A DNA stretch of 36,635 nucleotides, taken from the IMG/VR virus record IMGVR_UViG_2744054854_000005. One strand, given 5' to 3'. The notes beneath the pieces were generated by a model. It was not told where the DNA came from. It worked only from the letters and a program-made list of their open reading frames with translations, and did no database searches. Positions within the stretch are counted from its first letter, which is position 1. Every line of letters starts with the position of its first letter. The position numbers and the translations under genes were made by a program. The DNA is from a virus. Its lineage: Duplodnaviria > Heunggongvirae > Uroviricota > Caudoviricetes. This document shows, piece by piece, positions 1-36,635 of the stretch.

Positions 1-1053
1 TTACGGGGTAATGCCAACCGCTGCCGCCACTTTGTCGCCACTTGGCAGCGTTGCCAGAGGATTGAAACGGAGCGCCGTTTCCAGATGATCCGGTGCCAGA
101 TGAGCGTAACGCATAGTCATTTTTATATCGTGATGCCCGAGGATTTTTTGCAAAGCAAGGATATTTCCACCCGACATCATGAAATGCGCCGCAAACGTAT
201 GGCGCAGAACGTGTGTCAGTTGACCGCGAGGGAGGACGATAGACGTTTTTTCCATCACGGATAAAAATTGAAAATAGCAGTCTGTGAAGAAATTGAACCC
301 ATCAAGCGCCATGATCTCTTCGTAAAGCTCTTTACTGATAGGGATGCTTCTGTTTTTCTTCCCCTTCGTTCTTACAAAGGTGATTCGGTATTTGGTCACC
401 TGTGAACGAGTAAGATTTACGGCTTCTCGCCAGCGTGCGCCTGTGCTTAAGCATATCTTAACTACCAGTGCCAGAATTGGGTCCTGACGTTTGCAATCAG
501 CCAGTAATTCAACAATCTGCTCATGGGTAAGCCATGCCATCTCTTTTTCTGCGATGGTGAATTTTCGCATGTTCTCCAGTGGGTTCGGATACGACCATTC
601 GCCCAGGCGGGATAGTTCGCTAAAAACACTACTTAGATAGCTTTGCTCCAGGTTAATGGTGACCGGGCTTGCTCCTTTCTTCCATTTCTCGCTGAAGTAG
701 ATCTCACCTGTCAGGCGTTTATCTCGATAGTGGGCAAACATTTTAGAGGTTAGATCAGTTGCAAGGGGATTGCCCAGAGCGTCAACCATCAGCAGCAATT
801 TGTCATAGACATGCTGCCCAGCTGTCAGTGATTTACCATGTAGTTTGAACCATAGCTCAACCACGTCTTTCAGTGTTCGACGATCCACTGATTCACCTAG
901 CCAGGGCTTTGCTTCGGTTTCTTCCATCGTGTGACGCTCAAAAGCCAGTGCTTCGCCTTTGGTGGCGAATTGTTTACGCACACGACGTCCACTACGTCCG
1001 GCGGGGTAACATTCGCAAAGCCATTTTCCTGTGGTGAGTTTTCGTACTGCCAT
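1..1053 (-). CDS. int: tyrosine integrase (P2/186-type)
   Basis: 350-aa ORF with C-terminal catalytic motifs of tyrosine recombinases (ARWREA...HVLRHTFAAHFMMSGG...ILGHHDIKMTMRYAHL). Sits at the prophage end, same strand as cI. Confidence 0.9.
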   Translation of the reverse strand: MAVRKLTTGKWLCECYPAGRSGRRVRKQFATKGEALAFERHTMEETEAKPWLGESVDRRTLKDVVELWFKLHGKSLTAGQHVYDKLLLMVDALGNPLATDLTSKMFAHYRDKRLTGEIYFSEKWKKGASPVTINLEQSYLSSVFSELSRLGEWSYPNPLENMRKFTIAEKEMAWLTHEQIVELLADCKRQDPILALVVKICLSTGARWREAVNLTRSQVTKYRITFVRTKGKKNRSIPISKELYEEIMALDGFNFFTDCYFQFLSVMEKTSIVLPRGQLTHVLRHTFAAHFMMSGGNILALQKILGHHDIKMTMRYAHLAPDHLETALRFNPLATLPSGDKVAAAVGITP

Positions 1054-1058
1054 AAAAA

Positions 1059-1078
1059 AGCCCTCATATCAGAGGGCT
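1059..1078 (-). terminator. hairpin (7-bp stem AGCCCTC/GAGGGCT, 6-nt loop) followed on the minus strand by TTTTT and directly by the int start codon
   Basis: Seen in sequence. The 3' arm contains GAGGG, which would serve as the int ribosome-binding site, so the hairpin may attenuate or occlude int translation. Confidence 0.4.
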
Positions 1079-1136
1079 AAATTTAACTGTATATACAACC
1101 AGTAATCAATGTGTGATTGCTATGAAACATACATTG

Positions 1137-2813
1137 CTAAGCAACATGTAGTTCATCGTTGGCGGAAGTGGCTGCTTTGCGTTCCTGATCAATAGATAGT
1201 GACTCTCTATATTCTTTCGCCTCTGCAAACATTGTCCAGTGGGCATTGATGTTCATATCTTCAATAACCGATTTAATTTCTTTAATATTTACGTTAAAAA
1301 ACTCTTTTCGTGAGTTAATTTTATTGACCTGCTTTTCGTTGAAGACTTTATGCAGATGATTTTCTAATGACGGTGCATCATCACTATAAATCATCGCATG
1401 AACATCGAACGAAAAAGGAACACTAGCATCCCCAAGTTCACGAACACGATCAAGTGGTTCAAGGCGGCGTGTCATTCCAATTTTATATACATCTTCGCCA
1501 AATGAGCCAATATTGCTAATTATATAAACATGGCCTGATCTAGTTTGTTGAGCCATAGAAATAGCTCGTTGGTTTTTAGCTTCAGCTTCTTCATATTTTA
1601 ACTGTAGTTCAGCTATTTTTTGCTCCAAAGCTAAGCGTTGTTCTTCATTTGCAAGCATAAGCTCTTTCGTTGCTTTATTTATAGCTTGCTGAATAGCTTT
1701 CTCTTCTTTTTCGGCTTCTTTTATCGCTTTTTCATACTCTCTACGAGCTCTTTCCTCTTCACGAAGCTGTTCTTTAATCCTTCTTTGCTCCTCTTTTTCT
1801 TCGAGCATAATTTCATTAACTGCAACTCCCCATTTTAGCTCGTTGAGTCGTGCCTGAAGATAGATGTCACTTATTTTTGCGGATCTAAAAGCAGAGCCAT
1901 TATAATTTACAAGTTGAAATGCATCTTTTATTTCTTGGGAAAGTTTTCCAAAATTGTTGTGTTTGACTTTTGATAAAATACTGTCAACTCTTCCATTGAA
2001 GGCATCCAAAACAAAGTTGATAGCAGTATTACGCCTGTTTTGCTCAACATAATCACACGAAGCTGCTTTATTAGTTTTTATTAATGATTTTGTTAACTCC
2101 CTGGCTTTTTGTAATTCCTTGCCTGCATCTGTAAACTCATAATTTTCTGCCAATTCATCAAGTACACTACGGTTAGGGATGATCCATTCATCGCCATAAC
2201 CTTCAATTTTATTTTTCATTGATTTGGCAACTGCTTCATATTTTTCTGCAAACTCTTTAGCTTCATATGCTGAACCAGCAATCTCTTTTGCTCTTTCTTC
2301 TGCATCGGAAATAATTTTTACTGCGTTGTCATTAGCATTTGAGATCAGCTCATTTGCTTTACTGTTGGCATTATCAAGACGTTCTTTGGCTTTCAGGCGT
2401 GCATCGCGAGCGTCTTTGGTGATTGCTATAGCTTCGCTATTAGCGTTGCTTATTGTTATCTGAGCTTGATAACTTGCTTCGTTTACTGTCTTAGCTGCCT
2501 TTATTTGGGCTTCTTCTATTTTTTGCCTAGCTATTGAGTCTGCATTTTTTATCTTATTCTCTGCCTCCATCACTGCGCTGTGCAATTCTTCGTATTGCCA
2601 TAATGGTGCTGCTCGCCCTTCAAGCTCTGATAGATCTCGTGCAGTCTGTGCTAACTTTTCTTGATTTTCACTCAGTTGGCTGGAAAGGGCTATGTTGTTA
2701 GCCGTCAGGTTATCTATGGCGGCTTTGTGTTCTTTACTTTGCTTAAATAATATTATAGCTAGAACAGGGGCGAGAAATGCTAATAAGAATATAACGATGG
2801 AAAATGAATTCAT
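1137..2813 (-). CDS. membrane-anchored coiled-coil protein with C-terminal T5orf172 (GIY-YIG-like) domain; DUF4041-like architecture; candidate defense/abortive-infection cargo
   Basis: 558 aa. N-terminal hydrophobic helix (FSIVIFLLAFLAPVLAIILF), long Ala/Lys/Glu-rich coiled coil, C-terminal motif GHVYIISNIGSFGEDVYKIGMTRRLEPLDRVRELGDASVPFSFDVHAMIYS...LENHLHKVF...RKEFFNV typical of T5orf172. AAGGA ribosome-binding site 8 nt upstream; strongly AT-rich relative to phage core; inserted 20 bp after the cI stop. Confidence 0.8.
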   Translation of the reverse strand: MNSFSIVIFLLAFLAPVLAIILFKQSKEHKAAIDNLTANNIALSSQLSENQEKLAQTARDLSELEGRAAPLWQYEELHSAVMEAENKIKNADSIARQKIEEAQIKAAKTVNEASYQAQITISNANSEAIAITKDARDARLKAKERLDNANSKANELISNANDNAVKIISDAEERAKEIAGSAYEAKEFAEKYEAVAKSMKNKIEGYGDEWIIPNRSVLDELAENYEFTDAGKELQKARELTKSLIKTNKAASCDYVEQNRRNTAINFVLDAFNGRVDSILSKVKHNNFGKLSQEIKDAFQLVNYNGSAFRSAKISDIYLQARLNELKWGVAVNEIMLEEKEEQRRIKEQLREEERARREYEKAIKEAEKEEKAIQQAINKATKELMLANEEQRLALEQKIAELQLKYEEAEAKNQRAISMAQQTRSGHVYIISNIGSFGEDVYKIGMTRRLEPLDRVRELGDASVPFSFDVHAMIYSDDAPSLENHLHKVFNEKQVNKINSRKEFFNVNIKEIKSVIEDMNINAHWTMFAEAKEYRESLSIDQERKAATSANDELHVA

Positions 2814-2833
2814 TTTTAAATCCTTTTACTATA

Positions 2834-3430
2834 TCAATTTGAAACTATTGTACTTCTTATACAAGCAACCACTTCAATATCAGAAAATGCACATTCAAAG
2901 CTATTCTCTGTAGTTGTAATTTTAATCATACCTTTTGGAAGCTTTGTGATTTTTCGAATGGAATAGGTTCCGTCGATGTTGATTAACCAGTGTCCATCAA
3001 GTACTTCAGAAAATTTTTGATCACAAATGTATGTGACAAGCCCATCCTGAATAACAATTGGTGATGAAAGATTTGCAGGAAGAAATGATGAATCGAATAT
3101 ATATGAACCATCTTCAATCATTTTGCCTGCGGTAAGGCGAAACTTGGGAAGCTCTTCTGTGGCTACTGTCAGCGAGCTTTGCTTAAGTCCTTGCCCGGTG
3201 GTTAACCATTTCAGTGAGGTTCCTGTTTCAAGAGCACATTGGATTATCCAGTCTGCAGGAAACGTATCCCGCAAATACCTGTTCGCCAGAGTGCTTTTTG
3301 ATACTTCCAAGTGATCAGCTAAAGCCTGTCGTGTCGTAAAGCCATAAGCTTCGACTAATCGCTCAATCGCAGCCTTACCACCTTTATTGGGATTTATTTT
3401 GATCTCACTTGGGTACTTTGATGTTGACAT
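2834..3430 (-). CDS. cI: 186-type CI immunity repressor
   Basis: 198 aa with N-terminal HTH (GFTTRQALADHLEVSKSTLANRY) and a C-terminal oligomerisation-type domain. Divergent from apl/cII, upstream of int on the same strand. Confidence 0.8.
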   Translation of the reverse strand: MSTSKYPSEIKINPNKGGKAAIERLVEAYGFTTRQALADHLEVSKSTLANRYLRDTFPADWIIQCALETGTSLKWLTTGQGLKQSSLTVATEELPKFRLTAGKMIEDGSYIFDSSFLPANLSSPIVIQDGLVTYICDQKFSEVLDGHWLINIDGTYSIRKITKLPKGMIKITTTENSFECAFSDIEVVACIRSTIVSN

Positions 3431-3525
3431 ATCTCTTTTGCGATCCTAGTATCAGTTTTGTCCCCATTTGGGTACTTGTCACGATTACTACAGGCTCACC
3501 ACAAGCCAATAGGAGATGTTGCATC

Positions 3526-3747
3526 ATGACCCCTAACATTTCAATAACTCTGAATACGCCACATGTCACAATTGAGCGTTATAGCGAACTTACTGGTCTT
3601 TCAATCGACACAATTAACGATATGCTGGCTGACGGTCGCATCCCTCGGCATCGCCTTCGGAAAGACAAGAAAAGAGAAAAGGTGATGATCAACCTTGCTG
3701 CTCTTACCGTTGATGCACTTACTGATTGCAATGTTGTATTCAACTAG
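3526..3747 (+). CDS. apl: Apl/Cox-like excisionase and switch regulator
   Basis: 73-aa basic HTH protein, first gene of the rightward early operon. AGGAGA ribosome-binding site upstream of the ATG at 3526; the longer ORF-track start at 3409 lacks one. Confidence 0.7.
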
Positions 3748-3779
3748 TTCCATTTTGGGATACATCAGGGGTGTCGACC

Positions 3780-4289
3780 ATGTTTGATTACCAAGTTTCC
3801 AAACATCCACATTTTGATGAAGCCTGTCGTGCATTCGCATTGCGCCACAACCTGGTGCAACTGGCAGAACGTGCTGGCATGAATGTGCAGATCCTGCGGA
3901 ACAAGCTGAACCCATCTCAACCTCATTTATTAACCGCACCAGAAATCTGGCTGCTTACCGATCTGACTGAAGATTCAACGCTGGTAGATGGTTTTCTGGC
4001 ACAGATTCACTGCCTGCCATGTGTACCGGTTAATGAGGTTGCAAAAGAGAAACTGCCGCATTACGTCATGAGTGCAACTGCAGAGATCGGGCGTGTTGCT
4101 GCAGGTGCGGTATCTGGTGATGTAAAAACCAGTGCAGGTCGTCGTGATGCTATCAGCAGCATTAACTCTGTTACACGACTGATGGCGTTGGCTGCTGTTT
4201 CATTGCAGGCCCGTTTACAGGCTAATCCTGCGATGGCAAGTGCAGTTGATACTGTAACTGGCCTCGGTGCTTCATTCGGTTTGCTGTGA
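3780..4289 (+). CDS. cII: CII-like transcriptional activator of lysogeny
   Basis: 169 aa, matching the size and position of 186 CII and recalled as closely similar to it ([20 protein letters not shown]...). Internal ATG chosen over the ORF-track start. Confidence 0.75.
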
Positions 4290-4296
4290 GGTGCTT

Positions 4297-4530
4297 ATGC
4301 TGACGAAAGAACCATCATTTGCATCGCTGCTGGTAAAACAAAGCCCGGCAATGCACTACGGTCACGGCTGGATTTATTTACCTTGTGGGAAAAAGTGGCA
4401 TCCAAGTTTTGAATTACAACCCCGGCAACAGGCTTACCGGGGAAGAAATAAAAAGCGATTCCTACAAAGATTTATGGTTAACGTGGCAAACAACCTGCGA
4501 ACCAAGCGAAAAGTTTCTCTTGGAAGCTGA
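4297..4530 (+). CDS. hypothetical small early protein (at the position of 186 fil)
   Basis: 77-aa ORF with GAGGTG ribosome-binding site directly after cII. Overlaps the end of a minus-strand ORF, so the call is uncertain. Confidence 0.4.
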   Translation: MLTKEPSFASLLVKQSPAMHYGHGWIYLPCGKKWHPSFELQPRQQAYRGRNKKRFLQRFMVNVANNLRTKRKVSLGS

Positions 4531-4936
4531 GGTTTACATCGTCAACCCGACCGCAGGCAATAGCCGCTCGTTTGTAAGCTGGATTTAACAAAGAACCGAA
4601 TGTTGTGGAGTCAGAGTGATGCAAAGTTTTCAATTTTTGTGCAATGAACTGTGGAGACAATTCATCCTCGGCGTAAAGCAACTCACCATATTGTCGGCTT
4701 TGTACGCTTGCTCGTTCCTCGATAATAGCTGGTTGCCATACAAGTTGGATTGTTGCGATTACAACAACAGGAAAAGCGAACAACCATTCCAGACCTGTAT
4801 TAGCAAATACAGCGGTTCCGCTTATAAGTTGGATTGCTGTCATTAATTTATCAGCTCGACCATGGAACGTTGCTGTCATTAGTTCAAGGTAATAACAGTA
4901 GTGCAATTGGAAGTATTCGGAGCTTTGTTTAGTCAT
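4478..4936 (-). CDS. hypothetical protein with a central hydrophobic segment (antisense to the early operon)
   Basis: 152-codon open frame in an AT-rich stretch, AGGA 7 nt upstream, hydrophobic segment WLFAFPVVVIATIQLVW. Conflicts with plus-strand ORFs 4385..4588 and 4616..4846; which strand is coding cannot be decided by eye. Confidence 0.35.
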   Translation of the reverse strand: MTKQSSEYFQLHYCYYLELMTATFHGRADKLMTAIQLISGTAVFANTGLEWLFAFPVVVIATIQLVWQPAIIEERASVQSRQYGELLYAEDELSPQFIAQKLKTLHHSDSTTFGSLLNPAYKRAAIACGRVDDVNLSFQEKLFAWFAGCLPR

Positions 4937-4945
4937 GCCGGATTC

Positions 4946-5026
4946 CTATTTTTTATCTTGCCCCGGTTCTGGCTTAGGTGCAGGGGCAGGACGAGGCAAT
5001 ACATGGAAGTTGTCAGAGTCTGACAT
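4946..5026 (-). CDS. possible 26-aa proline-rich leader ORF (MSDSDNFHVLPRPAPAPKPEPGQDKK) coupled to the 152-aa minus-strand ORF
   Basis: ATG preceded by AAGGAGA at 6-nt spacing. Its stop TAG overlaps the AGGA ribosome-binding site of the downstream ORF, 9 nt before that ORF's ATG. Confidence 0.25.
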   Translation of the reverse strand: MSDSDNFHVLPRPAPAPKPEPGQDKK

Positions 5027-5155
5027 CAGGTTTCTCCTTCGAGGGGTAGATGATTGTTGGCGCAAACAGTCTACCACCAAGGCACGCGCCGGGCGTGTGA
5101 AAAAATTCCCGGCACAACTTCAAATAGGCATATGTACGACGAGATAGGAGGGGTA

Positions 5156-5497
5156 ATGGCAATTGATGGCCCAGCGGCAACTGTTCCATTAAGCCCCGGC
5201 GAACGCCTGAATGGACTTAATCACATTGCGGAGTTAAGGGCGAAAGTTTTTGGTCTGAATATTGAGTCAGAGCTTGAGCGGTTTATTAAAGATATGCGTG
5301 ATCCACGGGATATCAATAATGAACAAAATAAACGGGCACTGGCTGCCATATTCTTTATGGCAAAAATTCCAGCTGAACGTCATAGCATCAGCATTAATGA
5401 GCTGACCACTGACGAAAAGCGGGAGCTGATTAAAGCTATGAATCATTTTCGTGCAGTGGTGAGCTTATTTCCTAGACGGCTAACCATGCCGAATTAA
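5156..5497 (+). CDS. hypothetical early protein
   Basis: 113 aa from an internal ATG with GGAGG ribosome-binding site; same orientation as the early operon. Confidence 0.55.
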   Translation: MAIDGPAATVPLSPGERLNGLNHIAELRAKVFGLNIESELERFIKDMRDPRDINNEQNKRALAAIFFMAKIPAERHSISINELTTDEKRELIKAMNHFRAVVSLFPRRLTMPN

Positions 5498-5564
5498 CAA
5501 ACTAATGAAATTAATGGCGTAAACCCGCCGGGTATCCCTTTATCTAAATTCAGGAGAATTGACT

Positions 5565-5798
5565 ATGCGTAATATTGAAACTCTCACGACTAAAACCGGA
5601 CCGGATGATGCAGGGCTTAATATTTTACTGACAGAGGCTCGTCTGGAAGAACGCCGGGCAAGGGCTGAAGCAATGGCAGCTCGCCTTGATAGCCTGGCGT
5701 GTCATATCACATCCAGCCAGCTAAACCACGTCGAAGCAGCAGAACTACTGCGTGTAACTGCTGAAGCAATCCAGAACGAAGCGCAGGAGATCCACTAA
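5565..5798 (+). CDS. hypothetical early protein
   Basis: 77 aa, AGGAGA ribosome-binding site 7 nt upstream of the ATG at 5565. Confidence 0.5.
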   Translation: MRNIETLTTKTGPDDAGLNILLTEARLEERRARAEAMAARLDSLACHITSSQLNHVEAAELLRVTAEAIQNEAQEIH

Positions 5799-6025
5799 TG
5801 GCTGATGCAATGGATCTCGTACAGCAGCGCGTTGAAGAAGAACGCCAGCGCCATATCCGTGCTGCCCGTGCCAAAACGCCGGGCGTGTCCCGCGTGCTTT
5901 GCATTGAGTGTGAAGCGCCAATTCCGCCAGCACGCCGCCGTGCCATTCCGGGTGTGCAGCTTTGCATTACCTGTCAGGAAATCGCAGAGCTGAAAGGCAA
6001 ACATTACAACGGAGGTGCTGTATGA
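5798..6025 (+). CDS. DksA/TraR-family C4 zinc-finger protein
   Basis: 75 aa with CIEC...(17 aa)...CITC four-cysteine motif, as in P2-family TraR-like proteins. Start overlaps the previous stop; stop overlaps the dam start. Confidence 0.7.
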   Translation: MADAMDLVQQRVEEERQRHIRAARAKTPGVSRVLCIECEAPIPPARRRAIPGVQLCITCQEIAELKGKHYNGGAV

Positions 6026-6879
6026 GCACCATCCTGAAATGGGCGGGAAATAAAACCGCCGTAATGTCCGAACTGAAAAAACATCTTCCTGCTGGTCCGC
6101 GACTGGTTGAACCTTTCGCTGGTTCCTGTGCTGTGATGATGGAGACGGATTATCCGTGCTATCTGGTTGCGGATATTAATCCTGATTTAATCAACCTCTA
6201 TAAAAAGGTTGCCGCTGATTGTGAATCGTTTATATCTCGCGCCAAAGTTTTATTTGAGATCGCAAACAGGGAGGTGGCTTATTACAACATAAGGCAGGAG
6301 TTTAATTACTCAACTGAAATTACTGATTTCATGAAAGCGGTATATTTACTGTATCTCAATCGTCACGGTTACCGTGGGTTATGTCGCTATAACAAGAGCG
6401 GGCATTTCAACATTCCCTACGGTAATTATAAAAATCCGTATTTCCCTGAAAAAGAAATTCGCGCATTTGCAGAGAAAGCCCCGCGAGCAACGTTTATCTG
6501 CGCCAGCTTTGATGAAACGCTGGCGATGCTGCAGGTGGGGGATGTGGTGTATTGCGATCCGCCGTATGACGGTACGTTTTCCGGCTATCACACTGATGGC
6601 TTCACTGAGGATGACCAGTATCACCTGGCATCCGTTCTTGAACATCGATCATCTGAAGGTCATCCGGTCATTGTTTCTAACAGTGACACATCCCTGATCC
6701 GTTCGCTGTATCGCAATTTCACTCACCACTACATCAAGGCAAAACGCAGCATCGGCGTGTCGGCTGGCGAGAGTAAATCTGCAACAGAAATCATTGCTGT
6801 TTCCGGGCCGCGCTGCTGGATGGGATTTGATCCTTCGCGTGGCGTGGATAGTTCTGCTGTGTACGAGGTGCGTGTATGA
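6022..6879 (+). CDS. dam: DNA adenine methyltransferase (Dam family)
   Basis: N-terminal LKWAGNK motif and catalytic DPPY ([10 protein letters not shown]). GGAGG ribosome-binding site before the ATG at 6022. Confidence 0.85.
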
Positions 6880-9128
6880 GTCATGACGATATGAGCAACT
6901 CTAGCGGCTTTAACGAGGCTGCCGCAGCATTTTCATGGAACGGCCCGAAAAAGGCCATTAACCCTTATCTGGAACCGGCGGAAGTTGCGCCGGAGTCTGC
7001 ACTTTCAAACATGATCACTCTGTACGCTGCCGATAACGAGCAGGAACAGCGCCGCCGCGAGGCACTGAGTGATCAGGTCTGGGAACGTTATTTCTTTAAT
7101 GAATCCCGTGATCCTGTCCAGCGCGAAATGGAGCAGGATAAGCTCATTAGCCGGGCAAAGCTGGCGCATGAACAGCAGCGTTTTAACCCGGACATGGTCA
7201 TTCTGGCAGATGTCAGCGCCCAGCCTTCCCATATCAGCAAGCCGCAGATGCAACGTATTGAATACTTCAGCAGCCTGGGCAGGCCAAAGGCTTATTCCCG
7301 CTATTTGCGTGAGACGATTAAGCCATGTCTGGAACGGCTGGAGCATGTACGCGACAGTCAGCTATCCACTTCTTTTCGCTTTATGGCAAGCCATGAAGGG
7401 CTGGACGGCCTGTTGATTCTGCCTGAAATGAGTCAGGATCAGGTGAAACGCCTGTCCACCCTTGTTGCTGCGCATATGAGCATGTGCCTTGATGCAGCTT
7501 GTGGCGATTTGTATGCCTCCGATGATGTTAAGCCGGAAGAAATCCGCAAGACATGGGAAAAGGTGGCAGCAGAAACCCTGCGACTGGATGTCATACCGCC
7601 TGCGTTTGAGCAACTCCGCCGGAAAAGAAACCGCCGCAAACCTGTGCCCTATGAACTCATTCCGGGTTCGCTGGCGCGTATGCTGTGCGCCGACTGGTGG
7701 TATCGGAAATTATGGAAGATGCGTTGCGAATGGCGGGAAGAGCAGTTGCGTGCTGTTTGTCTGGTCAGCAAAAAAGCATCTCCCTATGTTAGCTATGAAG
7801 CCGTGATGCATAAACGTGAGCAGCGCCGTAAGTCGCTGGAGTTTTTCCGCTCTCATGAACTGGTGAACGAAGACGGCGACACGCTGGACATGGAGGATGT
7901 GGTAAACGCCAGCAGCAGCAACCCGGCGCATCGCCGCAATGAGATGATGGCCTGCGTTAAAGGTCTGGAGCTTATCGCGGAAATGCGTGGTGACTGCGCC
8001 GTTTTCTACACTATCACCTGTCCGTCACGTTTCCATTCCACGCTAAATAACGGCAGGCCAAACCCGACCTGGACCAACGCGACAGTAAGACAAAGCAGCG
8101 ATTATCTGGTCGGCATGTTTGCTGCATTTCGTAAGGCTATGCACAAATCCGGATTGCGCTGGTATGGCGTGCGGGTGGCTGAGCCGCATCATGACGGTAC
8201 AGTTCACTGGCACCTGTTGTGTTTTATGCGCAAAAAAGATCGCCGCGCCATTACTGCTTTGTTGCGTAAGTTTGCCATACGTGAAGACCGCGAGGAGCTG
8301 GGCAATAACACGGGGCCGCGCTTTAAGTCTGAGTTGATTAACCCGCGCAAAGGAACGCCGACAAGCTACATCGCGAAATATATCAGCAAGAACATTGACG
8401 GGCGTGGTCTGGCTGGCGAGATCAGTAAGGAAACGGGTAAATCTCTGCGTGATAACGCTGAATACGTGAATGCCTGGGCGTCTTTGCATCGTGTTCAGCA
8501 ATTCCGCTTCTTTGGCATTCCGGGGCGCCAGGCTTACCGTGAACTGCGATTGCTGGCTGGTCAGGCGGCAAGGCAACAGGGGGACAAAAAAGCAGGTGCG
8601 CCGGTACTGGATAACCCGCGCNNNNNNNNNNNNNNNNNNNNNNNNNNNNNNNNNNNNNNNNNNGTGAAGTGGAAAATGGTTCGTAAAGCCGTTGACGTTC
8701 AGGAGGCGGTAGCCGACCAGGGCGCTTGCGCCCCTTGGACTCGTGGCAATAACTGTCCCCTTGCTGAAAATTTGAACCAACAAGGGAAAGACAAATCAGC
8801 TTATGGGGATACCAGAACGGACATTACCCGCATGGATGACAAGGAGTTGCACGATTACCTGCACAGTATGAGCAAAAAAGAGCGCCGGGAACTGGCTGCA
8901 AGGTTACGCCTGGTGAAACCGAAACGGCGTAAAGACTACAAACAGCGAATTACAGACCATCAGCGACAGCAGCTCGTCTATGAGCTGAAGTCCAGAGGAT
9001 TTGATGGCAGCGAGAAAGAGGTCGGTTTACTCCTTCGCGGCGGCAGTATTCCGTCAGGAGCAGGCCTGCGTATCTTCTATCGGAACCAGCGTTTGCAGGA
9101 AGATGATAAGTGGCGGGATCTGTATTAA
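6876..9128 (+). CDS. A: replication initiation endonuclease A (rolling-circle initiator, P2 gpA family); contains an assembly gap
   Basis: 750 aa with HWHLLCF and YIAKYISK tyrosine motifs typical of gpA. An in-frame 42-N run lies inside the ORF. Confidence 0.85.
8622..8663. other. assembly gap (42 N) inside gene A
   Basis: Run of n characters; true length unknown. Confidence 0.95.
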
Positions 9129-9220
9129 TTACGCGGGTTAACAATTCGTGCTCTTAATAATACCAGGCATATCAGGCTGATGAACGTAAAAAAACGTTTT
9201 ACATCAGTAAGATTATTATA

Positions 9221-9240
9221 TACTGTAAATATAAACAGTG
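9221..9240 (+). promoter_or_regulatory. LexA (SOS) box TACTGTAAATATAAACAGTG
   Basis: Perfect CTGT-N8-ACAG core with AT-rich spacer, 40 bp upstream of the 9281 ORF and embedded in promoter-like AT-rich sequence. Confidence 0.6.
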
Positions 9241-9280
9241 GTTATGTATACAGTATTGCTTTGCTGTCATAGGAGGAAAG

Positions 9281-9469
9281 ATGCAGGACTATTTTTTGGA
9301 GTCTTTGAAGCTCCAGCGCATTGATTTTTTTCTTAAGCTTGTAGCGGCTAGTGAGTGTAGTGATGAAGAGAAGGGGCTGGCCCTGCAGTGGGTTTCTGAA
9401 CTAACAGATGAACTCATGGCAAAAATCAGAACCCACGAATACAACCGCTCAATGGATGTCATCAGCTGA
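9281..9469 (+). CDS. SOS-regulated small protein (possible Tum-like antirepressor component)
   Basis: 62-aa ORF with GGAGG ribosome-binding site immediately downstream of the LexA box; position matches the 186 SOS (tum) operon. Function inferred from context only. Confidence 0.4.
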   Translation: MQDYFLESLKLQRIDFFLKLVAASECSDEEKGLALQWVSELTDELMAKIRTHEYNRSMDVIS

Positions 9470-9479
9470 GGTGACTTTT

Positions 9480-9713
9480 ATGCGCATTGAAATAATGATC
9501 GATAAAGAGCAGAAGATTAGCCAGTCTACCCTGGACGCTCTGGAGTCCGAGCTTTACCGCAACCTGCGCCCCCTGTATCCCAAAACGGTAATTCGTATCC
9601 GCAAAGGTAGCTCTAACGGTGTGGAACTTACCGGACTGCAACTGGACGAAGAAAGAAAACAAGTGATGAAAATTATGCAGAAAGTGTGGGAAGACGACAG
9701 CTGGCTGCATTAA
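9480..9713 (+). CDS. DinI-family protein
   Basis: 77 aa, MRIEIMIDKEQ...ELTGLQLDEERKQVMKIMQKVWEDDSW resembles the DinI/MsgA family. GAGGTG ribosome-binding site; coupled to the upstream ORF. Confidence 0.7.
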   Translation: MRIEIMIDKEQKISQSTLDALESELYRNLRPLYPKTVIRIRKGSSNGVELTGLQLDEERKQVMKIMQKVWEDDSWLH

Positions 9714-9848
9714 GAAACGTTGCTGGCGTCTGAACTTGCTTCTGGCGTCAGCAAGGTTGAACAACGAGCCCTTGCGAGGCGTTAGCTCTGTAGTGCATGT
9801 CTATGCCGCATGAGATCGCATGATCGTTTGAGGATCGTTTTTGCTAAG

Positions 9849-9872
9849 GCCCGCCAGAACTGGCGGGCTTTT
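9849..9872 (+). terminator. intrinsic terminator GCCCGCCAG-AA-CTGGCGGGC followed by TTTT
   Basis: 9-bp GC-rich perfect stem, short loop, T-run; ends the SOS operon. Confidence 0.7.
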
Positions 9873-9917
9873 GCGTAGATCATGCAGGTGCATGAAAACC
9901 ACTGCATAAAGCGGGCA

Positions 9918-9936
9918 GGCGTGGCGGGGATACGAG
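9918..9936. promoter_or_regulatory. probable cos site (GGCGTGGCGGGGATACGAG)
   Basis: GC-rich GGCG(A/T)GGCGGGGA motif, matching the start of the P2/186 cohesive-end sequence as recalled from memory, at the expected place near the portal gene. Confidence 0.4.
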
Positions 9937-10014
9937 CGCGCGCTCATGGTTGTCAGTAAGAATTTATGGTATTTACAATATATAAATAATCACCATTTCA
10001 AGGAGATCTGTTGC

Positions 10015-10719
10015 ATGGCTATGTTAGTGGAAAATTGCCCAAGGTGCGGTGCGCAAAAAATAGCATTTGATGTTCGAGGGGCTAACTGCTGTGGTACGTA
10101 TGAAACATTTTCCGGCGAAAATTTACCCGAATATGAAGTATATTGTGTATGCAGGGAGTGTAAGAAAACCACAATATATATTTGCGATAGTTTAGAACGG
10201 GGGCGTGATCTTAGCAGTATTAACTGGGGCATGGCCTTATTTAAGTTAACTGATATTGCAAAAGTAAAACGTCCAATTAGTCCAGCAGATTTAGATGCAG
10301 GAGAACCACCAGAATTTTTGCCTCAGCATATACATGAAGCTTTTGTAGAAGGTTCTAAGTGTTTAGCTATTGGTTGCTATAACGCAGCAGGAACTATGTT
10401 TAGGTTATGTTTGGATTATGCAACAAAGGACTTATTACCCAAGGAAGATGCTGAACCAAATCAAAAAATACGGCGAAGCTTAGGGTTAAGAATGAATTGG
10501 TTGTTTGATAATCAGCGGTTGCCAGAGACTTTAAGAGACTTGGCTGAATGTGTAAAAGATGATGGCAATGACGGCGCGCATGAAGGAGTTTTAGATTACG
10601 CGGCTGCAGAGGATCTTGAAGAGTTCACTTATATATTGTTGGAACGTTTATATACTGAACCTCAACGCCTTGTTCAGGCAAAAGCAAGACGTGAGGATAG
10701 AAGAAAAAATAGAGGGTAG
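10015..10719 (+). CDS. zinc-ribbon plus DUF4145-like protein; candidate defense/abortive-infection cargo
   Basis: 234 aa from an internal ATG with AGGAG ribosome-binding site and TATAAA -10-like element upstream. N-terminal CPRCG...CVCREC zinc ribbon; C-terminal region with GNDGAHEG, reminiscent of the conserved R..GN..AH motif of DUF4145. AT-rich; convergent with Q, 8 bp between stops. Confidence 0.65.
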   Translation: MAMLVENCPRCGAQKIAFDVRGANCCGTYETFSGENLPEYEVYCVCRECKKTTIYICDSLERGRDLSSINWGMALFKLTDIAKVKRPISPADLDAGEPPEFLPQHIHEAFVEGSKCLAIGCYNAAGTMFRLCLDYATKDLLPKEDAEPNQKIRRSLGLRMNWLFDNQRLPETLRDLAECVKDDGNDGAHEGVLDYAAAEDLEEFTYILLERLYTEPQRLVQAKARREDRRKNRG

Positions 10720-10727
10720 AACGGCAA

Positions 10728-11777
10728 TTATTTTACATCATCACCCAATTCATAAGGAGAAAATGTAATTATTGCTTCCCCAAGCCAGTCATTTAATTCC
10801 TGCAAACGTTTTTGCAAGGGGATTAACTCATTGCGGACAAATACGCGACTGGCTTTTTCTACATCACCAAAACCGCCTGTATTGTTGGGAATAATCCCCA
10901 TCATTTGCGGCGGTACGCGGTGTGCTGCCAGCATATCATCGCGGCTCACGTTCTTGATGTTCAGAAATTCATCCTTTGCAGCAACCTCGGACAACGGAAT
11001 GATCTGGATACCATCTTTTTTCCCGTTGGGGGAGTACATAAACAGGTTGCGGAAGTTGCCAGGTCCTTTGGCGCTTTTCATTGCCTGGCGGATATTGTTC
11101 ACATCCTCCTGATTCTGTGCTGCATCAGTCATGTACATTATGAAGCCAGCATGGCTGCCGTTGATATAATACTTACGGCGAAATAGCGTTGCGGACTCGT
11201 TGAGGAGTGTTGATGGGATAGCGGAGAGATAGCCGGGCAACCCATAAATCTCTTGGTTAATATCCGGCTCCATCAGATGGAAGACGTTGCCACGTGTAAA
11301 TTCATAAGGCTGTGTGGTCAGGCCATACTGAACAAACCAGTAGGTATCGAGATCCACACCACGCCGTGTATATTTCGCCAGTGCTGGTTCCAACGAGAGA
11401 ACGCCGCCGAGTCGGTTGGTGCGCTTTTCCAGATAGGCGTTACCGAACACAAGATAGTCCTGAACGAAACGGGCAAAAGCCTGCTGGCTGAGCAGGCGGT
11501 GCGGAATGTAGGTACTGCTTAGAATGTCGCGCTTAACCGCTATTGGTGAGCTGTGATGCACGGCGGCGCGGTAGGTTCGCGCCAGTCCGTCAAAGCTTAC
11601 CGGCGGCTCATACCAGCGTTCTATCTGCACACATTCCACATAGTCCAGCAACTCTCGGCGGTCCAGCACCGGGATAGGATCGCCAAAAGTGAATGCCTCG
11701 GCTCTGGTGGATGTGCCTGTCTGCTCAATGCCATCAGATGTTGCTGTGTTGCTGATATTACCGAGTTCACTCATCAA
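10728..11777 (-). CDS. Q: portal protein
   Basis: 349 aa, P2 gpQ-like; overlaps the P stop. Confidence 0.9.
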   Translation of the reverse strand: MMSELGNISNTATSDGIEQTGTSTRAEAFTFGDPIPVLDRRELLDYVECVQIERWYEPPVSFDGLARTYRAAVHHSSPIAVKRDILSSTYIPHRLLSQQAFARFVQDYLVFGNAYLEKRTNRLGGVLSLEPALAKYTRRGVDLDTYWFVQYGLTTQPYEFTRGNVFHLMEPDINQEIYGLPGYLSAIPSTLLNESATLFRRKYYINGSHAGFIMYMTDAAQNQEDVNNIRQAMKSAKGPGNFRNLFMYSPNGKKDGIQIIPLSEVAAKDEFLNIKNVSRDDMLAAHRVPPQMMGIIPNNTGGFGDVEKASRVFVRNELIPLQKRLQELNDWLGEAIITFSPYELGDDVK

Positions 11778-13540
11778 AAAATCTCCACAATATTGCTGGT
11801 ATTGGCGGATTCGCCCTGCAGCGGTTCGTTAAACAGTGCGTGCATCGTTGCCCAGGCCAAATCTGCGTGGCTGGCTTCTTCGCTGCGGCTGGCTTCATAG
11901 GTAGGGCGGTTGCCGCTGGCGGTTGTGGCGCGGCGGATAGCCATAAAGGACTGCGCAATGTCGGTGTGCCCGGCGTCAAACTCCAGACGGCGGTGGCTGA
12001 TAATGTCGTATGCTTTGAGCACCAGGGCGTTTTTAATATTGGGGTTGTAGACAAACTCCCGGACAGCGGGAAAGAACGCTTTTACGTTCTCGTAAACGCC
12101 GTGACCGACGCCGGTCGAGTCGATGCCGATATAGGTCACGTTGTACTGCTGCGTCAGTTTTTTAATGGCGTCAGACTGGGCGCGGAAGTCCATCCCGCGC
12201 CACTGGTGTCGCTCCAGAATACGGAACTTCCCGCCCGGTACAGTGGGCGGTGCCATAACCACGCAGCCTGCGCTGTCACCGTTCTGCGTACCTTTCGCCG
12301 GGTCATAACCGATCCAGACTTCTCGCCAGCCAAACGGGCGCAGCGCCAGCGCCTGAAAATCTGTCCATACTTCCCAGCTGTCCACCATGCACGCCTGCAG
12401 CTCGCTGAGCGGGAATACTGACGCCAGATCGTCAATAAATTCGCACATCAGCAGGTTCTGGTATTCGTCAGGGCTGTACTCCATGCGCAGCTGGTCGAGG
12501 TCGAACAGATTACAGCCGCCGCGCACCGCATCCTCCACGGTGACGATCTGGCGATACTGTCCGTCCGGGCAGAGCACGCCGCGCGCAAGGTTGCTGTGGG
12601 TCAGGTCAATGTCCACCTTGTCTGCTTTGGCGCGGCCCCGGTTGAACAGCGCGCCGGACCAGAACGGATAGGCGCTGTGGGTCAGGCTGGACGGCGTGGA
12701 GAAGTAGGTTTGTCGCCATTTCTTGTGAATGGCCATACCGGAGGCAACCTTGCGCAACTCCTGGAATTTCGGTATCCAGAAATATTCATCAAGGTACAGG
12801 TTGCCGTGGTAGCTCTGCGCCGTGCGGGCGTTGGTGCCGAGGAAGTACAGGCACGCGCCGTTGCTGAGCGTCATCGGGTCGCCTTTCAGCTCAACATCCA
12901 CCTCTTTTGCAAAGTCGATGATGTACTGCTTAAAAACGTGTGCCTGCGCCTTACTGGCTGAGAGAAAAATCTGGTTGCGCCCCGTGGTGATGGCGTCAAT
13001 CAGCGCTTCGCGGGCAAAAAAGTATGTTGCCCCGATCTGGCGTGATTTAAGCAGGTTGCGAATGCGGTGTTTTACGCCTGCCTGCCACCAGTGGCGCTGA
13101 TATTCAAACATGCCGTTGCGGAAGATTTCCTCCAGCTTTTCGGTCTGTTCATCGGTAAAAACATTCTTTTCGGGCTGCCTGCGCGGGCCTTTGTTACGGT
13201 TGGCGACGTTTGGGTTTAAGTCAGCTTCGTTCCCGCCATCGTTAAATTTACCGATCCGGGCGTGGCGCTCTGACTGGCGCGCCAGCAGGTCAATTTCCTT
13301 GAAGTCTTTCCCTTCCTTCTGCTCCTTCATGATGAGCTGGCAGTAACGTGCGGCGGTGGTGAGCTGCATCTGATCCAGCGGCCCATAGTCGCCCCATTTG
13401 TCGCGCTTCTTCCAGCTGTGAACGGTTGCAACTTTCTCGCCCAGCATTTCAGCAATGCGGGCTACGCGGTATCCCTGAAAGTACAGCAGCATGGCCTGCC
13501 GACGGGGATCGAGGTCTGCGGGGGTCAGTGTGGTGTTCAT
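11774..13540 (-). CDS. P: terminase large (ATPase) subunit
   Basis: 588 aa, P2 gpP-like; divergent from the O N M L operon. Confidence 0.9.
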   Translation of the reverse strand: MNTTLTPADLDPRRQAMLLYFQGYRVARIAEMLGEKVATVHSWKKRDKWGDYGPLDQMQLTTAARYCQLIMKEQKEGKDFKEIDLLARQSERHARIGKFNDGGNEADLNPNVANRNKGPRRQPEKNVFTDEQTEKLEEIFRNGMFEYQRHWWQAGVKHRIRNLLKSRQIGATYFFAREALIDAITTGRNQIFLSASKAQAHVFKQYIIDFAKEVDVELKGDPMTLSNGACLYFLGTNARTAQSYHGNLYLDEYFWIPKFQELRKVASGMAIHKKWRQTYFSTPSSLTHSAYPFWSGALFNRGRAKADKVDIDLTHSNLARGVLCPDGQYRQIVTVEDAVRGGCNLFDLDQLRMEYSPDEYQNLLMCEFIDDLASVFPLSELQACMVDSWEVWTDFQALALRPFGWREVWIGYDPAKGTQNGDSAGCVVMAPPTVPGGKFRILERHQWRGMDFRAQSDAIKKLTQQYNVTYIGIDSTGVGHGVYENVKAFFPAVREFVYNPNIKNALVLKAYDIISHRRLEFDAGHTDIAQSFMAIRRATTASGNRPTYEASRSEEASHADLAWATMHALFNEPLQGESANTSNIVEIF

Positions 13541-13586
13541 GGCACAAACATACGGCCTTGACAGGCGGCTTTCCCCGGCTGCGGTT

Positions 13587-13604
13587 TGTGTGGTTTACCG
13601 TACA
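13587..13604 (+). promoter_or_regulatory. late-promoter activator site TGT-N12-ACA (Ogr-type) upstream of O
   Basis: TGTGTGGTTTACCGTACA, about 88 bp upstream of the O start; P2 late promoters carry this dyad near -55. Confidence 0.5.
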
Positions 13605-13682
13605 AGTGCCGCGCGTTGTTTCACTCCCCCCATCACCGCAAACATAAGGCTCCAGTAAGTTTTTTCTAACGGAGCACGGCTC

Positions 13683-14516
13683 ATGACAGTGAAAGCAAAG
13701 CGTTTCCGTATCGGGGTGGAAGGTGCCACCACTGACGGGCGCGAAATCCAGCGTGAATGGCTGGTACAGATGGCTGCCAGCTATAACCCGACGGTCTATA
13801 CCGCGCTGATTAACCTTGAGCACATCAAGTCTTATCTGCCGGACAGCACCTTTAACCGCTATGGCAGGGTGACGGGGCTGGTTGCAGAAGAAATCAAGGA
13901 CGGGCCGCTGGCGGGCAAGATGGCGCTTTATGCCGATATCGAACCCACGGACGCCCTGGTGGAACTGGTGAAGAAAGGCCAGAAGCTTTTCACCTCCATG
14001 GAGGTCAGCACGAAGTTTGCCGACACCGGTAAAGCCTATCTTGTGGGGCTGGGTGCGACGGACGATCCGGCGAGCCTTGGCACCGAAATGCTGGCATTCA
14101 GCGCCACCGCCGCGCATAACCCGCTGGCGAACCGTAAGCAGAACCCTGAAAACCTGTTTTCGGAAGCGGTTGAAACGCTGATTGAACTGGAAGAAGCCCA
14201 GGACGAAAAGCCGTCCCTCTTTGCCCGCGTCACCGCGCTGTTCACCAAAAAAGAGCAGACCGATGAGGCGCGTTTCTCCGATGTGCATAAAGCCGTGGAA
14301 CTTGTCGCCACCGAGCAGCAGAACCTGAGCGAACGCACGGATAAATCCCTGTCCGAACAGGACAAGCGCCTTTCTGAGCTGGAGTCCTCCCTGCAGGAGC
14401 AGCAGACCGCCTTTGCCGAGCTTGAGAAAAAGCTGAGCAGCGAAGACAGCCGAAAAGACTACCGCCAGCGCGCGCCGGGCGGTGACGCACCGGCAGGCAC
14501 CCTGACCAATTGCTGA
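13683..14516 (+). CDS. O: capsid scaffolding protein
   Basis: 277 aa, recalled as similar to P2 gpO (RIGVEGATTDGREI..., ends TLTNC). Confidence 0.9.
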   Translation: MTVKAKRFRIGVEGATTDGREIQREWLVQMAASYNPTVYTALINLEHIKSYLPDSTFNRYGRVTGLVAEEIKDGPLAGKMALYADIEPTDALVELVKKGQKLFTSMEVSTKFADTGKAYLVGLGATDDPASLGTEMLAFSATAAHNPLANRKQNPENLFSEAVETLIELEEAQDEKPSLFARVTALFTKKEQTDEARFSDVHKAVELVATEQQNLSERTDKSLSEQDKRLSELESSLQEQQTAFAELEKKLSSEDSRKDYRQRAPGGDAPAGTLTNC

Positions 14517-14532
14517 TGGAGCATAAAACCCG

Positions 14533-15594
14533 ATGAAAAAGAAAACCCGCTTTGCCTTTAACGCTTACCTGCAGCAGCTGGCGCGCCTGAACGGTGTGGA
14601 GATTGAAGAACTCTCCAGTAAGTTCACCGTAGAGCCGTCCGTGCAGCAGACGCTGGAAGACCAGATCCAGCAGTCCGCCGCTTTCCTGACGCTGATTAAC
14701 ATCACACCGGTCACTGAGCAGTCCGGGCAGTTGCTGGGGCTGGGCGTTGGCAGCACCATTGCCGGAACCACCGATACCACCACCAAAGAGCGCGAGCCTA
14801 CCGATCCGACGCTGATGGAAGACGTGGAATACAAATGCGAGCAGACCAACTTTGATACGGTGCTGACCTACGCAAAACTGGACCTGTGGGCGAAATTCCA
14901 GGACTTCCAGGTGCGTATCCGCAACGCCATCGTCAAGCGTCAGGCGCTGGACCGCATCATGATCGGCTTTAACGGCGTGAAGCGTGCCAAAACCTCCAAC
15001 CGTGCTGAGAACCCGCTGCTGCAGGACGTCAATAAAGGCTGGCTGCAGAAAATCCGCGAAGACGCGCCGGATCACGTCATGGGCAGCACCACGAAAGACG
15101 GTGCAACGACTGCAGGCGCGGTCAAGGTGGGCAAGGGCGGCGACTATGCCAACCTGGACGCCGTGGTGATGGATGCCGTCAACGAGCTGATCGACGCGGT
15201 TTATCAGGATGATGACGATCTGGTTGTCGTCTGCGGACGTGAACTGCTGTCTGACAAGTATTTCCCGCTGGTCAACAAAGAGCAGGACAACAGCGAGAAA
15301 ATCGCCGCCGATCTGATCATCAGCCAGAAACGTATGGGCGGCCTGCAGGCTGTGCGTGCGCCTTATTTCCCGGCAAATGCCCTGCTGATCACCCGTCTGG
15401 ATAACCTGTCCATCTACTGGCAGGAAGATACCCGACGCCGTTCTGTTATCGACAACCCGAAACGTGACCGGATTGAAAACTTTGAATCCGTCAACGAGGC
15501 GTATGTGGTCGAGGACTACCGCTGTGCGGCGCTGGTTGAAAACATTGAAATCGGTGATTTCAGCGCGCCTGCCGCACCGGAAGGTGGGGAATAA
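14533..15594 (+). CDS. N: major capsid protein
   Basis: 353 aa, P2 gpN-like, in conserved position. Confidence 0.9.
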   Translation: MKKKTRFAFNAYLQQLARLNGVEIEELSSKFTVEPSVQQTLEDQIQQSAAFLTLINITPVTEQSGQLLGLGVGSTIAGTTDTTTKEREPTDPTLMEDVEYKCEQTNFDTVLTYAKLDLWAKFQDFQVRIRNAIVKRQALDRIMIGFNGVKRAKTSNRAENPLLQDVNKGWLQKIREDAPDHVMGSTTKDGATTAGAVKVGKGGDYANLDAVVMDAVNELIDAVYQDDDDLVVVCGRELLSDKYFPLVNKEQDNSEKIAADLIISQKRMGGLQAVRAPYFPANALLITRLDNLSIYWQEDTRRRSVIDNPKRDRIENFESVNEAYVVEDYRCAALVENIEIGDFSAPAAPEGGE

Positions 15595-15597
15595 CAC

Positions 15598-16248
15598 ATG
15601 AGCCTGAGTCCCGCACGGCAGCACCGCCTGCGCATTCAGGCCGAACAGGCCGCCCGTGAGGGCGGCAGTGTTCGCCATGCGTCGGGCTATGACCTGATGC
15701 TGCTGCAGCTGGCAGAAGACCGCCGCCGCCTCAAGGGCGTCCAGTCCACGGTGAAAAAGGCGGAAATCAAGGTGGAGCTGCTGCCGAAATATTCCGCCTG
15801 GGCGGAGGGCGTGCTGGCTGCCGGAGGTGCGCAGCAGGATGACGTGCTGATGTACGTGATGCTGTGGCGTATCGACGCCGGTAATTATGCCGGTGCGCTG
15901 GAAATCGGGCGTCATGCGCTGCGCCATGGCTGGGTGATGCCGCTGGGCAACCGTAACGTGCAGACCGTGCTGGCAGAAGAAATGGCAGACGCGGCGCAGA
16001 GCGCTCTGCTAGCCGCAGCCGGTTTTGATGCCGATCTGCTTTTGCAGACGCTGGACCTGACAACCGATCTGGATATGCCGGACCAGTCGCGGGCGCGTCT
16101 GCATAAAGCCATCGGCGCTGTACTGAGCGAAAGTAACCCGGCATCTGCCCTGAATCACCTTACCCATGCGCTGCAGCTCGATCCCCGCTGTGGCGTGAAA
16201 AAAGAAAAGCAGCAGCTGGAGCGCAGACTGCGCAATGACAGCCGCTAA
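15598..16248 (+). CDS. M: terminase small (endonuclease) subunit
   Basis: 216 aa, P2 gpM-like. Confidence 0.85.
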   Translation: MSLSPARQHRLRIQAEQAAREGGSVRHASGYDLMLLQLAEDRRRLKGVQSTVKKAEIKVELLPKYSAWAEGVLAAGGAQQDDVLMYVMLWRIDAGNYAGALEIGRHALRHGWVMPLGNRNVQTVLAEEMADAAQSALLAAAGFDADLLLQTLDLTTDLDMPDQSRARLHKAIGAVLSESNPASALNHLTHALQLDPRCGVKKEKQQLERRLRNDSR

Positions 16249-16341
16249 AGAACGTGCCCCGCGCACGGGCGGCACGGGGTGGCGAAAGGCACTGCCACAT
16301 CAAAACCCCGTCCACCGCCCACTTATTCAGGAGAAAGCCGC

Positions 16342-16806
16342 ATGAAGTTTGTTGCGCCAGAACAGGCACCGGAACAGGCGGAGGTCATCAAAAATACGCC
16401 GTTCTGGCCTGATGTGGACCTGTCGGAATTTCGCAGTGTGATGCGCACTGATGGCACGGTGACGCAGCCGCGTTTAAAGCAGGTCGTGCTGACGGCGATC
16501 TCTGAGGTTAACGCTGAGCTGTACGACTTCCGCAAGCGTCAGCAGATGCTGAGCTGGCAGACACTTGCTGAGGTTCCTGCAGAAATGCTGGACGGTAAAA
16601 GCGAGCGTATCCAGCACTACCACAACGCTGTTTTTTGCTGGGCGCGCGCCGTGCTCAATGAGCGTTATCAGGACTATGACGCCACGGCGTCAGGCGTGAA
16701 GCGAGGGGAGGAGCTGGCGGAGGCCAGCGGCGATCTGTGGCGTGATGCCCGTTGGGCTATCAGCCGGGTGCAGGATGCACCGCACTGTACGGTGGAGCTT
16801 ATCTGA
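16342..16806 (+). CDS. L: head completion/stabilisation protein
   Basis: Internal ATG with AGGAGA ribosome-binding site; P2 gpL-like size and position. Confidence 0.8.
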   Translation: MKFVAPEQAPEQAEVIKNTPFWPDVDLSEFRSVMRTDGTVTQPRLKQVVLTAISEVNAELYDFRKRQQMLSWQTLAEVPAEMLDGKSERIQHYHNAVFCWARAVLNERYQDYDATASGVKRGEELAEASGDLWRDARWAISRVQDAPHCTVELI

Positions 16807-17009
16807 TGAAAGTGCGTGCGCATCAGTATGACACGGTGGACGCGCTTTGCTGGCGTCATTACGGGCGCACGCAGGGTGTCACTGAGCAGGTTCTGCAGGC
16901 AAATCCGGGGCTGGCTGAGTACGGCCCATTTTTACCGCACGGGCTGCAGGTGGAGCTGCCGGACATTACGGCGTCAACCACGGCGCAGACCGTCCAGCTA
17001 TGGGACTGA
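16806..17009 (+). CDS. X: tail protein X
   Basis: 67 aa (MKVRAHQYDTVDALCWRHYG...), ATG overlapping the L stop (TGATG). Confidence 0.75.
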   Translation: MKVRAHQYDTVDALCWRHYGRTQGVTEQVLQANPGLAEYGPFLPHGLQVELPDITASTTAQTVQLWD

Positions 17010-17012
17010 ATT

Positions 17013-17228
17013 ATGACGCTTGAACGAATCAGCGCCTTTATCACTTACTGCATCGCCGTGCTGCTGGCATGGCTGGGCGATCTGTCGCTCAAGGATGCGT
17101 CAACGGTTGGCGGCGTACTGATTGGTGTGCTGATGCTGGCTATCAACTGGTACTACAAACACCAGTCTTTCAAATTGTTACGTGGCGGCAAAATTTCGCG
17201 GGGGGAATATGAATCCTTCAATCGTTAA
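17013..17228 (+). CDS. Y: holin
   Basis: 71 aa with hydrophobic helices and a charged C-terminus, at the start of the lysis cassette. Confidence 0.7.
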   Translation: MTLERISAFITYCIAVLLAWLGDLSLKDASTVGGVLIGVLMLAINWYYKHQSFKLLRGGKISRGEYESFNR

Positions 17229-17718
17229 GCGCTGCCTTGTCGGGGCGGTGCTGGCTATCGCCGCCACGCTGCCCGGTTTCCAGTCGCTTCATACCTCCGT
17301 TGAGGGGCTGAAACTGATCGCCGATTACGAGGGATGCCGCCTGCAGCCTTATCAGTGCAGCGCGGGCGTGTGGACCGACGGGATCGGCAATACGTCCGGT
17401 GTGGTGCCGGGCAAAACTATCACGGAACGGCAGGCGGCGCAGGGACTTATCACCAATGTGCTGCGCGTGGAGCGGGCGCTGGAAAAATGTGTGGTGCAGC
17501 CGATGCCGCAAAAGGTCTATGACGCGGTGGTGTCGTTTGCTTTCAACGTGGGCACCGGCAACGCCTGCAGTTCCACGCTGGTTAAGTTGCTGAACCAGCG
17601 GCGCTGGGCGGATGCCTGCCATCAGCTGCCGCGCTGGGTGTATGTCAAAGGTGTGTTTAATCAGGGGCTGGACAACCGCCGCGCGCGGGAAATGGCCTGG
17701 TGCTTAAAAGGAGCATAA
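17209..17718 (+). CDS. K: endolysin (lysozyme-like, possible signal-anchor-release N-terminus)
   Basis: N-terminal hydrophobic segment then EGCRLQPYQCSAGVWTDGIGNT lysozyme-type motif; GGGGGA ribosome-binding site. Confidence 0.8.
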   Translation: MNPSIVKRCLVGAVLAIAATLPGFQSLHTSVEGLKLIADYEGCRLQPYQCSAGVWTDGIGNTSGVVPGKTITERQAAQGLITNVLRVERALEKCVVQPMPQKVYDAVVSFAFNVGTGNACSSTLVKLLNQRRWADACHQLPRWVYVKGVFNQGLDNRRAREMAWCLKGA

Positions 17719-17722
17719 CGGA

Positions 17723-18100
17723 ATGAAAAAGAAAGTCATGAGTGTTTTTTTCCAGCTGGCATGGGCTGCGCTGTTGGTTATCAGCCTGCTGTATCCGCGC
17801 AGCGGTGCGCCGGTTCTGGTTGGTGCGTCTGTCTGGGTGTCATGCTTCCTCGCCTGGCTGCTTGCTGCGCTGTGCGCTGTCGGGTGGTTCGCCGGAGATC
17901 GGGCACGCGATGAGGTCAGGGCGGCATTGCTGAAATTCAGGGCTCACCCTGTAAAACCCGTGCGTACATGGATAATCAGGCTGCTTATTGTTCTGTGCCT
18001 GGCGTTTTCGGGATGGGTGATCACCCTGGTGTTTTACCTGCTGACGCTGGTTCTGTATCAGATTGCCCGCGCGCAGCTTCATGAGCCGATGGCGGCCTGA
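17723..18100 (+). CDS. lysA: LysA-like membrane lysis accessory protein
   Basis: 125 aa, multi-pass hydrophobic; AAAGGAG ribosome-binding site. Confidence 0.6.
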   Translation: MKKKVMSVFFQLAWAALLVISLLYPRSGAPVLVGASVWVSCFLAWLLAALCAVGWFAGDRARDEVRAALLKFRAHPVKPVRTWIIRLLIVLCLAFSGWVITLVFYLLTLVLYQIARAQLHEPMAA

Positions 18101-18552
18101 TGCGTGCGCTGGCGGTAGTGCTGGCGCTGGCACTTGCGGCGCTGGGCTGGCAGTCGTGGCGGCTTAACAATGCCAGCAACACCATCGAGACGCAGGGCGC
18201 GGCGCTGAAAAGCAAAACGCAGGAGCTGACGAAGAAAAACAGCCAGCTGATTGGCCTGTCCATTCTGACCGAAACCAACAGCCGGGCGCAGACGCGACTT
18301 TATGCAACAGCGGAGCAGACCACCGCATTGCTGCGAAGCCGCCAGCGCCGGATCGAGGAACTGAAACGTGAAAACGAGGATTTGCGCCGCTGGGCTGACA
18401 CTCCTTTGCCTGCTGACATTATCCGGCTGCGGGAGCGTCCGGCCCTCGCCGGAGGTGCAGCTTACCGTGAGTGGCTGTCCCAGAGTGACGCAGTGCCGCC
18501 TGGAAAGGTCAGCGCCGCGCAGCAACGGCGATCTGAATACGGTGCTGGATGA
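18100..18552 (+). CDS. lysB: LysB (Rz-like i-spanin)
   Basis: N-terminal membrane anchor then coiled coil; position after lysA. Confidence 0.65.
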   Translation: MRALAVVLALALAALGWQSWRLNNASNTIETQGAALKSKTQELTKKNSQLIGLSILTETNSRAQTRLYATAEQTTALLRSRQRRIEELKRENEDLRRWADTPLPADIIRLRERPALAGGAAYREWLSQSDAVPPGKVSAAQQRRSEYGAG

Positions 18553-18658
18553 AACCGAGGCCGCCTGGGCGGTCTGTGCTGACAAAGTGGACACGATTAT
18601 TGCGTGTCAGGAGCGAGACAGTGAACAAACCGCAGTCCTTACGCAGCGCCCTGAATAA
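18368..18658 (+). CDS. lysC: LysC (Rz1-like o-spanin lipoprotein), embedded in and extending beyond lysB in another frame
   Basis: GTG start; signal peptide with lipobox LSGC. Confidence 0.55.
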   Translation: MKTRICAAGLTLLCLLTLSGCGSVRPSPEVQLTVSGCPRVTQCRLERSAPRSNGDLNTVLDETEAAWAVCADKVDTIIACQERDSEQTAVLTQRPE

Positions 18659-19052
18659 AGCAGTTGCCTACGTCCGCGATAATCCGGACAAGCTGCACCT
18701 TTTCGTTGATAACGGCTCAATGGTGGCAACCGGTGCCAGCTCCATGTCATGGGAGTACCGCTACACCCTGAATGTGGTGATCGAAGATTTCAGCGGCGAC
18801 CAGAATCTGCTGATGGCTCCTGTGCTGCTGTGGCTAAGTGACAACCAGCCGGATGCTATCAATAACCCGGAGCTGCGCGAAAAACTGTTCACCTTTGAAG
18901 TGGATATTCTGCGCAACGATGTGTGCGATATCAGCCTGAACCTGCAGCTGACGGAGCGCGTGCTGGTCAGCACTGACGGCAGCGTGTCGAGCGTTGAAGC
19001 GGTGCCGGAGCCGGACGAACCCGAAGAAATGTGGACGGTGAAACGTGGATGA
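18621..19052 (+). CDS. R: tail completion protein R
   Basis: GTG start with AGGAG 7 nt upstream, preferred over the ORF-track ATG at 18549; P2 gpR-like. Confidence 0.7.
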   Translation: MNKPQSLRSALNKAVAYVRDNPDKLHLFVDNGSMVATGASSMSWEYRYTLNVVIEDFSGDQNLLMAPVLLWLSDNQPDAINNPELREKLFTFEVDILRNDVCDISLNLQLTERVLVSTDGSVSSVEAVPEPDEPEEMWTVKRG

Positions 19053-19491
19053 ACTGCAGAGGATGGATGACTGGCTGACGGCGTTACTGGCGAATCTGGA
19101 GCCTGCCGCGCGCAGCCGTATGATGCGGCAACTGGCGCAACAACTGCGCCGGACGCAGCAGCAGAACATCAGGCTGCAGCGTAATCCTGACGGCAGCGGC
19201 TATGAGCCGCGCCGGGTGACTGCCCGGAGCAAGAAGGGACGCATCAAACGCCAGATGTTTGCAAAGCTTCGCACCACAAAATACCTGAAAACCGCCGCCA
19301 GTGCGGACTCCGCCAGCGTGCAGTTTGATGGCAAGGTGCAGCGCATTGCCCGTGTTCACCATTACGGCCTGCGGGATCGCGTCAGCCGAAAAGGCCCGGA
19401 GGTCCGCTACGCAGAGCGCCGCCTGCTGGGCGTGAATGAAGAAGTGGAAACCGTCACCCGTGACACCCTGCTGCGCTGGCTGGCGGGGTGA
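19045..19491 (+). CDS. S: tail completion protein S
   Basis: 148 aa, P2 gpS-like. Confidence 0.85.
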   Translation: MDELQRMDDWLTALLANLEPAARSRMMRQLAQQLRRTQQQNIRLQRNPDGSGYEPRRVTARSKKGRIKRQMFAKLRTTKYLKTAASADSASVQFDGKVQRIARVHHYGLRDRVSRKGPEVRYAERRLLGVNEEVETVTRDTLLRWLAG

Positions 19492-19495
19492 TCTT

Positions 19496-19513
19496 TGTGC
19501 CACCGCTGGTACA
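19496..19513 (+). promoter_or_regulatory. late-promoter activator site TGT-N12-ACA upstream of V
   Basis: TGTGCCACCGCTGGTACA, about 55 bp upstream of the V start. Confidence 0.45.
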
Positions 19514-19559
19514 AGCGCTCGCACTGCCTCCCTTTTCCCTCTGATGGCAACCTTTCGTT

Positions 19560-20138
19560 ATGAACGCACAACTGACCGAAATTATGCGCCTTATCACCAA
19601 CCTGATCCGCACCGGCACCGTGACCGAAGTGGACCGGGAAAACTGGCTGTGCCGGGTGAGAGTGGGCGAGCTTGAAACCAACTGGATTAACTGGCTGACG
19701 CTGCGTGCCGGTGGTGCCCGTACATGGTGGTGTCCGTCGCCGGATGAGCAGGTGGTGCTGCTGAGTATGGGCGGCAATCTGGAAACCGCTTTTGCGTTGC
19801 CTGCCATCTATTCCAATCAGTTTGCGCCGCCGTCGGACTCCGTGGACGGTTGCGTGACGGAGTACCCGGACGGAGGCTGGTTTGAGTATGAACCCGCCAC
19901 CGGGCGGTGGCATGTCCGGGGTATCAAATCCATGGTGATCGAGGCGGCGGACAATATCACTCTCAAAACCGGTGAGTTTGTGGTGGAGGCTGACACCACG
20001 CGCATTAACAGCGAGATGGTGATCAATGGCGGCGTCACCCAGGGCGGCGGCGCGATGAGTTCCAACGGGATCGTGGTGGATAAACACGGTCACACCGGCG
20101 TTAAGTCCGGCGGCGATACGTCAGGAGGACCGGTATGA
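19560..20138 (+). CDS. V: baseplate spike protein V
   Basis: 192 aa, P2 gpV-like. Confidence 0.85.
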   Translation: MNAQLTEIMRLITNLIRTGTVTEVDRENWLCRVRVGELETNWINWLTLRAGGARTWWCPSPDEQVVLLSMGGNLETAFALPAIYSNQFAPPSDSVDGCVTEYPDGGWFEYEPATGRWHVRGIKSMVIEAADNITLKTGEFVVEADTTRINSEMVINGGVTQGGGAMSSNGIVVDKHGHTGVKSGGDTSGGPV

Positions 20139-20494
20139 CGCTGTATATCGGCATGAGCCAGGGCAACGGCAAGGCCATTACTGATACTGACCATCTGCGC
20201 CAGTCAGTGCGGGATATTCTGCTGACCCCACAGGGCAGCCGGATCGCCCGCCGGGAATATGGTTCCCTGCTATCCGCCCTGATTGACCAGCCGCAGAACC
20301 CGGCGCTACGCCTGCAGGTCATGTCTGCGGTCTATGTGGCGCTGAGTCGCTGGGAGCCACGGCTTACGCTGGATTCCATCACCATCAGCAGCAATTTTGA
20401 CGGCTCCATGGTGGTTGAGCTTACCGGGCAGCGCAATAACGGCGCGTCGGTTTCCCTTTCCGTATCAACAGGAGCAGACAATGGCAGTGATTGA
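20135..20494 (+). CDS. W: baseplate protein W (gp25-like)
   Basis: 119 aa, P2 gpW-like. Confidence 0.85.
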   Translation: MTLYIGMSQGNGKAITDTDHLRQSVRDILLTPQGSRIARREYGSLLSALIDQPQNPALRLQVMSAVYVALSRWEPRLTLDSITISSNFDGSMVVELTGQRNNGASVSLSVSTGADNGSD

Positions 20495-21389
20495 CCTTTC
20501 CCAGTTGCCCGCGCCGCAGATAGTGGACGTGCCGGATTTTGAGACGCTGCTGGCTGAGCGCAAGGCCGCATTTGTGGCCCTTTATCCGGCGGATGAGCAG
20601 GACGCGGTGCGGCGCACGCTGGCGCTGGAATCTGAACCCGTCACCAAGCTTCTGCAGGAAAGCACCTACCGTGAAATCCTTTTGCGCCAGCGTATTAACG
20701 AGGCCGCGCAGGCGGTCATGGTGGCGTATGCCATCGGCGGCGATCTCGATCAGCTGGCAGCCAACTACAACGTGAAACGCCTGACGGTAACGCCTGCCGA
20801 CAACGACGCGGTGCCGCCGGTCGCGGCAGTAATGGAAAGCGATGAGGCACTGCGCCTGCGTGTTCCGGCTGCGTTTGAAGGTTTGTCCGTTGCAGGACCG
20901 ACGGCGGCCTATGAGTTTCACGCCAAAAGCGCGGACGGGCGCGTGGCGGATGCCAGCGCAACCAGCCCGGCACCGGCGGAGGTGGTGCTTACCGTACTGA
21001 GCCGTGAGGGTGACGGTACGGCAGAGGCTGATCTGCTGGCGGTGGTGGAGCAGGCGCTTAACAGTGAGAACGTGCGCCCGGTGGCAGACCGCCTGACGGT
21101 GCGCAGCGCCGAAATAATCCCGTACAGCGTGGATGCGACGATCTTTCTTTATCCGGGGCCGGAAGCTGAGCCGGTGATGGCGGCGGCAAAAGCTAGCCTG
21201 CAGAAGTACATCGCCAGCCAGACGCGGCTGGGCCGTGATATCCGTCGCAGCGCCATTTATGCCGCGCTGCACGTTGAGGGTGTCCAGCGTGTGGAACTGG
21301 CCTCCCCGCTGGATGATATGGTGCTGGATAAGACGCAGGCGGCATCCTGTACGGAATGGAGCGTAACCAACGGGGGCACGGATGAATAG
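20481..21389 (+). CDS. J: baseplate protein J
   Basis: Internal ATG with AGGAG ribosome-binding site; P2 gpJ-like. Confidence 0.85.
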   Translation: MAVIDLSQLPAPQIVDVPDFETLLAERKAAFVALYPADEQDAVRRTLALESEPVTKLLQESTYREILLRQRINEAAQAVMVAYAIGGDLDQLAANYNVKRLTVTPADNDAVPPVAAVMESDEALRLRVPAAFEGLSVAGPTAAYEFHAKSADGRVADASATSPAPAEVVLTVLSREGDGTAEADLLAVVEQALNSENVRPVADRLTVRSAEIIPYSVDATIFLYPGPEAEPVMAAAKASLQKYIASQTRLGRDIRRSAIYAALHVEGVQRVELASPLDDMVLDKTQAASCTEWSVTNGGTDE

Positions 21390-21987
21390 CCTGCTGCCGC
21401 CCGGTTCATCGCCGCTTGAGCGCCGACTGGCGCAGACCTGCAGCGGCATTTCCGATCTGCAGGTGCCGCTGCGCGACTTGTGGAACCCGGCAACGTGTCC
21501 GGTCAGCTTTCTGCCGTATCTGGCGTGGGCGTTTTCCGTCGACCGCTGGGACGAAAGCTGGACGGAGAGCGTCAAGCGCCGGATGGTGCAGGACGCTTTC
21601 TATATCCATCAGCACAAGGGGACAACCAGCGCTGTGCGGCGCGTGGTGGAGCCGTTCGGCTTCCTGATCCGCATCATTGAGTGGTGGCAGACCGGCGAAA
21701 CGCCGGGGACGTTTCGCCTTGATATTGGCGTGCAGGAACAAGGCATCACGGAAGAAACCTATCTGGAACTTGAGCGGCTGATCGGTGATGCCAAACCGTG
21801 CAGCCGTCACCTGATCGGCATGTCCATCAACCTGCAGACCAGTGGGCCGTATTTTATGGGGGCTGCCACTTACACCGGCGAAGAAATCACGATCTACCCG
21901 TATATCAACGAAACCATTATTTCCGGCGGCACCGCTTATGAGGGCGGGGCAGTCCATGTTATTGACACAATGAGAGTAAATCCATGA
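21382..21987 (+). CDS. I: baseplate/tail protein I
   Basis: 201 aa, P2 gpI-like. Confidence 0.8.
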   Translation: MNSLLPPGSSPLERRLAQTCSGISDLQVPLRDLWNPATCPVSFLPYLAWAFSVDRWDESWTESVKRRMVQDAFYIHQHKGTTSAVRRVVEPFGFLIRIIEWWQTGETPGTFRLDIGVQEQGITEETYLELERLIGDAKPCSRHLIGMSINLQTSGPYFMGAATYTGEEITIYPYINETIISGGTAYEGGAVHVIDTMRVNP

Positions 21988-22975
21988 GCGCAAAATTTTA
22001 CACCCTGCTGACGGAAATCGGGGCGGCGAAACTGGCAAGCGCCGCCGCGCTCGGCATTCCGTTGAAAATTACCCAGATGGCGGTGGGCGACGGTGGTGGC
22101 GTATTACCAACGCCAAGCGCGCAACAGACCGCGTTAGTTGCTGAAAAACACCGCGCCGCGCTGAATATGCTGTATATCGATCCGCAGAACAGCAGCCAGA
22201 TTATTGCTGAGCAGGTGATCCCCGAAACGGAGGGAGGTTGGTGGATTCGTGAGGTAGGTCTGTTTGATGAGACTGGAGCACTGATTGCTGTGGGCAACTG
22301 CCCGGAGAGCTACAAACCGCAGCTGGCGGAGGGGAGCGGGCGCACGCAGACCGTGCGCATGGTGTTGATTACCAGCAGCACAGATAACATCACCCTGAAA
22401 ATTGATCCGGCAGTGGTGCTGGCGACCCGTAAATATGTTGATGACAAGGTGCTGGAACTAAAGGTGTATGTGGATGACCTGATGGCTAGACACCTTGCAG
22501 CTGCAGATCCTCATACGCAGTATGCACCAAAAGCCAGTCCGACATTCACTGGTACGCCAAAAGCACCAACGGCAGCGGCAGGCAATAATTCCACGCAACT
22601 TGCTAATACGGCTTTTGTGCAGGCGGCAATTGCTGCACTGGTGGCATCTTCCCCTGCAGCTCTGGATACACTGAATGAGCTGGCAGCAGCGCTGGGGAAC
22701 GATCCAAATTTTGCCGCCACCATGACAAATGCGCTTGCCGGAAAGATGGATAAGGCAGCCAATGGGACGGACATTGCCGACGTATCAGAATTTCTCAAAA
22801 ACCTTGGAATTAAATCGGCAGCACTGTGTGATGTGGGTGCGGGTACAAACCAAATCCCCGACATGGGTTCGTTTGGAATATTGAAAAACGCGATCGGATA
22901 TCAGTATCTACCAGGTGGACTGATTTTGCAGTGGGGTAAAGTTGGCCCAACCAACGCAGGGCAAACTACAAACGT
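21984..22975 (+). CDS. H: tail fiber protein H, N-terminal conserved part; 3' end lost in assembly gap
   Basis: N-terminus MSAKFYTLLTEIGAAKLA... typical of P2-family tail fibers; ORF runs into the N run. Confidence 0.8.
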
Positions 22976-23075
22976 NNNNNNNNNNNNNNNNNNNNNNNNN
23001 NNNNNNNNNNNNNNNNNNNNNNNNNNNNNNNNNNNNNNNNNNNNNNNNNNNNNNNNNNNNNNNNNNNNNNNNNNN
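22976..23075. other. assembly gap (100 N) in the variable tail-fiber region
   Basis: Run of n characters; 100 is a conventional placeholder length, so the missing sequence may be much longer. Confidence 0.95.
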
Positions 23076-23399
23076 TTGATTGAAATTACCCATGTGCTTC
23101 ACCTCCAATTTTGTGGTGCAGCTCCCTCCGGTAAAAAGCTGGGGTCAGTGAATGGGATGCCTGGTTGGGTTGATGTGCCGCCACTGACTGCAGTTGAGTT
23201 GCTGGCAGCGGTAGTAATTAAAAAACAATCGCTCATCAGTGAGGCGAACGTGGTAATCGCACCGCTAAAAGATGCGTCAGATGGTGGATATATCGATGCT
23301 GCAGACGCACCACGACTTGATGCATGGCAGCGATACCGTTATGCGTTAACGAAGGTGGACGCTGCTAACCCGGTGTGGCCGGATAAGCCAGCACAATAA
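23076..23399 (+). CDS. G: tail fiber assembly protein, C-terminal part; 5' end in gap
   Basis: C-terminus ...PRLDAWQRYRYALTKVDAANPVWPDKPAQ is the hallmark ending of Tfa/gpG-type chaperones; the ORF track fuses it to H only because the Ns are read as codons. Confidence 0.6.
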   Translation: MIEITHVLHLQFCGAAPSGKKLGSVNGMPGWVDVPPLTAVELLAAVVIKKQSLISEANVVIAPLKDASDGGYIDAADAPRLDAWQRYRYALTKVDAANPVWPDKPAQ

Positions 23400-23726
23400 T
23401 AACTATTTATATTTTATGGAAAATGGCAGGCTATCTTGGATACCCTGAAATATGAATCATAAATACTGACAAAATATGTTTATATGTTACCTGAAAAGTC
23501 GTTGCAATGCTCCACACAGCCAGTCGCGCAAGGAAGTGGCTGGATATAGCGGGTCAAGATCAGAGTTTGAATCGAGTCGTGATGGGGGGCGAGGTACACT
23601 AATGGCTTAGGGAAAGGGTAGCATTGACTTGGTTTTCATGTCAATGCTAAAATTATACTTTATTATTTATGAATGCTCTTGGTGTAATTATTAAGAGCAA
23701 ATCTAATGGCGGCAAGGATTTATTTG

Positions 23727-24833
23727 ATGAGTTTGCTAAGTAGGTTTTGGGGGGAATGGTTTAAAAGTTATGGTGATACTGATTTTATAACGGGCATTCG
23801 TGCTTTTGCTATTCTTTCAGTTATTCTTATTCATTCCGGTGGCGCTGGTCTTCGTTATTTTGGATGGTATGGTAATAATTTAGCAAACTTGGGTGCAATG
23901 GGGCCGTGTATTTTTTTTGTTATATCCGGTTATAGTGTTTCTGTGTCATATGAGAAATCATCTTGTTATTTGTCCTTTCTAAAAAATAGAATATTAAGAA
24001 TTGCCCCATTATATTATTTTTGGATTGTTGTCTTCATTTTGTTATTTCAGGGGGTTGGGTATTGGGGGGAGAGATATGGCGCATCCTTAAATTTTTATAA
24101 TTTATTAATGCACATCTCATTCTTAAGTTTTGCTGATTATAGAGTGGCGAATTCAATATTAGGCGTTGAATGGTCTTTATCCATTGAAGTTTTCTGGTAT
24201 ATTTTTTTACCGGCAATCATTCTCGTAATGAGAAGTAAAACGTCAGTATGCATAATGTTAATTACGTCCTGGTTATTATTTACGATATCCTTGATTATAT
24301 TGAAGTCTTACTCCTCCCCTAACAACGGTGATGTAATGATCGCATATTATTGGACTCCATTTCCGTATTTTTTCTCGTTTTGTGCTGGTGTGGCAGCATA
24401 TAGGGTGCGGTCTTGGTGGAGATTTTCAGGGTTAAGTGCAGATATTGCATTGTTATTGTCTATAACACTCATTCTTTTATATCCCATTATGGAAAGATAT
24501 AGTGTTAACAAAATAATCGATAAGCCCGTTCTATTCTCCATGCTCACTATGGTGAACATTTCCGTTGGGAATAAAGATGGTCATATATTACGATCTTTAT
24601 TATGTAATAAAGTATCTATATTTATTGGTTCGATAAGTTATAGTCTGTATTTATCTCATTATGTAGTTATTTTTTTGGTTGGGCCGTACCTAACTGAATT
24701 TAAAGAAAACTCTATATGGCATTTTATAATATTCCTACTAATATCTATAATTGGAAGTGTTTTTACTTATATCTTAATAGAAAGGGTGTTAACTGATAAA
24801 ATAAAGCATTTTATTGACTCGAGAATGAAATAG
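23727..24833 (+). CDS. acyltransferase family 3 integral membrane protein (OafA/Oac-like, possible O-antigen acetylase)
   Basis: Motif ITGIRAFAILSVILIHSGG near the N-terminus and about 10 hydrophobic helices; very AT-rich. ATG at 23727 has an AAGGA ribosome-binding site; the ORF-track ATG at 23706 does not. Confidence 0.75.
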   Translation: MSLLSRFWGEWFKSYGDTDFITGIRAFAILSVILIHSGGAGLRYFGWYGNNLANLGAMGPCIFFVISGYSVSVSYEKSSCYLSFLKNRILRIAPLYYFWIVVFILLFQGVGYWGERYGASLNFYNLLMHISFLSFADYRVANSILGVEWSLSIEVFWYIFLPAIILVMRSKTSVCIMLITSWLLFTISLIILKSYSSPNNGDVMIAYYWTPFPYFFSFCAGVAAYRVRSWWRFSGLSADIALLLSITLILLYPIMERYSVNKIIDKPVLFSMLTMVNISVGNKDGHILRSLLCNKVSIFIGSISYSLYLSHYVVIFLVGPYLTEFKENSIWHFIIFLLISIIGSVFTYILIERVLTDKIKHFIDSRMK

Positions 24834-24915
24834 GCAGCATTAATTAAATCACAATAATTGATCTGGAAGCTCTATAGTGCCGGGTGCAACATAATGCACT
24901 TTGTTGCTGCAAACA

Positions 24916-24950
24916 ATTAGCGCAAGATGACGATGTTGCCTTGCGCTAAT
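24916..24950 (+). terminator. hairpin with 11-bp perfect arms (ATTAGCGCAAG / CTTGCGCTAAT) and 13-nt loop downstream of the acyltransferase
   Basis: Seen in sequence; followed by AT-rich sequence rather than a clean T-run, so terminator function is uncertain. Confidence 0.35.
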
Positions 24951-25039
24951 ATATTAAATTCACACCAGCGTCAAACTTGCGCCCCTTCATCACCGCCTCA
25001 TCAGTGATTATCATCCTCGCTTCAAAATCAACCTTTGAA

Positions 25040-25065
25040 AATGGTCACCTATATAGGTGACCATT
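25040..25065 (-). terminator. 26-bp perfect palindrome AATGGTCACCTATATAGGTGACCATT, 5 bp after the stop of the minus-strand 140-aa gene, followed on that strand by TTTT
   Basis: Seen in sequence. Position and U-run fit an intrinsic terminator; perfect symmetry would also fit a dimeric protein-binding site. Confidence 0.45.
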
Positions 25066-25069
25066 CGGG

Positions 25070-25492
25070 TTAATGCAGCGTTGTAGTTGAGCTGGACTCT
25101 GCCATTGCCACTGTCAATTCATCGCCTTCGGCTGAGATCTTAATGGTATTACTTCCTTCTGATTTAGCGCCTTTTGGTAGACCTAGCTGATCATAGATAC
25201 ACAAGAATCTTGAATCATTTATAAAGGTGATTTCTGTTACAGTCCCACCTTCAACGACCTTAGAGTCTATTGATTTTATCAAATTGATATCCTGAACATT
25301 AATGTGCTTTATCGCATCCCAGTTAAGGCTGATGTCCACGTTATCCTTTTGCATCGTTATCACATGACCGGCCTTATGCTGGGTTGTGACTTTTCCATCA
25401 GGGCTCATCGTAATCTTTTGCCCCATGTGATAAATAATTTGAGTTCCGTCTTCGAGACACTCGATTTTTGGCTCTTTAGTAAAGTCGTTCAT
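25070..25492 (-). CDS. hypothetical protein, no recognisable domain
   Basis: 140 aa, AAGGA ribosome-binding site, AT-rich, divergent from the invertase gene. Confidence 0.55.
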   Translation of the reverse strand: MNDFTKEPKIECLEDGTQIIYHMGQKITMSPDGKVTTQHKAGHVITMQKDNVDISLNWDAIKHINVQDINLIKSIDSKVVEGGTVTEITFINDSRFLCIYDQLGLPKGAKSEGSNTIKISAEGDELTVAMAESSSTTTLH

Positions 25493-25697
25493 GAAAATCC
25501 TTCAATTATCTGTTGCTGGAAGGTGCTAATCTACACGAATCCTTGGTTATGTATGTAATGAGGCTCTAGAAATCCACTTGAATATAAATAAATTTTTATG
25601 GTGTTGGCTTGTAATGCTCGCGTAGCTCTTTGTCAAAAGTGAAACTCTGATAACCTGGTTCTACTGACGAACAGAAGGATGAGCAGGAGATCGCTTT

Positions 25698-26258
25698 ATG
25701 ATTATTGGGTATGCACGAGTATCAAGTAATCATCAGGACACCGAGCTTCAGATGCAGGCGCTCAGAGCTGCTGGCTGTAAGTTAATTTTTGAGGAAAAGG
25801 CTTCTGGCCGTAAGACGAATCGACCAATCTTGAAGAAAGTGGTTGAGATGCTTGAACCCGGTGACGAACTGGTCATCTGGAAGTTAGATCGTATCGGTCG
25901 CAATGTACTGCACGCATTATTGACCTTTCAGAGCCTCGCAGAACGCAATGTTAATATTCGTTCTATTACAGATGGCGTTGACCTGAGCACTGCCAGTGGG
26001 CGCTATAACTTCCGTAATATTCTCTCTGCGGCACAATATGAGTCTGATCTGAATAGTGAACGCACTCTGGCAGGGTTAGCGGTTGCCCGCGCTAAGGGGA
26101 GGATTGGCGGACGTAAGCCTAAGTATACTGATGAGCACTGGGATGCGTTTGAACGGGAAATTAAGTCCGGCTGCTCACATCGTGATATAGCTCTCAAATA
26201 TGGGGTCGGCCTGTCGACTCTCTACAAACGTTATCCGGCTCAGCAAGAGCATCACTAA
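25698..26258 (+). CDS. serine recombinase, DNA invertase (Hin/Gin/Cin/Pin family)
   Basis: 186 aa; N-terminal catalytic region MIIGYARVSSNHQ with the catalytic serine, and C-terminal HTH (GCSHRDIALKYGVGLSTLYKRY). AGGAGA ribosome-binding site. Confidence 0.85.
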   Translation: MIIGYARVSSNHQDTELQMQALRAAGCKLIFEEKASGRKTNRPILKKVVEMLEPGDELVIWKLDRIGRNVLHALLTFQSLAERNVNIRSITDGVDLSTASGRYNFRNILSAAQYESDLNSERTLAGLAVARAKGRIGGRKPKYTDEHWDAFEREIKSGCSHRDIALKYGVGLSTLYKRYPAQQEHH

Positions 26259-26343
26259 ACACTCTTTGCGTTCATTTTTGCACTGTGCAGAATGTGTCTT
26301 TTTGGCACCTTCTGGCAGTGCAAAATTTATCGCGTTTTGGTGC

Positions 26344-26383
26344 AAAAAAAATCGCCGCGCTACAATCTGCGGGGATTTTTTTT
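26344..26383. terminator. bidirectional intrinsic terminator (A8-TCGCCGC-loop-GCGGGGA-T8)
   Basis: GC stem flanked by an A-tract and a T-tract, between the invertase and the FI late promoter. Confidence 0.55.
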
Positions 26384-26394
26384 GCCCCTTCCAT

Positions 26395-26412
26395 TGTGCC
26401 ATTCTCCACACA
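26395..26412 (+). promoter_or_regulatory. late-promoter activator site TGT-N12-ACA upstream of FI
   Basis: TGTGCCATTCTCCACACA, about 84 bp upstream of the FI start. Confidence 0.5.
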
Positions 26413-26486
26413 TAGCCCGGTGCGTGCGCAGTGCGCATATCAACCAGAACATAGGCAGACACCCTGTAAACCGGAGAGACTGCCTT

Positions 26487-27659
26487 ATGGCTCAGGACTA
26501 CCACCACGGCGTGCGCGTTGTTGAAATCAACGAGGGCACCCGATCCATTACCACGGTGAGCACCGCCATTGTGGGCATGGTATGCACCGGCGATGATGCT
26601 GATGCGTCCATGTTTCCACTCAATAAGCCGGTTCTGCTGACCGATGTGTTGACCGCCAGCGGTAAAGCGGGCGAGTCCGGCACGCTGGCCCGTTCGCTGG
26701 ATGCGATTGCAGACCAGGCTAAACCCGTGACCGTCGTTGTACGTGTGGCGCAGGGCGAAACCGAAGCGGAAACCACCTCCAACATTATCGGCGGCGTGAC
26801 CGCTGACGGTAAAAAGACGGGCATGAAAGCGCTGCTTTCGGCGCAGTCGCAGCTCGGCGTCAAGCCGCGCATTCTCGGCGTGCCGGGACACGACACGCAG
26901 GCGGTTGCCACTGAGCTGCTGAGCGTGGCGCAGAGCCTGCGCGGGTTTGCTTATCTGTCCGCCTATGGCTGCAAAACGGTGGAAGAAGCGATTGCCTACC
27001 GTGACAATTTCAGCCAGCGCGAGGGGATGCTGATCTGGCCTGACTTCATCAACTTTGACACCGTGCTGAATGCAGATGCGACGGCTTACGCCTCCGCTCG
27101 TGCGCTCGGCCTGCGTGCCAAAATTGACGAGCAGACCGGCTGGCACAAAACCCTGTCCAACGTGGGCGTGAATGGTGTCACCGGCATTTCCGCTGATGTG
27201 TTCTGGGATCTGCAGGACCCGGCAACCGATGCGGGACTGTTGAACCAGAACGACGTCACCACGCTTATCCGCAAAGACGGCTTCCGCTTCTGGGGTTCCC
27301 GCTGCCTCAGTGACGATCCGCTGTTTGCCTTTGAGAACTACACCCGCACGGCGCAGGTGCTGGCTGACACCATCGCAGAAGCGCACATGTGGGCGGTGGA
27401 TGGCGTGCTTAACCCATCGCTGGCCCGTGACATTATCGAAGGTATCCGCGCCAAGCTGCGCAGCCTGAAAGCGCAGGGTTACATCATCGGCGCAGACTGC
27501 TGGCTGGATGAGTCGGTGAACGATAAAGACTCCCTGAAAGCCGGGAAGCTCACTATCGACTACGACTACACGCCGGTGCCGCCGCTTGAAAACCTGATGC
27601 TGCGCCAGCGCATCACCGATCAGTACCTGCTGGATTTCTCCAGCCAGGTCAGCGCGTAA
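26487..27659 (+). CDS. FI: tail sheath protein
   Basis: 390 aa from an internal ATG ([17 protein letters not shown]...), P2 gpFI-like. Confidence 0.9.
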
Positions 27660-27668
27660 GGGGACACC

Positions 27669-28184
27669 ATGGCTTTACCACGTAAGTTAAAACACCTGAA
27701 CCTGTTCAACGACGGGAACAACTGGCAGGGGATCGTTGAGTCTCTGACCCTGCCGAAATTCACCCGCAAGTTTGAGAAGTATCGCGGCGGCGGTATGCCG
27801 GGCGCGGTGGACGTGGATATGGGGCTGGATGACGGCGCACTGGACACGGAATTTTCAATCGGTGGCACTGAACTGCTGTTATTCAAGCAGATGGGCAAGG
27901 CCACCGTTGACGGCATCCAGCTGCGTTTCACCGGCTCCATTCAGCGTGACGATACCGGGGAAGTGCAGGCCGTTGAGCTGGTTGTGCGCGGGCGCCATAA
28001 AGAAGTGGATTCCGGCGAGTGGAAAACCGGCGAGAGCAGCAGCACCAAAGTCAGCAGCACCAACAGCTACGCGAAGCTGACCATTAACGGTGAGGTGCTC
28101 TATGAGGTCGATCTGGTCAACATGGTTGAAATCGTTGACGGCGTGGACCTGATGGAAGAACACCGTAACGCCCTCGGCCTCTGA
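27669..28184 (+). CDS. FII: tail tube protein
   Basis: 171 aa, P2 gpFII-like. Confidence 0.9.
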   Translation: MALPRKLKHLNLFNDGNNWQGIVESLTLPKFTRKFEKYRGGGMPGAVDVDMGLDDGALDTEFSIGGTELLLFKQMGKATVDGIQLRFTGSIQRDDTGEVQAVELVVRGRHKEVDSGEWKTGESSSTKVSSTNSYAKLTINGEVLYEVDLVNMVEIVDGVDLMEEHRNALGL

Positions 28185-28238
28185 TTAACCTTAACGGCGC
28201 GGGAAGCCGCGCCAGTATTTCATTAACAGGAAACGAAC

Positions 28239-28541
28239 ATGAGCGACAAGCTGACTGAAAAGACCGTAAAACTAGATACCACCATCATGCGCGGTAAAAC
28301 TGAAATTACCGAAATTGTGCTGCGTAAGCCGCAGTCCGGCGCACTGCGTGGCACCCGTCTGCAGGCCATTATGGATATGGACGTGGGCGCGATGATGACT
28401 GTGATCCCCCGAATCTCCTCCCCGACGCTGACTGCGCAGGAAATGGCAGAGCTGGACCCCGCCGATCTGACAGCAATGGCTGTAGAGGTGGTTACTTTTT
28501 TGTTGCCGAAGTCGGTGCTTGCCGATTTGCCGACAACCTGA
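28239..28541 (+). CDS. E: tail assembly chaperone E
   Basis: 100 aa, between tube and tape measure; contains the slippery T-run. Confidence 0.8.
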   Translation: MSDKLTEKTVKLDTTIMRGKTEITEIVLRKPQSGALRGTRLQAIMDMDVGAMMTVIPRISSPTLTAQEMAELDPADLTAMAVEVVTFLLPKSVLADLPTT

Positions 28542-28675
28542 CGGTTGATGATCTGGTGGCAGATATTGCCACCATCTTTCACTGGTCGCCGTCCATCACT
28601 GACGTTATGCCGCTGACTGATGTGCTGGAGTGGCGGCATAAGGCAATTCAGAGAAGCGGGGCCAGCGATGAGTGA
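28239..28675 (+). CDS. E': tail assembly chaperone E+E' (programmed -1 frameshift product)
   Basis: Slippery TTTTTTG at 28496..28502. The -1 frame was translated by hand and is open to TGA at 28673..28675 (VAEVGACRFADNLTVDDLVADIATIFHWSPSITDVMPLTDVLEWRHKAIQRSGASDE), ending just inside the tape-measure start. Confidence 0.6.
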
Positions 28676-31445
28676 TAATAACCTGCGACTGCAGGTAGTT
28701 CTGGGGGCGGTGGATAAGTTAACCCGCCCATTTAAAAATGCACAGGCTGGCTCTAAGGAGCTGGCATCAGCTATTCGACAAACCCGCGATCAGATTAAAA
28801 AGCTGAGTGATGCTGGAGGTCAGCTTAAATCTTTCGATCAGCTAACTCAAAGTGTTAGCCGTACTGGTGCCGAACTGGATCAGGCGAGGCTACGCGCTCA
28901 AATGATGACGCGCGAAATGTCTTCTTTGGAATCCCCGACAAAAAAACAAACGCAGGCGCTTGAAGCTCAGTGGCGTGCTGTTTCACGTCTTGAACAAAAA
29001 CAGCAACAGGAAACTCGCCAGATGGCGGCAGCCAGGGCTGAGCTTTATCGGCTGGGGTTATCTGCTGGGGGCGGAGCGCGTGAGACGGCACGGATTGCAC
29101 AAGAAACTGAGCGGTATAACCGACAGTTGGCTGAGCAGGAGCGCAGGCTGCGTGAAGTTGGCGAGCGTCAGCGAAAGCTCAACGCCATCAAAGCCAAGGC
29201 TGAAAAGACCCGCGAGTTAAGGAACTCTCTGGCAGGTAATGGTGCAGGGGCGATGGCGGCTGGGGTAACTACTGGCATGACGTTGCTGGCTCCAGTAAAA
29301 GCCTATTCAGAATCAGAAAATGCAGCGAATCAGCTCGCCGGTTCAATGATGGGGCCGGGCGGAAAGGTAGCGCCTGAATTTGAAAAAATTAACCGGCTTG
29401 CAGTTGCTTTGGGCGATAAGCTGCCGGGAACAACAGCCGACTTTCAGAACATGATGACTATGCTACGCCGTCAGGGTATGTCGGCGCAGGTCATCCTGGG
29501 CGGCTTGGGAGAGTCAGCAGCTTATCTTGGCGTGCAGTTACAGATGGCTCCCACTGCAGCAGCTGAGTTTGCGGCTAAGTTACAAGATGCTACCCAGACC
29601 TCCGAAAAAGACATGATGAATCTGATGGACGTGATCCAGAAAGGATTCTACGCAGGGGTAGATTCAGGAAATATGCTGCAGGGGTTCTCAAAAATCAGCA
29701 GTGCGATGGATATTATTCATAAAAAGGGATTGGACGCGGCTAAGACATTTGCTCCTCTATTAGTTATGGCTGATCAGGCTGGTATGGCTGGAGAGTCAGC
29801 TGGTAATGCCTACCGAAAAGTATTTCAGTCCGTCATGAATACGGAAAAAGTGAAGGATGCTAATGATGAACTAAAAGGCACCGGTGTTAAGTTCGATTTT
29901 ACGGATGGCAAGGGGGAGTTTGGCGGGCTGGAGAAAATGTACACGCAGTTAGCTCAACTCCAAAAGCTTAATACTGAGAAAAGGTTAGCTACTCTAAAAG
30001 GTATTTTTGGGGATGATGCGGAAACGCTGCAGGTGCTAAATATTATGATTACCAAAGGCATCTCAGGGTATCGAGAAACGGCTTCAAAGTTACAAAATCA
30101 GGCTTCTCTGCGCGAGCGTGTTGATGCCTCCTTGAATACTCTTGGTAATAAATGGGAAGCCGCTACAGGTTCCTTTACCAATGCTATGGCTAGTATCGGT
30201 GAAACAGTCGCCCCTGCATTAAAGAAGCTGGCTGACTGGTTGGGTGAACTGGCTTCGCGTCTGGATGGTTTTGTTAAACGACACCCACAATTGACCTCTG
30301 CGCTGTTTAAGCTGGCAGCTGGCTTTGCGATTGTTGCTACCGCCGCTGGGGTTGTTTCACTGGCGCTGGCGTCCGTGTTAGGACCGATGGCAGTAGTGCG
30401 AATGAGCGCAGGGGTGATGGGGCTAAAATTTTCATCTGCATTTGGTCTTATTGGGAAAGCAATCAGTTCTGTTGGCAAGTCAGTTATATGGCTGGGCCGA
30501 TTGATGTTTGCAAATCCTATACTGGCTGTCATTGGGTTGATCGCCGCTGGTGCTATTTATATCTGGCAGAATTGGGACACGCTTGGGCCAAAGTTCAAGG
30601 CCATGTGGGATGCCGTATGTAATGCCACAGGTACGGCATGGGATTGGATTAAAGAAAAGGCCAGCGCCGCATGGGAGGGGATTAAATCACTGTTCTTTAA
30701 TTATACCTTGCCGGGATTAATAGCTAAAAATTGGGATGCAATAAAATCTGGCGTTTCTGAGGCGTGGGCTAATATCAGGCAATCTATTAGTGATAAATGG
30801 AATTCGATCTTGGCTGATGTTGCCGCGCTTCCTGCGAAGTTTCAGGACATGGGCAGCGCCATTATTGACAGTATTCTTAATGGAATTAATGCCAAATGGG
30901 AGACACTAAAAAGCAAGCTTTCCTCAGTCACCGATTATCTGCCTGACTGGATGACCGGAAATAATAAAACACAAGGCAAAGCACAGGTGCAGGTGGTTGG
31001 TGGAGCAGCGGCTGCTGCGGTTCCGTTTGCTGGCATGTATGACAGCGGTGGCACGATCCCGCGTGGTCAGTTTGGCATCGTTGGGGAGAACGGCCCCGAA
31101 ATAGTGAACGGTCCCGCAAATGTGACCAGCAGACGGCGCACTGCTGCGCTGGCTTCCGTCGTTGCAGGCGTTATGGGCGTAGCGGCAGCGCCTGCAGAGG
31201 CTGCTCCACTACATCCTTACAGTCTGCCTACTGTGGCATATAAACAAAGCCAGCCAGCGAAATCAGCCAGCGCGCCGCCTGTGATGCACTTTGAAACTCA
31301 CGCGCCGATCACTATCTATGCTCAGCCAGGGCAAAGTGCGCAGGATATTGCCCGTGAAGTGGCGCGGCAGCTCGACGAGCGTGAACGCAGGGCCAGGGCT
31401 AAAGCACGCAGTAATTTCAGCGATCAAGGGGGATATGAATCATGA
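28668..31445 (+). CDS. T: tail tape measure protein
   Basis: 925 aa, coiled-coil N-terminus and Gly/Ala-rich hydrophobic middle; internal ATG (MSDNNLRLQ) chosen. Confidence 0.9.
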   Translation: MSDNNLRLQVVLGAVDKLTRPFKNAQAGSKELASAIRQTRDQIKKLSDAGGQLKSFDQLTQSVSRTGAELDQARLRAQMMTREMSSLESPTKKQTQALEAQWRAVSRLEQKQQQETRQMAAARAELYRLGLSAGGGARETARIAQETERYNRQLAEQERRLREVGERQRKLNAIKAKAEKTRELRNSLAGNGAGAMAAGVTTGMTLLAPVKAYSESENAANQLAGSMMGPGGKVAPEFEKINRLAVALGDKLPGTTADFQNMMTMLRRQGMSAQVILGGLGESAAYLGVQLQMAPTAAAEFAAKLQDATQTSEKDMMNLMDVIQKGFYAGVDSGNMLQGFSKISSAMDIIHKKGLDAAKTFAPLLVMADQAGMAGESAGNAYRKVFQSVMNTEKVKDANDELKGTGVKFDFTDGKGEFGGLEKMYTQLAQLQKLNTEKRLATLKGIFGDDAETLQVLNIMITKGISGYRETASKLQNQASLRERVDASLNTLGNKWEAATGSFTNAMASIGETVAPALKKLADWLGELASRLDGFVKRHPQLTSALFKLAAGFAIVATAAGVVSLALASVLGPMAVVRMSAGVMGLKFSSAFGLIGKAISSVGKSVIWLGRLMFANPILAVIGLIAAGAIYIWQNWDTLGPKFKAMWDAVCNATGTAWDWIKEKASAAWEGIKSLFFNYTLPGLIAKNWDAIKSGVSEAWANIRQSISDKWNSILADVAALPAKFQDMGSAIIDSILNGINAKWETLKSKLSSVTDYLPDWMTGNNKTQGKAQVQVVGGAAAAAVPFAGMYDSGGTIPRGQFGIVGENGPEIVNGPANVTSRRRTAALASVVAGVMGVAAAPAEAAPLHPYSLPTVAYKQSQPAKSASAPPVMHFETHAPITIYAQPGQSAQDIAREVARQLDERERRARAKARSNFSDQGGYES

Positions 31446-31927
31446 TGATGGTGCTGGGGTTATATGTCTTCATGTTGCGTACAGTGCCATATCAGGAGCT
31501 GCAGTATCAGCGCAGCTGGCGACACGCTGCGAACAACCGGGTGAACCGTCGTCCGTCAACGCAGTTCCTTGGGCCGGATAATGACTCGCTCACGTTATCT
31601 GGCGTACTGCTGCCGGAAGTCACCGGCGGCAGGCTGTCATTGCTGGCGCTGGAGTTGATGGCGGAGCAGGGAAAAGCCTGGCCTCTGATTGAAGGAAGTG
31701 GAACCATTTACGGTATGTTTGTGATTGAAAGTCTGAGCCAGACCAAAACGGAGTTTTTTGCAAGCGGCATGCCTCGACGCATTGAGTTTACGATTACCCT
31801 CAAACGGGTTGATGAGTCGCTGTCTGACTTGTTCGGGAGCCTGAGTGACCAGCTGAGCAACCTGCAGGATTCTGCAGCCTCTGCAGTTGGGGGAATTAAA
31901 AACACAGTTGGAGGGTTGCTGCAGTGA
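31442..31927 (+). CDS. U: tail protein U
   Basis: 161 aa, P2 gpU-like. Confidence 0.85.
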   Translation: MMMVLGLYVFMLRTVPYQELQYQRSWRHAANNRVNRRPSTQFLGPDNDSLTLSGVLLPEVTGGRLSLLALELMAEQGKAWPLIEGSGTIYGMFVIESLSQTKTEFFASGMPRRIEFTITLKRVDESLSDLFGSLSDQLSNLQDSAASAVGGIKNTVGGLLQ

Positions 31928-33024
31928 ATTTTAATTCTGATCTCCTGAACCTTAACAGCAAAAGCCCGGCTTTCAGTATCACCATTGAAGGTAAGGACGT
32001 GACTGCCGCGCTGGATGCGCGTCTGATGAGTCTGACGCTCACCGATAACCGGGGTTTTGAAGCGGACCAGCTTGATCTGGAGCTGGACGACGCCGACGGG
32101 CAGATCGTTCTGCCGCGACGTGGTGCCGTTATTCAGCTGGCGCTGGGATGGAAGGGCCAGCCGCTTTTCCCAAAAGGGGCCTTTACCGTGGATGAGATTG
32201 AGCACAGCGGTGCTCCTGATCGTCTGACTATCCGTGCCCGTAGCGCTGATTTCCGTGAAACCCTCAATACCCGGCGCGAAAAGTCATGGCACAAGACAAC
32301 CGTTGGCGATGTGGTAAAGGAAATCGCCGCGCGTCATAACCTCAAAATGGCGCTGGGTAAAGACCTGACGGACAAAGCGCTGGATCACATGGACCAGACA
32401 AATGAAAGCGATGCCAGTTTCCTGATGAAGCTGGCGCGCCAGTACGGCGCGATTGCTTCCGTTAAGGATGGAAACCTGTTGTTTATCAGGCAGGGGCAGG
32501 GAAAAACGGCGAGCGGTAAGCCGCTGCCGGTAATCACCATTGAGCGTAAGGCTGGTGACGGTCATCGTTTTACCCTGGCTGATCGTGGTGCCTATACCGG
32601 CGTTATTGCCAGCTGGCTGCATACCCGTGAACCAAAGAAAAAAGAAACAACCAGAGTTAAGCGCCGTCGGAAGAAAACCACCACACCCAAAGAGCCGGAA
32701 GCAAAACAGGGTGATTATCTGGTAGGAACGGATGAAAATGTGCTGGTTCTTAACCGCACTTACGCAAATCGCAGCAACGCCGAACGAGCGGCGAAAATGC
32801 AGTGGGAACGCCTGCAACGCGGCGTTGCGTCATTTTCTCTACAACTGGCAGAAGGGCGGGCAGATCTCTACACGGAAATGCCTGTGAAGGTCAGTGGTTT
32901 TAAACAGCCGATAGATGATGCGGAATGGACCATTACGACTCTGACACATACCGTCAGCCCGGATAATGGTTTTACGACCAGTCTGGAGCTTGAAGTGAGG
33001 ATTGATGATTTCGAAATGGAATGA
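31924..33024 (+). CDS. D: tail protein D
   Basis: 366 aa, GTG start overlapping the U stop; contains a Lys/Thr-rich low-complexity insert (EPKKKETTRVKRRRKKTTTPKEPE). Confidence 0.85.
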   Translation: MNFNSDLLNLNSKSPAFSITIEGKDVTAALDARLMSLTLTDNRGFEADQLDLELDDADGQIVLPRRGAVIQLALGWKGQPLFPKGAFTVDEIEHSGAPDRLTIRARSADFRETLNTRREKSWHKTTVGDVVKEIAARHNLKMALGKDLTDKALDHMDQTNESDASFLMKLARQYGAIASVKDGNLLFIRQGQGKTASGKPLPVITIERKAGDGHRFTLADRGAYTGVIASWLHTREPKKKETTRVKRRRKKTTTPKEPEAKQGDYLVGTDENVLVLNRTYANRSNAERAAKMQWERLQRGVASFSLQLAEGRADLYTEMPVKVSGFKQPIDDAEWTITTLTHTVSPDNGFTTSLELEVRIDDFEME

Positions 33025-33114
33025 TTCTTCGCAATGGAGAACTTTTAAGTTTGCAAAATGGAATAATGCGGTATCATTATTGTGAATTTAGCAAAAATGG
33101 TGAGAACTCGAAAA

Positions 33115-33333
33115 ATGATGATTTGCCCACTGTGTGGAAGTGCCGCCCATACTCGCAGCAGTTTTCAGGTATCTTCATTGACCAAAGAGCGTTACAACCA
33201 GTGCCAGAATATTAACTGCAGCCATACTTTTGTAACCCATGAAACTTTTGTTCGTTCGATTGCAACGCCAAAAGAGTCAAATCCGGTTCAGCCGCATCCA
33301 ATGAAATCAGGACAGGGGGCGCTCTCTCTTTGA
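33115..33333 (+). CDS. ogr: late-gene transcriptional activator (Ogr/B family zinc finger)
   Basis: 72 aa from an internal ATG; CPLCG...CQNINC zinc-finger pattern recalled as similar to P2 Ogr; last phage gene before the host junction. Confidence 0.8.
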   Translation: MMICPLCGSAAHTRSSFQVSSLTKERYNQCQNINCSHTFVTHETFVRSIATPKESNPVQPHPMKSGQGALSL

Positions 33334-33413
33334 CTCTGCCGCCAATTTGTCGCCATCATTAAAAAACAGTGCGTCTAACATCATGATTTTAAAAAGCATA
33401 AATTTCAGGCAAC

Positions 33414-33456
33414 AAAAAACCCATCAACCTTGAACCGAAATGGCGGGGTTGATGGG
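33414..33456 (-). terminator. hairpin (10-bp stem CCCATCAACC/GGTTGATGGG, 17-nt loop) followed on the minus strand by T6
   Basis: Seen in sequence, about 113 nt downstream of the ybjL stop; probably the ybjL terminator and therefore host DNA. Confidence 0.4.
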
Positions 33457-33568
33457 CTCCACAAAATGGGGACATCAAAGAAAAGCAGTGGCACTAATTA
33501 AGACTGATGCCCTGCGGAAAAGTTCTGCGGTTGTGCAAAAAAATTTCATTTTCAGGGCAACTTCAGTT

Positions 33569-35254
33569 TTATCCTAATCCTGGCCATACCATGACGATGA
33601 TTGTCCCTGCCAGCGTCAGCAGGACGTTGGCGATTGCATAGGTGCCCGCATAGCCCAGCGCCGGGATGTTACTGCGAGCTGTATCACTGATGATCTCCAT
33701 TGCCGGCGCGCAGGTACGTGCGCCCATCATTGCGCCGAACAACAGCGCGCGGTTCATTCGCAATACATAAGCACCGAACAAGAAACAGATAACCACGGGC
33801 ACCAGACTGACAATCAATCCGGCAATCAACATCTGACCGCCAATCGCGCCCAGGCCGTTATTAATACCGCTACCGGCGCTCAGACCAACGCCTGCCATAA
33901 ACACCATCAAGCCGAACTCTTTCACCATGCTTAATGCACCCTGCGGAATGTAACCGAAGGTCGGGTGGTTAGCACGCATAAAGCCCAGCATAATTCCGGC
34001 GAATAACAACCCGGCAGCGTTCCCCATGCCGAAACTGAATGTGCTGAACTGGAAGGTGATCATCCCGATCATCAGCCCAATAACAAAGAAGGCGCAAAAT
34101 GCCAGCAGGTCAGTGACCTGGCTGTGAATCGAGATAAAGCCGATGCGATCGGCGATGGTTTTTACGCGACGGGCATCACCGCTGACTTGTAAAACGTCAC
34201 CTTTGTTAAGCACGACGTTGTCATCTATCGGCATCTCAATCTGGCTACGAATGACGCGGTTAAGGAAGCAACCGTGATCGGTCAACTTCAGTTGTGCGAG
34301 ACGTTTACCTACAGCGTTATGGTTTTTAACGACCACTTCTTCAGTGACGATACGCATGTCGAGAAGGTCACGATCGAAAACTTCTTTACCGTTACGGAAG
34401 CTGGGATCGAGTCGGGCATGGGCGTCGGGATAGCCTACCAACGCTATTTCATCGCCCATTTGTAGCACGGCATCACCGTCTGGATTTGCCAGAATCCCGT
34501 TACGTCGAATACGTTCAATGTAGCAGCCGGTTTGTCGATAAATACCCAGTTCACGCAGATTTTTGCCGTCGGTCCAGGCCACCAGCTCCGGGCCGACGCG
34601 ATAGGCGCGGATCACCGGTAAATAAACCTTACGGTTGGCATCAGTGTCCAGGCCACGTTCGCGGGCGATTTGCTGGGCGCTGGTCTGTAAGTCCTGATGC
34701 TGCAATTTCGGCAAGTAACGCGCACCAACAATCAAACTCACCAGACCGATTAAATAGGTTAAGGCATACCCGAGGCTCAGATTATCCAGTGCCAGTGAGA
34801 GCTGCCTGCTTTCCATGCCGGAATGACGCAGTGTATCGCCAGCACCGACCAGAACCGGTGTCGACGTCATAGAGCCTGCTAACATACCGGCCGTCAGGCC
34901 AATATCCCAGCCAAACAGCTTACCTAACCCTAAGGCGATCACCAGCGCACTGCCAACCATCACCAGTGCTAACATTAGGTAATTTTTCCCATCGCGAAAA
35001 AAAATGGAAAAAAAGTTCGGTCCGGCTTCAACCCCAACACAGAAAATAAACAGCATAAAGCCAAGATTAAGCGCATCGGTGTTAATGCTGAAATGTTGTT
35101 GGCCTAATAACAGCGATACGACTAAAACGCCAATGGAATTACCCAGTTGGATCGAACCAAGTCGTAACTTTCCGAGACATAGCCCAAGCGCGAGGACCAC
35201 AAATAATAACAGAATGTAATTCCCATTTAACAATTCGGCGACGTTTATATTCAC
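33569..35254 (-). CDS. ybjL: putative transport protein YbjL (AspT/YidE/YbjL family)
   Basis: 561 aa, size and sequence character of E. coli YbjL; multi-pass membrane protein with central soluble domains. Confidence 0.9.
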
Positions 35255-35523
35255 GGAGGCTAACTTCTTGTTTACTAGTAAGCTGTTGAAAGAAATGGTA
35301 ATTTACGATAATGTTTTTTACCAGAATTCAGGGCGCAGATTCATTCAGCGCACCTAAACGATAGTAAAGTAACAATATATTTTACTAGTGTAATCACATT
35401 AGGTATCAACGGCTATATGAATTGCGTTGGCCTATATTAGCATGGAATGCGAAGCGGCTTTATCTTACTGAACGCCACACTGGCGAAAAATGTGTTCGAT
35501 AGACGCAGTGTCAGGAGGAACGA

Positions 35524-35901
35524 GTGAAACATAAACAACGTTGGGCGGGGGCAATCTGCTGTTTTGTCCTCTTCATTGTGGTGTGCCTTTTTCTGGCGAC
35601 GCACATGAAAGGCGCTTTTCGGGCTGCCGGGCATCCTGAAATCGGCTTGCTATTTTTCATTCTTCCTGGAGCAGTCGCCAGCTTCTTTTCACAGCGTAGA
35701 GAAGTCCTGAAACCTCTGTTTGGCGCAATGCTGGCGGCACCCTGTTCGATGCTCATTATGCGGCTGTTTTTTTCACCGACGCGCTCATTCTGGCAAGAGC
35801 TGGCATGGTTATTAAGTGCGGTGTTCTGGTGTGCGCTGGGGGCACTGTGTTTCTTATTTATCAGTAGTTTGTTTAAACCACAGCACAGAAAAAATCAGTA
35901 A
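35524..35901 (+). CDS. ybjM: inner membrane protein YbjM
   Basis: 125 aa, GTG start, hydrophobic; conserved neighbour of grxA. Confidence 0.85.
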   Translation: MKHKQRWAGAICCFVLFIVVCLFLATHMKGAFRAAGHPEIGLLFFILPGAVASFFSQRREVLKPLFGAMLAAPCSMLIMRLFFSPTRSFWQELAWLLSAVFWCALGALCFLFISSLFKPQHRKNQ

Positions 35902-35930
35902 AGCCCTCAACGCGAGGGCTTGTCAGACGA

Positions 35931-36188
35931 TCAGGCGTCCAGATTTTCTTTCACCCATGCAGCAAAATCGGTATAGCCGCCGATATGTTGCTGATCGACA
36001 AAAATCTGCGGCACGGTTTCTACGGGTTTACCTGCCTTTTGTTGTAGATCTTCTTTAGTGATCCCTTCCGCACGAATATCTACATAGTGATACTGAAAAT
36101 CATCGTGTTCATTGCTCAATTTCTCAGCCAGATCTTTTGCACGCACACAGTAAGGGCAACCCGGACGACCAAAAATAACGGTTTGCAT
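35931..36188 (-). CDS. grxA: glutaredoxin 1
   Basis: 85 aa from an internal ATG (MQTVIFGRPGCPYCVRAKDLAEKL...) with the CPYC active site. Confidence 0.9.
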   Translation of the reverse strand: MQTVIFGRPGCPYCVRAKDLAEKLSNEHDDFQYHYVDIRAEGITKEDLQQKAGKPVETVPQIFVDQQHIGGYTDFAAWVKENLDA

Positions 36189-36347
36189 TATTTCTCTCCT
36201 CATAGATTTATGCCTGTAATGATCACGCTAAAATGTATTCGCTGAAAGTAGGTTTAACCTGTTGCATTAATTGCTAAAAGCTATAACTGTTAAACACAAT
36301 ACAGTGAAAAGTTTTAGACTGAAGGCTCACTTTGCAGAGGGAAGCGT

Positions 36348-36635
36348 ATGCGCGCGATCGGTAAATTGCCTAAAGGCGTGTTGATACTGGAATTTATCGG
36401 AATGATGCTACTGGCGGTGGCGCTGCTGTCGGTAAGCGACTCCCTGTCGCTGCCTGAGCCATTTTCTCGGCCAGAAGTGCAGATTCTGATGATTTTTCTC
36501 GGTGTTTTGCTCATGCTTCCCGCTGCGGTGGTGGTTATTCTTCAGGTGGCAAAACGTCTTGCCCCACAGCTGATGAACCGTCCACCGCAATATTCACGTT
36601 CAGAAAGAGAAAAAGATAATGACGCCAACCATTGA
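36348..36635 (+). CDS. ybjC: YbjC (DUF1418 small membrane protein)
   Basis: 95 aa; stop coincides with the window end. Confidence 0.85.
   Translation: MRAIGKLPKGVLILEFIGMMLLAVALLSVSDSLSLPEPFSRPEVQILMIFLGVLLMLPAAVVVILQVAKRLAPQLMNRPPQYSRSEREKDNDANH
36619..36635 (+). CDS. nfsA: nfsA, first five codons only (MTPTI), truncated by window end
   Basis: ATGACGCCAACCATT overlapping the ybjC stop, as in the E. coli ybjC-nfsA operon; too short to confirm independently. Confidence 0.4.

Follow-up and report, generated by a model that had tools for sequence, protein, structure and literature searches.

The anti-phage system PD-λ-1 (Vassallo et al. 2022, PMC9519451) is identical to SNIPE (Saxton et al., Nature 2026, PMC13190303), a single-gene system that acts by direct defence. 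SNIPE resides at the membrane with a topology derived from PhoA-LacZα fusions, and in its presence 32P-labelled phage DNA is cleaved during injection. The exchange E414A abolishes both defence and DNA cleavage; a variant without the transmembrane helix (ΔTM) is toxic and cuts the host chromosome, and host DNA that is tethered to the membrane escapes cleavage. The DUF4041 domain of SNIPE binds DNA as well as the phage tape measure protein, for which crosslinking was seen. Infected cells protected by SNIPE do not lyse and grow to confluence, and SNIPE cultures outlive high phage doses, unlike those of the abortive-infection (Abi) control PD-λ-3 (all PMC13190303).

In this study, we closely examined a gene on the minus strand of a viral genome record (IMGVR_UViG_2744054854_000005), whose entire stretch of 36,635 nucleotides is referred to here as the window. 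The open reading frame at positions 1137 to 2813 starts with ATG, encodes 558 amino acids and matches SNIPE/PD-λ-1, a single-gene defence system, in profile and BLASTP searches. It is flanked on the same strand by the gene for a 186-type CI repressor (2834 to 3430; Pfam Phage_CI_repr and Phage_CI_C), which is the first gene of the lysogenic operon, and by int (1 to 1053; Pfam Int_N and Phage_integrase). An earlier note, made from the sequence alone, had placed the gene between cI and int, 20 bp after the cI stop codon, and this position is correct. The 20-nt spacer (2814 to 2833, minus strand) contains an AAGGA Shine-Dalgarno sequence 8 nt upstream of the ATG, and a terminator scan revealed no terminator-like site at the junction of cI and the 558-aa gene. 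Spacer and Shine-Dalgarno sequence are kept across the E. coli, Klebsiella, and Citrobacter loci. The 83-nt spacer on the other side (1054 to 1136, minus strand) is a leader of int and not part of the cargo: it contains a terminator-like site, consisting of a hairpin (1078 to 1059) and a T-run that abuts the int ATG, is conserved in orthologous loci, and is also kept in phage 4LV2017, whose cargo differs. An Rfam search of positions 900 to 3700 yielded sub-threshold matches only, e.g., a RyhB-like one on the terminator-like hairpin (28.6 bits versus a cut-off of 55), and no tRNAs were found in the window.

According to the record annotation of phage 186, cI and int form one lysogenic operon transcribed from pL/pE. 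Since the 558-aa gene occupies the junction at which cI meets int in phage 186, and since the 20-nt spacer lacks a terminator, the lysogenic promoter most probably drives cI and this gene as one transcript. The use of pL in particular is assumed from phage 186, and a consensus scan for a pL-like promoter found none. The placement thus appears suited to expression from the lysogenic operon, as the earlier note had suggested. Co-transcription with cI would entail constitutive production in lysogens and, as we propose, their protection from unrelated phages.

The GC content of the gene is 0.376 (37.6%; GC3 0.284), compared to 0.508 (50.8%) in the window, 0.483 in int, and 0.518 in the remaining sequence, in line with the observation that it is more AT-rich than the phage backbone. 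The AT-rich tract extends beyond the gene into the 3' half of cI (GC 0.333), and the region from 23.3 to 25.7 kb (GC 0.35) is more AT-rich than the gene, which is therefore not the AT maximum of the window. Among 144 phage records encoding a 186-type CI, the gene is found in only 2, and in phage 186, RE-2010, and Cartapus, cI lies directly next to int. On this comparative evidence, the gene is cargo and not backbone, as had been claimed; it is neither present in essentially all 186-like phages nor of normal composition. Furthermore, it is linked almost 1:1 to one cI allele, and about 3% of the complete E. coli genomes contain it: the allele was found in 163 E. coli genomes and the gene in 164 to 165, and among the matches listed, both are adjacent in every row with comparable coordinates. 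Layout and spacing of cI and the SNIPE gene are the same in Klebsiella and Citrobacter. PADLOC matched none of the alternative cargo genes (349 aa in 4LV2017, 401 aa in RE-2010 and Cartapus, orf69 in phage 186), and Pfam gave only a marginal PD40 match in orf69; recognizable defence genes were not found in this slot of these phages.

Among 5,027 PADLOC models, the only full-length match of the 558-aa protein was PD-Lambda-1 (PDLC03976: E=9.1e-120, 398.8 bits, residues 107 to 550 versus positions 37 to 481 of the 491 in the profile; PDLC03977: E=1.3e-115). The SNIPE prototype, used as a control, scored 1.9e-198. In addition, PDC-S57 matched no more than the nuclease domain, and marginal matches to LmuB and JetC fell on helical sequence. 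PHROG 1847 was matched with E=5.9e-132, and BLASTP against the prototype gave 49% identity over 293 aa (residues 265 to 555; E=3e-76). The Pfam domains DUF4041, T5orf172, and MUG113 follow each other in the same order as in the prototype with an offset of +70 residues. The prototype itself was pinned to L005:3984-5486, which encodes 500 aa with the published residue at 9/9 mutated positions and matching Pfam coordinates. The RefSeq label of the identical E. coli gene reads "SNIPE associated domain-containing protein", and PF13250 is called "SNIPE" in newer Pfam data. The gene stands alone, with cI and int as direct neighbours at all loci examined; its distant homologues sit in unrelated gene neighbourhoods, which argues against an obligatory partner gene. 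We therefore assign the 558-aa gene to the SNIPE (PD-λ-1) family, as a single-protein direct anti-phage defence, with a probability of roughly 85%. A reader with access to the sequence only had correctly singled out a real defence gene, a single-gene candidate that combines a membrane anchor with a GIY-YIG-type nuclease, and had wondered whether this architecture already has a name. It does, PD-λ-1 or SNIPE; as a homologue of a known SNIPE, the AT-rich gene is real but already known, and since it is named by PADLOC and current NCBI RefSeq annotation, it represents no new kind of system.

The protein begins with a short N terminus (MNS) and a single predicted transmembrane helix (residues 1 to 24; positions 2742 to 2813, minus strand, as are all segments below). 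Kyte-Doolittle windows of 19 residues exceed 1.6 solely when starting at residues 1 to 9, with a peak of 2.99 (FSIVIFLLAFLAPVLAIIL), and by hydropathy the helix at about residues 3 to 23 is the sole hydrophobic segment, so the N-terminal transmembrane helix of the earlier note was recovered. Members of the SNIPE family carry an N-terminal membrane-targeting element, which in 59% of homologues is one transmembrane helix among the first 70 residues. The hydrophobic helix followed by K-K-S-K is kept in 118/118 orthologues, and an N-terminal hydrophobic helix is present in 27 of 32 relatives with the full architecture. Directly after the helix lies the positively charged flank KQSKEHK (residues 24 to 30), with MNS before it, and the protein is predicted to adopt an N-out/C-in topology, consistent with the positive-inside rule.

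The helix is followed by an N-terminal "adapter" (residues 25 to 264; 2022 to 2741), which in the AF2 model consists of a long helical part up to residue ~203 and a conserved pre-DUF4041 segment (204 to 264). The DUF4041 domain itself (PF13250; residues 265 to 330; 1824 to 2021) matched Pfam at residues 267 to 322 (E=3.1e-12, 46.6 bits versus a cut-off of 27). It is connected by a linker helix (residues 331 to 425; 1539 to 1823; AF2 and composition), in which 45% of the residues are charged, to a GIY-YIG-type nuclease domain (T5orf172/MUG113; residues 426 to 525; 1239 to 1538). The T5orf172 (residues 427 to 520, E=5.9e-17) and MUG113 (443 to 520, E=1.6e-19) matches also exceed the Pfam cut-offs, confirming the C-terminal T5orf172/GIY-YIG-like motif. 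The single coiled coil of about 400 residues that had been described was not recovered: the AF2 model contains two long helical stretches, at residues ~2 to 203 (helices 2 to 67 and 71 to 203, pLDDT ~60 to 86) and 317 to 425 (helices 317 to 387 and 390 to 425, pLDDT 62 to 80), separated by DUF4041 and the conserved segment before it (~204 to 330). A simple heptad score had no discriminating power and was dropped. Conservation among orthologues is lowest for residues 1 to 110 (61 to 67%, versus 91 to 94% downstream).

An alternative reading is a structural or segregation protein of the coiled-coil type that serves prophage or host cell biology and not defence. The labels "chromosome segregation ATPase" and "vacuolar-type H+-ATPase subunit H" in KP12, vB_EcoM-813R9, Marinitoga viruses, and JGI entries point in this direction, as do weak sub-threshold matches to DivIVA/Wag31, SMC, and V-ATPase subunit E. 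However, these matches lie far under the curated cut-offs (24.5 versus 260 bits; 15.5 versus 729) and cover helical, low-complexity sequence only, whereas the specific domain matches are DUF4041 and T5orf172, and we consider a segregation function extremely improbable. The ATPase annotation was rejected, as the Walker A and B motifs are absent from the 558-aa protein, and the label "chromosome segregation ATPase" carried by the gene in phage records is wrong.

Within the nuclease domain, the motif residues VYI (429 to 431), YKIG (443 to 446), R449/R450, E484, and N497 are all invariant or nearly so, and Y430, K444, G446, R449, R450, E484, and N497 are among the invariant columns of an 18-sequence alignment of diverse homologues. 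By analogy with GIY-YIG enzymes, these presumably represent the GIY-type Tyr, the YIG-type motif, the catalytic Arg, the metal-binding Glu, and the conserved Asn. In BLASTP, E484 aligned with the catalytic E414 of SNIPE. The order of elements in the AF2 model (E429-434, E442-449, H453-460, E468-476, H480-493) fits the β-β-α-β-α core of the GIY-YIG α/β fold at a pLDDT of only ~39 to 58; the globular domains of both AF2 models have a pLDDT below 50, and all rows of the underlying alignment are >80% identical to the query. When the full-length AF2 model was compared with the PDB by Foldseek, it matched coiled coils only, without significance and in no case at E<=0.001, and neither phmmer with residues 266 to 558 nor hmmsearch with a profile from 18 diverse nuclease domains gave anything meaningful in the PDB. 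Based on the conserved residues and the prototype, we infer that the 558-aa protein has nuclease activity.

T5orf172/GIY-YIG domains are also found in phage homing endonucleases. A selfish, free-standing GIY-YIG homing endonuclease, or its decayed remnant, residing between cI and int without benefit for the lysogen would fit both the domain and the AT-rich insertion between two genes that are closely spaced in related phages. Yet the protein retains every part of the SNIPE architecture, including transmembrane anchor and DUF4041, at 82 to 99% identity over 558 aa in many genera and with no sign of decay. The gene is also stably linked to one cI allele and has not spread into the abutting cI-int junctions of relatives, and anchoring in the membrane fits poorly with homing. 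We therefore regard a homing endonuclease as highly unlikely and retain the assignment to SNIPE.

By homology with the characterized prototype, we propose the following mechanism for the 558-aa protein, whose gene is prophage cargo of a 186/P2-like myovirus, inserted between cI and int. The N-terminal helix would act as an inner-membrane anchor, with the N terminus in the periplasm and the remainder in the cytoplasm, and anchoring would hold the nuclease away from the chromosome. At injection, the N-terminal adapter and DUF4041 may engage the injection machinery, in the form of the tape measure protein, an inner-membrane channel, or both, together with the entering DNA. The C-terminal GIY-YIG nuclease would then cut the phage DNA on entry, so that infection fails and the cell survives.

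The earlier note had instead likened the protein to abortive-infection proteins. On this reading, a membrane-anchored nuclease would be switched on by infection, degrade host and phage DNA, kill the infected cell, and thereby shield the population. An anchor combined with a nuclease fits this mode of action, and since ΔTM SNIPE is toxic and cuts the chromosome (PMC13190303), the nuclease can damage self DNA; the recognition domains of the 558-aa subclade are, moreover, divergent. However, SNIPE/PD-λ-1 is a direct defence in which infected cells survive (PMC13190303): with the prototype they reach confluence, high-dose cultures live, unlike those with PD-λ-3, and membrane-tethered host DNA stays uncut. 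The nuclease and linker regions, which bear the activity, are 48 to 69% identical to the prototype. An Abi effector is thus improbable, and direct defence remains our preferred reading.

Compared with the SNIPE prototype of E. coli ECOR26 (RCP76574.1), the 558-aa gene is likewise a single, prophage-borne gene, and its product shares the succession of transmembrane helix, helical N terminus, DUF4041, charged linker, and GIY-YIG/T5orf172 domain. The nuclease domain is 69% identical, with the catalytic Glu kept, and the linker 48%. In contrast, the proteins differ in length (558 versus 500 aa), the N-terminal 264 residues cannot be aligned by BLASTP, and DUF4041 is just 28% identical. SNIPE positions at which mutations altered binding of the tape measure protein differ as well, with W257 corresponding to K327 and E223 to S292. 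The genomic setting is also different: the 558-aa gene lies in the cI-int lysogenic operon of a P2/186-like myovirus, and the prototype-type gene belongs to a lambdoid prophage, where it is flanked by ren and by genes of the nin region and is encoded on the opposite strand. By sequence comparison, the 558-aa protein belongs to a divergent SNIPE subclade, documented here for E. coli, Klebsiella, and Citrobacter, where P2/186-like prophages carry it in the cI-int lysogenic operon. Because of the unalignable N-terminal 264 residues and the low identity of DUF4041, the target range of SNIPE and partners such as ManYZ are not transferable, and any target range of the 558-aa protein would be conjectural.

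The closest homologues outside the enterobacterial clade are found in Synechococcus phages Ssp-JY37 and Yong-L1-251 and in Marinitoga viruses MCV2 and MPV1, with 53 to 55% identity over 73 to 87% of the protein; the pre-DUF4041 segment falls within the similar part. DUF4041 of the 558-aa protein is 70% identical to that of Ssp-JY37 and 56% to that of Marinitoga camini virus 2, and the N-terminal hydrophobic helix is present in the Ssp-JY37 and MCV2 homologues, both of which were aligned. They differ in their hosts (cyanobacteria and Thermotogae), in genomic position, and in the first ~100 residues, which are unrelated; these SNIPE-type genes are unannotated or labelled "chromosome segregation ATPase". 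An exhaustive phmmer search with the adapter (residues 1 to 264) against 1.84 billion representatives gave 321 matches, and 204 cluster representatives match at E<=1e-10. An adapter borrowed from another family was considered and rejected: the best 150 of the 321 matches continue into DUF4041 wherever they are long enough, and the rest are fragments. DUF4041 relatives with an alternative effector were likewise dismissed, since P0160 and P0224 are frameshifted with out-of-frame R/S/P-rich tails; the other five long DUF4041 matches without GIY-YIG have DUF4041 as their sole Pfam match and were treated as artefacts.

Since the N-terminal adapter and the DUF4041 interface would be particular to the enterobacterial 558-aa subclade, the injection apparatus or host channel that it recognizes could differ from that of the prototype. 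We tentatively suggest, as a possibility that is rather doubtful at present, that it constitutes a functionally distinct SNIPE and, at the same time, a cI-linked, co-transcribed cassette. If true, it might cover phages that the prototype misses, and a cassette fixed with one 186-type cI allele would join repressor immunity with exclusion at DNA entry. The divergent recognition domains make the subclade a natural comparison partner for how adapter and DUF4041 set the phage specificity of SNIPE.

Zorya, Kiwa, and prophage superinfection-exclusion proteins likewise act at the inner membrane and at the injection step (PMC13190303), but have no sequence relationship to the 558-aa protein. Defence cargo on P2-like prophages is known from their hotspots (Rousset et al. 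2022, PMC9122126; preprint 10.64898/2026.02.27.708500), and the SNIPE gene is likewise such cargo. In contrast to these hotspots, its site is the lysogenic operon, outside the classical gpA-portal (tin/old) and Z/fun sites, and it is inherited together with one cI allele and not freely swapped.

The open reading frame flagged in the earlier note between cI and int is real (1137..2813, minus strand, 558 aa). It lies in a nearly complete 186/P2-like (Peduoviridae) prophage, whose gene order from int (1..1053, minus strand) runs through early, replication, head, tail and late-control genes, with a host permease gene at 33569..35254. A gap of 20 nt separates its start from the end of the 186-type CI repressor gene (2834..3430; Phage_CI_repr, E=8e-32; Phage_CI_C, E=1.5e-27), an AAGGA Shine-Dalgarno motif is positioned 8 nt 5' of its ATG, and its end is separated from the int start codon by 83 nt. 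GC content is 0.376 (GC3 0.284), compared to 0.483 in int and 0.508 in the window as a whole; AT content peaks elsewhere, at 23.3-25.7 kb. The low-GC tract extends beyond the gene into the C-terminal half of cI (2834-3130), which is AT-rich like the cargo (GC 0.333 versus 0.457 in the 5' half).

Profile searches assigned the encoded protein to the SNIPE/PD-λ-1 family. Both PADLOC PD-Lambda-1 profiles matched from profile position 37 to the end (E=9.1e-120 and 1.3e-115), as did PHROG 1847 (E=5.9e-132). PD-λ-1 was discovered by functional selection against λ as a 500-aa protein of E. coli ECOR26 (RCP76574.1; DUF4041 at 197-252, T5orf172 at 357-448) (Vassallo et al. 2022, PMC9519451) and was later characterised in depth, including its mechanism, and renamed SNIPE (Saxton et al., Nature 2026, PMC13190303). 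As prototype sequence we used the 500-aa gene L005:3984-5486 from a lambdoid prophage, which we take to be the prototype on the basis of its sequence: at 9/9 positions mutated in SNIPE its residue agrees with the published one (E223, N250, L253, W257, E264, K305, I308, T319 and E414), its Pfam coordinates equal those published, and its PADLOC profile score is 1.9e-198. Over residues 265-555 the window protein aligned to it with 49% identity (E=3e-76) and with E484 at the position of SNIPE E414, and residues 1-264 gave no alignment to the prototype. The earlier note had left open whether this architecture was a named defence system. It is already named, since an identical E. coli protein (WP_025649891.1) is called 'SNIPE associated domain-containing protein' in current RefSeq, PF13250 (DUF4041) bears the name 'SNIPE' in the precomputed Pfam labels of the contig index, and PADLOC recognises the gene. 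The gene very probably encodes an active anti-phage system; the finding is real, but already known and annotated as such by current pipelines.

The protein contains a single strongly hydrophobic segment (residues ~3-23) followed by KQSKEHK, and its Pfam domains, DUF4041 (267-322), T5orf172 (427-520) and MUG113 (443-520), all exceed the curated cut-offs. While the initial description of the protein was correct overall, its '400-residue coiled coil' corresponds to two long helical stretches with DUF4041 between them in the AF2 secondary structure. Residues Y430, R449/R450, E484 and N497, the predicted catalytic set, are invariant in an alignment of 18 diverse homologues. Both AF2 runs gave low confidence in the globular domains, and fold and PDB sequence searches returned no significant match. 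The predicted GIY-YIG fold is therefore assigned from membership in the Pfam families, from the motif and from the identity shared with the corresponding domain of the prototype.

The prototype resides in the inner membrane in N-out/C-in topology and, without its transmembrane helix, the nuclease is toxic and relocates to the nucleoid (PMC13190303). Its DUF4041 promotes DNA binding, SNIPE associates with ManYZ and the λ tape measure protein, and radiolabelled λ DNA is cut into fragments during injection in an E414-dependent manner, while an induced prophage is spared (PMC13190303). By homology, the window protein would act by the same mechanism, as the catalytic set is conserved, identity to the prototype reaches 69% in the nuclease domain and 48% in the linker helix, and a predicted transmembrane helix with a positive, putatively cytoplasmic flank is present. 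The proposal that the gene acts by abortive infection is therefore not supported: SNIPE is a direct defence, and cells carrying the prototype survive infection (PMC13190303).

In phage 186, cI and int overlap by one base and belong to the pL/pE lysogenic operon; the record annotation places the end of this operon at a terminator downstream of orf69. In RE-2010 and Cartapus, cI abuts int, and the gene after int is unrelated and encodes 401 aa. In phage 4LV2017, which has the window's integrase, the gap between cI and int is occupied by another gene, of 349 aa; these alternative cargo genes have no recognisable defence domains. As the junction is tight in 186, RE-2010 and Cartapus, the window gene is an insertion. 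The 20-nt spacer, the Shine-Dalgarno motif and the lack of a terminator between cI and the gene indicate that cI and the gene are most probably transcribed together in lysogens. The full-length gene is found in 164-165 of 5,426 complete E. coli genomes and the window's cI allele in 163, the two being adjacent in every listed row with comparable coordinates; Klebsiella and Citrobacter orthologues (82-85% identity) keep the layout cI-20 nt-gene-82 nt-int. Judged by this near 1:1 linkage, adjacency and common layout, the gene behaves as a conserved cI-linked module rather than freely shuffled cargo. Eight further genomes match this cI allele only in the part encoding the N-terminal HTH (~87% identity), which suggests a recombination breakpoint inside cI.

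Downstream of the gene, a minus-strand hairpin (AGCCCTC-N6-GAGGGCT, then TTTTT; 1059-1078) runs directly into the int ATG at 1053. Its stem is unchanged in the loci of Klebsiella and Citrobacter, with differences confined to the loop, and an equivalent hairpin occurs in 4LV2017 despite the different upstream cargo. GAGGG in the 3' arm is the sole Shine-Dalgarno-like motif for int. Possible roles of the hairpin are termination or attenuation of the lysogenic transcript ahead of int, or occlusion of int translation. Rfam gave only a sub-threshold RyhB-like match (28.6 bits, cut-off 55). At the cI start, a strong plus-strand promoter-like site (TTGACA-17-TAGTAT, 3424-3452) is bracketed by a 22-nt direct repeat (3397-3418 and 3456-3477; 82% identical, 59-nt spacing); these elements are probably the pR equivalent and its CI operators.

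Genes in the classical P2 gpA-portal hotspot include one that is DinI-like (9408-9713, E=1.3e-22) and one for a 257-aa DUF4145 protein (9946-10719), which matches PADLOC PD-T7-4 weakly (E=1.7e-5) and may be a second defence gene. The most AT-rich tract (GC ~0.35, within 23300-26260) directly follows the tail-fibre gene and encodes an Acyl_transf_3 membrane acyltransferase (23706-24833), possibly for O-antigen modification, an unknown 140-aa ORF (25070-25492, minus strand) and a resolvase/invertase (25698-26258). The tail-fibre ORF (21984-23399) fuses a Phage_tail_fib N terminus to a Caudo_TAP (tail-fibre assembly) C terminus and could represent an invertible or rearranged segment. A 152-aa ORF antisense to the rightward early operon (4478-4936, minus strand) had no Pfam or PADLOC match and may be a small cargo gene or spurious.

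Of the 144 phage records that have a 186-type CI homologue, only KP12 and vB_EcoM-813R9 carry the window gene. Both label it 'chromosome segregation ATPase', which is wrong; as the protein lacks Walker A and Walker B motifs, the label is an artefact of the coiled-coil sequence. The same label is attached to SNIPE-family genes in OM835953.1 (KP12), ON470620.1, KP836356.2, OZ018341.1 and MW221967.1. A prototype-type copy in E. coli AF22 (NZ_OZ547223.1; L004:4188-5486) is annotated as 432 aa; it lacks the transmembrane helix and overlaps a 78-aa ORF that precedes it, and is for these reasons probably disrupted. Since SNIPE without the helix is toxic in published work, the AF22 protein may not be active, or the annotated start may be wrong. 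The nearest relatives beyond Enterobacteriaceae are encoded by two Synechococcus phages and two Marinitoga (Thermotogae) viruses (53-55% identity over 73-87% of the length; DUF4041 70% and 56%), which points to wide exchange among viruses and fits the deviant composition.

An exhaustive search with the adapter (residues 1-264) matched 204 cluster representatives (E<=1e-10). Among the 150 best matches, 104 run on into DUF4041 and the remaining 46 are mostly short (74 to ~370 aa) and fragment-like, so that borrowing of the adapter from another family was rejected; by this continuation it qualifies as a SNIPE-specific module. An N-terminal hydrophobic helix is present in 27/32 matches with complete architecture among these 150. 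Within the SNIPE family, conservation is reported to be lowest in the N-terminal region (PMC13190303), and the 118 orthologues of the window gene likewise vary most in residues 1-120. SNIPE affects none of the BASEL myoviruses and podoviruses, and DUF4041 mutations sharpen defence against the Bas14-18 clade via that clade's tape measure protein (PMC13190303). Because the recognition parts differ, the prototype's target range cannot be transferred to the window protein. The fixed association of this divergent subclade with one repressor allele may have functional meaning. Compared with the SNIPE prototype, the window protein has a DUF4041 of only 28% identity and a longer adapter of unrelated sequence.

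Follow-up and report, generated by a model that had tools for sequence, protein, structure and literature searches.

An antisense cassette of a proline-rich micropeptide and a SLATT-like membrane protein in the early operon of a Fels-2/186-like prophage

What could a pair of minus-strand reading frames be doing in the middle of a rightward early operon, and is the shorter of the two a gene in its own right or only a leader for the longer? These questions are raised by a Fels-2/186-like P2-type prophage, IMGVR_UViG_2744054854_000005 (the window, as used here, is the whole analysed stretch of 36,635 nucleotides), in which the integrase gene, a 558-aa gene and the CI gene lie on the minus strand, and an early operon consisting of apl, cII, fil, the DUF5347 gene, DUF2732, traR, dam and replication gene A lies on the plus strand. 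An earlier note on this DNA had pointed to ORFs of 26 and 152 codons on the minus strand, with Shine-Dalgarno sites and a hydrophobic segment in the larger product, and all of these were found in place.

Genome setting and coding strand

The cassette sits between fil and the DUF5347 gene, its GC content is not distinct from that of its neighbours, and the last 53 nt of fil overlap the 3' end of the 152-aa gene in convergent orientation. The features of this part of the window are as follows.

2834-3430, minus strand: CI gene
4297-4530, plus strand: fil, 186 Fil family (Pfam Phage_186_Fil, 1.1e-23; PGAP coordinates)
4374-5155: segment that differs from the Klebsiella sister phages, both flanks being common (insertion or replacement unit; blastn against Klebsiella phage 4LV2017)
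4385-4588, plus strand: 67-aa ORF, read from the sequence
4478-4936, minus strand: gene of the 152-aa membrane protein, a predicted two-TM helical hairpin (phrog_6315 family, weakly SLATT-like; ATG at 4936)
4616-4846, plus strand: 76-aa ORF, read from the sequence
4935-5147, plus strand: 70-aa ORF, read from the sequence
4937-4948, minus strand: putative coupling junction with a 9-nt spacer; the Shine-Dalgarno TAGGA of the 152-aa gene overlaps the TAG that ends the micropeptide ORF
4946-5026, minus strand: micropeptide gene of 26 codons (MSDSDNFHVLPRPAPAPKPEPGQDKK), ATG at 5026-5024 and stop TAG at 4948-4946
5034-5039, minus strand: Shine-Dalgarno AAGGAG of the micropeptide gene, 7 nt ahead of its ATG (AAGGAG or AAGGGG kept in relatives)
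5156-5497, plus strand: DUF5347 gene

Which strand, then, carries the genes? That the cassette is read antisense to the operon, as had been suspected, is backed by homology, by the substitution pattern and by PGAP. Window and Fels-2 are 85% identical across the cassette region, without gaps, and their differences within 4478-4936 are distributed 17/4/64 over codon positions 1/2/3 of the minus frame (64 of 85 at the third), a periodicity that, when both strands are compared, fits the minus frame best. Counted by codon, the 152-aa ORF shows 56 synonymous and 16 non-synonymous differences, as against 42 and 29 in the best plus-strand frame (which shares its third positions with the minus frame), and 9/63 and 2/71 in the other two. 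The 152-aa ORF matches phrog_6315, whereas no family match was obtained in Pfam, PHROGs, NCBIfam or PADLOC for the plus-strand ORFs of 76, 67 and 70 aa. PGAP, moreover, calls the minus-strand gene (as a 'hypothetical protein') in E. coli genomes that have the region.

It could be argued that these plus-strand ORFs are the true early genes, related to fil or dhr, and that the minus-strand ORFs are their shadows: the surrounding operon is a plus-strand one, and the Fels-2 RefSeq record annotates a plus-strand ORF of 135 aa here (STM2733.1.Fels2). The longest plus-strand ORF, however, changes from 76 aa in the window to those 135 aa in Fels-2 in spite of the 85% identity, and the plus-strand Fil/Dhr-like proteins that by the earlier note's own account would speak against the cassette are absent, the only Fil-like match being the separate fil gene. 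Homology, length change and substitution pattern together rule the plus-strand ORFs out as real genes, and we consider the argument scarcely credible. On these comparisons the coding strand is the minus strand, which corrects a wrong-strand annotation in two reference phage genomes: that of Fels-2, where the 135-aa ORF is the shadow, and that of Yersinia phage vB_YenM_42.18, whose record places a 221-aa ORF on the wrong strand over the 152-aa homologue.

The membrane protein and its proline-rich partner

The 152-residue protein aligns from end to end with the phrog_6315 profile, a family of unknown function (E 1.7e-75, residues 1-152 on positions 1-152), and has homologues, all 152 aa long (67-98% identity), in Escherichia, Salmonella, Kosakonia, Yersinia, Hafnia and Pectobacterium. 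When 1.84 billion cluster representatives were searched with a profile, the family came to 170 representatives at 50% clustering, nearly all of 150-165 aa. A membrane association had been proposed for the protein from its hydrophobicity, and two adjacent hydrophobic segments are indeed present, at residues ~31-47 and 50-68; the AlphaFold (AF2) model built from a 44-sequence alignment (pLDDT 83.7) predicts three short helices after a long helical hairpin (6-44, 50-87).

To what known proteins might such a hairpin be related? The window protein has no significant match in Pfam or NCBIfam and none in Pfam or PADLOC at E<=1, and a Pfam scan of consensus sequences and distant members gave no SLATT match at E<=10. 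Across 97 diverse family members, one marginal Pfam match each to SLATT_4 (E 0.04) and PycTM (E 0.02) was obtained, together with weak PADLOC matches to the CBASS '2TM Effector' (9/97) and to 'RTasSLATT' (5/97; best E 2.7e-4), and one member is named 'SLATT family 5' in nr. Among predicted viral structures (Foldseek against BFVD), SLATT-named proteins make up 8 of the top 28 matches, all of them weak (E 0.03-2, TM-score 0.23-0.55); structure searches of the PDB returned generic helical matches only, and a PDB sequence search with the family profile returned nothing. No SMODS, SLOG, RT or TIR partner lies beside the module, the neighbours being fil and the DUF5347 gene here and repressor, recombination or replication genes in relatives. 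By sequence and model the protein may thus be called SLATT-like, with a weak but repeated similarity to SLATT/2TM effectors, and it is not filed here as a member of that group.

The 26-codon ORF bears the marks of selection as well. Between the window and the copy in E. coli NGF1 its codon differences number 8 synonymous against 4 non-synonymous, and 11 of the 14 changes hit the third position, while the other two frames of the same strand yield 0-2 synonymous differences; by this criterion the ORF is a true gene under purifying selection among the Enterobacterales copies. To set the pair in a wider frame, further loci were drawn from annotated phages, from contigs encoding distant homologues and from IMG/VR, where the C-terminal motif AW[FL]AGDLP, searched as a degenerate DNA pattern, yielded 51 loci, most of them confirmed by the family profile; 38 distinct loci fell into 14 clusters (lineages) at 60% identity. 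In 10-11 of the 14 clusters the main start codon is preceded, at a distance of 8-15 nt, by the end of a proline-rich micro-ORF of 13-43 codons, and the count of lineages with an upstream proline-rich micro-ORF is 10-12 of 14; in L046 there are two such micro-ORFs farther upstream, ~95-190 nt from the membrane gene. The peptide is missing from 2-3 of the 14 lineages (L065, L052), and in L065 the module is co-oriented with its neighbours. By contrast, none of 749 control ORFs (the remaining ORFs of these loci that reach 100 aa) is preceded by a proline-rich micro-ORF, and the pairing of the 26- and 152-codon ORFs is far beyond chance. It is kept across the 14 lineages, in P2-like and lambdoid phages of Enterobacterales and Haemophilus, with the large protein diverging down to ~25% identity.

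What is kept in the peptides is more than their proline content. The motif [HQ][VM]P..[RK]P.P.PKP recurs upstream of the homologues, and a fuller shared form reads, roughly, [DE][YF]E[EK][RK]-[HQ][VM]P-x(0-3)-[RK]P-x-P-x-PKP and ends in a short charged tail (for example MKIEKEERSHVPPRPTPQPKPR in Haemophilus, MQNAEYEERHMPPYKRPEPPKPDDDPD and MLINQFGDFPRPSPDGQVPYRPAPAPRPPEKP), with residues other than proline (F/Y, H, V/M, R/K) also maintained. In addition, seven lineages have, downstream of the membrane gene, 1-2 extra proline-rich micro-ORFs that share this motif (such as MAEPTPLQESYQPKRPTPPPKK, MSRPIIPNHIPPLPRPPSPQPKPK and MDNFAQDHDKQWHVPPKPRPPSPPKK); the window has the upstream copy only. The window peptide itself is not present in a collection of 15 billion proteins, which holds only three longer relatives, one hypothetical and two unnamed, and Pfam gave no match for ten micropeptides. 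Peptides of ~22-43 residues would form a conserved phage family that gene callers skip.

Might the peptides themselves be the effectors? Oncocin, pyrrhocoricin and drosocin have YLPRP/PRPxP cores, which VLPRPAPAP, PPYKRPEPPKP and VPYRPAPAPRPP resemble, and several paralogous peptides per locus would suit intracellular analogues of such proline-rich antimicrobial peptides, acting on the ribosome exit tunnel or on DnaK with the membrane protein as their immunity, export or anchoring partner. The apparent resemblance is, however, one of low-complexity sequence, and, in addition to the lack of a Pfam match, the peptides are not uniformly cationic: the window peptide has a net charge of 0 and a single Arg, not the high positive charge with Pro-Arg repeats of that class, and that of L068 has a net charge of -4 by our own count. 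We regard this possibility as very improbable.

Coupling, leader function and the upstream element

The stop codon of the micro-ORF touches or overlaps the Shine-Dalgarno site of the main gene in most lineages (TAGGA, TAAGGA, TGAGG; GGA/GGAG/GGT), leaving a gap of 8-10 nt, an arrangement that fits translational coupling. The Shine-Dalgarno site of the micro-ORF is strong and that of the main ORF weaker. It is therefore conceivable that the small ORF is a cis-acting leader only, and that through coupling, damping or sensing the act of translating it determines how much of a potentially toxic membrane protein is made, the peptide itself being functionless. Candidate cues would be proline-tRNA, EF-P or Mg2+, as with MgtL or MgtP, the proline-codon leader peptides of Salmonella mgtA and mgtCBR, and the PPP, PPE or PPK runs of many relatives are known EF-P-dependent pause sites.

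Several observations nevertheless weigh against a leader without a product. The window peptide has no consecutive prolines, the residues other than proline are kept, and copies of the peptide occur downstream of the membrane gene or ~95-190 nt upstream of it. Nor does any significant RNA structure join the two ORFs, the fold of the micro-ORF leader and junction being no better than that of shuffles (z = 0.34); instead of the alternative leader fold of an attenuator of the MgtL/TnaC type, the cassette has a 9-nt spacer, and in 7 lineages it has peptides downstream. The earlier description of a short leader ORF followed by a membrane protein thus holds as regards the pair, and gives way in its first term, where the paralogous micro-ORFs downstream in relatives make 'merely a leader' inadequate. 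Given these extra copies, the peptides look like paralogous gene products made with the membrane protein, and not only like a leader, which is the main rival reading and one that we hold to be rather unlikely.

The region ahead of the micro-ORF is conserved in its own way: ~90 nt are kept between copies whose outer flanks differ, opening with GTTrTGTGCC across lineages. Its candidate signals in the window, together with a possible end of the transcript, are the following.

5083-5113, minus strand: upstream element with two overlapping hairpins, S1 and S2 (covariation; covariance-model match)
5113-5108 / 5093-5088, minus strand: S1 stem, GCCGGG/CCCGGC
5097-5093 / 5087-5083, minus strand: S2 stem, CACGC/GCGTG
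5068-5076, minus strand: extended -10-like element TGgTAGACT, 41 nt upstream of the micropeptide ATG (putative promoter, by consensus match)
5052-5060, minus strand: CA-rich box CCAACAATC between the -10-like element and the Shine-Dalgarno site (leader comparison)
4420-4442, minus strand: terminator-like hairpin located 36 nt beyond the 152-aa stop, its T tract weak, inside the fil antisense (consensus scan and our own scan)

S1 is paired in 100% of 98 cells, with compensatory changes at 3 of its 6 pairs, and none of 500 shuffles scored as high. S2 occurs as 8 different stem sequences, and its own-pair stems average 5.1 bp as against 3.1-3.2 bp in cross-pair and shuffled controls. The covariance model matches the window at 5077-5115 (40.8 bits) and, in other phages, also matches ahead of other small genes on the same strand, namely a 65-aa zinc-ribbon ORF (L032) and a 171-aa gene (Providencia phage PSTNGR2lys), whereas Rfam gave chance-level matches only over 3000-7000. 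How do the two hairpins coexist? The connecting loop after S1, of only 0-3 nt, is too short for an H-type pseudoknot of S1 and S2, which was rejected, and the two are probably alternative hairpins. A terminator was likewise dismissed: most copies have no T tract, and in tandem modules the element stands ahead of the first gene, not after the last. The conserved structured element may regulate several lysogen-expressed genes.

As to the promoter, the -10-like element takes the form TGgTAGACT, TGgTATATT or TGgTATTTT in Enterobacterales copies, Haemophilus copies have TTGTAT-17-TATAAT, and 8 of the 19 loci examined have a -10-like hexamer at a distance of 32-42 nt upstream of the micro-ORF ATG; a standard promoter scan of 5027-5117 found none. 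Two direct repeats, which differ between phages but in step with each other, flank the hexamer in most lineages (CCCCAACAAC twice; GCGACTACA twice in Haemophilus; CCACAACG twice in Providencia), the window having one repeat copy only. Clearer terminators, with a hairpin and a T-run, follow the cassette in L011, L039, L059, L050 and L068.

Placement, proposed function and known systems

Is the module a fixed part of the operon or a passenger? In the Klebsiella 4LV2017-type phages both flanks are common at 95-96% identity and unrelated DNA stands in place of 4374-5155, the blastn homology ending at 4373 and restarting at 5156, which supports the earlier suspicion of a small moron. Homology of the window to the copy in E. 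coli NGF1 ends at ~5117; in NGF1 and NC101 the module lies between two Fil-family genes, and 40 of 5,426 complete E. coli genomes contain it. These comparisons support an accessory moron that is swapped in and out between sister phages. Its slot, from fil to the DUF5347 gene, differs from the P2 hotspots of Rousset et al. 2022 (PMC9122126), where the hotspot in E. coli P2-like phages adjoins the cos site.

The module points against its neighbours in most loci examined; in prophages of Haemophilus and in other lambdoid ones, all flanking genes run opposite to it. It lies close to cI in the lambdoid loci examined, with recombination genes of the early-left region (RecT, YqaJ, RdgC) on one side and an HTH+S24 repressor, at a distance of 0.3-2 kb, on the other; in Haemophilus prophages, GmrSD and HEPN genes sometimes separate the module from the repressor. 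In a P2-like viral contig the module adjoins gpA. From this repeated backward placement in early or immunity regions we infer expression in the lysogen and silencing by antisense early transcription upon induction.

Architecture and placement together point to a conflict function in the lysogen. The module might well be a lysogen-expressed membrane effector with a peptide partner, serving phage-versus-phage conflict by abortive infection or exclusion, a proposal that we favour and to which we would assign somewhat less than an even chance. In a lysogen, with early transcription silenced by CI, the extended -10 at 5076-5068 (TGgTAGACT) would probably serve as the module's own promoter. Ribosomes loading at AAGGAG would make the 26-residue peptide, stop at the UAG that overlaps the next Shine-Dalgarno site and restart 9 nt on for the 152-residue protein, so that the two products would be made together. 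The protein would insert as a two-helix hairpin into the inner membrane, N and C termini both facing the cytoplasm, and would resemble the SLATT/2TM effectors of CBASS and DRT10, and the peptide would act in trans, gating or inhibiting it or sensing a trigger. A superinfecting phage might then release the membrane protein, which would permeabilise the membrane or block entry and thus lead to abortive infection or exclusion, and upon prophage induction antisense early transcription through the module would switch it off. Against this proposal stand the weakness of the SLATT similarity, the missing sensor enzymes, the lineages that lack the peptide, the co-oriented module of L065 and the negative result of the standard promoter scan; nor was any natural fusion of peptide and protein found among the longer family members, whose extensions look like gene-calling artefacts.

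Could the same architecture stabilise lysogeny instead? The tight two-gene arrangement with the small gene first is also that of an addiction device resembling a toxin-antitoxin system, in which the peptide would restrain a membrane toxin so that the prophage is retained; alternatively, as the module faces the early operon convergently and its end overlaps that of fil, its antisense transcription might damp leaky early transcription towards gene A. There is, however, no similarity to known toxin-antitoxin families, sister phages manage without the module, and a purely transcriptional role sits badly with the conservation of both products at the amino-acid level, all of which makes these alternatives quite improbable.

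The conflict function favoured here can be taken further, in a form that is bolder and that we consider unlikely. The module would then belong to an unrecognised immunity module of temperate phages of Gammaproteobacteria, in which proline-rich micropeptides (1-3 per locus) are ligands or triggers of a stand-alone SLATT-like pore, or act on the ribosome or DnaK in the manner of proline-rich antimicrobial peptides, and in which the module and other small same-strand genes nearby stand under a shared 5' element made of two mutually exclusive covarying hairpins and co-evolving direct repeats, absent from Rfam. No description of the cassette was found in the literature on SLATT in prophages, STM2734, proline-rich peptides of prophages and phages, or SLATT with a leader peptide. 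What would be new is the unannotated peptide family and the undescribed structured leader; the prophage moron and the 2TM effector are of a known kind. If this is a defence or exclusion system, it would pair a stand-alone SLATT-like effector with a micropeptide, not an enzyme, as its partner, and one that current defence catalogues do not detect. The module is ~700 bp long and present in tractable strains (S. Typhimurium LT2 with Fels-2, E. coli NC101 and NGF-1).

How, then, does the cassette compare with systems already described? With MgtL and MgtP it shares a short proline-rich ORF ahead of a membrane-protein gene and an alternating P-x-P pattern, and it differs in having no attenuator structure between the ORFs, only a 9-nt spacer, and peptide copies downstream too. 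The proline-rich antimicrobial peptides (oncocin, pyrrhocoricin, drosocin, apidaecin, Bac7) are, like the peptides found here, of ~20-30 residues with PRP/PxP cores after an aromatic or hydrophobic residue, whereas the present ones are phage-encoded, would be made inside the bacterium and are not strongly cationic. The SLATT/2TM effectors (SLATT-5 of DRT10/UG17, the CBASS '2TM' proteins and PycTM of Pycsar) are small (~150-200 aa) and carried on mobile elements, and have an N-terminal helix, a two-TM hairpin and a helical cytoplasmic tail, to which the predicted fold of the 152-aa protein may correspond; SLATT-5 is the transmembrane effector of the DRT10 defence system (bioRxiv 10.64898/2026.04.29.721553). 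Unlike these systems, the module has no adjacent nucleotide cyclase, reverse transcriptase or TIR sensor, its partner being one or more proline-rich micropeptides. Finally, lambda rexAB and sieB, P22 sieB, HK97 gp15 and P2 old/tin/fun show no sequence similarity to the module and do not share its antisense position inside an early operon, yet they resemble it as accessory genes with their own expression signals (predicted, for the module). Like other prophage morons and exclusion genes, it is found in only some members of a phage group, lies near the repressor gene (in the lambdoid loci examined) and would be expressed in the lysogen.

Setting of the cassette in the window and in relatives

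The cassette, that is, the minus-strand pair of a 26-codon proline-rich micro-ORF and the 152-aa membrane-protein gene, meets the early gene fil tail to tail: the final 53 nt of fil and the 3' terminus of the membrane-protein gene occupy the same DNA on opposite strands (window 4478-4530). Fil-family genes lie on both sides of the cassette in E. coli NGF1 (L022 2358-2591 and 3215-3457) and likewise in NC101, which suggests that it was inserted by recombination within fil. Between the window and Fels-2, the stretch 4900-5100, comprising the micro-ORF, the junction and the leader, shows just 3 differences, all of them outside 4950-5049, against 5-14 differing positions per 50 nt in the adjoining coding sequence; divergence this low suggests either recent exchange or strong constraint. 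Two reference records carry genes annotated opposite the conserved 152/155-aa gene, and both are probably wrong-strand calls:

L001 (Fels-2, NC_010463) 2914-3318, plus strand: STM2733.1.Fels2, 135 aa
L003 (Yersinia phage vB_YenM_42.18) 2812-3477, minus strand: vBYenM4218_008, 221 aa

Further micro-ORFs and copies of the hairpin element

Several relatives bear one or two extra proline-rich micro-ORFs per locus 3' of the membrane gene, with the motif of the upstream copy; the window has no such extra micro-ORFs downstream of this gene. In L046, two proline-rich ORFs are followed by a 24-codon, strongly hydrophobic micro-ORF (MLVVLPLTAIVVRLVVTPILDLII) and then, 15 nt further on, by the main gene. 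The S1/S2 element, the conserved upstream region with two overlapping covarying hairpins, is also found ahead of other small genes of the same strand: in L032 it precedes a zinc-ribbon ORF of 65 aa, and in Providencia phage PSTNGR2lys the gene for the 171-aa QPB11295. It may be a control element common to several accessory genes.

L011/L015 about 4483-4550: extra downstream proline-rich micro-ORFs
L023, L030, L050, L062, L068, L032, up to about 200 nt past the family gene: extra downstream proline-rich micro-ORFs
L032 4234-4271, minus strand: further copy of the S1/S2 element
L004 1883-1920, plus strand: further copy of the S1/S2 element
L046 3552-3587, plus strand: further copy of the S1/S2 element

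Prophage end, a known defence gene and a possible further one

Host genes, namely ybjM and a YbjL-type transporter (Asp-Al_Ex/TrkA_C), lie at 33569-35901, past the point where the large prophage ORFs stop, which places the probable end of the prophage upstream of 33569. The window contains two runs of N, at 8622-8663 (42 bases) and 22976-23075 (100 bases), the former breaking the reading frame of gene A and leaving X in its translation.

1137-2813, minus strand: 558-aa gene between integrase and CI, PD-Lambda-1 homologue
9946-10719, plus strand: 257-aa DUF4145 protein, directly 3' of gene A

The DUF4145 protein is weakly matched to PD-T7-4 by PADLOC (E 1.7e-5), and its gene may represent a further accessory or defence function. 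The 558-aa product, with the Pfam domains DUF4041 and T5orf172/MUG113, is strongly homologous to the defence protein PD-Lambda-1 (PADLOC E 9e-120), and the int-cI slot of the prophage therefore also holds a known defence gene.

Follow-up and report, generated by a model that had tools for sequence, protein, structure and literature searches.

The window, by which we mean the whole 36,635-nt stretch of DNA analysed here, carries an imperfect 16-bp direct repeat that is very probably a by-product of protein-level constraint rather than a DNA element or a detectable duplication. This confidence attaches to the best explanation as a whole, namely the repeat as by-product, the antisense cassette in which it lies, and the effector role suggested for the encoded protein. 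The two 16-mers exist exactly as an earlier note wrote them, with 14/16 positions identical, although its coordinates were slightly off: copy 1 (plus-strand letters ACAAGTTGGATTGTTG) was found at 4740–4755 rather than 4737–4752, copy 2 (ATAAGTTGGATTGCTG) at 4824–4839 rather than 4823–4838, and the start-to-start spacing is 84 nt instead of 86. A longer match of 19/23 identity spans 4739–4761 and 4823–4845. The spacing is a multiple of three (28 codons), and both copies begin at codon position 2 of a minus-strand frame, in phase inside a gene for a 152-aa protein. On the minus strand copy 1 reads A-T-I-Q-L-V(W), aa 61–67, in transmembrane helix 2, and copy 2 reads T-A-I-Q-L-I(S), aa 33–39, in transmembrane helix 1, giving the peptides ATIQLVW and TAIQLIS, one per helix. 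The Ile-Gln-Leu codons are identical in both copies here (ATC CAA CTT), and together with the adjoining Thr and Ala codons (ACA and GCA) they account for the 14/16 nucleotide identity. In itself the repeat is unimportant, being what one would ordinarily expect when two transmembrane helices have a motif and its codons in common.

Conservation of both copies was followed into related prophages, where the DNA repeat decays. Identity between the copies falls from 14/16 in the window to 10–12/16 (Fels-2 10, Yersinia 11, Hafnia 10, Pectobacterium 12, Kosakonia 12), while the peptide motifs are kept in the same five homologues, whose nucleotide identity to the window is 85–66%. The identity that remains between the relatives' copies is what their shared amino acids require; the synonymous codons differ. 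Decay of the DNA repeat with persistence of the peptide, taken with the low dN/dS of the minus frame, argues for a coding by-product and against an operator. Among 100 diverse family members, Gln is found at position 36 in 57% and at position 64 in 49%, and a predicted membrane-embedded Gln in each of the two helices recurs across the family at large.

The gene occupies 4478–4936 on the minus strand (stop included) and its product is predicted to be a helical-hairpin protein with two transmembrane helices (2-TM). It matches phrog_6315 over its full length (E 1.7e-75), and PGAP annotates the same minus-strand CDS (WP_096252247.1, 'hypothetical protein'); no Pfam model covers it. Differences from Fels-2 in this frame are distributed 17/4/64 over the three codon positions, with omega 0.042, and omega against Kosakonia is 0.088, a pattern indicating that the minus strand is protein-coding and under purifying selection. 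What the earlier note had called an ambiguous early-gene stretch is a well-defined antisense accessory gene. The same gene holds another repeat of comparable grade, at 4833–4848 and 4869–4884.

The gene is part of a cassette of ~780 bp, lying antisense between fil and the DUF5347 gene within the early lytic operon of an E. coli prophage of the 186/Fels-2 type. The cassette corresponds to a variable segment at 4373–5155, with the putative terminator, the 152-aa gene, a micropeptide ORF and the promoter region inside it. When the window is compared with Salmonella phage RE-2010 and Escherichia phage vB_EcoM-813R9, homology breaks off within fil and picks up again where the DUF5347 gene begins; in those two phages, which lack the cassette, fil runs straight into the DUF5347 gene. 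Of 44 phage records, Fels-2 alone matches the query throughout; in the other 43 the match is limited to its first 74 nt. The family gene is antisense to the surrounding lytic genes in every context, be it 186-like, Pasteurellaceae lambdoid or Q-holin lambdoid prophages. By its sequence context the cassette is a prophage accessory gene (moron), discrete, patchily present and independently oriented, and the family occupies classic accessory-gene sites in several unrelated temperate-phage lineages. In Pasteurellaceae relatives the site is the early-left region near the repressor, and lambda carries sieB and rex in its own early-left region near the repressor. Known defence genes adjoin the family gene at other loci (GmrSD with HEPN, KwaAB, and AAA_15/21 with DUF4435).

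Candidate transcription signals frame the cassette. A terminator-like hairpin (4420–4442, minus strand) lies 36 nt downstream of the stop codon of the 152-aa gene, within the 3′ part of fil. At the other end a candidate extended −10 element, TGGTAGACT (5068–5076, minus strand), was picked out by eye; the form TGGTAnAnT is kept in all 186-type relatives. A strict consensus scan found no sigma-70-like promoter in 4200–5300. A conserved inverted repeat, GCCGGG-N14-CCCGGC (5088–5113), is centred ~39 bp upstream of the presumed transcription start, with a compensatory change in Hafnia (CCGAG/CTCGG); we considered it as a CII site and rejected this, because the CII-type sequence differs and sits at 3780–3806. 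Rfam gave no match in 3000–6500.

The family is sizeable, has no Pfam model, and is now defined with a confident structure prediction in hand. It comprises 170 representative clusters (E ≤ 1e-3 with full-length alignment, clustered at 50% identity); the 17 close homologues are every one 152 aa, and remote homologues of the window protein reach ~21–30% identity. Hydropathy gives two hydrophobic segments, aa 31–45 and 45–73. The AF2 model (pLDDT 93.7, pTM 0.86) is a helical hairpin plus four helices, with helices at aa 6–43, 50–67, 69–88, 95–106, 114–127 and 138–146. Transmembrane helix 1, LMTAIQLISGTAVFANT, is placed at codons 31–47 (4796–4846, minus strand) by hydropathy and falls to AF2 helix 6–43; transmembrane helix 2, EWLFAFPVVVIATIQLVW, is placed likewise at codons 50–67 (4736–4789, minus strand) and coincides with AF2 helix 50–67. 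The window protein has no match in Pfam, NCBIfam or PADLOC. Pfam search of 100 family members gave no consistent family, and no SLATT match at E ≤ 0.01; the family profile found only spurious matches among PDB sequences, and PDB fold searches returned no matching solved structure and no SLATT entry.

Several weaker signals point in one direction, and the family is probably a remote, stand-alone branch of the SLATT membrane effectors. NCBIfam SLATT_4 is matched by 36 of the 100 members (best E 2.2e-5), SLATT_1 by 10, and SLATT_5 and SLATT_fungal by one each, all under the curated cut-offs (best ~21 bits against a cut-off of 55). In PADLOC 10 members are called '2TM Effector' and five 'RTasSLATT'. 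Among the best Foldseek matches in BFVD (ranks 2–21), nine are named SLATT or SMODS-and-SLOG-associating 2TM (E 0.08–1, TMq 0.24–0.58); Foldseek E-values against SLATT models are weak throughout (0.02–1). Member P0219 carries the name 'SMODS and SLOG-associating 2TM effector domain family 5' in one nr record. The AF2 model and hydropathy also give the SLATT layout, a hairpin of two transmembrane helices flanked by N-terminal and C-terminal helices, which the family shares with the DRT10/UG17 SLATT-5 and CBASS 2TM effectors, proteins of ~150–190 aa with an N-terminal helix, a 2-TM hairpin and C-terminal cytosolic helices. Like this family, SLATT effectors are found on mobile elements and prophages. 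The family differs from them in that the window protein itself matches no SLATT model, and in its neighbours: none of 12 annotated contexts has a SMODS, SLOG, TIR or RT gene in the same transcription unit, and in place of such a partner a proline-rich micropeptide ORF is the one neighbour that is conserved. The sub-threshold SLATT matches could partly reflect transmembrane-helix composition. In DRT10, the SLATT protein is required for defence and toxicity (bioRxiv 10.64898/2026.04.29.721553).

The micropeptide ORF, previously unannotated, is strongly associated with the family. In the window it has 26 codons, MSDSDNFHVLPRPAPAPKPEPGQDKK (4946–5026 with the stop codon, minus strand). Nine nucleotides separate this stop from the ATG of the 152-aa gene, whose Shine-Dalgarno sequence it overlaps; the micropeptide's own Shine-Dalgarno sequence, AAGGAG (5034–5039, minus strand), was read 7 nt upstream of its ATG. 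Related loci were gathered with four subfamily alignments, and an ORF of 22–46 aa with the core [FY]-H-V-x-x-R-P-x-P-x-P was found in every subfamily sampled. Such an ORF lies upstream of 48/66 family genes and of 6/503 control ORFs (73% vs 1.2%), counted by a composition criterion against the control set; a stricter motif pattern matched 28/65. The strength of this association was unexpected. Substitutions in the micropeptide ORF fall mostly on third codon positions (4/1/12 and 7/3/16), as in a translated sequence. Nine micropeptides gave no match in PHROGs or Pfam, and our literature search found no description of a micropeptide as SLATT partner, nor a relevant one of a stand-alone SLATT or micropeptide module or of Fels-2 STM2733.

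In its position the micropeptide resembles ribosome-arrest or leader peptides such as SecM, MifM, the RAPP-type ApdA/ApdP and the mgtL/mgtP proline-codon leaders: it is a short ORF directly 5′ of a membrane-protein gene, its amino acid sequence is conserved, its core is rich in Arg and Pro (R-P-x-P-x-P; RPPAPP in some subfamilies), and its stop codon shares nucleotides with the Shine-Dalgarno sequence of the next gene. Unlike those leaders, it comes with no conserved fold of the mRNA for stalling to remodel (z-score 0.0), and its motif is unlike RAPP, RAGP or PPP, most micropeptides having no consecutive prolines. A leader RNA switch or attenuator was rejected, since the minimum free energy did not depart from the mean of shuffled sequences (z 0.00) and the alignment gave a weak consensus fold. 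Read-through fusion of the micropeptide to the main ORF was also rejected: the two are in frame in the window, with TAG plus 9 nt between them, but the gap in relatives is 3–15 nt and is not a multiple of three. Phytobacter has a small ORF of another type that is joined in frame to the main protein, a point in favour of a protein partner over a pure cis leader.

From these features the 152-aa protein is most likely a membrane effector expressed in the lysogen and acting in phage exclusion or abortive infection. The cassette would be transcribed in the lysogen from its own promoter, and the protein would insert in the inner membrane and act there as a 2-TM effector of SLATT-like type, which may exclude superinfecting phages or make the membrane permeable and so kill the infected cell. 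For the micropeptide we suggest a role as partner or regulator linked by translational coupling, be it an inhibitor or antitoxin-like peptide or a cis-acting leader. Lambda and P22 SieB, lambda RexB and HK97 gp15 are membrane proteins of temperate phages that act in exclusion or abortive infection and have their own promoters in the lysogen. The window protein is like them in being predicted here as a small inner-membrane protein at an accessory site, with what we take to be its own promoter; it differs in having no match to Pfam SieB or another named family, and in that its cassette is antisense to the operon. We know of no counterpart of the micropeptide partner in the SieB, RexB and gp15 systems.

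A more specific proposal is put forward tentatively, and we think it less likely than not: that the pair forms a two-gene module of temperate phages not described before, in which the proline-rich micropeptide gates a stand-alone SLATT-like 2-TM protein. Gating could take two forms. A labile micropeptide inhibitor might be lost upon infection-induced shut-off, freeing the pore, or a nascent Arg-Pro-rich leader chain might report the state of translation and so set effector synthesis. If the proposal is true, the module would be a minimal abortive-infection or exclusion system having no sensor, shared by 186-like and lambdoid prophages in Enterobacterales and Pasteurellaceae and by many phage contigs of IMG/VR; should the pair prove to act against phages or in exclusion, it would rank among the smallest such modules known, and would add a micropeptide-gated variant to the repertoire of SLATT effectors.

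The same origin of the repeat would hold if the protein did something else, serving as a holin/antiholin-like lysis timer, as an injection blocker on the periplasmic side, or as a lysogenic-conversion factor unrelated to phage, with the micropeptide simply co-translated. Such another function is possible though doubtful. The protein has no PADLOC match, its similarity to SLATT is under threshold, no defence phenotype is known for the family, and some relatives adjoin holin or lysis genes; yet the gene is always opposite the lysis and early genes, which places it outside the lytic programme, it is patchy among sister phages as accessory genes are, known defence genes are among its neighbours at other loci, and three libraries concur on 2TM/SLATT effectors.

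As to how the repeat arose, the earlier note had offered a duplication inside a coding sequence. The pair does lie within a CDS, on the minus strand that the note had not considered, but a duplication event finds no support. It is improbable that a tandem duplication of one helix-coding segment gave rise to both transmembrane helices and left the repeat as its remnant. The motifs do occur once in each helix, offset by 28 codons and in phase, and Gln recurs at equivalent depth in both helices family-wide. Beyond the 6–7-residue motif, however, the helices are dissimilar; comparing the protein with itself gives at best 4/7 over 7 aa, a score that 389 of 500 shuffles reached; the high nucleotide identity is confined to this genome and owed to synonymous codon choice; and the family, with members down to ~21% identity, is too old for a trace at DNA level.

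It is very improbable that the 16-mers are paired operator or activator sites through which CII, CI, Apl or another early regulator controls transcription of the early region, as the earlier note had suggested for CII or other regulators. The arrangement is suggestive, two similar 16-mers separated by 84 bp, or eight turns of the helix, where early transcription passes through. Nevertheless their DNA identity is unconserved in 5/5 relatives that conserve the encoded peptide, and substitutions track codon positions, falling on third positions; both copies are mid-CDS, ~100–200 bp from the start codon and remote from predicted promoters. The window does encode a CII of the 186 type, the family of the suggested binder (PF06892, E 2.3e-42). 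The phage 186 CII site at pE is ATGTTTG-N13-CAAACAT, with 7-bp inverted half-sites two helical turns (~20 bp) apart, and a sequence at 3780–3806, at the start of cII, has what we take to be this form. The candidate CII site is an inverted repeat of another sequence, with half-sites 20 bp apart, whereas the window's 16-mers are direct, 84 bp apart and unrelated to it. Statistically too, a repeat of this grade is weak, being common in the window and not special, because the window has seven comparable pairs. These are the distinct 16-mer pairs at least 14/16 identical within 200 nt; first-order Markov simulations gave 1.45 ± 1.17 (maximum 5). A search of the window for copy 1 with up to three mismatches has 0.32 chance matches expected. 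Against an operator, then, six more repeats in the window are equally good.

Hardly credible is coding on the plus strand, where the Fels-2 RefSeq record annotates a CDS (STM2733.1, 134 aa) and where the repeat would give YKLDCC twice in an early lytic protein, as it does in a 76-aa ORF of the window (4616–4846, plus strand): this ORF is shortened from 135 aa in Fels-2, has omega 1.19 with differences of 36/2/9 by codon position, heaped on the first, and matches no family, whereas the minus ORF has its full-length PHROG match, remote homologues and PGAP annotation. Recognising the minus-strand gene puts right the Fels-2 reference genome, where the annotated CDS is on the wrong strand.

Both 16-mers reported in the earlier note occur in the window letter for letter, ACAAGTTGGATTGTTG at 4740-4755 (copy 1) and ATAAGTTGGATTGCTG at 4824-4839 (copy 2); the coordinates first given for them were approximately right, off by 3 nt and 1 nt respectively, and the spacing is 84 nt instead of 86. 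In a repeat search the match between the copies grew to 23 nt, with 83% identity. Statistically it stands out only weakly: when up to 3 mismatches are allowed, 0.32 chance matches to copy 1 are expected per window, and the window holds seven distinct 16-mer pairs that are at least 14/16 identical and at most 200 nt apart, where first-order Markov simulation gives 1.45 +/- 1.17 (maximum 5).

The E. coli prophage in the window is of the 186/Fels-2 type (Peduoviridae); the same stretch is found at 99.9% identity in E. coli GPEC60-12-649 and is present in 40 of 5426 complete E. coli genomes. Its early region encodes the CI repressor (2834-3430, minus strand), CII (3726-4289; PF06892, E 2.3e-42), Fil (4267-4530; PF10893) and a DUF5347 protein (5156-5497), the remainder comprising a DksA-like zinc-finger gene, a Dam methylase gene and gpA. 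The window has two stretches of N, either masked or unresolved, at 8622-8663 and 22976-23075; the former breaks the gpA replication gene, whose translation shows X's.

Both repeat copies fall within a minus-strand ORF of 152 aa (4478-4936). This is a real gene, since its product matches phrog_6315 end to end (E 1.7e-75), 152-aa homologues are known in Salmonella, Kosakonia, Yersinia, Hafnia and Pectobacterium, PGAP annotates it (WP_096252247.1), and its differences from the Fels-2 counterpart, 17/4/64 at codon positions 1/2/3, give a dN/dS (omega) of 0.042. The Fels-2 RefSeq record (NC_010463.1) has STM2733.1 on the plus strand at 2817-3224, opposite the 152-aa ORF at 2679-3137 (minus). The overlapping plus-strand ORF of the window has no match to anything searched. 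Because this ORF has an omega of 1.19 against 0.04, is shortened in the window to 76 aa, and lies opposite an ORF with homologues, the sequence comparison indicates that STM2733.1 is almost certainly annotated on the wrong strand. A confident AlphaFold model of the 152-aa protein, built from a 100-sequence alignment (pLDDT 93.7, pTM 0.86), folds the two hydrophobic segments, aa 31-47 and aa 50-67, as a helical hairpin followed by four shorter helices. The gene product is a 2-TM protein that is conserved and under selection.

Coding for this protein yields the repeat as a by-product. Both copies start at codon position 2 of the minus-strand frame, offset by 28 codons; copy 2 encodes T-A-I-Q-L-I-S (aa 33-39) and copy 1 A-T-I-Q-L-V-W (aa 61-67), so that the motif residues fall in the two hydrophobic segments. 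The 14/16 DNA identity arises because both helices use the same Ile-Gln-Leu codons (ATC CAA CTT), with ACA/GCA for Thr/Ala. The homologues from Fels-2, Yersinia, Hafnia, Pectobacterium and Kosakonia retain both peptide motifs but differ in synonymous codons; conservation thus extends to the protein motif and not to the DNA repeat. Among 100 diverse family members, Gln is more frequent than any other residue at both motif positions (Q36, 57%; Q64, 49%), making a membrane-embedded Gln in each helix a family feature, plausibly with a pore-lining or helix-packing role. A duplication inside a coding sequence had been offered as one explanation; the coding sequence is there, on a strand that was not foreseen, and the duplication finds no evidence, the best 7-residue self-match of the protein being 4/7, a value equalled in 389 of 500 shuffles. 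The other proposal, paired binding sites for a regulator such as CII, failed every test applied, the copies being only 10, 11, 10, 12 and 12/16 identical to each other in the five relatives (in the order listed) against 14/16 in the window, and lying deep in a CDS with no promoter-like site nearby. At pE, the CII protein of phage 186 recognises two 7-bp half-sites that are inverted and spaced by two helical turns. An inverted repeat at the start of cII (3780-3806, ATGTTTG-N13-CAAACAT) has exactly this form, and bears no resemblance to the 16-mer. The repeat as such is ordinary, with its explanation in hand. The same gene contains another of the seven pairs, also a 14/16 direct repeat (TTGCTGTCATTAATT at 4833-4848 and TTGCTGTCATTAGTT at 4869-4884); read on the minus strand, both its copies specify L-M-T-A (ELMTAT, aa 18-23; KLMTAI, aa 30-35), a coding coincidence of the same kind.

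Immediately upstream of the 152-aa gene is a micropeptide ORF of 26 codons (5026-4946, minus strand; MSDSDNFHVLPRPAPAPKPEPGQDKK), with a good Shine-Dalgarno sequence (AAGGAG, 7 nt upstream) and a stop codon 9 nt ahead of the main ATG that overlaps the ribosome-binding site of the larger gene. It is unannotated in the database records examined. Its conservation extends well past close relatives, as in Yersinia (MADTEDFHVLHRPAPKPQPEPNEDKK), Haemophilus (MKIEKEERSHVPPRPTPQPKPR) and IMG/VR subfamilies (MSDDSNKFHRTHRPAPSEPQQQKQQPERQDKK; MSDENPDYFEKHMPVRQRPPAPPKED; MRINQFGGTERPRPDGQVPYRPTPAPKPKK). By a neutral test (an ORF of 18-60 aa that begins with ATG and ends at most 40 nt from the gene start, with 4 or more Pro among the last 22 residues), such an ORF precedes 48 of the 66 distinct family genes; for the other ORFs in these loci that are 100 aa or longer, the figure is 6 of 503. 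Several of the remaining 18 family genes have a related peptide with fewer prolines (...PLHALHRPYSP...; ...YHVPYKQYDEP...). Substitutions among the enterobacterial micropeptides are third-position biased (4/1/12 and 7/3/16 by codon position), so the peptide sequence is under selection. The micropeptides matched no PHROG or Pfam family, and the leader region has no Rfam match, nor any RNA structure that is significant (z 0.00) or conserved. In its Arg-Pro-rich core the micropeptide is reminiscent of arrest peptides and of the proline-rich peptides that bind the ribosome tunnel. The two ORFs share one frame in the window, Yersinia and Hafnia, separated by one stop codon plus 9 nt (window 4934-5026), with an A-rich run, GATAAAAAATAG, ahead of the micropeptide stop; this arrangement is lost in Kosakonia and other subfamilies, so programmed read-through into the main ORF is unlikely.

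Relatives located between Q and holin have a different small upstream ORF of 46-54 aa, QVTGDSxPKGLxKTIYEQAKQ with a P/Q-rich tail (Phytobacter, L016 4001-4531; Photorhabdus, L017 2935-3099; Sodalis, L019 3851-3991). The Phytobacter 2-TM protein (176 aa) incorporates the N-terminal part of this ORF as an in-frame fusion, an arrangement that hints at a protein-level partnership. All three loci also have the conserved DNA motif ATCTGATATCGTTAAATCGCCAAAAGTAAC upstream.

An exhaustive profile search placed 170 representative clusters in the family (E<=1e-3), almost all of 146-180 aa and aligning end to end. The window protein had no match in Pfam, NCBIfam or PADLOC, and no member reached any Pfam family consistently. 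Among 100 members, NCBIfam gave SLATT_4 for 36 (best E 2.2e-5), SLATT_1 for 10, and SLATT_5 and SLATT_fungal for one each, and PADLOC gave '2TM Effector' for 10 and 'RTasSLATT' for 5, all below curated thresholds. The best Foldseek matches in a viral structure library, weak at E 0.02-1, were enriched for SLATT or SMODS-and-SLOG-associating 2TM effector names, and one nr record names a family member 'SMODS and SLOG-associating 2TM effector domain family 5'. Though weak, these signals agree across several sources; because the matches all fall below curated thresholds and no solved structure matches the family, its membership in the SLATT superfamily is probable but unproven. In the RT-SLATT system DRT10 the SLATT membrane effector is needed for defence and toxicity (bioRxiv 10.64898/2026.04.29.721553), and P4-like satellites carry RT-SLATT loci (PMC9122126); unlike these, the present family has no adjacent sensor or enzyme gene.

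The 152-aa gene and its micropeptide ORF form one accessory cassette. Of 44 phage records matching 4300-5200, 43 overlap only its first 74 nt (in fil), and Fels-2 alone matches the full query (85.7% identity); Salmonella phage RE-2010 and Escherichia phage vB_EcoM-813R9 have the DUF5347 gene directly after fil. Alignment borders the variable segment at about 4373 to 5155, containing an alternative 3' half of fil, a terminator-like hairpin within the fil frame (4442-4420, minus), the 152-aa gene, the small upstream ORF and about 130 bp of upstream DNA. This half of fil (4373-4530), part of the insert, is unlike its counterpart in sister phages, and the fil frame and the convergent 152-aa gene share 53 nt at the latter's 3' end. 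The upstream DNA has a conserved TGGTAnAnT element that may be an extended -10. The same upstream DNA has an inverted repeat at 5088-5113 (GCCGGG-N14-CCCGGC), the sole such pattern in the window, which every 186-type relative retains; Hafnia has CCGAG/CTCGG there, a compensatory change. The centre of this repeat is about 39 bp upstream of where the cassette transcript is inferred to start. The repeat may serve as an operator or fold as an RNA hairpin of the early transcript, and is not of CII type.

Here the gene is embedded in the early lytic operon and converges with it, as holds for every relative examined. In 186-like prophages (Yersinia, Hafnia, Pectobacterium, Kosakonia) its site is flanked by cII/fil and the next early gene; in Pasteurellaceae lambdoid prophages it is in the early-left region beside GmrSD and HEPN genes; and in prophages of Phytobacter, Photorhabdus and Sodalis it separates the Q antiterminator gene from the holin gene. 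All are classic accessory-gene positions, and the gene is always oriented against the lytic genes.

On balance we lean slightly towards a scheme in which the cassette would be transcribed from its own promoter in the lysogen, and the 152-aa protein would insert into the inner membrane and act as a SLATT-like effector, excluding superinfecting phages or aborting infection by compromising the membrane; after induction, convergent early transcription would oppose that of the cassette. More speculatively, the micropeptide might be a labile partner restraining the effector, or a peptide-dependent leader setting its translation. The best description of this moderately interesting, still uncharacterised prophage cassette is a new SLATT-like 2-TM effector variant, stand-alone and associated with a micropeptide.

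The micropeptide ORF and its upstream region (4937-5155) are almost 100% identical to Fels-2 and the adjacent 152-aa gene about 81%, which suggests recent recombination or stronger constraint on the regulatory/leader part. Three related prophages have known defence genes near the cassette or the immunity region: KwaA/KwaB adjoin int in Yersinia (L002 7715-8459), an AAA_15/21 ATPase and DUF4435 (PARIS-like) adjoin CI in Hafnia (L005 4923-6459), and GmrSD_N and HEPN adjoin the repressor in Haemophilus (L010 4938-6700).

Follow-up and report, generated by a model that had tools for sequence, protein, structure and literature searches.

Introduction

Among characterised defence systems, the one closest to the protein described here is RAZR (ring-activated zinc-finger RNase) of E. 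coli UMB1727, the new name of PD-T7-4 (PMC13017515, Nature 2026; PDB 9Y9C/9Y6U), which was first found in PMC9519451. RAZR combines an N-terminal Cys4 zinc ribbon with a C-terminal DUF4145 domain, a divergent HEPN RNase in which R146 and H154 are essential; in fact, alanine at R146 abolishes defence (PMC13017515). Alone, the protein is non-toxic (PMC13017515). It is activated when its zinc fingers bind the rim of phage portal dodecamers, or the ring of an Erf-like recombinase, to form a 24-mer, and the activated enzyme cuts single-stranded RNA non-specifically, which aborts the infection (PMC13017515). Specificity is set by the zinc-finger domain, the most variable region of the protein (PMC13017515). 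Fusions of DUF4145 to zinc ribbons had been listed in PMC3710099, with the motif conserved in about 80% of members, and since the 2026 work on RAZR this architecture is no longer mysterious. Another single-protein combination of a zinc finger with a HEPN domain, DS-38 (DefensePredictor; WP_001313577.1), is a validated defence of E. coli, and its zinc finger is unlike that of PD-T7-4.

P2-like phages carry a cos-proximal defence hotspot between gpA and gpQ, the home of P2 old and tin (PMC9122126, PMC9519451, PMC13586616). Here we describe a gene from this hotspot whose most likely role is phage defence, as opposed to a part in the machinery of the phage itself, and whose product appears from sequence and predicted structure to be a distant relative of RAZR.

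A cargo gene between cos and the portal gene

The window, by which we mean the whole stretch of 36,635 nucleotides that was analysed, is a complete 186/Fels-2-like P2-family prophage, with a CI repressor and CII/CP76 among its landmarks. Immediately 3' of gpA lie a 62-aa ORF and then a DinI-like gene that ends at 9713. The features that place the cargo gene are the following, with the strand where one applies.

1-1053, integrase
6876-9128, gpA replication endonuclease
9846..9876, plus strand, intrinsic terminator hairpin closing the A / orf62 / DinI-like operon (GC-rich stem 9846-9872 followed by UUUUG)
9886..9953, unstranded, cos region (cohesive-end equivalent at 9920-9938; DNA common to other prophages stops at about 9953)
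9950..9979, plus strand, sigma-70 promoter-like site, TTGTCA(9950)-18 nt-TACAAT(9979), matching at 10 of 12 positions
10000..10005, plus strand, ribosome-binding site AAGGAG, 9 nt 5' of the ATG, read from the sequence
10015..10719, plus strand, cargo CDS of 234 aa, zinc ribbon plus DUF4145/HEPN-like domain, apparently distantly RAZR-like
10720..10727, unstranded, 8-bp gap between the convergent stops of the cargo gene and the portal gene
10728..10790, minus strand, last 15-20 portal codons, inside the exchanged module (right junction at about 10790, from DNA and protein alignments of six prophages with different cargo)
10728-11777, minus strand, portal gene
11774-13540, terminase gene

The preliminary description of this DNA had placed a 234-aa ORF after a terminator and a cos site, and this layout is confirmed by the ORF coordinates, by hairpin folding and by cos alignments. 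The hairpin at 9846-9872 folds with a dG of -25.1 kcal/mol (z = -4.24), which none of 200 shuffled sequences equals, and it is kept in E. coli E41; a consensus scan overlooked it because its T-run consists of four Ts only. Downstream, positions 9920-9938 (GGCGTGGCGGGGATACGAG) align with the annotated 19-nt cohesive ends of both P2 and 186, and 9886-9945 align with the annotated cos of phage Cartapus.

The cargo ORF runs from an ATG at 10015 to a TAG at 10717-10719. The program-listed ORF begins earlier, at an upstream ATG (9946); PGAP (NCBI) calls the identical 234-aa CDS at the 96%-identical locus of E. coli E41, and MxxLVxDCPRCG is the start of all homologues of the protein. As had been claimed, the gene has a ribbon-type product, its own ribosome-binding site (AAGGAG at 10000-10005), and a promoter-like sequence in front of it. 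The latter is present, but such sites occur in the region at the level of chance (3 found, 3.0 expected), and taken alone it is only suggestive; its -35 element spans the junction between conserved and variable DNA and its -10 element is weaker in E41. The gene is indeed AT-rich, with a GC content of 40.1% where the window has 51.0% and the portal gene 50.9%, and it does converge on the portal gene Q with 8 bp between the stops. Scanning in and near this gap gave no terminator-like site for either gene, and an Rfam scan of the region gave no RNA family.

A variable slot in the P2 hotspot

The interval between cos and Q had been predicted to be variable, and so it proved. By megablast, 1272 of 5426 complete E. 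coli genomes have the left flank (9700 to about 9950), with matches that end at query positions 244-281, and only 2 of these 1272 flank-bearing genomes carry the cargo allele (94-96% DNA identity). Four other E. coli prophages sampled with the same flank hold, respectively, an HNH endonuclease together with a diverged DUF4145 gene, a PIN-domain gene, a P-loop NTPase, and ParA with SIR2. Similarity to prophages with other cargo is lost at about 9953 on the left and comes back at about 10790 on the right; the exchanged module therefore measures about 840 bp and takes in the final 15-20 portal codons. Many assemblies encode the identical protein, and in every case its gene lies in the DinI/cos-to-portal interval of such a prophage. 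The gene is thus far from universal, and its product matches no structural or packaging family.

Is this the old/tin locus of P2, as had been proposed? The hotspot is the same: like old and tin, the cargo gene occupies the variable DNA close to cos that separates the replication endonuclease gpA from the portal gene, and it adjoins the cohesive-end equivalent. It also shares with the old/tin hotspot a foreign composition, replacement by other defence-type genes in sister prophages and, presumably, expression of its own. What needs refining is the exact position. In P2, cos has old and tin on its gpA side; the cargo gene is on the portal side, a stretch in which the annotated records of P2 and 186 show nothing but a terminator. 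Since old and tin lie beyond cos, we place the cargo gene in the same hotspot, on its portal side. The proteins themselves are unrelated, Old being an ABC-ATPase/TOPRIM protein. That the gene is hotspot cargo we regard as nearly certain.

Evidence on expression comes from a homologue. CARTA_1, which is 69% identical and fills the same slot of prophage Cartapus in E. coli LF82, gives lysogen RNA-seq values (log2) of about 4.7 in LB, 7.0-7.6 in DMEM and 9.2-9.6 inside macrophages, while the portal gene beside it stays at 2.5-3.0 (PMC9928086 Table S1). The CARTA_1 signal is therefore 4- to >100-fold above that of the adjacent portal gene (PMC9928086 Table S1), so transcription of the Cartapus homologue in the lysogen does not depend on the late operon. 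By analogy, the cargo gene of the window is presumably also transcribed on its own in the lysogen.

Domain architecture and conservation

The protein divides into four parts, the last of which contains the motif.

10015..10191, plus strand, Cys4 zinc-ribbon domain, residues 1-59 (C8, C11, C46, C49), putative sensor (invariant cysteines, AF2 model)
10192..10275, plus strand, hypervariable insert between zinc ribbon and linker, residues 60-87 (column entropy 2.97 bits, the maximum of the protein)
10276..10323, plus strand, proline-rich conserved linker, residues 88-103 (ISPAD...PPEFLP; hhalign match to the RAZR-family linker)
10324..10659, plus strand, DUF4145 / HEPN-like helical domain, residues 104-215
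10555..10581, plus strand, putative catalytic motif K181-D-D-G-N185-D-G-A-H189, counterpart of RAZR R146...N150...H154 in RAZR alignments

The four-cysteine zinc ribbon reported earlier (C8-x2-C11 and C46-x2-C49) stands: its cysteines are invariant in all 121 sequences of our conservation set, which consists of the query and its 120 closest relatives. So are K181, G184, N185, D186, A188 and H189, which belong to the GNDGAHEG motif that had been pointed out (residues 184-191) or to its immediate surroundings. The earlier assignment to DUF4145, offered tentatively, is borne out by Pfam, where the protein scores 27.8 bits over residues 114-203 against a gathering score of 23.1, and a HEPN fold, which had been suggested as a check, was found by profile and structure. 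The domain thus shows the features of the HEPN superfamily: a Pfam score over gathering, the alpha-helical HEPN fold and the motif in its DUF4145 form, [K/R]-x3-N-x3-H. NCBIfam has no model for the protein. In the AF2 model (pLDDT 89) the zinc ribbon forms four beta-strands with pLDDT above 85, and in a profile search the N-terminal domain weakly matches the RPA12 zinc ribbon. Confidence is lowest at N185-G187, where pLDDT falls below 50, and this counts against the RAZR-like reading. Taken together, we have very little doubt about the architecture of zinc ribbon plus HEPN-like RNase domain.

Conservation is strikingly uneven along the chain. Across the 120 relatives, median identity to the query is 32% in the N-terminal 87 residues and 66% in linker and HEPN domain, and column entropy reaches 2.1-3.0 bits in the former compared with 1.1 bits for the rest. 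Within the linker P99 and P103 are invariant, and the best-conserved block of all is the [K/R]xxxNxxxH motif of the HEPN domain (0.2 bits).

The family is widespread. A database search returned 683 relatives of about 230 aa in the Enterobacteriaceae, Pseudomonas, Burkholderia-group and other bacteria sampled, and an exhaustive profile search gave 229 clusters (50% identity) at E <=1e-30 and 1898 at E <=1e-3. Burkholderia and Gordonia phages encode more distant relatives, which are also present in other mobile elements, beside integrases, PIN genes and toxin-antitoxin pairs. Among 149 diverse family representatives, 116 have the CxxC...CxxC pattern, many of the remainder being truncated. The position of K181 is occupied by R in 79 of these representatives and by K in 54 (REDGNDGAH versus KEDGNDGAH), and it is R in the distant phage homologues (Burkholderia phiBt-TXDOH, Shigella POCJ13, Gordonia Meyran). 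The asparagine is nearly invariant, and the histidine is kept in 140 of the 143 representatives whose sequence covers the H189 position. This alternation of K and R beside a near-invariant H and N indicates that a basic residue is selected, which fits a live active site. The change from R to K had been considered as a distinguishing mark and was dropped, given that the two alternate freely among diverse representatives. In the literature we found no experimental defence test of any member of the family, and accessions of the E. coli alleles are absent from the DefensePredictor tables checked.

Comparison with RAZR and other HEPN proteins

RAZR had not been named in the preliminary description. 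In PADLOC, PD-T7-4 (PDLC04109) is the sole model under the E-value limit of 1, with 22.5 bits, an E-value of 1.5e-5 and partial coverage; a genuine member, P0142, scores 309.9 bits on the same model, so the cargo protein falls short of a family-level score. Sequence searches of the PDB with the protein itself or with a profile of its close family returned nothing even at E <=10. A broader profile, built from the family of the cargo protein and distant phage homologues, reaches RAZR chain 9y9c_OA as its only match at E <0.01 (E 2.6e-4), and places K181, N185 and H189 on R146, N150 and H154. We rebuilt RAZR residues 72-188 from the HMMER alignment, with a numbering that agrees with R146, H154 and Q140 of the paper, and BLASTP against this fragment gave 21% identity over 126 residues (E 6e-4) in the same register. 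When the fragment itself was used as a query, it returned mostly truncated gene calls; some RAZR-family genes are truly 168 aa long and have no first CxxC. Structure comparison agrees: 9y9c_OA is the top PDB match in Foldseek (probability 0.94, E 0.025, 203 columns, TM 0.33/0.41). Finally, in hhalign a RAZR-family alignment is matched with 80.5% probability and an E-value of 1.3e-5 over 120 columns that cover linker and HEPN domain only. These alignments identify the cargo protein, as far as sequence comparison can, as a distant relative of RAZR with homology in linker and HEPN domain.

The two proteins share a single-gene organisation and the domain order of Cys4 zinc ribbon, proline-containing linker and DUF4145-HEPN. 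They also share the motif spacing (basic residue-x3-N-x3-H) with the catalytic histidine of RAZR and the asparagine of its motif retained (H189/N185 for H154/N150), an N-terminal domain that is the most variable, and a location on mobile elements. They differ in several respects. The catalytic arginine is replaced by K181 in the cargo protein and all 120 closest relatives. Their zinc-ribbon domains cannot be aligned by sequence, and the cargo protein has a 28-residue hypervariable insert after its zinc ribbon. At the C-terminus it ends in a long basic helix (…AKARREDRRKNRG), in contrast to the RAZR tail MPEGxxxGIExRD. Genomic settings differ too: the cargo gene is found in the P2 cos-portal slot, and the RAZR-family genes examined adjoin a ~540-aa integrase in small islands. 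Because of the low PD-T7-4 score, the unalignable zinc ribbon, the insert, the different tail and the lysine in place of arginine, we do not file the protein as a member of the RAZR family.

Other known systems are more remote. DS-38 resembles the cargo protein in joining zinc finger and HEPN domain in a single protein, but it is about 366 aa long (a 1101-bp gene) compared with 234 aa; on its length and description the two are set apart, and DS-38 was rejected as a member of the same family. HEPN abortive-infection and toxin RNases (Csm6, HEPN-MNT toxins, AbiV, the C-terminal domain of AbiA, RnlA/LsoA) differ in that the cargo protein has no CARF, MNT or other partner, carries the DUF4145-type motif with x7 spacing as opposed to the canonical Rx4-6H, and is fused to a zinc ribbon.

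Discussion

What might this gene do? The reasoning of the preliminary description, which saw in it anti-phage cargo, was sound, and we consider a role in anti-phage defence probable. More specifically, we lean towards a RAZR-like, single-protein abortive-infection RNase that is accessory cargo of the prophage, with transcription of its own in the lysogenic state. The fast-evolving N-terminal Cys4 zinc-ribbon module would be the infection sensor, and the proline-rich linker would couple it to a C-terminal DUF4145/HEPN-like RNase with [K/R]-x3-N-x3-H as its active-site motif. If the protein behaves like RAZR, it would do no harm to a cell that is not infected. Once another phage infects, an assembly of a phage protein (portal dodecamers or Erf-like recombinase rings in the case of RAZR) would be bound by the zinc-ribbon module, and the higher-order assembly so induced would pair HEPN domains into active sites. 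These could then cut single-stranded RNA without sequence preference, halting translation and aborting the infection. Activation by assembly on phage ring proteins is the tentative part of this scheme: it is borrowed from RAZR and may well not apply.

The main rival keeps the same effector and gives it a different trigger: a zinc-ribbon/HEPN defence RNase that would respond to a monomeric phage protein, to a nucleic acid as the ligand of its zinc ribbon or to the loss of a labile host factor, with no assembly on a large ring. In its favour, the sequence alignment to RAZR is confined to linker and HEPN domain, and the sensor module is larger, unalignable and equipped with an extra hypervariable insert; the DefensePredictor authors argued likewise for DS-38, which has a zinc finger different from the one in PD-T7-4. 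The resident prophage, moreover, itself builds a portal ring, and an effector that senses portals would need to tolerate it, which counts against a RAZR-like trigger. On the other hand, the Foldseek match to RAZR extends over the whole chain (203 columns at high probability), and the order of zinc ribbon, proline-rich linker and HEPN domain is that of RAZR, as is the pattern of variability. We judge a different trigger unlikely, if worth keeping in mind.

There is also a bolder proposal, which we hold to be distinctly improbable. The family could form its own branch of zinc-ribbon HEPN RNases that are activated by assembly, relying on a K-N-H active site and on an enlarged hypervariable sensor for phage structures other than the portal and Erf rings recognised by RAZR, and P2-like prophages might tolerate their own portal through the joint exchange of the cargo gene and the C-terminal tail of the portal protein. 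If true, this would be a solution to self/non-self discrimination for a portal-sensing immune protein that is carried by a phage.

The remaining readings are poorly supported. A catalytically impaired HEPN protein might serve the phage, either by blocking a RAZR-like system of the host, as a decoy or dominant-negative partner, or by processing RNA in the phage's lytic cycle. The lysine in place of the essential arginine of RAZR could be taken in this sense, and so could the adjacent portal gene, whose C-terminal tail is exchanged along with the cargo. However, K and R alternate in an otherwise identical motif (54 and 79 representatives), and the near invariance of H189 and N185 favours a retained active site. 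Relatives outside phages adjoin integrases and toxin-antitoxin genes, and the Cartapus homologue is expressed in the lysogen, not with the late genes. We find this reading very improbable. Hardly more can be said for a DNA-binding or regulatory phage protein that is no enzyme. PHROG 1305, which matches the full length of the protein (4e-45), bears the label 'DNA binding protein', as does the annotation of the homologue in Shigella phage POCJ13, and zinc ribbons often bind nucleic acids. Yet the protein has no match to a helix-turn-helix or other DNA-binding family, its fold is that of HEPN and its best-conserved block is the HEPN motif; in addition, the gene is missing from most related prophages, so it cannot be a core regulator. 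We give this reading scarcely any weight. Least credible of all is a HEPN-type toxin of a toxin-antitoxin pair or a restriction-modification accessory, the other common contexts of DUF4145. The gene stands alone between cos and the portal gene, with no MNT antitoxin, restriction or helicase gene adjacent to it in the window or in four other assemblies with the identical protein, and the Dam methylase gene upstream of gpA belongs to the conserved genes of the phage.

Current defence finders do not call the gene: its PADLOC score is far below family level, so it is counted among the unknowns in P2 hotspots, where unknown genes fill about a fifth (PMC13586616). Should it turn out to have no defence activity, architecture alone would be no predictor of function in this superfamily. 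If, instead, the RAZR-like reading is true, the principle of the ring-activated RNase would reach a second and much more diverged lineage, in which the catalytic arginine shows a natural K/R polymorphism, and it would pose the puzzle of how a phage that builds portals can safely carry a sensor of portals.

The portal tail seems to travel with the cargo

The DUF4145 cargo gene (10015-10719, plus strand) lies directly beside the end of the portal gene, and we compared this end with loci from other prophages (L001, L002, L007-L009, L016 and L017).

10728-10790, minus strand: 3' end of the portal gene

Among prophages with unlike cargo, the final 15-20 portal residues diverge; the window and E. 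coli E41 share their cargo, and their tails are near-identical, with a single residue changed. The tail seems to have been exchanged along with the cargo module, a swap that is notable because RAZR, the zinc-finger RNase distantly related to the cargo protein, senses portals. It may, though, be no more than a recombination junction.

Homologues of the cargo gene in other phages, and RAZR-family genes in islands

Loci, and strand where recorded:
L004 (Burkholderia phage phiBt-TXDOH, OK095358.1), about 3001-3636, plus strand: unannotated ORF, zinc-ribbon/DUF4145 homologue
L005 (Gordonia phage Meyran), 94-783: DUF4145 homologue
L002 (Cartapus, an E. coli LF82 prophage), 162-860: DUF4145 homologue

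The Burkholderia product reads MATIVHDCPHC...RLDGNDALH; OK095358.1 instead annotates overlapping hypothetical genes on the minus strand at this ORF, calls that are probably misannotations. Meyran and Cartapus are cos phages that are unrelated to each other, yet in both the homologue is gene 1 and lies at the far left end of the virion DNA, adjoining cos and the packaging genes. In E. coli and Klebsiella islands (L018-L023), several genuine RAZR-family genes lie directly 3' of an integrase of about 540 aa and encode proteins of only 168 aa, in which the zinc ribbon is missing its first CxxC knuckle; in one of these islands (L020), an upstream stop codon confirms the short form.

Further cargo in the same prophage, and its probable right flank

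1137-2813, minus strand: PD-Lambda-1-like protein, 558 aa, between integrase and CI repressor
4478-4936, minus strand: 152-aa ORF in the early region, on the opposite strand
23706-24833, plus strand: acyltransferase (Acyl_transf_3), downstream of the tail-fibre genes
25070-25492, minus strand: 140-aa ORF adjoining the acyltransferase
25698-26258, plus strand: resolvase/DNA invertase, near the two preceding genes
33411-33489, minus strand: RybB sRNA gene (Rfam, 105 bits)
33569-35254, minus strand: permease, Asp-Al_Ex/TrkA_C

The gene next to the integrase (GC 37.6%) strongly matches the defence system PD-Lambda-1 (PADLOC, 398.8 bits) and encodes DUF4041 and T5orf172/MUG113 domains (Pfam); it is a second defence cargo, carried by the same prophage as the DUF4145 gene. 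The 152-aa ORF matches PHROG 6315, labelled unknown function, and nothing in Pfam or PADLOC. This insertion is also variable, because only one (L012) of four otherwise syntenic prophages with an identical DUF4145 gene has a 152-aa gene at the matching position. Positions 23706-26258 form a further cargo region, in which we read the acyltransferase (GC 33.2%) as O-antigen-modifying-like; the 140-aa ORF has no match in Pfam, PADLOC or PHROG.

Directly past the final phage gene come RybB and the permease, which we read as host DNA, so that the right end of the prophage would abut rybB. Two runs of N, masked bases, fall within genes: 8622-8663 in the replication endonuclease gene, and 22976-23075 in an ORF (21984-23399) upstream of the acyltransferase.

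Cargo expression responds to conditions

In Cartapus, the DUF4145 homologue rises strongly in DMEM and inside macrophages, as do its neighbour CARTA_47, DinI and orf44, while the structural genes stay silent under those conditions (PMC9928086 Table S1). Therefore, expression of hotspot cargo is condition-responsive in this prophage.

Follow-up and report, generated by a model that had tools for sequence, protein, structure and literature searches.

Conserved TTGT-N12-ACA dyads as probable late-activator operators in a Fels-2/186-like prophage of E. coli

The four late promoters of phage P2, which depend on Ogr, have the consensus TGT-N12-ACA (PMC3931495). The contact of P2 Ogr with the RNA polymerase alpha subunit was established through the genetics of rpoA109, which is suppressed by Ogr mutations; Ogr is thus known to bind these sites, and P2 late transcription to require both Ogr and the C-terminal domain of alpha (PMC11434276). 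For comparison we used the RefSeq annotations of P2 (NC_001895) and 186 (NC_001317), in which late activator sites are recorded at pO/pP, pV and pF of P2 and at pV/p12 and pJ of 186, with center-to-start distances of 55.5–57.5 bp. The annotated sites are imperfect (TGT-N12-CCA or -CAA), so an exact match to the consensus is neither necessary nor sufficient. The late motif of the Ralstonia phages phiRSY1/RSA1 is TGTTGT-N13-ACAACA (PMC5694545). A hyphenated TGT...ACA dyad precedes the same four operons in the Ralstonia phages and in Stenotrophomonas Smp131, and the published PP' and PO' of Smp131 are a single stretch read from either strand (PMC5694545, PMC3931495).

Here we examine a stretch of 36,635 nucleotides (IMG/VR record IMGVR_UViG_2744054854_000005; hereafter the window). 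It is a Fels-2/186-like prophage of the P2 family, not P2 proper, in E. coli, and it adjoins ybjL. Fels-2 of Salmonella Typhimurium LT2 (NC_010463) shares ~93–94% DNA identity with the window over the late region; its record carries no annotated activator sites.

Late operons and the activator gene

The late genes form four operons in the same gene order as in P2, followed by a gene for a putative activator:

10728..13540, minus strand: P-Q late operon (terminase large subunit, portal), assigned by synteny with Fels-2
13683..19491, plus strand: O-to-S late operon (scaffold, capsid, small terminase, head completion, lysis, tail completion), assigned by synteny with Fels-2
19560..23399, plus strand: V-W-J-I-H-G late operon (baseplate, tail fiber, fiber assembly)
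26487..33024, plus strand: FI-FII-E-T-U-D late operon (sheath, tube, tape measure, tail)
33115..33333, plus strand: Ogr/B-type late activator gene (72 aa, CX2CX22CX4C)

The start codons of O and V are the ATGs at 13683 and 19560. The true FI ATG is at 26487, although the longest open reading frame begins at 26292. The V-G operon includes a Caudo_TAP domain (Pfam; 23100–23396). Unlike in the window, S and V are separated in P2 by orf30 and a terminator. The region just before FI is occupied by an acyltransferase/recombinase island in the window, by fun(Z) in P2 and by an invertible tail-fiber segment in Fels-2.

As in P2, an Ogr-family C4 zinc-finger activator is encoded after gene D. The window's activator matches Pfam Ogr_Delta (PF04606; 33115–33330, E 5e-22) and is 69% identical to its Fels-2 homologue, 54% to 186 B and 51% to P2 Ogr, with the four cysteines invariant across all four proteins.

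Probable activator dyads upstream of O, V and FI

The earlier note on this DNA reported exact TGT-N12-ACA elements upstream of O, V and FI. They are indeed present, at 13587–13604 (TGTGTGGTTTACCGTACA), 19496–19513 (TGTGCCACCGCTGGTACA) and 26395–26412 (TGTGCCATTCTCCACACA), and all three have the extended form TTGT-N12-ACA:

13586..13605, no strand assigned: shared P/O activator dyad, TTGT-N12-ACAA, center 13595.5, an exact match found in 80/80 relatives
19495..19514, plus strand: PV activator dyad, TTGT-N12-ACAA, center 19504.5, 4 nt past the S stop codon
26339..26388, no strand assigned: intrinsic terminator acting in both directions (A8, GC stem, T8), which ends the cargo island immediately ahead of the PF dyad
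26394..26412, plus strand: PF activator dyad, TTGT-N12-ACA, center 26403.5, 6 nt past the terminator repeat

By synteny with Fels-2, P2 and 186, these dyads lie at the heads of all four late operons, with P and O sharing one. The sites match the annotated activator positions of P2 and 186 and occur together with an Ogr_Delta gene, which supports the proposal that they mark late promoters of the P2 type activated by an Ogr homologue. The description of the FI site as lying immediately after a cargo island and its terminator is also accurate: the low-GC island is real, and so is the 20-nt inverted repeat (26339–26358/26369–26388) with A8 and T8 runs on its flanks.

The arrangement resembles that of 186 in several respects. 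In 186, a single B site, annotated as activating both promoters, separates the terminase gene from the divergent scaffold gene; 78 nt separate the end of the dyad from the scaffold ATG; a terminator (t45) is followed directly by a B site before the sheath gene; and the left half of the dyad reads TTGTG(T/C). The 186 sites differ from those of the window in reading TGT-N12-CCA rather than ending in ACA, and, ahead of the 186 homologue of V (orf32), the right half of the site is degenerate and the record leaves the site unannotated. None of the annotated P2 sites is exact (two end in -CCA, one in -CAA), whereas all three sites of the window are. In Fels-2, the P/O dyad is identical to that of the window and the V and FI dyads are homologous and at the same distances, with a different spacer in the FI dyad (TGTACCAGCACTGACACA). 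The Ralstonia and Burkholderia phages differ in their N13 spacer and longer arms.

The dyads are conserved among the IMG/VR relatives. Across 238 loci with usable upstream sequence, and within expected slots only 3–8 bp wide, an exact dyad is present at every one (O, 80/80; V, 79/79; FI, 79/79). The dyad begins 93–97 nt before the O ATG in all 80 relatives, 64–66 nt before the V ATG at the 79 loci of V homologues for which upstream sequence was available (55 unique sequences beside the window's own, with 34 different dyads listed), and 87–94 nt before the FI ATG in 79 relatives (75 unique upstream sequences beside the window's own, with many spacer variants). TTGT and ACA are invariant, and the 12-bp spacer is free to vary, with information near zero at several positions.

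These data bear on two other readings of the dyads. A motif with six specified bases carries little information, and the three matches could be chance hits with no regulatory role. The bare motif is weakly enriched, with 14 occurrences in the window where 7.95 ± 3.05 are expected; a count of 14 is attained in 3 of 100 shuffles. The 11 further exact matches lie mostly in coding sequence: nine are inside genes, one (13529–13546) overlaps the P start codon and is not conserved, and one (1112) falls in the intergenic gap separating int from the neighboring gene. With genes as listed, only the three target sites and the match at 1112 are wholly non-genic. P2 and 186 contain five and two exact matches, respectively, none at a late promoter. 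The bare count is by itself no proof, and the background scan that the earlier note proposed does show the bare motif in coding sequence as often as background would predict. That makes the six-base motif uninformative but does not make the three sites chance hits, since they still stand apart from that background. Outside the slots, the same loci contain 0.06–0.27 exact dyads per kb. A position weight matrix trained on the relatives scores the O, V and FI sites at 24.7, 25.6 and 26.8 bits, compared with 11.2 bits for the next non-target site and a maximum of 16.1 over 30 shuffles. Each of the three matches falls within ~3 bp of the position predicted from P2 and 186, for which we estimate p near 3e-10 from the shuffle expectation. 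Chance is thus almost certainly the wrong explanation, and the conservation data effectively refute it. Alternatively, the dyads could bind a host regulator such as CRP (TGTGA-N6-TCACA) instead of a phage activator: their left halves read TGTG, and the site at 26395 fits the CRP consensus with two mismatches. The spacing is wrong for CRP, however, with an 18-bp N12 dyad in place of a 16-bp site that has N10 between TGT and ACA. CRP-like matches are not enriched in the window (12 against 14.7 expected) and include only the site at 26395 among the three, while the dyads co-occur with the Ogr_Delta gene and match the annotated P2 and 186 activator sites. We therefore regard a host-regulator role as very improbable.

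Operators for the prophage's own Ogr/B-family zinc-finger activator, acting at four late promoters, remain the preferred interpretation of the three dyads, with a probability of roughly 0.9; binding itself is predicted from these comparisons.

Core promoters and the start of the P-Q transcript

When late promoters of the window and related phages are aligned on their dyads, the −10-like hexamers of 15 of the 16 promoters share one index; the exception is 186 p32, whose row has no comparable hexamer. The four hexamers of the window are as follows:

13547..13552, minus strand: PP −10-like hexamer TATGTT, at the index of TAGCCT of P2 PP and 186 p12
13640..13645, plus strand: PO −10-like hexamer AAACAT, at most 1 nt from the index of GAAACT in P2 PO and 186 pV (starts annotated)
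19548..19553, plus strand: PV −10-like hexamer CAACCT, at the index of CAATCT of P2 PV
26447..26452, plus strand: PF −10-like hexamer GAACAT, at the index of GAAAAT of P2 PF and CAATAA of 186 pJ

The nAAnnT pattern is kept at a fixed 44.5 bp from the dyad center to position −11. In the relatives, the PP hexamer has a TAGGCT variant in which T−12, A−11 and T−7 are kept; A−11, A−10 and T−7 stand out by information content at PV; and A-CAT is nearly invariant at PF, at a fixed distance from the dyad. A consensus scan found no full sigma-70 promoter near any of the three sites: the −10 element is recognizable and there is no −35 element, the pattern of a core promoter that depends on an activator.

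All start points given here are predictions by homology to annotated starts (for PP, P2 start site 3016 and the 3' end of the 186 p12 feature; for PF, P2 17626–17628 and 186 pJ +1 14159). The alignment places +1 55.5 bp from the dyad center for PP, PV and PF and 55.5–58.5 bp from it for PO. The rightward PO transcript would start at ~13651–13654, with a leader of ~30 nt before the O ATG. PF is predicted to start at ~26459, upstream of an FI ATG that is preceded by GGAG. The predicted PV start, 19560, is the A of the V ATG and would make V leaderless, as in P2, where the V transcript is annotated as starting at the first base of the V coding sequence.

The claim that the leftward P/Q promoter has no matching dyad does not hold. 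The P/O dyad serves both directions, as annotated in P2 and 186, and scores 24.7 bits toward O and 18.4 bits toward P. Its center lies 87.5 bp from the O ATG and 55.5 bp from the P ATG, the latter distance being the same in Fels-2; the center of the common pO/pP site of P2 is 55.5 bp from both annotated starts. The P ATG is thus at the equivalent of the mapped +1 of P2 PP and 186 p12, 7 nt past a conserved TAnnnT hexamer, and the predicted leftward +1 (13540) is the A of the P start codon. The alignment to the P proteins of P2 and 186 runs from Met1, and the sequence upstream of the P ATG contains no Shine-Dalgarno element. In both P2 and 186, by contrast, a 23-nt leader bearing a Shine-Dalgarno sequence precedes P or its homologue. 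Because +1 is predicted to fall on the ATG and no Shine-Dalgarno precedes it, the P mRNA (the P-Q transcript) is probably leaderless, like that of P2 gene V.

The same layout, a −10 element, 6–7 nt and then the ATG, occurs in Gegevirus, Duonihilunusvirus, Aresaunavirus and Tigrvirus genomes. We lean slightly toward the view that the Fels-2 group, and apparently several other Peduoviridae genera, make a leaderless P mRNA, with P2 and 186 as the exceptions, and that P-Q and V-G both begin leaderless with the same geometry. Few sources of leaderless genes are known in E. coli, and P2 is one of them (PMC4633059).

A conventional P leader would be obtained if the P promoter used a separate, degenerate site. 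One candidate, TGTTTCACTCCCCCCATCA (13618–13635), is a dyad with one mismatch, located 31 bp rightward of the exact dyad, and would place the leftward start near 13571, giving a leader of ~30 nt. There is, however, no −10-like hexamer where that start would need one (13576–13586 on the minus strand reads AACCGCAGCCG), the candidate falls outside the top 20 matrix matches, and the P ATG would still have no Shine-Dalgarno. The P2 and 186 records give one site for both promoters, TATGTT/TAGGCT has exactly the same index as the PP −10 of P2 and 186, and the spacing from −10 to ATG recurs in the four genera named above. A separate P site is accordingly unlikely, and we retain the shared P/O dyad as the site for both directions.

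By the usual view, a transcript that starts on its ATG is poorly translated in E. coli (PMC4633059), which speaks against a leaderless P and would be slightly odd for a terminase.

Late transcription in the prophage family

In the proposed mechanism, induction would lead to expression of the activator gene (33115–33333), and the activator would bind each TTGT-N12-ACA(A) site, centered ~55.5 bp upstream of the transcript start. The bound activator would recruit host sigma-70 RNA polymerase to weak promoters with a −10 element (nAAnnT) and no −35 element. At the P/O site, polymerase would be recruited on both sides, giving rise to the rightward O-S and leftward P-Q operons. The V transcript would start on its own ATG as in P2, and P likewise in this phage group, so that both mRNAs would be leaderless.

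The proposed leaderless P is the one modestly new point in what is otherwise the textbook P2/186 arrangement. For annotation, the dyads fix the late-operon boundaries and probable starts in a prophage family common in E. coli, Salmonella, Klebsiella and Yersinia. The extended matrix (TTGT-N12-ACAA plus position) finds late promoters cleanly, whereas bare TGT-N12-ACA does not. At the edge of a hypervariable cargo slot, the FI promoter has stayed intact, which explains why cargo can be swapped at this point while expression of the tail genes is left undisturbed. If the terminase mRNA is indeed leaderless, P would become the second conserved late gene of this kind on a very short enterobacterial list.

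Prophage identity and the activator gene

Over the late region (13000-21000), the window shares 93-94% identity with Salmonella prophage Fels-2, Salmonella phage SEN8 and Yersinia phage MLG42, and approximately 86% with a group of Klebsiella and E. coli P2-family phages. Its genes keep the Fels-2 order from end to end: int, cI and the early genes, then Q and P (leftward), O-S, V-G, a variable slot, FI-D and an ogr-like gene. The right flank, containing ybjL, ybjM, grxA and ybjC (33340-36635), matches E. coli strain D72 at 100% identity, and 5420 of the 5426 complete E. coli genomes carry it. These matches identify the window as a Fels-2/186-like prophage in E. coli, whose right end falls between the ogr-like gene (ending at 33333) and ybjL (ending at 33569). 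The ogr-like gene (33115-33333) encodes an Ogr_Delta zinc finger (Pfam E 5e-22; CX2CX22CX4C) that shares 69% identity with its Fels-2 homologue, 54% with 186 B and 51% with P2 Ogr.

The sequence is masked by N runs at 8622-8663 and 22976-23075. The latter fuses H (tail fibre) and G (fibre assembly) into a single apparent 471-aa ORF (21984-23399) and could also conceal an inversion crossover site. A 558-aa ORF (1137-2813, minus strand) with DUF4041 and T5orf172/MUG113 domains separates int from cI, a space left empty in Fels-2, and is probably a second cargo gene.

Conservation of three late-region dyads

We found exact TGT-N12-ACA dyads upstream of O, V and FI, as the earlier note had claimed:

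13587-13604, P/O dyad, upstream of O (ATG 13683)
19496-19513, V dyad, upstream of V (ATG 19560)
26395-26412, FI dyad, upstream of FI (ATG 26487)

The FI ATG at 26487 is preceded by GGAG and gives a product of 390 aa, the same as in Fels-2; the start of the longest ORF, at 26292, is not the FI start.

With only six specified bases, the bare motif matches the window 14 times, compared with 7.95 ± 3.05 times in shuffled sequence (3 of 100 shuffles reach 14). Nine of the remaining 11 exact matches fall within genes; of the other two, one spans the P start codon and the other is intergenic, beside int. The earlier note had held that a similar frequency in coding sequence would count against the sites; the bare motif is indeed similarly frequent there, so the question needed other evidence, and it is conservation and a weight matrix (PWM) that set the three sites apart.

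For each of O, FI and V we fetched 80 IMG/VR loci from relatives. An exact dyad is present in 80/80 O loci (52 unique upstream sequences), starting 93–97 nt ahead of the O ATG, in 79/79 usable FI loci (75 unique upstream sequences, not counting the window's own), starting 87–94 nt ahead of the FI ATG and showing dozens of distinct spacers, and in 79/79 usable V loci (55 unique, counted likewise), starting 64–66 nt ahead of the V ATG with many spacers. Outside these slots the same loci contain 0.06–0.27 exact dyads per kb. In dyad-anchored alignments the TGT, the T before it and the ACA are invariant, and an A follows the ACA in 73% of sites. Information is close to nil at several spacer positions, and flanking sequence shows little conservation in the V and FI sets. 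A hyphenated dyad bound by a protein would be expected to leave such a footprint. A scan of IMG/VR with P2 gpO, meant to broaden diversity, returned only near-identical P2 copies.

A PWM of 26 columns, built from 105 sites of relatives and from none of the window's own sequences, scores the FI, V and P/O dyads at 26.8, 25.6 and 24.7 bits, respectively. No unrelated site in the window exceeds 11.2 bits, and 30 shuffles peak at 16.1 bits; even when read in reverse, the P/O dyad scores 18.4 bits, above every unrelated site. Together with the conservation, these scores exclude the reading of the three dyads as chance matches to a short, common motif. CRP-type sites, another class of dyad to which they might belong, are also excluded, having the wrong spacing, and CRP-like matches show no enrichment.

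Four further dyads were considered individually:

1112-1129, exact dyad TGTGATTGCTATGAAACA, centred 55.5 bp from position 1065 and located in the short stretch ahead of int (ATG 1053)
4572-4591, full 20-bp TTGT-N12-ACAA TTGTAAGCTGGATTTAACAA, in the early region past a fil-like ORF
13529-13546, exact dyad TGTGGTGTTCATGGCACA, overlapping the P start codon (CAT, 13538-13540)
30271-30290, full TTGT-N12-ACAA, inside tape-measure gene T

The dyad beside int lacks the flanking T, has a low score outside the top PWM matches and was taken as chance. The early-region dyad, kept in Fels-2 (L001, 2988-3005), lies over the stop codon of a plus-strand ORF and within a 152-aa minus-strand ORF (4478-4936) with no family match; its flanks are conserved too, so its conservation is no sign of a site. 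The dyad in T is presumed to be chance because its PWM score is below 5.0, outside the 20 best matches. The dyad over the P start codon, absent from the earlier note's list, has half-sites like the real ones (TGTGCC), but its position suits no promoter and it was also taken as chance. An exact dyad occurs at a comparable offset in only 17 of the 52 unique relatives' upstream sequences, most relatives having right-arm substitutions, and its PWM score of 11.2 is inside the shuffle range. If bound, it would cover the predicted P start point.

Promoter geometry and the shared P/O dyad

P2 late promoters are documented to depend on Ogr and to share the TGT-N12-ACA consensus (PMC3931495; PMC5694545), and Ogr is genetically linked to the polymerase alpha subunit through rpoA109 (PMC11434276). 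We took mapped starts and sites from the RefSeq feature tables of P2 and 186:

P2 3057-3087, activator-binding site 'pO, pP promoters'
P2 3016, minus strand, P-operon start
P2 3127, plus strand, O-operon start
P2 10239-10266, pV site; V-operon start at 10308, the first base of the V CDS
P2 17555-17583, pF site; starts at 17626-17628
186 3798-3817, B-protein site 'for activation of pV and p12', between two divergent promoters
186 14091-14110, B site before pJ, directly past terminator t45; pJ +1 at 14159

With the best 18-bp dyad placed within each annotated site, the distance from dyad centre to start is 55.5 bp for PO, 55.5 bp for PP, 56.5 bp for PV and 57.5 bp for PF in P2, and 56.5 bp for pV, 55.5 bp for p12 and 57.5 bp for pJ in 186. 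The dyads in the annotated sites of P2 (3063, 10243, 17561) and 186 (3800, 14093) have right halves of -CCA or -CAA, and none is an exact TGT-N12-ACA; the exact matches in P2 (5) and 186 (2) are all elsewhere. An exact-motif scan of these genomes thus misses every true late promoter and yields chance matches only. The window's three sites come closer to the consensus than do those of either model phage.

A gapless, dyad-anchored alignment of 16 promoters (four each from P2, 186, the window and Fels-2) places a -10-like hexamer at a common index in 15 cases, the exception being the 186 p32 row, where no comparable hexamer is seen.

PP, 13552 to 13547, minus strand: TATGTT (P2/186 TAGCCT); predicted +1 at 13540
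PO, 13640-13645: AAACAT, one base further (P2/186 GAAACT); predicted +1 at about 13651-13654
PV, 19548-19553: CAACCT (P2 CAATCT); predicted +1 at 19560
PF, 26447-26452: GAACAT (P2 GAAAAT, 186 CAATAA); predicted +1 at about 26459

Among relatives, -11 A and -7 T are more informative than neighbouring positions. No full sigma-70 consensus promoter was found near any of the three dyads, as expected of activator-dependent promoters.

The earlier note had found no dyad for the leftward P/Q promoter. The single P/O dyad, however, lies approximately 55.5 bp from the predicted starts in both directions and so serves both promoters, as in P2 and 186; in Smp131, PP' and PO' are described at identical coordinates on opposite strands (PMC3931495). 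That P instead uses its own degenerate dyad at 13618-13635 is unlikely, as that element scores low with the PWM and lacks a suitably spaced -10. With the shared site so corrected, the annotated P2 and 186 sites, the geometry and the activator gene support the assignment of the three sites to Ogr-type late promoters.

The FI dyad lies immediately past a cargo island and its terminator, a placement already noted from the sequence and borne out by the GC profile (0.30–0.42 over 23400-26300, compared with 0.55–0.60 for the backbone) and an inverted repeat:

23706-24833, Acyl_transf_3 membrane acyltransferase
25070-25492, minus strand, 140-aa ORF with no family match
25698-26258, serine recombinase, 50% identical to the Fels-2 tail-fibre invertase
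26339-26388, bidirectional terminator closing the island, 6 nt ahead of the FI dyad's TTGT

The order of terminator and dyad matches that of t45 and the B site in 186. The island contains a good sigma-70-like promoter (TTGACT, 18 nt, TAAAAT, with TG; 23624-23653). A search for a Fels-2-like invertible tail-fibre segment near the recombinase gave no convincing long inverted repeats in 21900-26450 (22976-23075 being masked), and no duplicated inverted fibre segment was found in the cargo-island area. At the end of gene S, 5 nt ahead of the V dyad, a hairpin (19464-19490) has a 10-bp stem (6 GC pairs) and a weak T tail. Given the terminator annotated downstream of S in P2, this hairpin may limit transcriptional read-through out of the O operon.

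A probably leaderless terminase mRNA

The P homologues of P2 and 186 have a 23-nt leader carrying GAGG. In the window and Fels-2, by contrast, the intergenic region is 23 bp shorter on its P side, which places the P ATG (13540) exactly at the index of the mapped +1, 7 nt past the end of TATGTT, with 6 nt in between. No Shine-Dalgarno sequence precedes this ATG, and the start codon is not mis-called, since the N-terminal sequence, MNTTLTPADLDPRRQA, lines up with that of P2 and 186 P from Met1 onward. In relatives the hexamer becomes TAGGCT, with T-12, A-11 and T-7 kept. The same layout of hexamer, 6–7 nt and ATG precedes P in one genome each of Klebsiella Gegevirus, Yersinia Duonihilunusvirus, Ralstonia Aresaunavirus and Burkholderia Tigrvirus (L324, L325, L329 and L331); it is not found in one Eganvirus or one P2-like Klebsiella phage, both of which retain the leader. 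The position of the ATG, the missing Shine-Dalgarno, the confirmed start and the recurrent layout together suggest that the mRNA of P, the terminase large subunit, is probably leaderless in this phage.

Leaderless genes are known from P2 (PMC4633059, citing Christie & Calendar 1985), in agreement with the RefSeq V-operon start on the P2 V ATG; the window V has the same geometry. The late-promoter arrangement is ordinary, well-understood regulation in a new member of the P2/186/Fels-2 family. Its sole modestly new element, on sequence grounds, would be a leaderless terminase mRNA, here and in several other genera.

Follow-up and report, generated by a model that had tools for sequence, protein, structure and literature searches.

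The tail-fibre inversion systems of Mu (G/Gin), P1 and P7 (C/Cin) and e14 (P/Pin) pair a serine invertase of ~186 aa with 26-bp crossover sites of 12-2-12 layout, which carry inverted central dinucleotides and lie at the junction of the constant and variable parts of the fibre gene and beside the invertase module. P2-like prophages of E. coli hold invertible segments too (EC958 Phi1, Phi2 and Phi4; E41; ET734), with mirror-image fibre sets and near-perfect inner repeats (GGTTTGGGAGAA), and in EC958 about 50% of the reads fall in each orientation (PMC4134206). The Z/fun hotspot of P2, between G and FI, takes up swapped fibre and tfa genes as well as other cargo, and a DNA invertase with inverted neighbouring genes is frequent there (10.1101/2024.10.15.618418). 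Temperate phages also carry O-antigen acetyltransferases of the Acyl_transf_3 family, which serve lysogenic conversion, as morons of foreign GC; examples are the genes annotated as Oac or O-antigen acetylase in the Salmonella phages SPN1S and SPC32H.

We analysed a viral DNA of 36,635 nucleotides (IMG/VR record IMGVR_UViG_2744054854_000005; hereafter the window), in which an initial annotation had seen an orphan invertase with no visible invertible segment. This window proves to be a P2-like prophage of E. coli whose G–FI hotspot contains a tail-fibre inversion module of the Gin/Cin/Pin type, a variant of the known systems: it shares with Mu, P1, P7 and e14 the invertase, alignable with Gin over its full length, and the type and placement of the sites, and with the EC958, E41 and ET734 segments the phage type and locus. 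Unlike the former, it has an acyltransferase in place of the second fibre-tip/chaperone set, degenerate inner half-sites and a 140-aa gene between site and invertase, and the inverted state was not observed for its module (about 38 contigs, ~4 with an intact invertase); the mirror-image fibre sets and near-perfect inner repeats set the latter apart from it. Its locus is of mixed use, like Z/fun, but its cargo lies inside the site-bounded segment and moves with the fibre tip across phage types; cargo and fibre tip as one site-bounded module were not found stated in the text of 10.1101/2024.10.15.618418.

The constant part of the tail-fibre gene H (21984..22805, + strand; codons 1-274, ending ...EFLKNL) holds the Phage_tail_fib N-terminal domain, and the same 274 aa (100% identity) recur in other E. 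coli, Citrobacter and Salmonella prophages with various C-terminal parts, most starting GLGE. The variable part (Hc; 22806..22975, +), with a weak Gp53-like_C match, runs into a gap of 100 N, which, as the initial annotation noted, removes the C-terminus of H; the cut falls after codon 331. Across the 281 bp that fill this gap in near-identical contigs, H continues in frame to 393 aa, and this exact protein is on record as P0375. Directly 3' of the gap lies the 3' part of the tail-fibre assembly gene (tfa/G; 23076..23399, +; Caudo_TAP over 23079-23399, E 1.4e-14), which is indeed the sole tfa sequence and is in forward orientation; the full protein has 137/148 aa in L003, L020 and L029. The statement that a second, inverted fibre/tfa set is absent also held: the ORF list and domain search give no reverse-oriented fibre or tfa gene in the window, there is no such ORF in 22806-25029, where the acyltransferase fills that half, and the closed gap adds none.

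The invertase (25698..26258, +; 186 aa) is intact and of the Hin/Gin/Cin family, as first annotated. It comprises Resolvase (PF00239, E 3e-37) and HTH_7 (PF02796, E 4e-6) domains, in keeping with the family plan of about 180-195 aa with a catalytic N-terminus, its nucleophilic Ser near residue 9-10, and a C-terminal HTH. It matches PHROG 125 ('DNA invertase', E 1e-69) and can be aligned with Gin (3UJ3, E 5e-55) over the full length, gap-free over residues 1-185, its MIIGYARVSS and KLDRIGR opposite MLIGYVRVST and KLDRLGR; matches to the gamma-delta and Tn3 resolvases are weaker (E 4e-21 to 5e-18). Identity is 72% to phi80 PinL and 52% to Cin. Such enzymes do normally adjoin an invertible fibre segment, as first stated. 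The gene is 99.9% identical in DNA to copies beside such segments in E. coli E41 and MB51, and in E41 and ET734 the 140-aa gene, the invertase and the outer half-site are together 99.9% identical to the window. A motif search for a Fis enhancer in the 5' part of the gene (G-N13-C, spaced 48 bp) misses the annotated enhancer of P7 cin itself. The 140-aa gene (25070..25492, − strand) travels with the invertase; E. coli relatives have an identical copy (WP_003030314.1), and 1750 blocks of the collection list it. Its product has no Pfam, PHROG or PADLOC match, a sub-threshold NCBIfam match, only 5 matching clusters among 1.8 billion representatives and an AF2 model of low confidence. From 25030 onward the window is 99.9% identical to other E. 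coli prophages across 8.4 kb, and this block is therefore a recent acquisition; by the annotation of these 99.9% identical relatives, the tail sheath gene FI (26487..27659, +) ends the G-to-FI cargo hotspot.

The claim that no invertible segment is visible did not stand, as two site-like 26-mers (12-2-12) with inverted TT/AA centres lie outside the gap, in register with the sites of relatives. The left site (22792..22817, +; outer half, centre and inner half TTCTCAAAAACC-TT-GGAATTAAATCG) is inside H, and the right site (25018..25043, +; inner half, centre and outer half CGCTTCAAAATC-AA-CCTTTGAAAATG) is left of the pair formed by the 140-aa gene and the invertase. With a position weight matrix (PWM) trained solely on half-sites of relatives (n=11), the full sites rank 2nd (left) and 3rd (right) among 36,723 positions, the latter rank being partly circular, as one training half-site, CATTTTCAAAGG, is the right site's own outer half; independent support for this site is thus the homology boundary with relatives. 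Homology to every relative begins at 25021-25030, the right outer half is identical in 11 relatives with classical H-tfa/tfa'-Hc' invertible segments, and two other invertase modules are found attached to the right inner half at the AA centre. On the left, the outer half scores highest of all half-sites in the window (14.5 bits), and at 22792-22803 it gives the window's one exact match to the half-site pattern of the initial annotation, TTMTCNNAAACC; this site aligns with the proven left sites of relatives, and it is here that the identity of the acyltransferase-bearing module to the L020 type begins. Between the sites, a segment of ~2.4 kb encloses the fibre tip, tfa and the Acyl_transf_3 cargo. 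The inner halves are less regular: on the Hc side, GGAATTAAATCG scores −1.7 bits, versus 7-14 for working half-sites, and is without the conserved GGTTT core, and on the cargo side the half-site scores 5.1 bits. The former shares 7/12 bases with GATTTTGAAGCG, the reverse complement of the latter, and they match the canonical GGTTTGGGAGAA at 4/12 and 7/12 bases, respectively; a working sister module has a half-site of 2.8 bits. A perfect palindrome, GGTCACCTATATAGGTGACC (25043..25062), conserved with the module in all relatives, adjoins the right site directly after the stop codon of the 140-aa gene; it may be a terminator or a binding site.

The cargo (23706..24833, +) is a membrane acyltransferase of 375 aa, or 368 aa if counted from the ATG at 23727, with PF01757 covering residues 27-355 (E 5.8e-31). 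It matches PHROG 3333 ('O-acetyltransferase', E 2e-49) and 6705 ('O-antigen acetylase'), the sources of its homologues call them 'peptidoglycan/LPS O-acetylase OafA/YrhL', and no NCBIfam equivalog matches it. Judged by its family, it probably serves lysogenic conversion by O-acetylating LPS or a different surface glycan. Like the Oac of SPN1S and SPC32H it is an Acyl_transf_3 protein of foreign GC in a temperate phage, but it is just 26-28% identical to these phage Oac genes; its nearest other relatives are from Yersinia (63-64% identity), and the cargo was absent from the complete E. coli genomes and phage records searched. Its GC content is 28-38%, versus 50-64% in phage genes. Upstream lies a promoter-like site (TTGACT-18-TAAAAT, TG-extended; 23624..23653, +), the best sigma-70-type match in 22700-26500 (10/12, a match to consensus only), and downstream a hairpin, TTAGCGCAAG-13 nt-CTTGCGCTAA (24917..24949, +), which from its sequence appears terminator-like. 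In position, own signals and atypical composition the cargo is thus a moron of the P2-like G–FI kind, and it occupies the place of the relatives' second, inverted fibre set. O-antigen acetyltransferase genes of other phages are not known to lie inside a fibre-inversion segment.

The segment is not confined to this phage type. Window positions 22792-25043 are 99.6% identical across 2437 bp to 186-like prophages of the L020 type, where the constant part of H is just 71% identical and the invertase is different and truncated, and elsewhere this cargo end continues, from the AA centre on, into a third invertase module (182 aa). In all, the segment, 99.6-99.9% identical, is joined at the crossover sites to at least three unrelated phage backgrounds, and the whole of it is therefore a mobile module, swapped at these sites. 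A sister module, Hc-tfa-GT9, in E. coli P2-like and Mu-like prophages (L019, L030-L039), has the same plan, with a single fibre set and LPS-enzyme-like cargo between crossover sites and junctions at site centres to several backgrounds. It differs in its cargo, a family-9 glycosyltransferase that converges on tfa, in the GGTTT core retained by the Hc-side half-site and in that both orientations are common: 80 contigs are in the fibre-ON and 56 in the fibre-OFF state, and L030 and L031 are 99.97% identical except for a clean 2.2-kb inversion. This module is joined to the window's own H constant part in L018 and L019, and in L035, where no invertase gene was called, to its right-hand outer half-site and 140-aa gene.

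The initial annotation had proposed that the gap hides an invertible segment, with sites and alternative fibre/tfa genes, present in both orientations in the sequenced population. Such segments do break assemblies, and reads can divide about equally between orientations, as in EC958 (PMC4134206). Yet three contigs with 99.9-100% identity to both flanks of the gap (22976..23075, exactly 100 N) give a plain H/tfa junction of 281 bp (L003 625-905, equal to L029 6993-7273; L004 with one SNP), a closure by proxy from near-identical contigs of sister strains rather than reads of the window's own; the L029 match spans 12.9 kb, and the same fill is found in L020-type prophages. It comprises the final 62 codons of H together with the beginning of tfa, without an extra gene, and the PWM scan detected no crossover-site-like sequence in it. 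Moreover, both sites are visible elsewhere. An assembly break due to inversion would sit at a crossover site, and hundreds of 'partial' H proteins in public assemblies (345-354 aa) do stop there, whereas the gap starts 171 nt inside the segment, at neither site, which argues against an inversion-caused gap. A second run, of 42 N, lies 14 kb away (8622-8663), so gaps are frequent in this draft assembly. Most likely, then, draft assembly simply left 281 bp open here and inversion played no part; that the genome of this strain has an IS element or another insert at this place is possible, but a hidden invertible segment is highly improbable. That annotation had named a simple H–G junction with no sites nearby as what would speak against it; what we find is the simple junction, closed by proxy, but with sites present outside the gap. 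Its other suggestion, of a different switch in the cargo island under the control of the invertase, holds only loosely, in that the cargo is inside the segment. A hin-like flip of a small promoter element, switching the acyltransferase or the 140-aa gene, might be imagined, as the cargo adjoins the invertase and the intergenic DNA is AT-rich; however, no inverted repeat above chance surrounds any intergenic region in 21900-26600 and none brackets a promoter, the PWM scan gave no further site-like 26-mer in the island, and the only sites enclose the whole 2.4-kb segment with the cargo's own promoter-like site and hairpin. We regard this as the least probable of the explanations weighed here.

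Direct observation of the gap content (by proxy), site positions, module boundaries and orientation counts leads us to what we consider the probable reading: the sites lie outside the gap, the ~2.4-kb segment is a mobile module that appears locked or rarely flipping in this prophage, and the gap is independent of inversion. We infer the locked or rarely flipping state because both inner half-sites have drifted from the canonical sequence and only the fibre-ON orientation was seen. Fibre-ON H proteins occur on 1 + 30 + 5 + 2 contigs (about 38 assemblies, all ON), fusions simulated for the OFF state (301 aa and 230 aa) have no counterpart among about 15 billion proteins, and none was present among the homologues. 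Compared with 80 ON to 56 OFF in the sister, the difference is marked (Fisher p = 6e-8), but the 38:0 count is dominated by a lineage with a truncated invertase, the commonest carrier of the module, in which the enzyme has decayed to 91 aa; beside an intact invertase the module is known from only about 4 assemblies (4/4 ON versus 59% ON, p = 0.15), and assembled consensus contigs can miss minority orientations. Inversion would fuse H to a 27-codon tail, giving a fibre without its receptor-binding tip. If the segment is locked, the intact invertase would be a recently co-inherited passenger, possibly active in trans on other prophages. Several points tell against locking: the intact invertase has 99.9% identity to copies beside classical segments, the TT/AA centres are compatible and the outer half-sites canonical, and the single-fibre-set sister clearly inverts with a poorer cargo-side half-site (2.8 versus 5.1 bits in the window). 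Furthermore, the module was exchanged exactly at both sites, which therefore seem to have served as recombination substrates; how the exchange took place we infer. It is accordingly possible, if doubtful, that the segment is an active switch, alternating at a useful rate between a fibre-ON state with the 393-aa H and a fibre-OFF state in which H is truncated to 301 aa, with the promoter of the 140-aa gene in the OFF state reading sense into tfa and the acyltransferase. The same single-fibre layout in both orientations in the sister, joined also to the window's H constant part, outer half-site and 140-aa gene, favours such a switch, but no OFF-state protein or contig of the module was found, the L003 and L029 contigs continue unbroken and unbranched through both sites, the Hc-side inner half is without the GGTTT core, and, with the acyltransferase promoter inside the segment, flipping would have no obvious regulatory payoff. 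An unlikely alternative, which overlaps with the locked segment and does not exclude it, is an invertase without a target in cis, kept for action on the segments of other prophages or an undecayed relic. EC958 Phi4 inverts despite a truncated invertase (PMC4134206), PinQ of prophage Qin is described as inverting the e14 P segment (PMC12529663), the block from 25030 is recent, as its 8.4 kb of near-identity attests, and invertase modules are joined at the site centre to non-site DNA in L012, L015 and L016; the evidence here is, however, that of one window, the other prophages of the host genome being outside its scope.

The gap is thus trivial and the sites of the invertase are in plain view, which removes a false lead. 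Tail-fibre inversion segments appear to hold more than pairs of host-range alleles: surface-glycan enzymes are among their cargo, an acyltransferase here and a family-9 glycosyltransferase in the common sister module, and different phage families trade whole segments precisely at the crossover sites. We would tentatively hypothesize that tip, chaperone and LPS enzyme make up a class of site-bounded module, moved by invertases or site recombination among P2-, 186-, Mu-like and other myoviruses, in which an active invertase yields a fibre ON/OFF rather than a host-range switch, the window's own being still switchable. If so, a receptor-binding tip would be accompanied by an enzyme that might change the corresponding receptor, and fibre tips would be lacking in the OFF state, in which read-through from the 140-aa gene would raise expression of the acyltransferase. 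The ~60:40 split of the sister in E. coli assemblies implies that many such prophages are fibre-less at any time, which bears on predicting prophage inducibility or infectivity from genome sequence, and in annotation truncated 'phage tail protein' genes may represent switch states, not decay. Should the enzyme modify the receptor of the linked tip, the module would tie superinfection exclusion to host range.

The serine recombinase encoded at 25698-26258 (186 aa) can be aligned over its full length with Gin and is closer to it (E 5e-55) than to gamma-delta resolvase (E 4e-21); it matches the PHROG 'DNA invertase' and shares 72% identity with phi80 PinL and 52% with Cin. The facts recorded in the initial annotation, among them an intact Hin/Gin/Cin-family invertase and an assembly gap of 100 N, hold; its statement that no invertible segment is visible does not, since two inverted sites can be seen outside the gap. 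The window is a P2-like prophage, running from integrase, CI repressor and replication genes to portal and terminase genes, then through capsid, lysis and baseplate genes V, W, J and I to the tail-fiber gene H (from 21984), and ending with sheath (FI), tube, tape-measure, D and ogr. The interval from H to FI contains the gap of exactly 100 N (22976-23075), the 3' part of the fiber assembly gene tfa (ending at 23399), an AT-rich Acyl_transf_3 gene (23706-24833), a gene for 140 aa on the minus strand (25070-25492), and the recombinase. Other accessory genes occur elsewhere: a 558-aa protein with DUF4041 and T5orf172/MUG113 domains (1137-2813, minus strand), between integrase and CI repressor, looks like accessory cargo of another prophage hotspot, and a D12-class adenine methyltransferase, a DinI-like protein and a DUF4145 protein are encoded at 5962-6879, 9408-9713 and 9946-10719, the latter two between replication and portal genes, the position of the P2 old/tin hotspot. 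A second run of 42 N (8622-8663) falls within a 750-aa ORF (6876-9128), taken by position as a replication gene.

The block rightward from 25025 is 99.9% identical to prophages of E. coli E41, MB51, and ET734, where a classical invertible region, in which H and tfa are followed by tfa' and a fiber C-terminus on the opposite strand, lies left of the 140-aa gene and the invertase. The sites of these relatives are obvious inverted repeats, for example TTCTCGCATACC-TT-GGTTTGGGAGAA within H and, beside the 140-aa gene, TTCTCCCAAACC-AA-CCTTTGAAAATG. Aligned on them, the window has a left site at 22792-22817, TTCTCAAAAACC-TT-GGAATTAAATCG, in H at codon 274 (...FLKNL/G), and a right site at 25018-25043, CGCTTCAAAATC-AA-CCTTTGAAAATG. 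With a matrix built from the relatives' half-sites only, they rank second and third among 36,723 positions, the rank of the right site being partly circular, as one training half-site is identical to its outer half. One 26-mer, at 5626, scores higher, but with a CT centre, no partner and a position in the early region it was not accepted as a site. The left outer half is the best half-site of the window and its sole exact match to TTMTCNNAAACC; homology to every relative starts at 25021-25030, the AA centre of the right site; and other prophages carry the 274-aa constant part of H, at 100% identity, in front of many different tips, of which nearly all begin GLGE. Therefore, these two sites are the real boundaries of a segment; they are inverted relative to each other, and neither falls in the gap. 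The inner halves have degenerated, matching the canonical GGTTTGGGAGAA at 4/12 and 7/12 positions (-1.7 and 5.1 bits). Because of this divergence a generic inverted-repeat search of 21900-26600 returned chance-level pairs only and missed the real sites, which had to be located from the relatives. Neither an H-constant/site nor a cargo/site junction turned up when viral and metagenome collections were scanned for exact patterns; in the genome collection, the scan gave a single locus, in Citrobacter murliniae, whose inner half is non-canonical. A Fis-enhancer motif test was abandoned because it misses even the annotated P7 enhancer.

The 140-aa gene always accompanies this invertase and is read towards the segment. 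In the public collection 1750 blocks list it, with only five relative clusters in 1.8 billion representatives; family searches gave no hit, and its AF2 model is all-beta, at low confidence (pLDDT 61, pTM 0.39). A perfect 20-bp palindrome, GGTCACCTATATAGGTGACC (25043-25062), abuts the outer half of the right site and is kept in all relatives; it may be the terminator of the 140-aa gene or a protein-binding site.

The gap had been proposed as a possible hiding place of crossover sites or alternative fiber genes, an idea contradicted by three near-identical contigs (L003, L004, and L029). Retrieved from public assemblies with the acyltransferase and the reconstructed H protein as queries, these contigs provide a plain H/tfa fill. 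Both gap flanks are 99.9-100% identical in these contigs, the L029 match spanning 12.9 kb, and the gap is closed by the same 281 bp in L003 and L029, with one SNP in L004. The fill contributes the final 62 codons of H, which thereby reaches 393 aa and ends in a Gp53-like_C tip, together with the opening codons of a tfa of 137/148 aa, and contains no site-like sequence. The gap starts 171 nt within the segment; breaks that result from inversion are located at the crossover site itself, as in many 'partial' H proteins of 345-354 aa. Judged from sister strains and not from its own reads, the gap thus appears to be an ordinary draft-assembly hole. Public H proteins indicate that draft assemblies commonly break exactly at the crossover site, where hundreds of E. 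coli and Klebsiella 'phage tail protein, partial' records end (P0425-P0438, 345-354 aa). In the related prophage of E. coli E41 an IS1 lies between H and tfa (L002 5101-5798); IS insertion at this junction does happen and could in principle underlie a gap like that of the window. The end of L004 at 25058 was considered as a sign of inversion heterogeneity and set aside: branching of the k=31 graph at the right site would account for it, but the contig is unbroken through the left site, and a second prophage with the same right flank would be the simpler reading.

Does the segment invert? A promoter-flip switch was rejected as a reading of the invertase's role, the only sites found being those that enclose the entire 2.4-kb segment. 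Simulated inversion turns the H C-terminal part, tfa and acyltransferase around and leaves H with 27 extra codons (301 aa), a truncated OFF form without the tip; the OFF-junction 31-mers contain ...TTCTCAAAAACCTTGATTTTGAAGCG... and ...CGATTTAATTCCAACCTTTGAAAATGG.... That the segment is an active ON/OFF switch finds support in a sister module with the same single-fiber layout, in which a family-9 glycosyltransferase replaces the acyltransferase. Complete E. coli genomes contain this module in either orientation (L030, L031; also L019, L032-L039), even though its cargo-side half-site scores lower than that of the window; in direct three-piece BLAST, L030 and L031 are 99.97% identical except for a clean 2.2-kb inversion. 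Its H is ON on 80 contigs and OFF on 56, the OFF state being a truncated 353-aa protein ending ...LALR. The sister module is also present in Mu-like prophages.

Against an active switch, about 15 billion proteins include no OFF protein of the window's module (301 aa; 230 aa for the equivalent in the L020 background), homologues retrieved with the OFF fusion contained no OFF form either, and the ON forms are present on 1, 30, 5 and 2 contigs; L003 and L029 span both sites unbroken. The contrast with the sister module (38:0 vs 80:56) is significant (p = 6e-8), but most of the 38 ON assemblies carry a truncated invertase; for the approximately four with an intact enzyme the test is without power (p = 0.15). 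In the functional system of EC958, by contrast, about half of the reads support each orientation (PMC4134206). We therefore lean towards a segment that is locked or rarely flips, and keep the active switch as the distinctly less probable reading.

The segment is also found elsewhere. With the fill, 22792-25043 is 99.6% identical over 2437 bp to 186-like E. coli prophages (L020-L028), the commonest lineage with the acyltransferase module, in which the constant part of H is only 71% identical to that of the window, the outer half-sites differ (left TTCTTAAAAACC, right CCTTTTAGAAAA), and the invertase is a different, Pin-like gene shortened by internal deletion or frameshift to 91 aa (e.g. L020 9372-9647). 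In L024 most late genes are also lost. In two further contigs (L005 and L006), what follows the same tfa-acyltransferase end from the AA centre onward is a third module, with outer half CCTTTTTTATAA and a 182-aa invertase of only 68% DNA identity, at a prophage end beside yciI. Nearly the same segment thus stands between neighbours that are unrelated, and the breakpoints coincide with the crossover centres. Exchange of the segment at these sites would be expected to leave this pattern, and may have been either invertase-catalysed or due to short-homology recombination at the conserved cores. In L012 (a Mu-like prophage), L015 and L016, the DNA that meets the invertase module precisely at the AA centre contains no recognisable half-site, L016 having no partner site in its S74-type fiber gene; these junctions look like products of recombination with secondary sites.

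Invertase-driven fiber switching is classical in Mu, P1, and e14, and the annotation of the P7 record describes a further case. The window differs in that a putative glycan-modifying gene replaces the second fiber set within a site-bounded segment. In the literature searched we found no description of such a segment whose replacing gene travels with the fiber tip between phage families. The Z/fun hotspot of P2 mixes fiber genes, other cargo and frequent invertases (preprint 10.1101/2024.10.15.618418), and invertases acting in trans on other prophages are documented (PMC4134206; PMC12529663). No promoter-like site of the region scores better than that of the acyltransferase gene, which also has a hairpin downstream and a GC content of 28-38% vs 50-64% in phage genes. 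Megablast and blastn gave no match to it in the 5,426 complete E. coli genomes or phage records searched; its nearest relatives beyond this E. coli cluster are from Yersinia (63-64% identity), and phage O-antigen acetylases are 26-28% identical. From its family membership, the enzyme would modify LPS or another surface glycan, and its target may possibly be the receptor of the linked fiber tip.

Follow-up and report, generated by a model that had tools for sequence, protein, structure and literature searches.

A probable junction of two phage modules, a tail-fibre cassette with an acyltransferase gene and an invertase module, in a P2-like prophage of Escherichia coli

Introduction

P2-like prophages have a published moron slot in the interval between the tail-fibre chaperone gene G and the sheath gene FI, and in prophage φb0847 of E. 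coli CFT073 this slot holds the AT3 gene neaT (nomadically evolved acyltransferase; PMC3573123). An earlier note on the prophage studied here, whose host is E. coli, recognised this hotspot and read its contents as one cargo island of three genes: an acyltransferase gene, an ORF without recognisable domain, and an orphan invertase gene. Do the three genes belong together, and what could each of them do at this position? We addressed these questions in the window, by which we mean the whole stretch of 36,635 nucleotides in record IMGVR_UViG_2744054854_000005, and in related prophage loci, designated L003 to L028.

Results

Extent and content of the variable DNA

The three ORFs were intact and lay where the earlier note had placed them (Table 1). 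The interval has the properties of moron position 2 (G-FI, Z/fun): it is non-conserved and of atypical GC content, it contains promoter-like and terminator-like sites, and it is the slot described in PMC3573123. The acyltransferase gene has a GC content of 0.33, the 140-aa ORF 0.41 and the invertase gene 0.48; the window as a whole has 0.51 and the adjoining tail genes about 0.55-0.64. The description of the island as very AT-rich thus holds for the acyltransferase gene and not for the other two. Judged against backbone relatives, the variable DNA begins at 22745, within H, and not at 23400 as had been proposed, and it ends at 26393, directly 5' of a TGT-N12-ACA motif at 26395 that we take to be a P2 Ogr-type late promoter, activated by Ogr. 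Rfam and tRNA scans of 22500-26600 gave no match above threshold.

Table 1. Features of the variable interval and its borders (coordinates in the window; kcal/mol and z refer to predicted hairpins)
Feature	Coordinates	Strand	Remarks
Constant N-terminal part of H (P2 gpH-like), to the crossover core	21984-22803	+	PF12571 Phage_tail_fib, E=3.7e-64
Crossover site L	22792-22817		TTCTCAAAAACC TT GGAATTAAATCG; in frame within H (..EFLKNLGIKS..)
Start of variable fibre tip (Gp53-like_C), running into the gap	22818-22975	+	Weak PF21882 match in the window
100-N run, scaffold gap of the source assembly	22976-23075		Found already in the public record
Tail-fibre assembly chaperone gene (P2 G / Mu U equivalent), 3' part	23076-23399	+	PF02413 Caudo_TAP, E=1.4e-14; phrog_188
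Hairpin overlapping sigma-70-like promoter (TTGACT-18-TAAAAT, with TG)	23619-23653	+	5' of acyltransferase gene; consensus match only
AT3-only membrane O-acyltransferase, 368 aa	23727-24833	+	PF01757; 375 aa if started at the upstream ATG (23706)
Terminator-like stem-loop	24916-24950		3' of acyltransferase gene; + strand, -18.6 kcal/mol, z = -3.2
Crossover site R	25011-25036		CGCTTCAAAATC AA CCTTTGAAAATG; weak inner half; core complementary to that of L
Perfect 26-bp palindrome	25040-25065	-	Minus-strand hairpin, then UUUUC; -22.5 kcal/mol, z = -4.7
140-aa ORFan, predicted soluble, all-beta, pI 5.1	25070-25492	-	Lies outside the segment, flanked by site R and the invertase gene
Gin/Hin-family serine DNA invertase, 186 aa	25698-26258	+	PF00239 and PF02796
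Strong A-run/T-run hairpin, bidirectional terminator-like	26339-26388		3' of invertase gene; -28 kcal/mol, z = -4.0
TGT-N12-ACA motif	26395-26412	+	Precedes sheath gene FI (26487-27659); restart of backbone homology

The constant part of H is 82-94% identical in nucleotides to that of Fels-2-like and φb0847-like prophages as far as about 22738-22745. Prophage L022 (GCA_001640145.1) is 100% identical to the window, with the N run included, and L023 is 99.95% identical and gap-free. In L023 the 281 nt that the gap conceals can be read; they hold the end of H, which is 393 aa long there, and the start of the chaperone gene, which encodes 137 aa when complete. The full Gp53-like_C domain was called in both L023 and L005.

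Two blocks with different relatives

The prophage is 84-96% identical to φb0847 and occupies the same ybjL locus. Backbone homology to φb0847 ends at 22628/22745 and restarts at 26394. Between 22792/3 and 25036/43, the window shares 99.5-99.9% identity with L005, a P2-like prophage to which it is otherwise only 65-70% identical, and this cassette is equally close in the Mu-like prophages L024-L026. From 25025 to 28000, on the other hand, the window is 99.8-99.9% identical to L003, L004, L011 and L016-L021, and the Mu-like prophages L019 and L028 also carry the part with the 140-aa gene and the invertase gene (as far as about 26364). The comparative alignment with related prophages therefore does not support a single three-gene island, since site R divides two modules with different histories.

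Both ends of the cassette show the same pattern, in which the inner half-sites are common to the cassette copies and the outer halves differ between backbones. The stretch 22745-22798 has no match among the backbone relatives or among the other cassette copies, and the left backbone junction does not coincide exactly with L. Exchange at the sites could have come from short-homology recombination and not from catalysis by the invertase.

Crossover sites and inversion in silico

Site L is the window's best match to a Din half-site, with an outer half in the top 1e-5 of 12-mers. It is placed as in Escherichia phage Cartapus, L003 and Mu gixL, and the cassette homology with L005 and L024 begins there. 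Site R was found from the homology breakpoint against L003; here the homology with L005, L024 and L027 stops and that with L003 and L011 starts. The core and outer half of R are the same as those of site R in the canonical segments L003, L004 and L016-L021. A site at 25536 (CACGAATCC TT GGTTATG) was rejected as R because it has the wrong core polarity and its fusion frame stops after three codons. The invertase is thus probably not an orphan, as it had been called: a Din-type site in H has a partner with a complementary core, and the identical module serves two-fibre segments in many relatives.

The two sites differ in quality. With a scoring matrix made from hix and gix halves only, the inner half of L is poor (0.7, compared with 9-12 in canonical sites) and that of R is weak (5.5). 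Similarly weak halves occur in two-fibre segments (4.3 in L018 and 6.7 in L020), and because R falls within this range, its degeneracy does not prove that the segment is locked.

When the segment was inverted at the cores in the gap-free twin of the window, H was truncated to 301 aa and gained no alternative in-frame C-terminal segment. The same procedure, applied to L003 and Cartapus as positive controls, gave in-frame alternative full-length H proteins of 509 aa and 471 aa, respectively. With no alternative fibre left, inversion yields only a truncated H, which suggests that the segment is probably fixed, or seldom flipped, in the orientation seen. The public contigs that carry this acyltransferase gene all had the same orientation (9/9), although these nine are a small and possibly clonally related sample in which assemblers give the majority orientation only. 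Exact-pattern scans for native or inverted junctions (AAAAACCTTGATTTTGAAGCGAGG / CGATTTAATTCCAACCTTTGAAAATGG for the inverted) gave 0 matches in viral contigs and 2 chance matches in metagenome contigs. We also searched L003-L021 for the same canonical segment in both orientations, which would prove invertase activity, and found no clean pair.

The invertase

The 186-aa protein aligned over its full length with Mu Gin (3uj3, residues 1-185; E=5e-55; 49% identity), and R7, S9, D64, R65 and R68 aligned with their Gin counterparts. It has the N-terminal catalytic domain, the catalytic serine and the C-terminal HTH of small serine recombinases. Its sequence was indexed in 1283 blocks of the contig collection, and most P2-like loci with this module have two-fibre segments. 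These sequence comparisons identify it as a predicted fibre-switch recombinase, not stray cargo.

The acyltransferase

The PF01757 match (E=5.8e-31; 108 bits, compared with a cut-off of 31) covers profile positions 3-325 of 326. The best family-level matches were phage 'O-acetyltransferase / O-antigen acetylase' PHROGs, and phrog_3333 ('O-acetyltransferase') matched with E=2e-49. Two motifs described for AT3 proteins (PMC9558356), R/K-X10-H in TM1 and, in the first cytoplasmic loop, RXXR, are present here as R25-X10-H36 and R88-I-L-R91, together with FFVISG at 63-68. A crude Kyte-Doolittle scan gave about 9-10 hydrophobic 19-mers; there is no second Pfam domain and no fused SGNH. The ATG at 23727 has a better RBS than that at 23706 and agrees with the public annotation of 368 aa. 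The promoter-like site matches the consensus at 10/12 positions, and the hairpin that overlaps it has -15 kcal/mol (z = -2.7). The gene is intact and AT-rich and has a promoter-like site. Lysogenic conversion is plausible, as the earlier note had suggested, and the protein most likely acetylates a surface glycan.

Which glycan this would be is a guess, because the protein shares only about 28% identity with the nearest characterised phage O-acetylases, the PDB search found no solved relative, and NeaT, which has aggregation and phagocyte-interaction phenotypes, has no demonstrated O-antigen change (PMC3573123). Outside the enterobacteria, its closest homologues (about 43% identity) are proteins of the OafA/YrhL type encoded on the chromosomes of Pseudomonas and rhizobia. 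In P2-like prophages of Yersinia that have no invertase, a 64%-identical AT3 occupies the interval from the chaperone gene to FI, and the closest backbone, L011, has a different AT3 (26% identity) in its segment. With three unrelated AT3 genes in this slot among related prophages, and with an invertase as widespread as this one, the combination is less unusual than it had seemed.

The 140-aa ORFan

The earlier note had found no recognisable domain in the 140-aa protein, and our searches agree: Pfam, PHROGs and PADLOC gave no match, NCBIfam gave one spurious sub-threshold match, and tblastn against phages gave none. The protein formed one 90% cluster among 5.8e9 proteins. A full HMMER search of 1.8e9 representatives returned three weak relatives and one spurious Ig-repeat match, and a scan of genome contigs found the protein in Citrobacter murliniae only. 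The AF2 pLDDT was 43 from the single sequence and 61 from a 4-sequence alignment.

In size, strand and position next to an invertase, the ORF resembles the 134-aa Sv' ORF of Cartapus, and it could be thought an alternative fibre tip that is fused to H after inversion. Its position argues against this, since it lies to the right of site R and outside the segment. Moreover, it has its own ATG, RBS and terminator (the palindrome next to site R is the likely terminator, from its sequence), its three or four remote homologues are neither invertase-adjacent nor fibre-associated, and in L003, L004, L017, L018 and L021 it occurs alongside complete Sv'/chaperone sets. Given these points and the result of the inversion in silico, we rejected this reading, which has almost no chance of being correct.

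Discussion

Comparison with known systems

The closest precedent for the acyltransferase gene is neaT of φb0847 (Wiles 2013, PMC3573123), which is also an AT-rich PF01757 gene in moron position 2 of an E. coli prophage at the ybjL/b0847 locus. The two differ in that neaT is antisense to the tail genes and has neither an invertase nor a site R beside it, whereas the gene in the window is in the sense direction, in a site-bounded cassette that an intact invertase gene adjoins.

The arrangement of the segment is like that of the G segment of Mu with Gin (and the C segment of P1 with Cin): a 26-bp site lies in the fibre gene at the boundary of constant and variable parts, tip and chaperone gene are inside, and the partner site is beside a small serine invertase. 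Unlike Mu, the window has one fibre set with the acyltransferase gene in place of the second, so that inversion truncates the fibre, and site R is about 660 bp from the invertase gene, with the 140-aa gene between them, compared with about 67 bp in Mu. The invertible segments of P2-like phages (Cartapus and the E. coli loci L003, L004 and L016-L021) share the order H, chaperone gene, invertase gene, FI, and in these E. coli loci the module of 140-aa gene and invertase gene is identical to that of the window. The canonical segments, however, have a minus-strand chaperone' and Sv' and strong inner halves, whereas the window has an AT3 gene in this slot and weak inner halves. Salmonella phage RE-2010 carries a decayed remnant of a P2-like invertible fibre segment.

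Among phage-borne O-antigen acetylases, Sf6 Oac/OacA and those of φV10 and the ε15-like SPN1S (oac) are likewise AT3-only, with R/K-X10-H and RXXR, and are encoded by AT-rich prophage-borne genes. They differ in sequence (≤28% identity) and in position, being near int/att or among other morons and not in a fibre cassette.

Proposed explanation and alternatives

We consider it probable that the interval is the junction of two modules, a site-bounded fibre cassette with the acyltransferase gene and a resident fibre-switch invertase module with the ORFan. The first would be a tail-fibre specificity cassette between L and R, consisting of the receptor-binding tip of H, the chaperone gene and the AT3-only O-acyltransferase gene, the last in the place of the second, oppositely oriented tip and chaperone genes of related phages. 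It has probably moved as one unit between unrelated P2-like and Mu-like prophages, with its junctions at the crossover sites. The second would be a Gin-family invertase module, with a small ORFan inserted between R and the invertase gene. The acyltransferase would act in the lysogen, where it would carry an acyl group across the inner membrane to a surface glycan, most likely the O-antigen or core of LPS, and by analogy with Sf6 Oac and with GtrC and OafB of BTP1 this would alter serotype or receptor availability. Its action would be independent of the invertase. Both modules are ordinary phage modules, and their combination is a variation on known prophage cargo.

A single 2.9-kb Z/fun island of three unrelated cargo genes, with an invertase that has no target, would fit the position of the genes, which lie together in low-GC DNA between the chaperone gene and FI in the published slot, and the Yersinia and CFT073 relatives do have an AT3 there without an invertase. 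We regard it as improbable, since there are candidate sites L and R, the blocks on either side of R have different relatives, canonical two-fibre segments come with the same invertase module, and the variable region begins within H. More serious, though still rather unlikely, is the possibility that the segment still flips and acts as an ON/OFF switch between complete fibres and H cut at 301 aa. In the OFF state the chaperone and acyltransferase genes would be turned to the direction of the 140-aa gene, which could alter their transcription and perhaps make acetylation phase-variable. In favour of flipping, the intact invertase does not differ from that of two-fibre segments, L and R have complementary cores (TT/AA), the inner half of R is within the two-fibre range, the homology boundaries at both sites suggest past use, and other single-fibre segments (L011, L019 and L028) have the same invertase. 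Against flipping stand the single orientation in nine contigs, the poor inner half of L, and another copy of the cassette, in L005, that adjoins an internally deleted invertase gene. As for transcription, the promoter-like site of the acyltransferase gene is inside the segment, and read-through into the segment is unlikely because of the strong terminator-like hairpin after the 140-aa gene. A cassette that is fixed or seldom flipped, beside a resident invertase, therefore remains our preferred reading.

The function of the acyltransferase leaves room for another view, in which it is a NeaT-like moron that serves host fitness or virulence. In that case it would act on a substrate other than O-antigen (peptidoglycan, ECA or exopolysaccharide) and change aggregation, surface structures or phagocyte interaction, with no role in phage exclusion. 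NeaT, for which such phenotypes are published (PMC3573123), is in the same slot, host species and prophage lineage, and the chromosomal OafA/YrhL-type homologues point the same way. On the other side, the window protein had no BLASTP match to NeaT at E≤1e-3, its best family matches are to phage 'O-acetyltransferase / O-antigen acetylase' PHROGs, and its gene moves together with a fibre tip. These points do not settle the matter, and we would give the NeaT-like role a minor but substantial chance, the largest of any alternative considered here. Modification of LPS in lysogenic conversion is the reading that we prefer.

Implications

The logic of annotation at this locus can be corrected: an invertase gene between the fibre and sheath genes of a P2-like prophage would be read as a fibre-switch recombinase, and the real unit of exchange would be the stretch that the two crossover sites bound. 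The slot of the second fibre appears to have been taken repeatedly by surface-glycan acyltransferases, as three unrelated AT3 genes are found in the close relatives of one prophage, and one of these genes is carried between P2-like and Mu-like phages together with a fibre tip. More speculatively, and with lower odds than any of the serious alternatives above, the cassette may be a portable 'infect-and-lock' unit, in which tip and chaperone are joined by an acyltransferase that modifies the glycan recognised by the tip, host range and superinfection exclusion against this same range are co-transferred between unrelated temperate phages (P2-like and Mu-like) by recombination at Din sites, and the slot of the alternate fibre is the evolutionary source of the cargo in moron position 2. 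If the acyltransferase does modify the receptor of the co-transferred fibre, host-range and exclusion functions would be linked in one mobile cassette, and the same reading, if true, would explain where uropathogenic E. coli acquired its neaT-type virulence moron.

Prophage context and the variable slot

The window represents a P2/Fels-2-like E. coli prophage, the right end of which reaches ybjL-ybjM-grxA-nfsA. Of 5426 complete E. coli genomes, 5420 have this locus, and φb0847, the P2-like prophage of CFT073, lies in the same locus with 84–96% nucleotide identity to the window backbone. The tail genes are ordered V, W, J, I, H, variable interval, FI, FII, E, and T. A TGT-N12-ACA motif, which we take to be a P2 Ogr-type late promoter, stands exactly where homology to φb0847 resumes, and thus the variable slot ends at the FI promoter.

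Coordinates of features in the window (overall GC, 0.51)
Feature	Position	Strand	Remark
Integrase	1-1053
558-aa DUF4041 gene	1137-2813	-	within 1113-3477; GC 0.35-0.39
CI repressor	2834-3430
N run	8622-8663		42 bases
Moron position 1	9408-10719		replication gene to portal gene
DinI-family gene	9408-9713
257-aa DUF4145 protein	9946-10719
H	21984-
Single motif copy in H	22536-22744
Stretch just left of L	22745-22798
Site L	22792-22817		in H
N run	22976-23075		100 bases
Promoter-like region	23624-23653
Acyltransferase (AT3)	23727-24833	+	GC 0.33
Site R	25011-25036
Palindrome	25040-25065		26 bp, perfect
140-aa gene	25070-25492	-	GC 0.41
Invertase	25698-26258	+	GC 0.48
TGT-N12-ACA motif	26395-26412
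FI	26487-27659

The 100-N run is a gap of the public assembly; GCA_001640145.1, the public record, matches the window at 100% identity, this run included. The 281 nt behind it can be read in a gap-free twin (Logan contig ERR3985105_94, 99.95% identical), in which H encodes 393 aa and the fibre-assembly chaperone 137 aa.

Two other regions of the prophage also differ from φb0847. The 558-aa gene between the integrase and CI repressor genes encodes DUF4041 and T5orf172/MUG113 domains; its stretch has no counterpart in φb0847 and may be a slot for defence-type cargo. Moron position 1 carries the DinI-family and DUF4145 genes, and the segment 9944-10818 is not common to the window and φb0847.

Crossover sites and the invertase

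The earlier note had described an acyltransferase gene, a 140-aa ORF and an orphan invertase as one cargo island. All three ORFs are present and intact. The serine invertase (186 aa) can be aligned over its full length with Mu Gin, to which it is 49% identical, and it is not an orphan. When the window was searched for hix/gix half-sites, the top match by far was site L (TTCTCAAAAACC TT GGAATTAAATCG), which lies in the reading frame of H (EFLKNLGIKS). Its position is equivalent to those of Mu gixL and of the sites in the P2-like Escherichia phage Cartapus and in E. coli prophages. In H, a motif (..ALDTLNELAAALGNDPNF..) occurs once where relatives have two copies, the constant part is about 76 aa shorter than in relatives, and site L is 808 nt into the gene, compared with about 1036 nt.

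In related P2-like phages the order is H, chaperone, chaperone'(-), Sv'(-), invertase, and FI, which resembles the Mu G segment. When the interval was compared with complete E. coli genomes by megablast, matches (99.8%) were found only from 25025 onward. This breakpoint is site R in the matching genomes, as in the two-fibre control L003 (TTCTCCCAAACC AA CCTTTGAAAATG). Site R of the window (CGCTTCAAAATC AA CCTTTGAAAATG) has the same core and outer half as that of L003 but a different inner half (the side facing the cassette), and its core (AA) is complementary to the core of L (TT).

Two modules with different histories

The cassette between L and R (fibre tip, chaperone, and acyltransferase) was found at 99.5–99.9% identity in two P2-like prophages, L005 and L006, that are only 65–70% identical to the window outside it. 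Their Gin-like invertase has an internal deletion that leaves 91 aa. The cassette is equally close (99.5–99.9%) in the Mu-like prophages L024-L026, whose 182-aa invertase is 72% identical to that of the window. At L the outer halves vary by backbone (TTCTCAAAAACC, TTCTTAAAAACC, or CTCTCACAAACC) and are followed by TT GGAATTAAATCG in all; at R, CGCTTCAAAATC AA CCTTT is common to all copies, with divergence beyond.

To the right of R the relatives are others. Window 25025-28000 is 99.8–99.9% identical to L003, L004, L011, and L016-L021, which are P2-like and mostly two-fibre, and the part with the 140-aa gene and the invertase (25025 to about 26364) recurs in the Mu-like L019 and L028. The index of the contig collection lists exactly this invertase protein in 1283 blocks. 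Thus, the supposed island consists of the invertase module and the right-hand portion of a fibre cassette bounded by the two sites. The stretch immediately to the left of L has no match in either group of relatives, and therefore the left backbone junction is not exactly at L.

In L019 and L028 (Citrobacter murliniae CP163158) the invertase module is at the right end. These loci have one fibre and chaperone set only, with weak inner halves at R, indicating that single-fibre segments recur. The acyltransferase unit alone (window 23403-25036) occurs in another contig (SRR1535358, 2150-4210), where P22-antirepressor-like genes adjoin it on the left and the junction abuts a half-site-like ATCCCGAATACC CC; this arrangement may be a product of secondary-site recombination.

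Inversion of the segment

Inversion at the cores in silico gave in-frame alternative fibres in the controls (509 aa in L003, 471 aa in Cartapus). In the gap-free twin, it truncated H to 301 aa, consisting of 277 constant residues and DFEARMIITDEAVMKGRKFDAGVNLIY*; the inverted junctions are L' ...TTCTCAAAAACCTTGATTTTGAAGCGAGG and R' ...GCCGATTTAATTCCAACCTTTGAAAATGG. The segment might still flip: the invertase is intact, the cores are complementary, past use of both sites is suggested by the homology boundaries there, and the inner half of R (score 5.5) is no worse than those of two two-fibre segments (4.3 and 6.7). However, the inner half of L is poor (0.7, compared with 9–12 for canonical sites), only one orientation was found in the nine contigs with this acyltransferase gene, the product would be fibreless particles, and a dead invertase lies beside one cassette copy. 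A pattern scan for either junction state in viral and metagenome collections was uninformative. We consider active inversion rather unlikely, and the cassette is probably largely fixed.

The acyltransferase

The acyltransferase (PF01757, 108 bits; phrog_3333, O-acetyltransferase) has an AT3-only architecture. Translated from the start codon (ATG) that is preceded by the better ribosome binding site, it is 368 aa long, in agreement with the public annotation. It has about 9–10 hydrophobic segments and contains the R/K-X10-H and RXXR motifs, which are functionally important according to the AT3 literature (PMC9558356). Upstream of the gene, at a distance of 70 bp, there is a promoter-like TTGACT-18-TAAAAT whose -10 element is extended, and a stem-loop follows the stop codon of the gene. 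The gene is rare, being absent from all 5426 complete E. coli genomes searched. Its nearest relatives are from Yersinia (63–64%), followed by an unnamed protein (51%) and proteins at about 45% or less, the named ones being from Pseudomonas and rhizobia; the best match in a deposited phage is 28%. In Yersinia, the homologues are encoded in P2-like prophages without an invertase, again between the chaperone gene and FI. In the lysogen, the acyltransferase is probably transcribed from a promoter of its own, independently of the invertase, and would acylate a surface glycan as a lysogenic conversion function. The observation in the earlier note holds, and its interpretation holds in part: lysogenic conversion is a reasonable reading, and the single island and the orphan invertase are not supported.

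The 140-aa gene

The 140-aa gene lies outside the segment and is oriented divergently with respect to the invertase gene; its ribosome binding site is good. The gene is followed by the perfect palindrome, a terminator-like hairpin (z = -4.7). Family searches found nothing in Pfam, PHROGs, or PADLOC, and the sole NCBIfam match was sub-threshold and spurious. The protein is an ORFan, forming one 90% cluster among 5.8e9 proteins, and exhaustive HMMER and profile searches gave three or four remote homologues (26–41% identity). None of these has an invertase neighbour. Their neighborhoods include a Serratia polyvalent LPD/MuF protein, an accessory-gene island, and a phage baseplate gene. In the Serratia plymuthica locus (JADCNO010000015.1, 365-5835), a mobile element, the homologue (26%) is beside the 2758-aa LPD1/LPD5/MuF_C/LPD38 protein. 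The 140-aa gene might modulate inversion, but nothing supports this, and we regard it as a small moron in its own right.

AT3 genes in the same slot of relatives

The closest backbone relatives, L011 and L012 (GCA_025888915.1 and GCA_031785095.1; 94% and 99.9% identity on either side), have another AT3 gene (328 aa, 26% identical) within locus coordinates 6424-7900. It is on the strand opposite to H and adjoins an intact R (TTGTCGTAAACC AA CCTTTGAAAATG), and inversion in silico would truncate H there too. An alternative fibre-tip remnant lies upstream of this gene. A third AT3 gene, neaT of CFT073, is in the same slot in antisense, and no similarity between it and the AT3 protein of the window was detectable. 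The slot has been repeatedly occupied by AT3 genes. Wiles et al. (PMC3573123) showed effects of neaT on virulence, on aggregation, and on the association with phagocytes, and AT3 morons at this position are therefore already known from the literature.

A plausible trajectory would begin with a two-fibre switch, in which an AT3 moron may have replaced the second fibre set. If the sites and the invertase then decayed, as in L005, a plain moron between G and FI could remain, as in CFT073 and Yersinia. The finding combines two known things, the second moron slot of P2 and Gin-type fibre inversion. What is new is an AT3 gene inside an inversion cassette, moving with the fibre tip.
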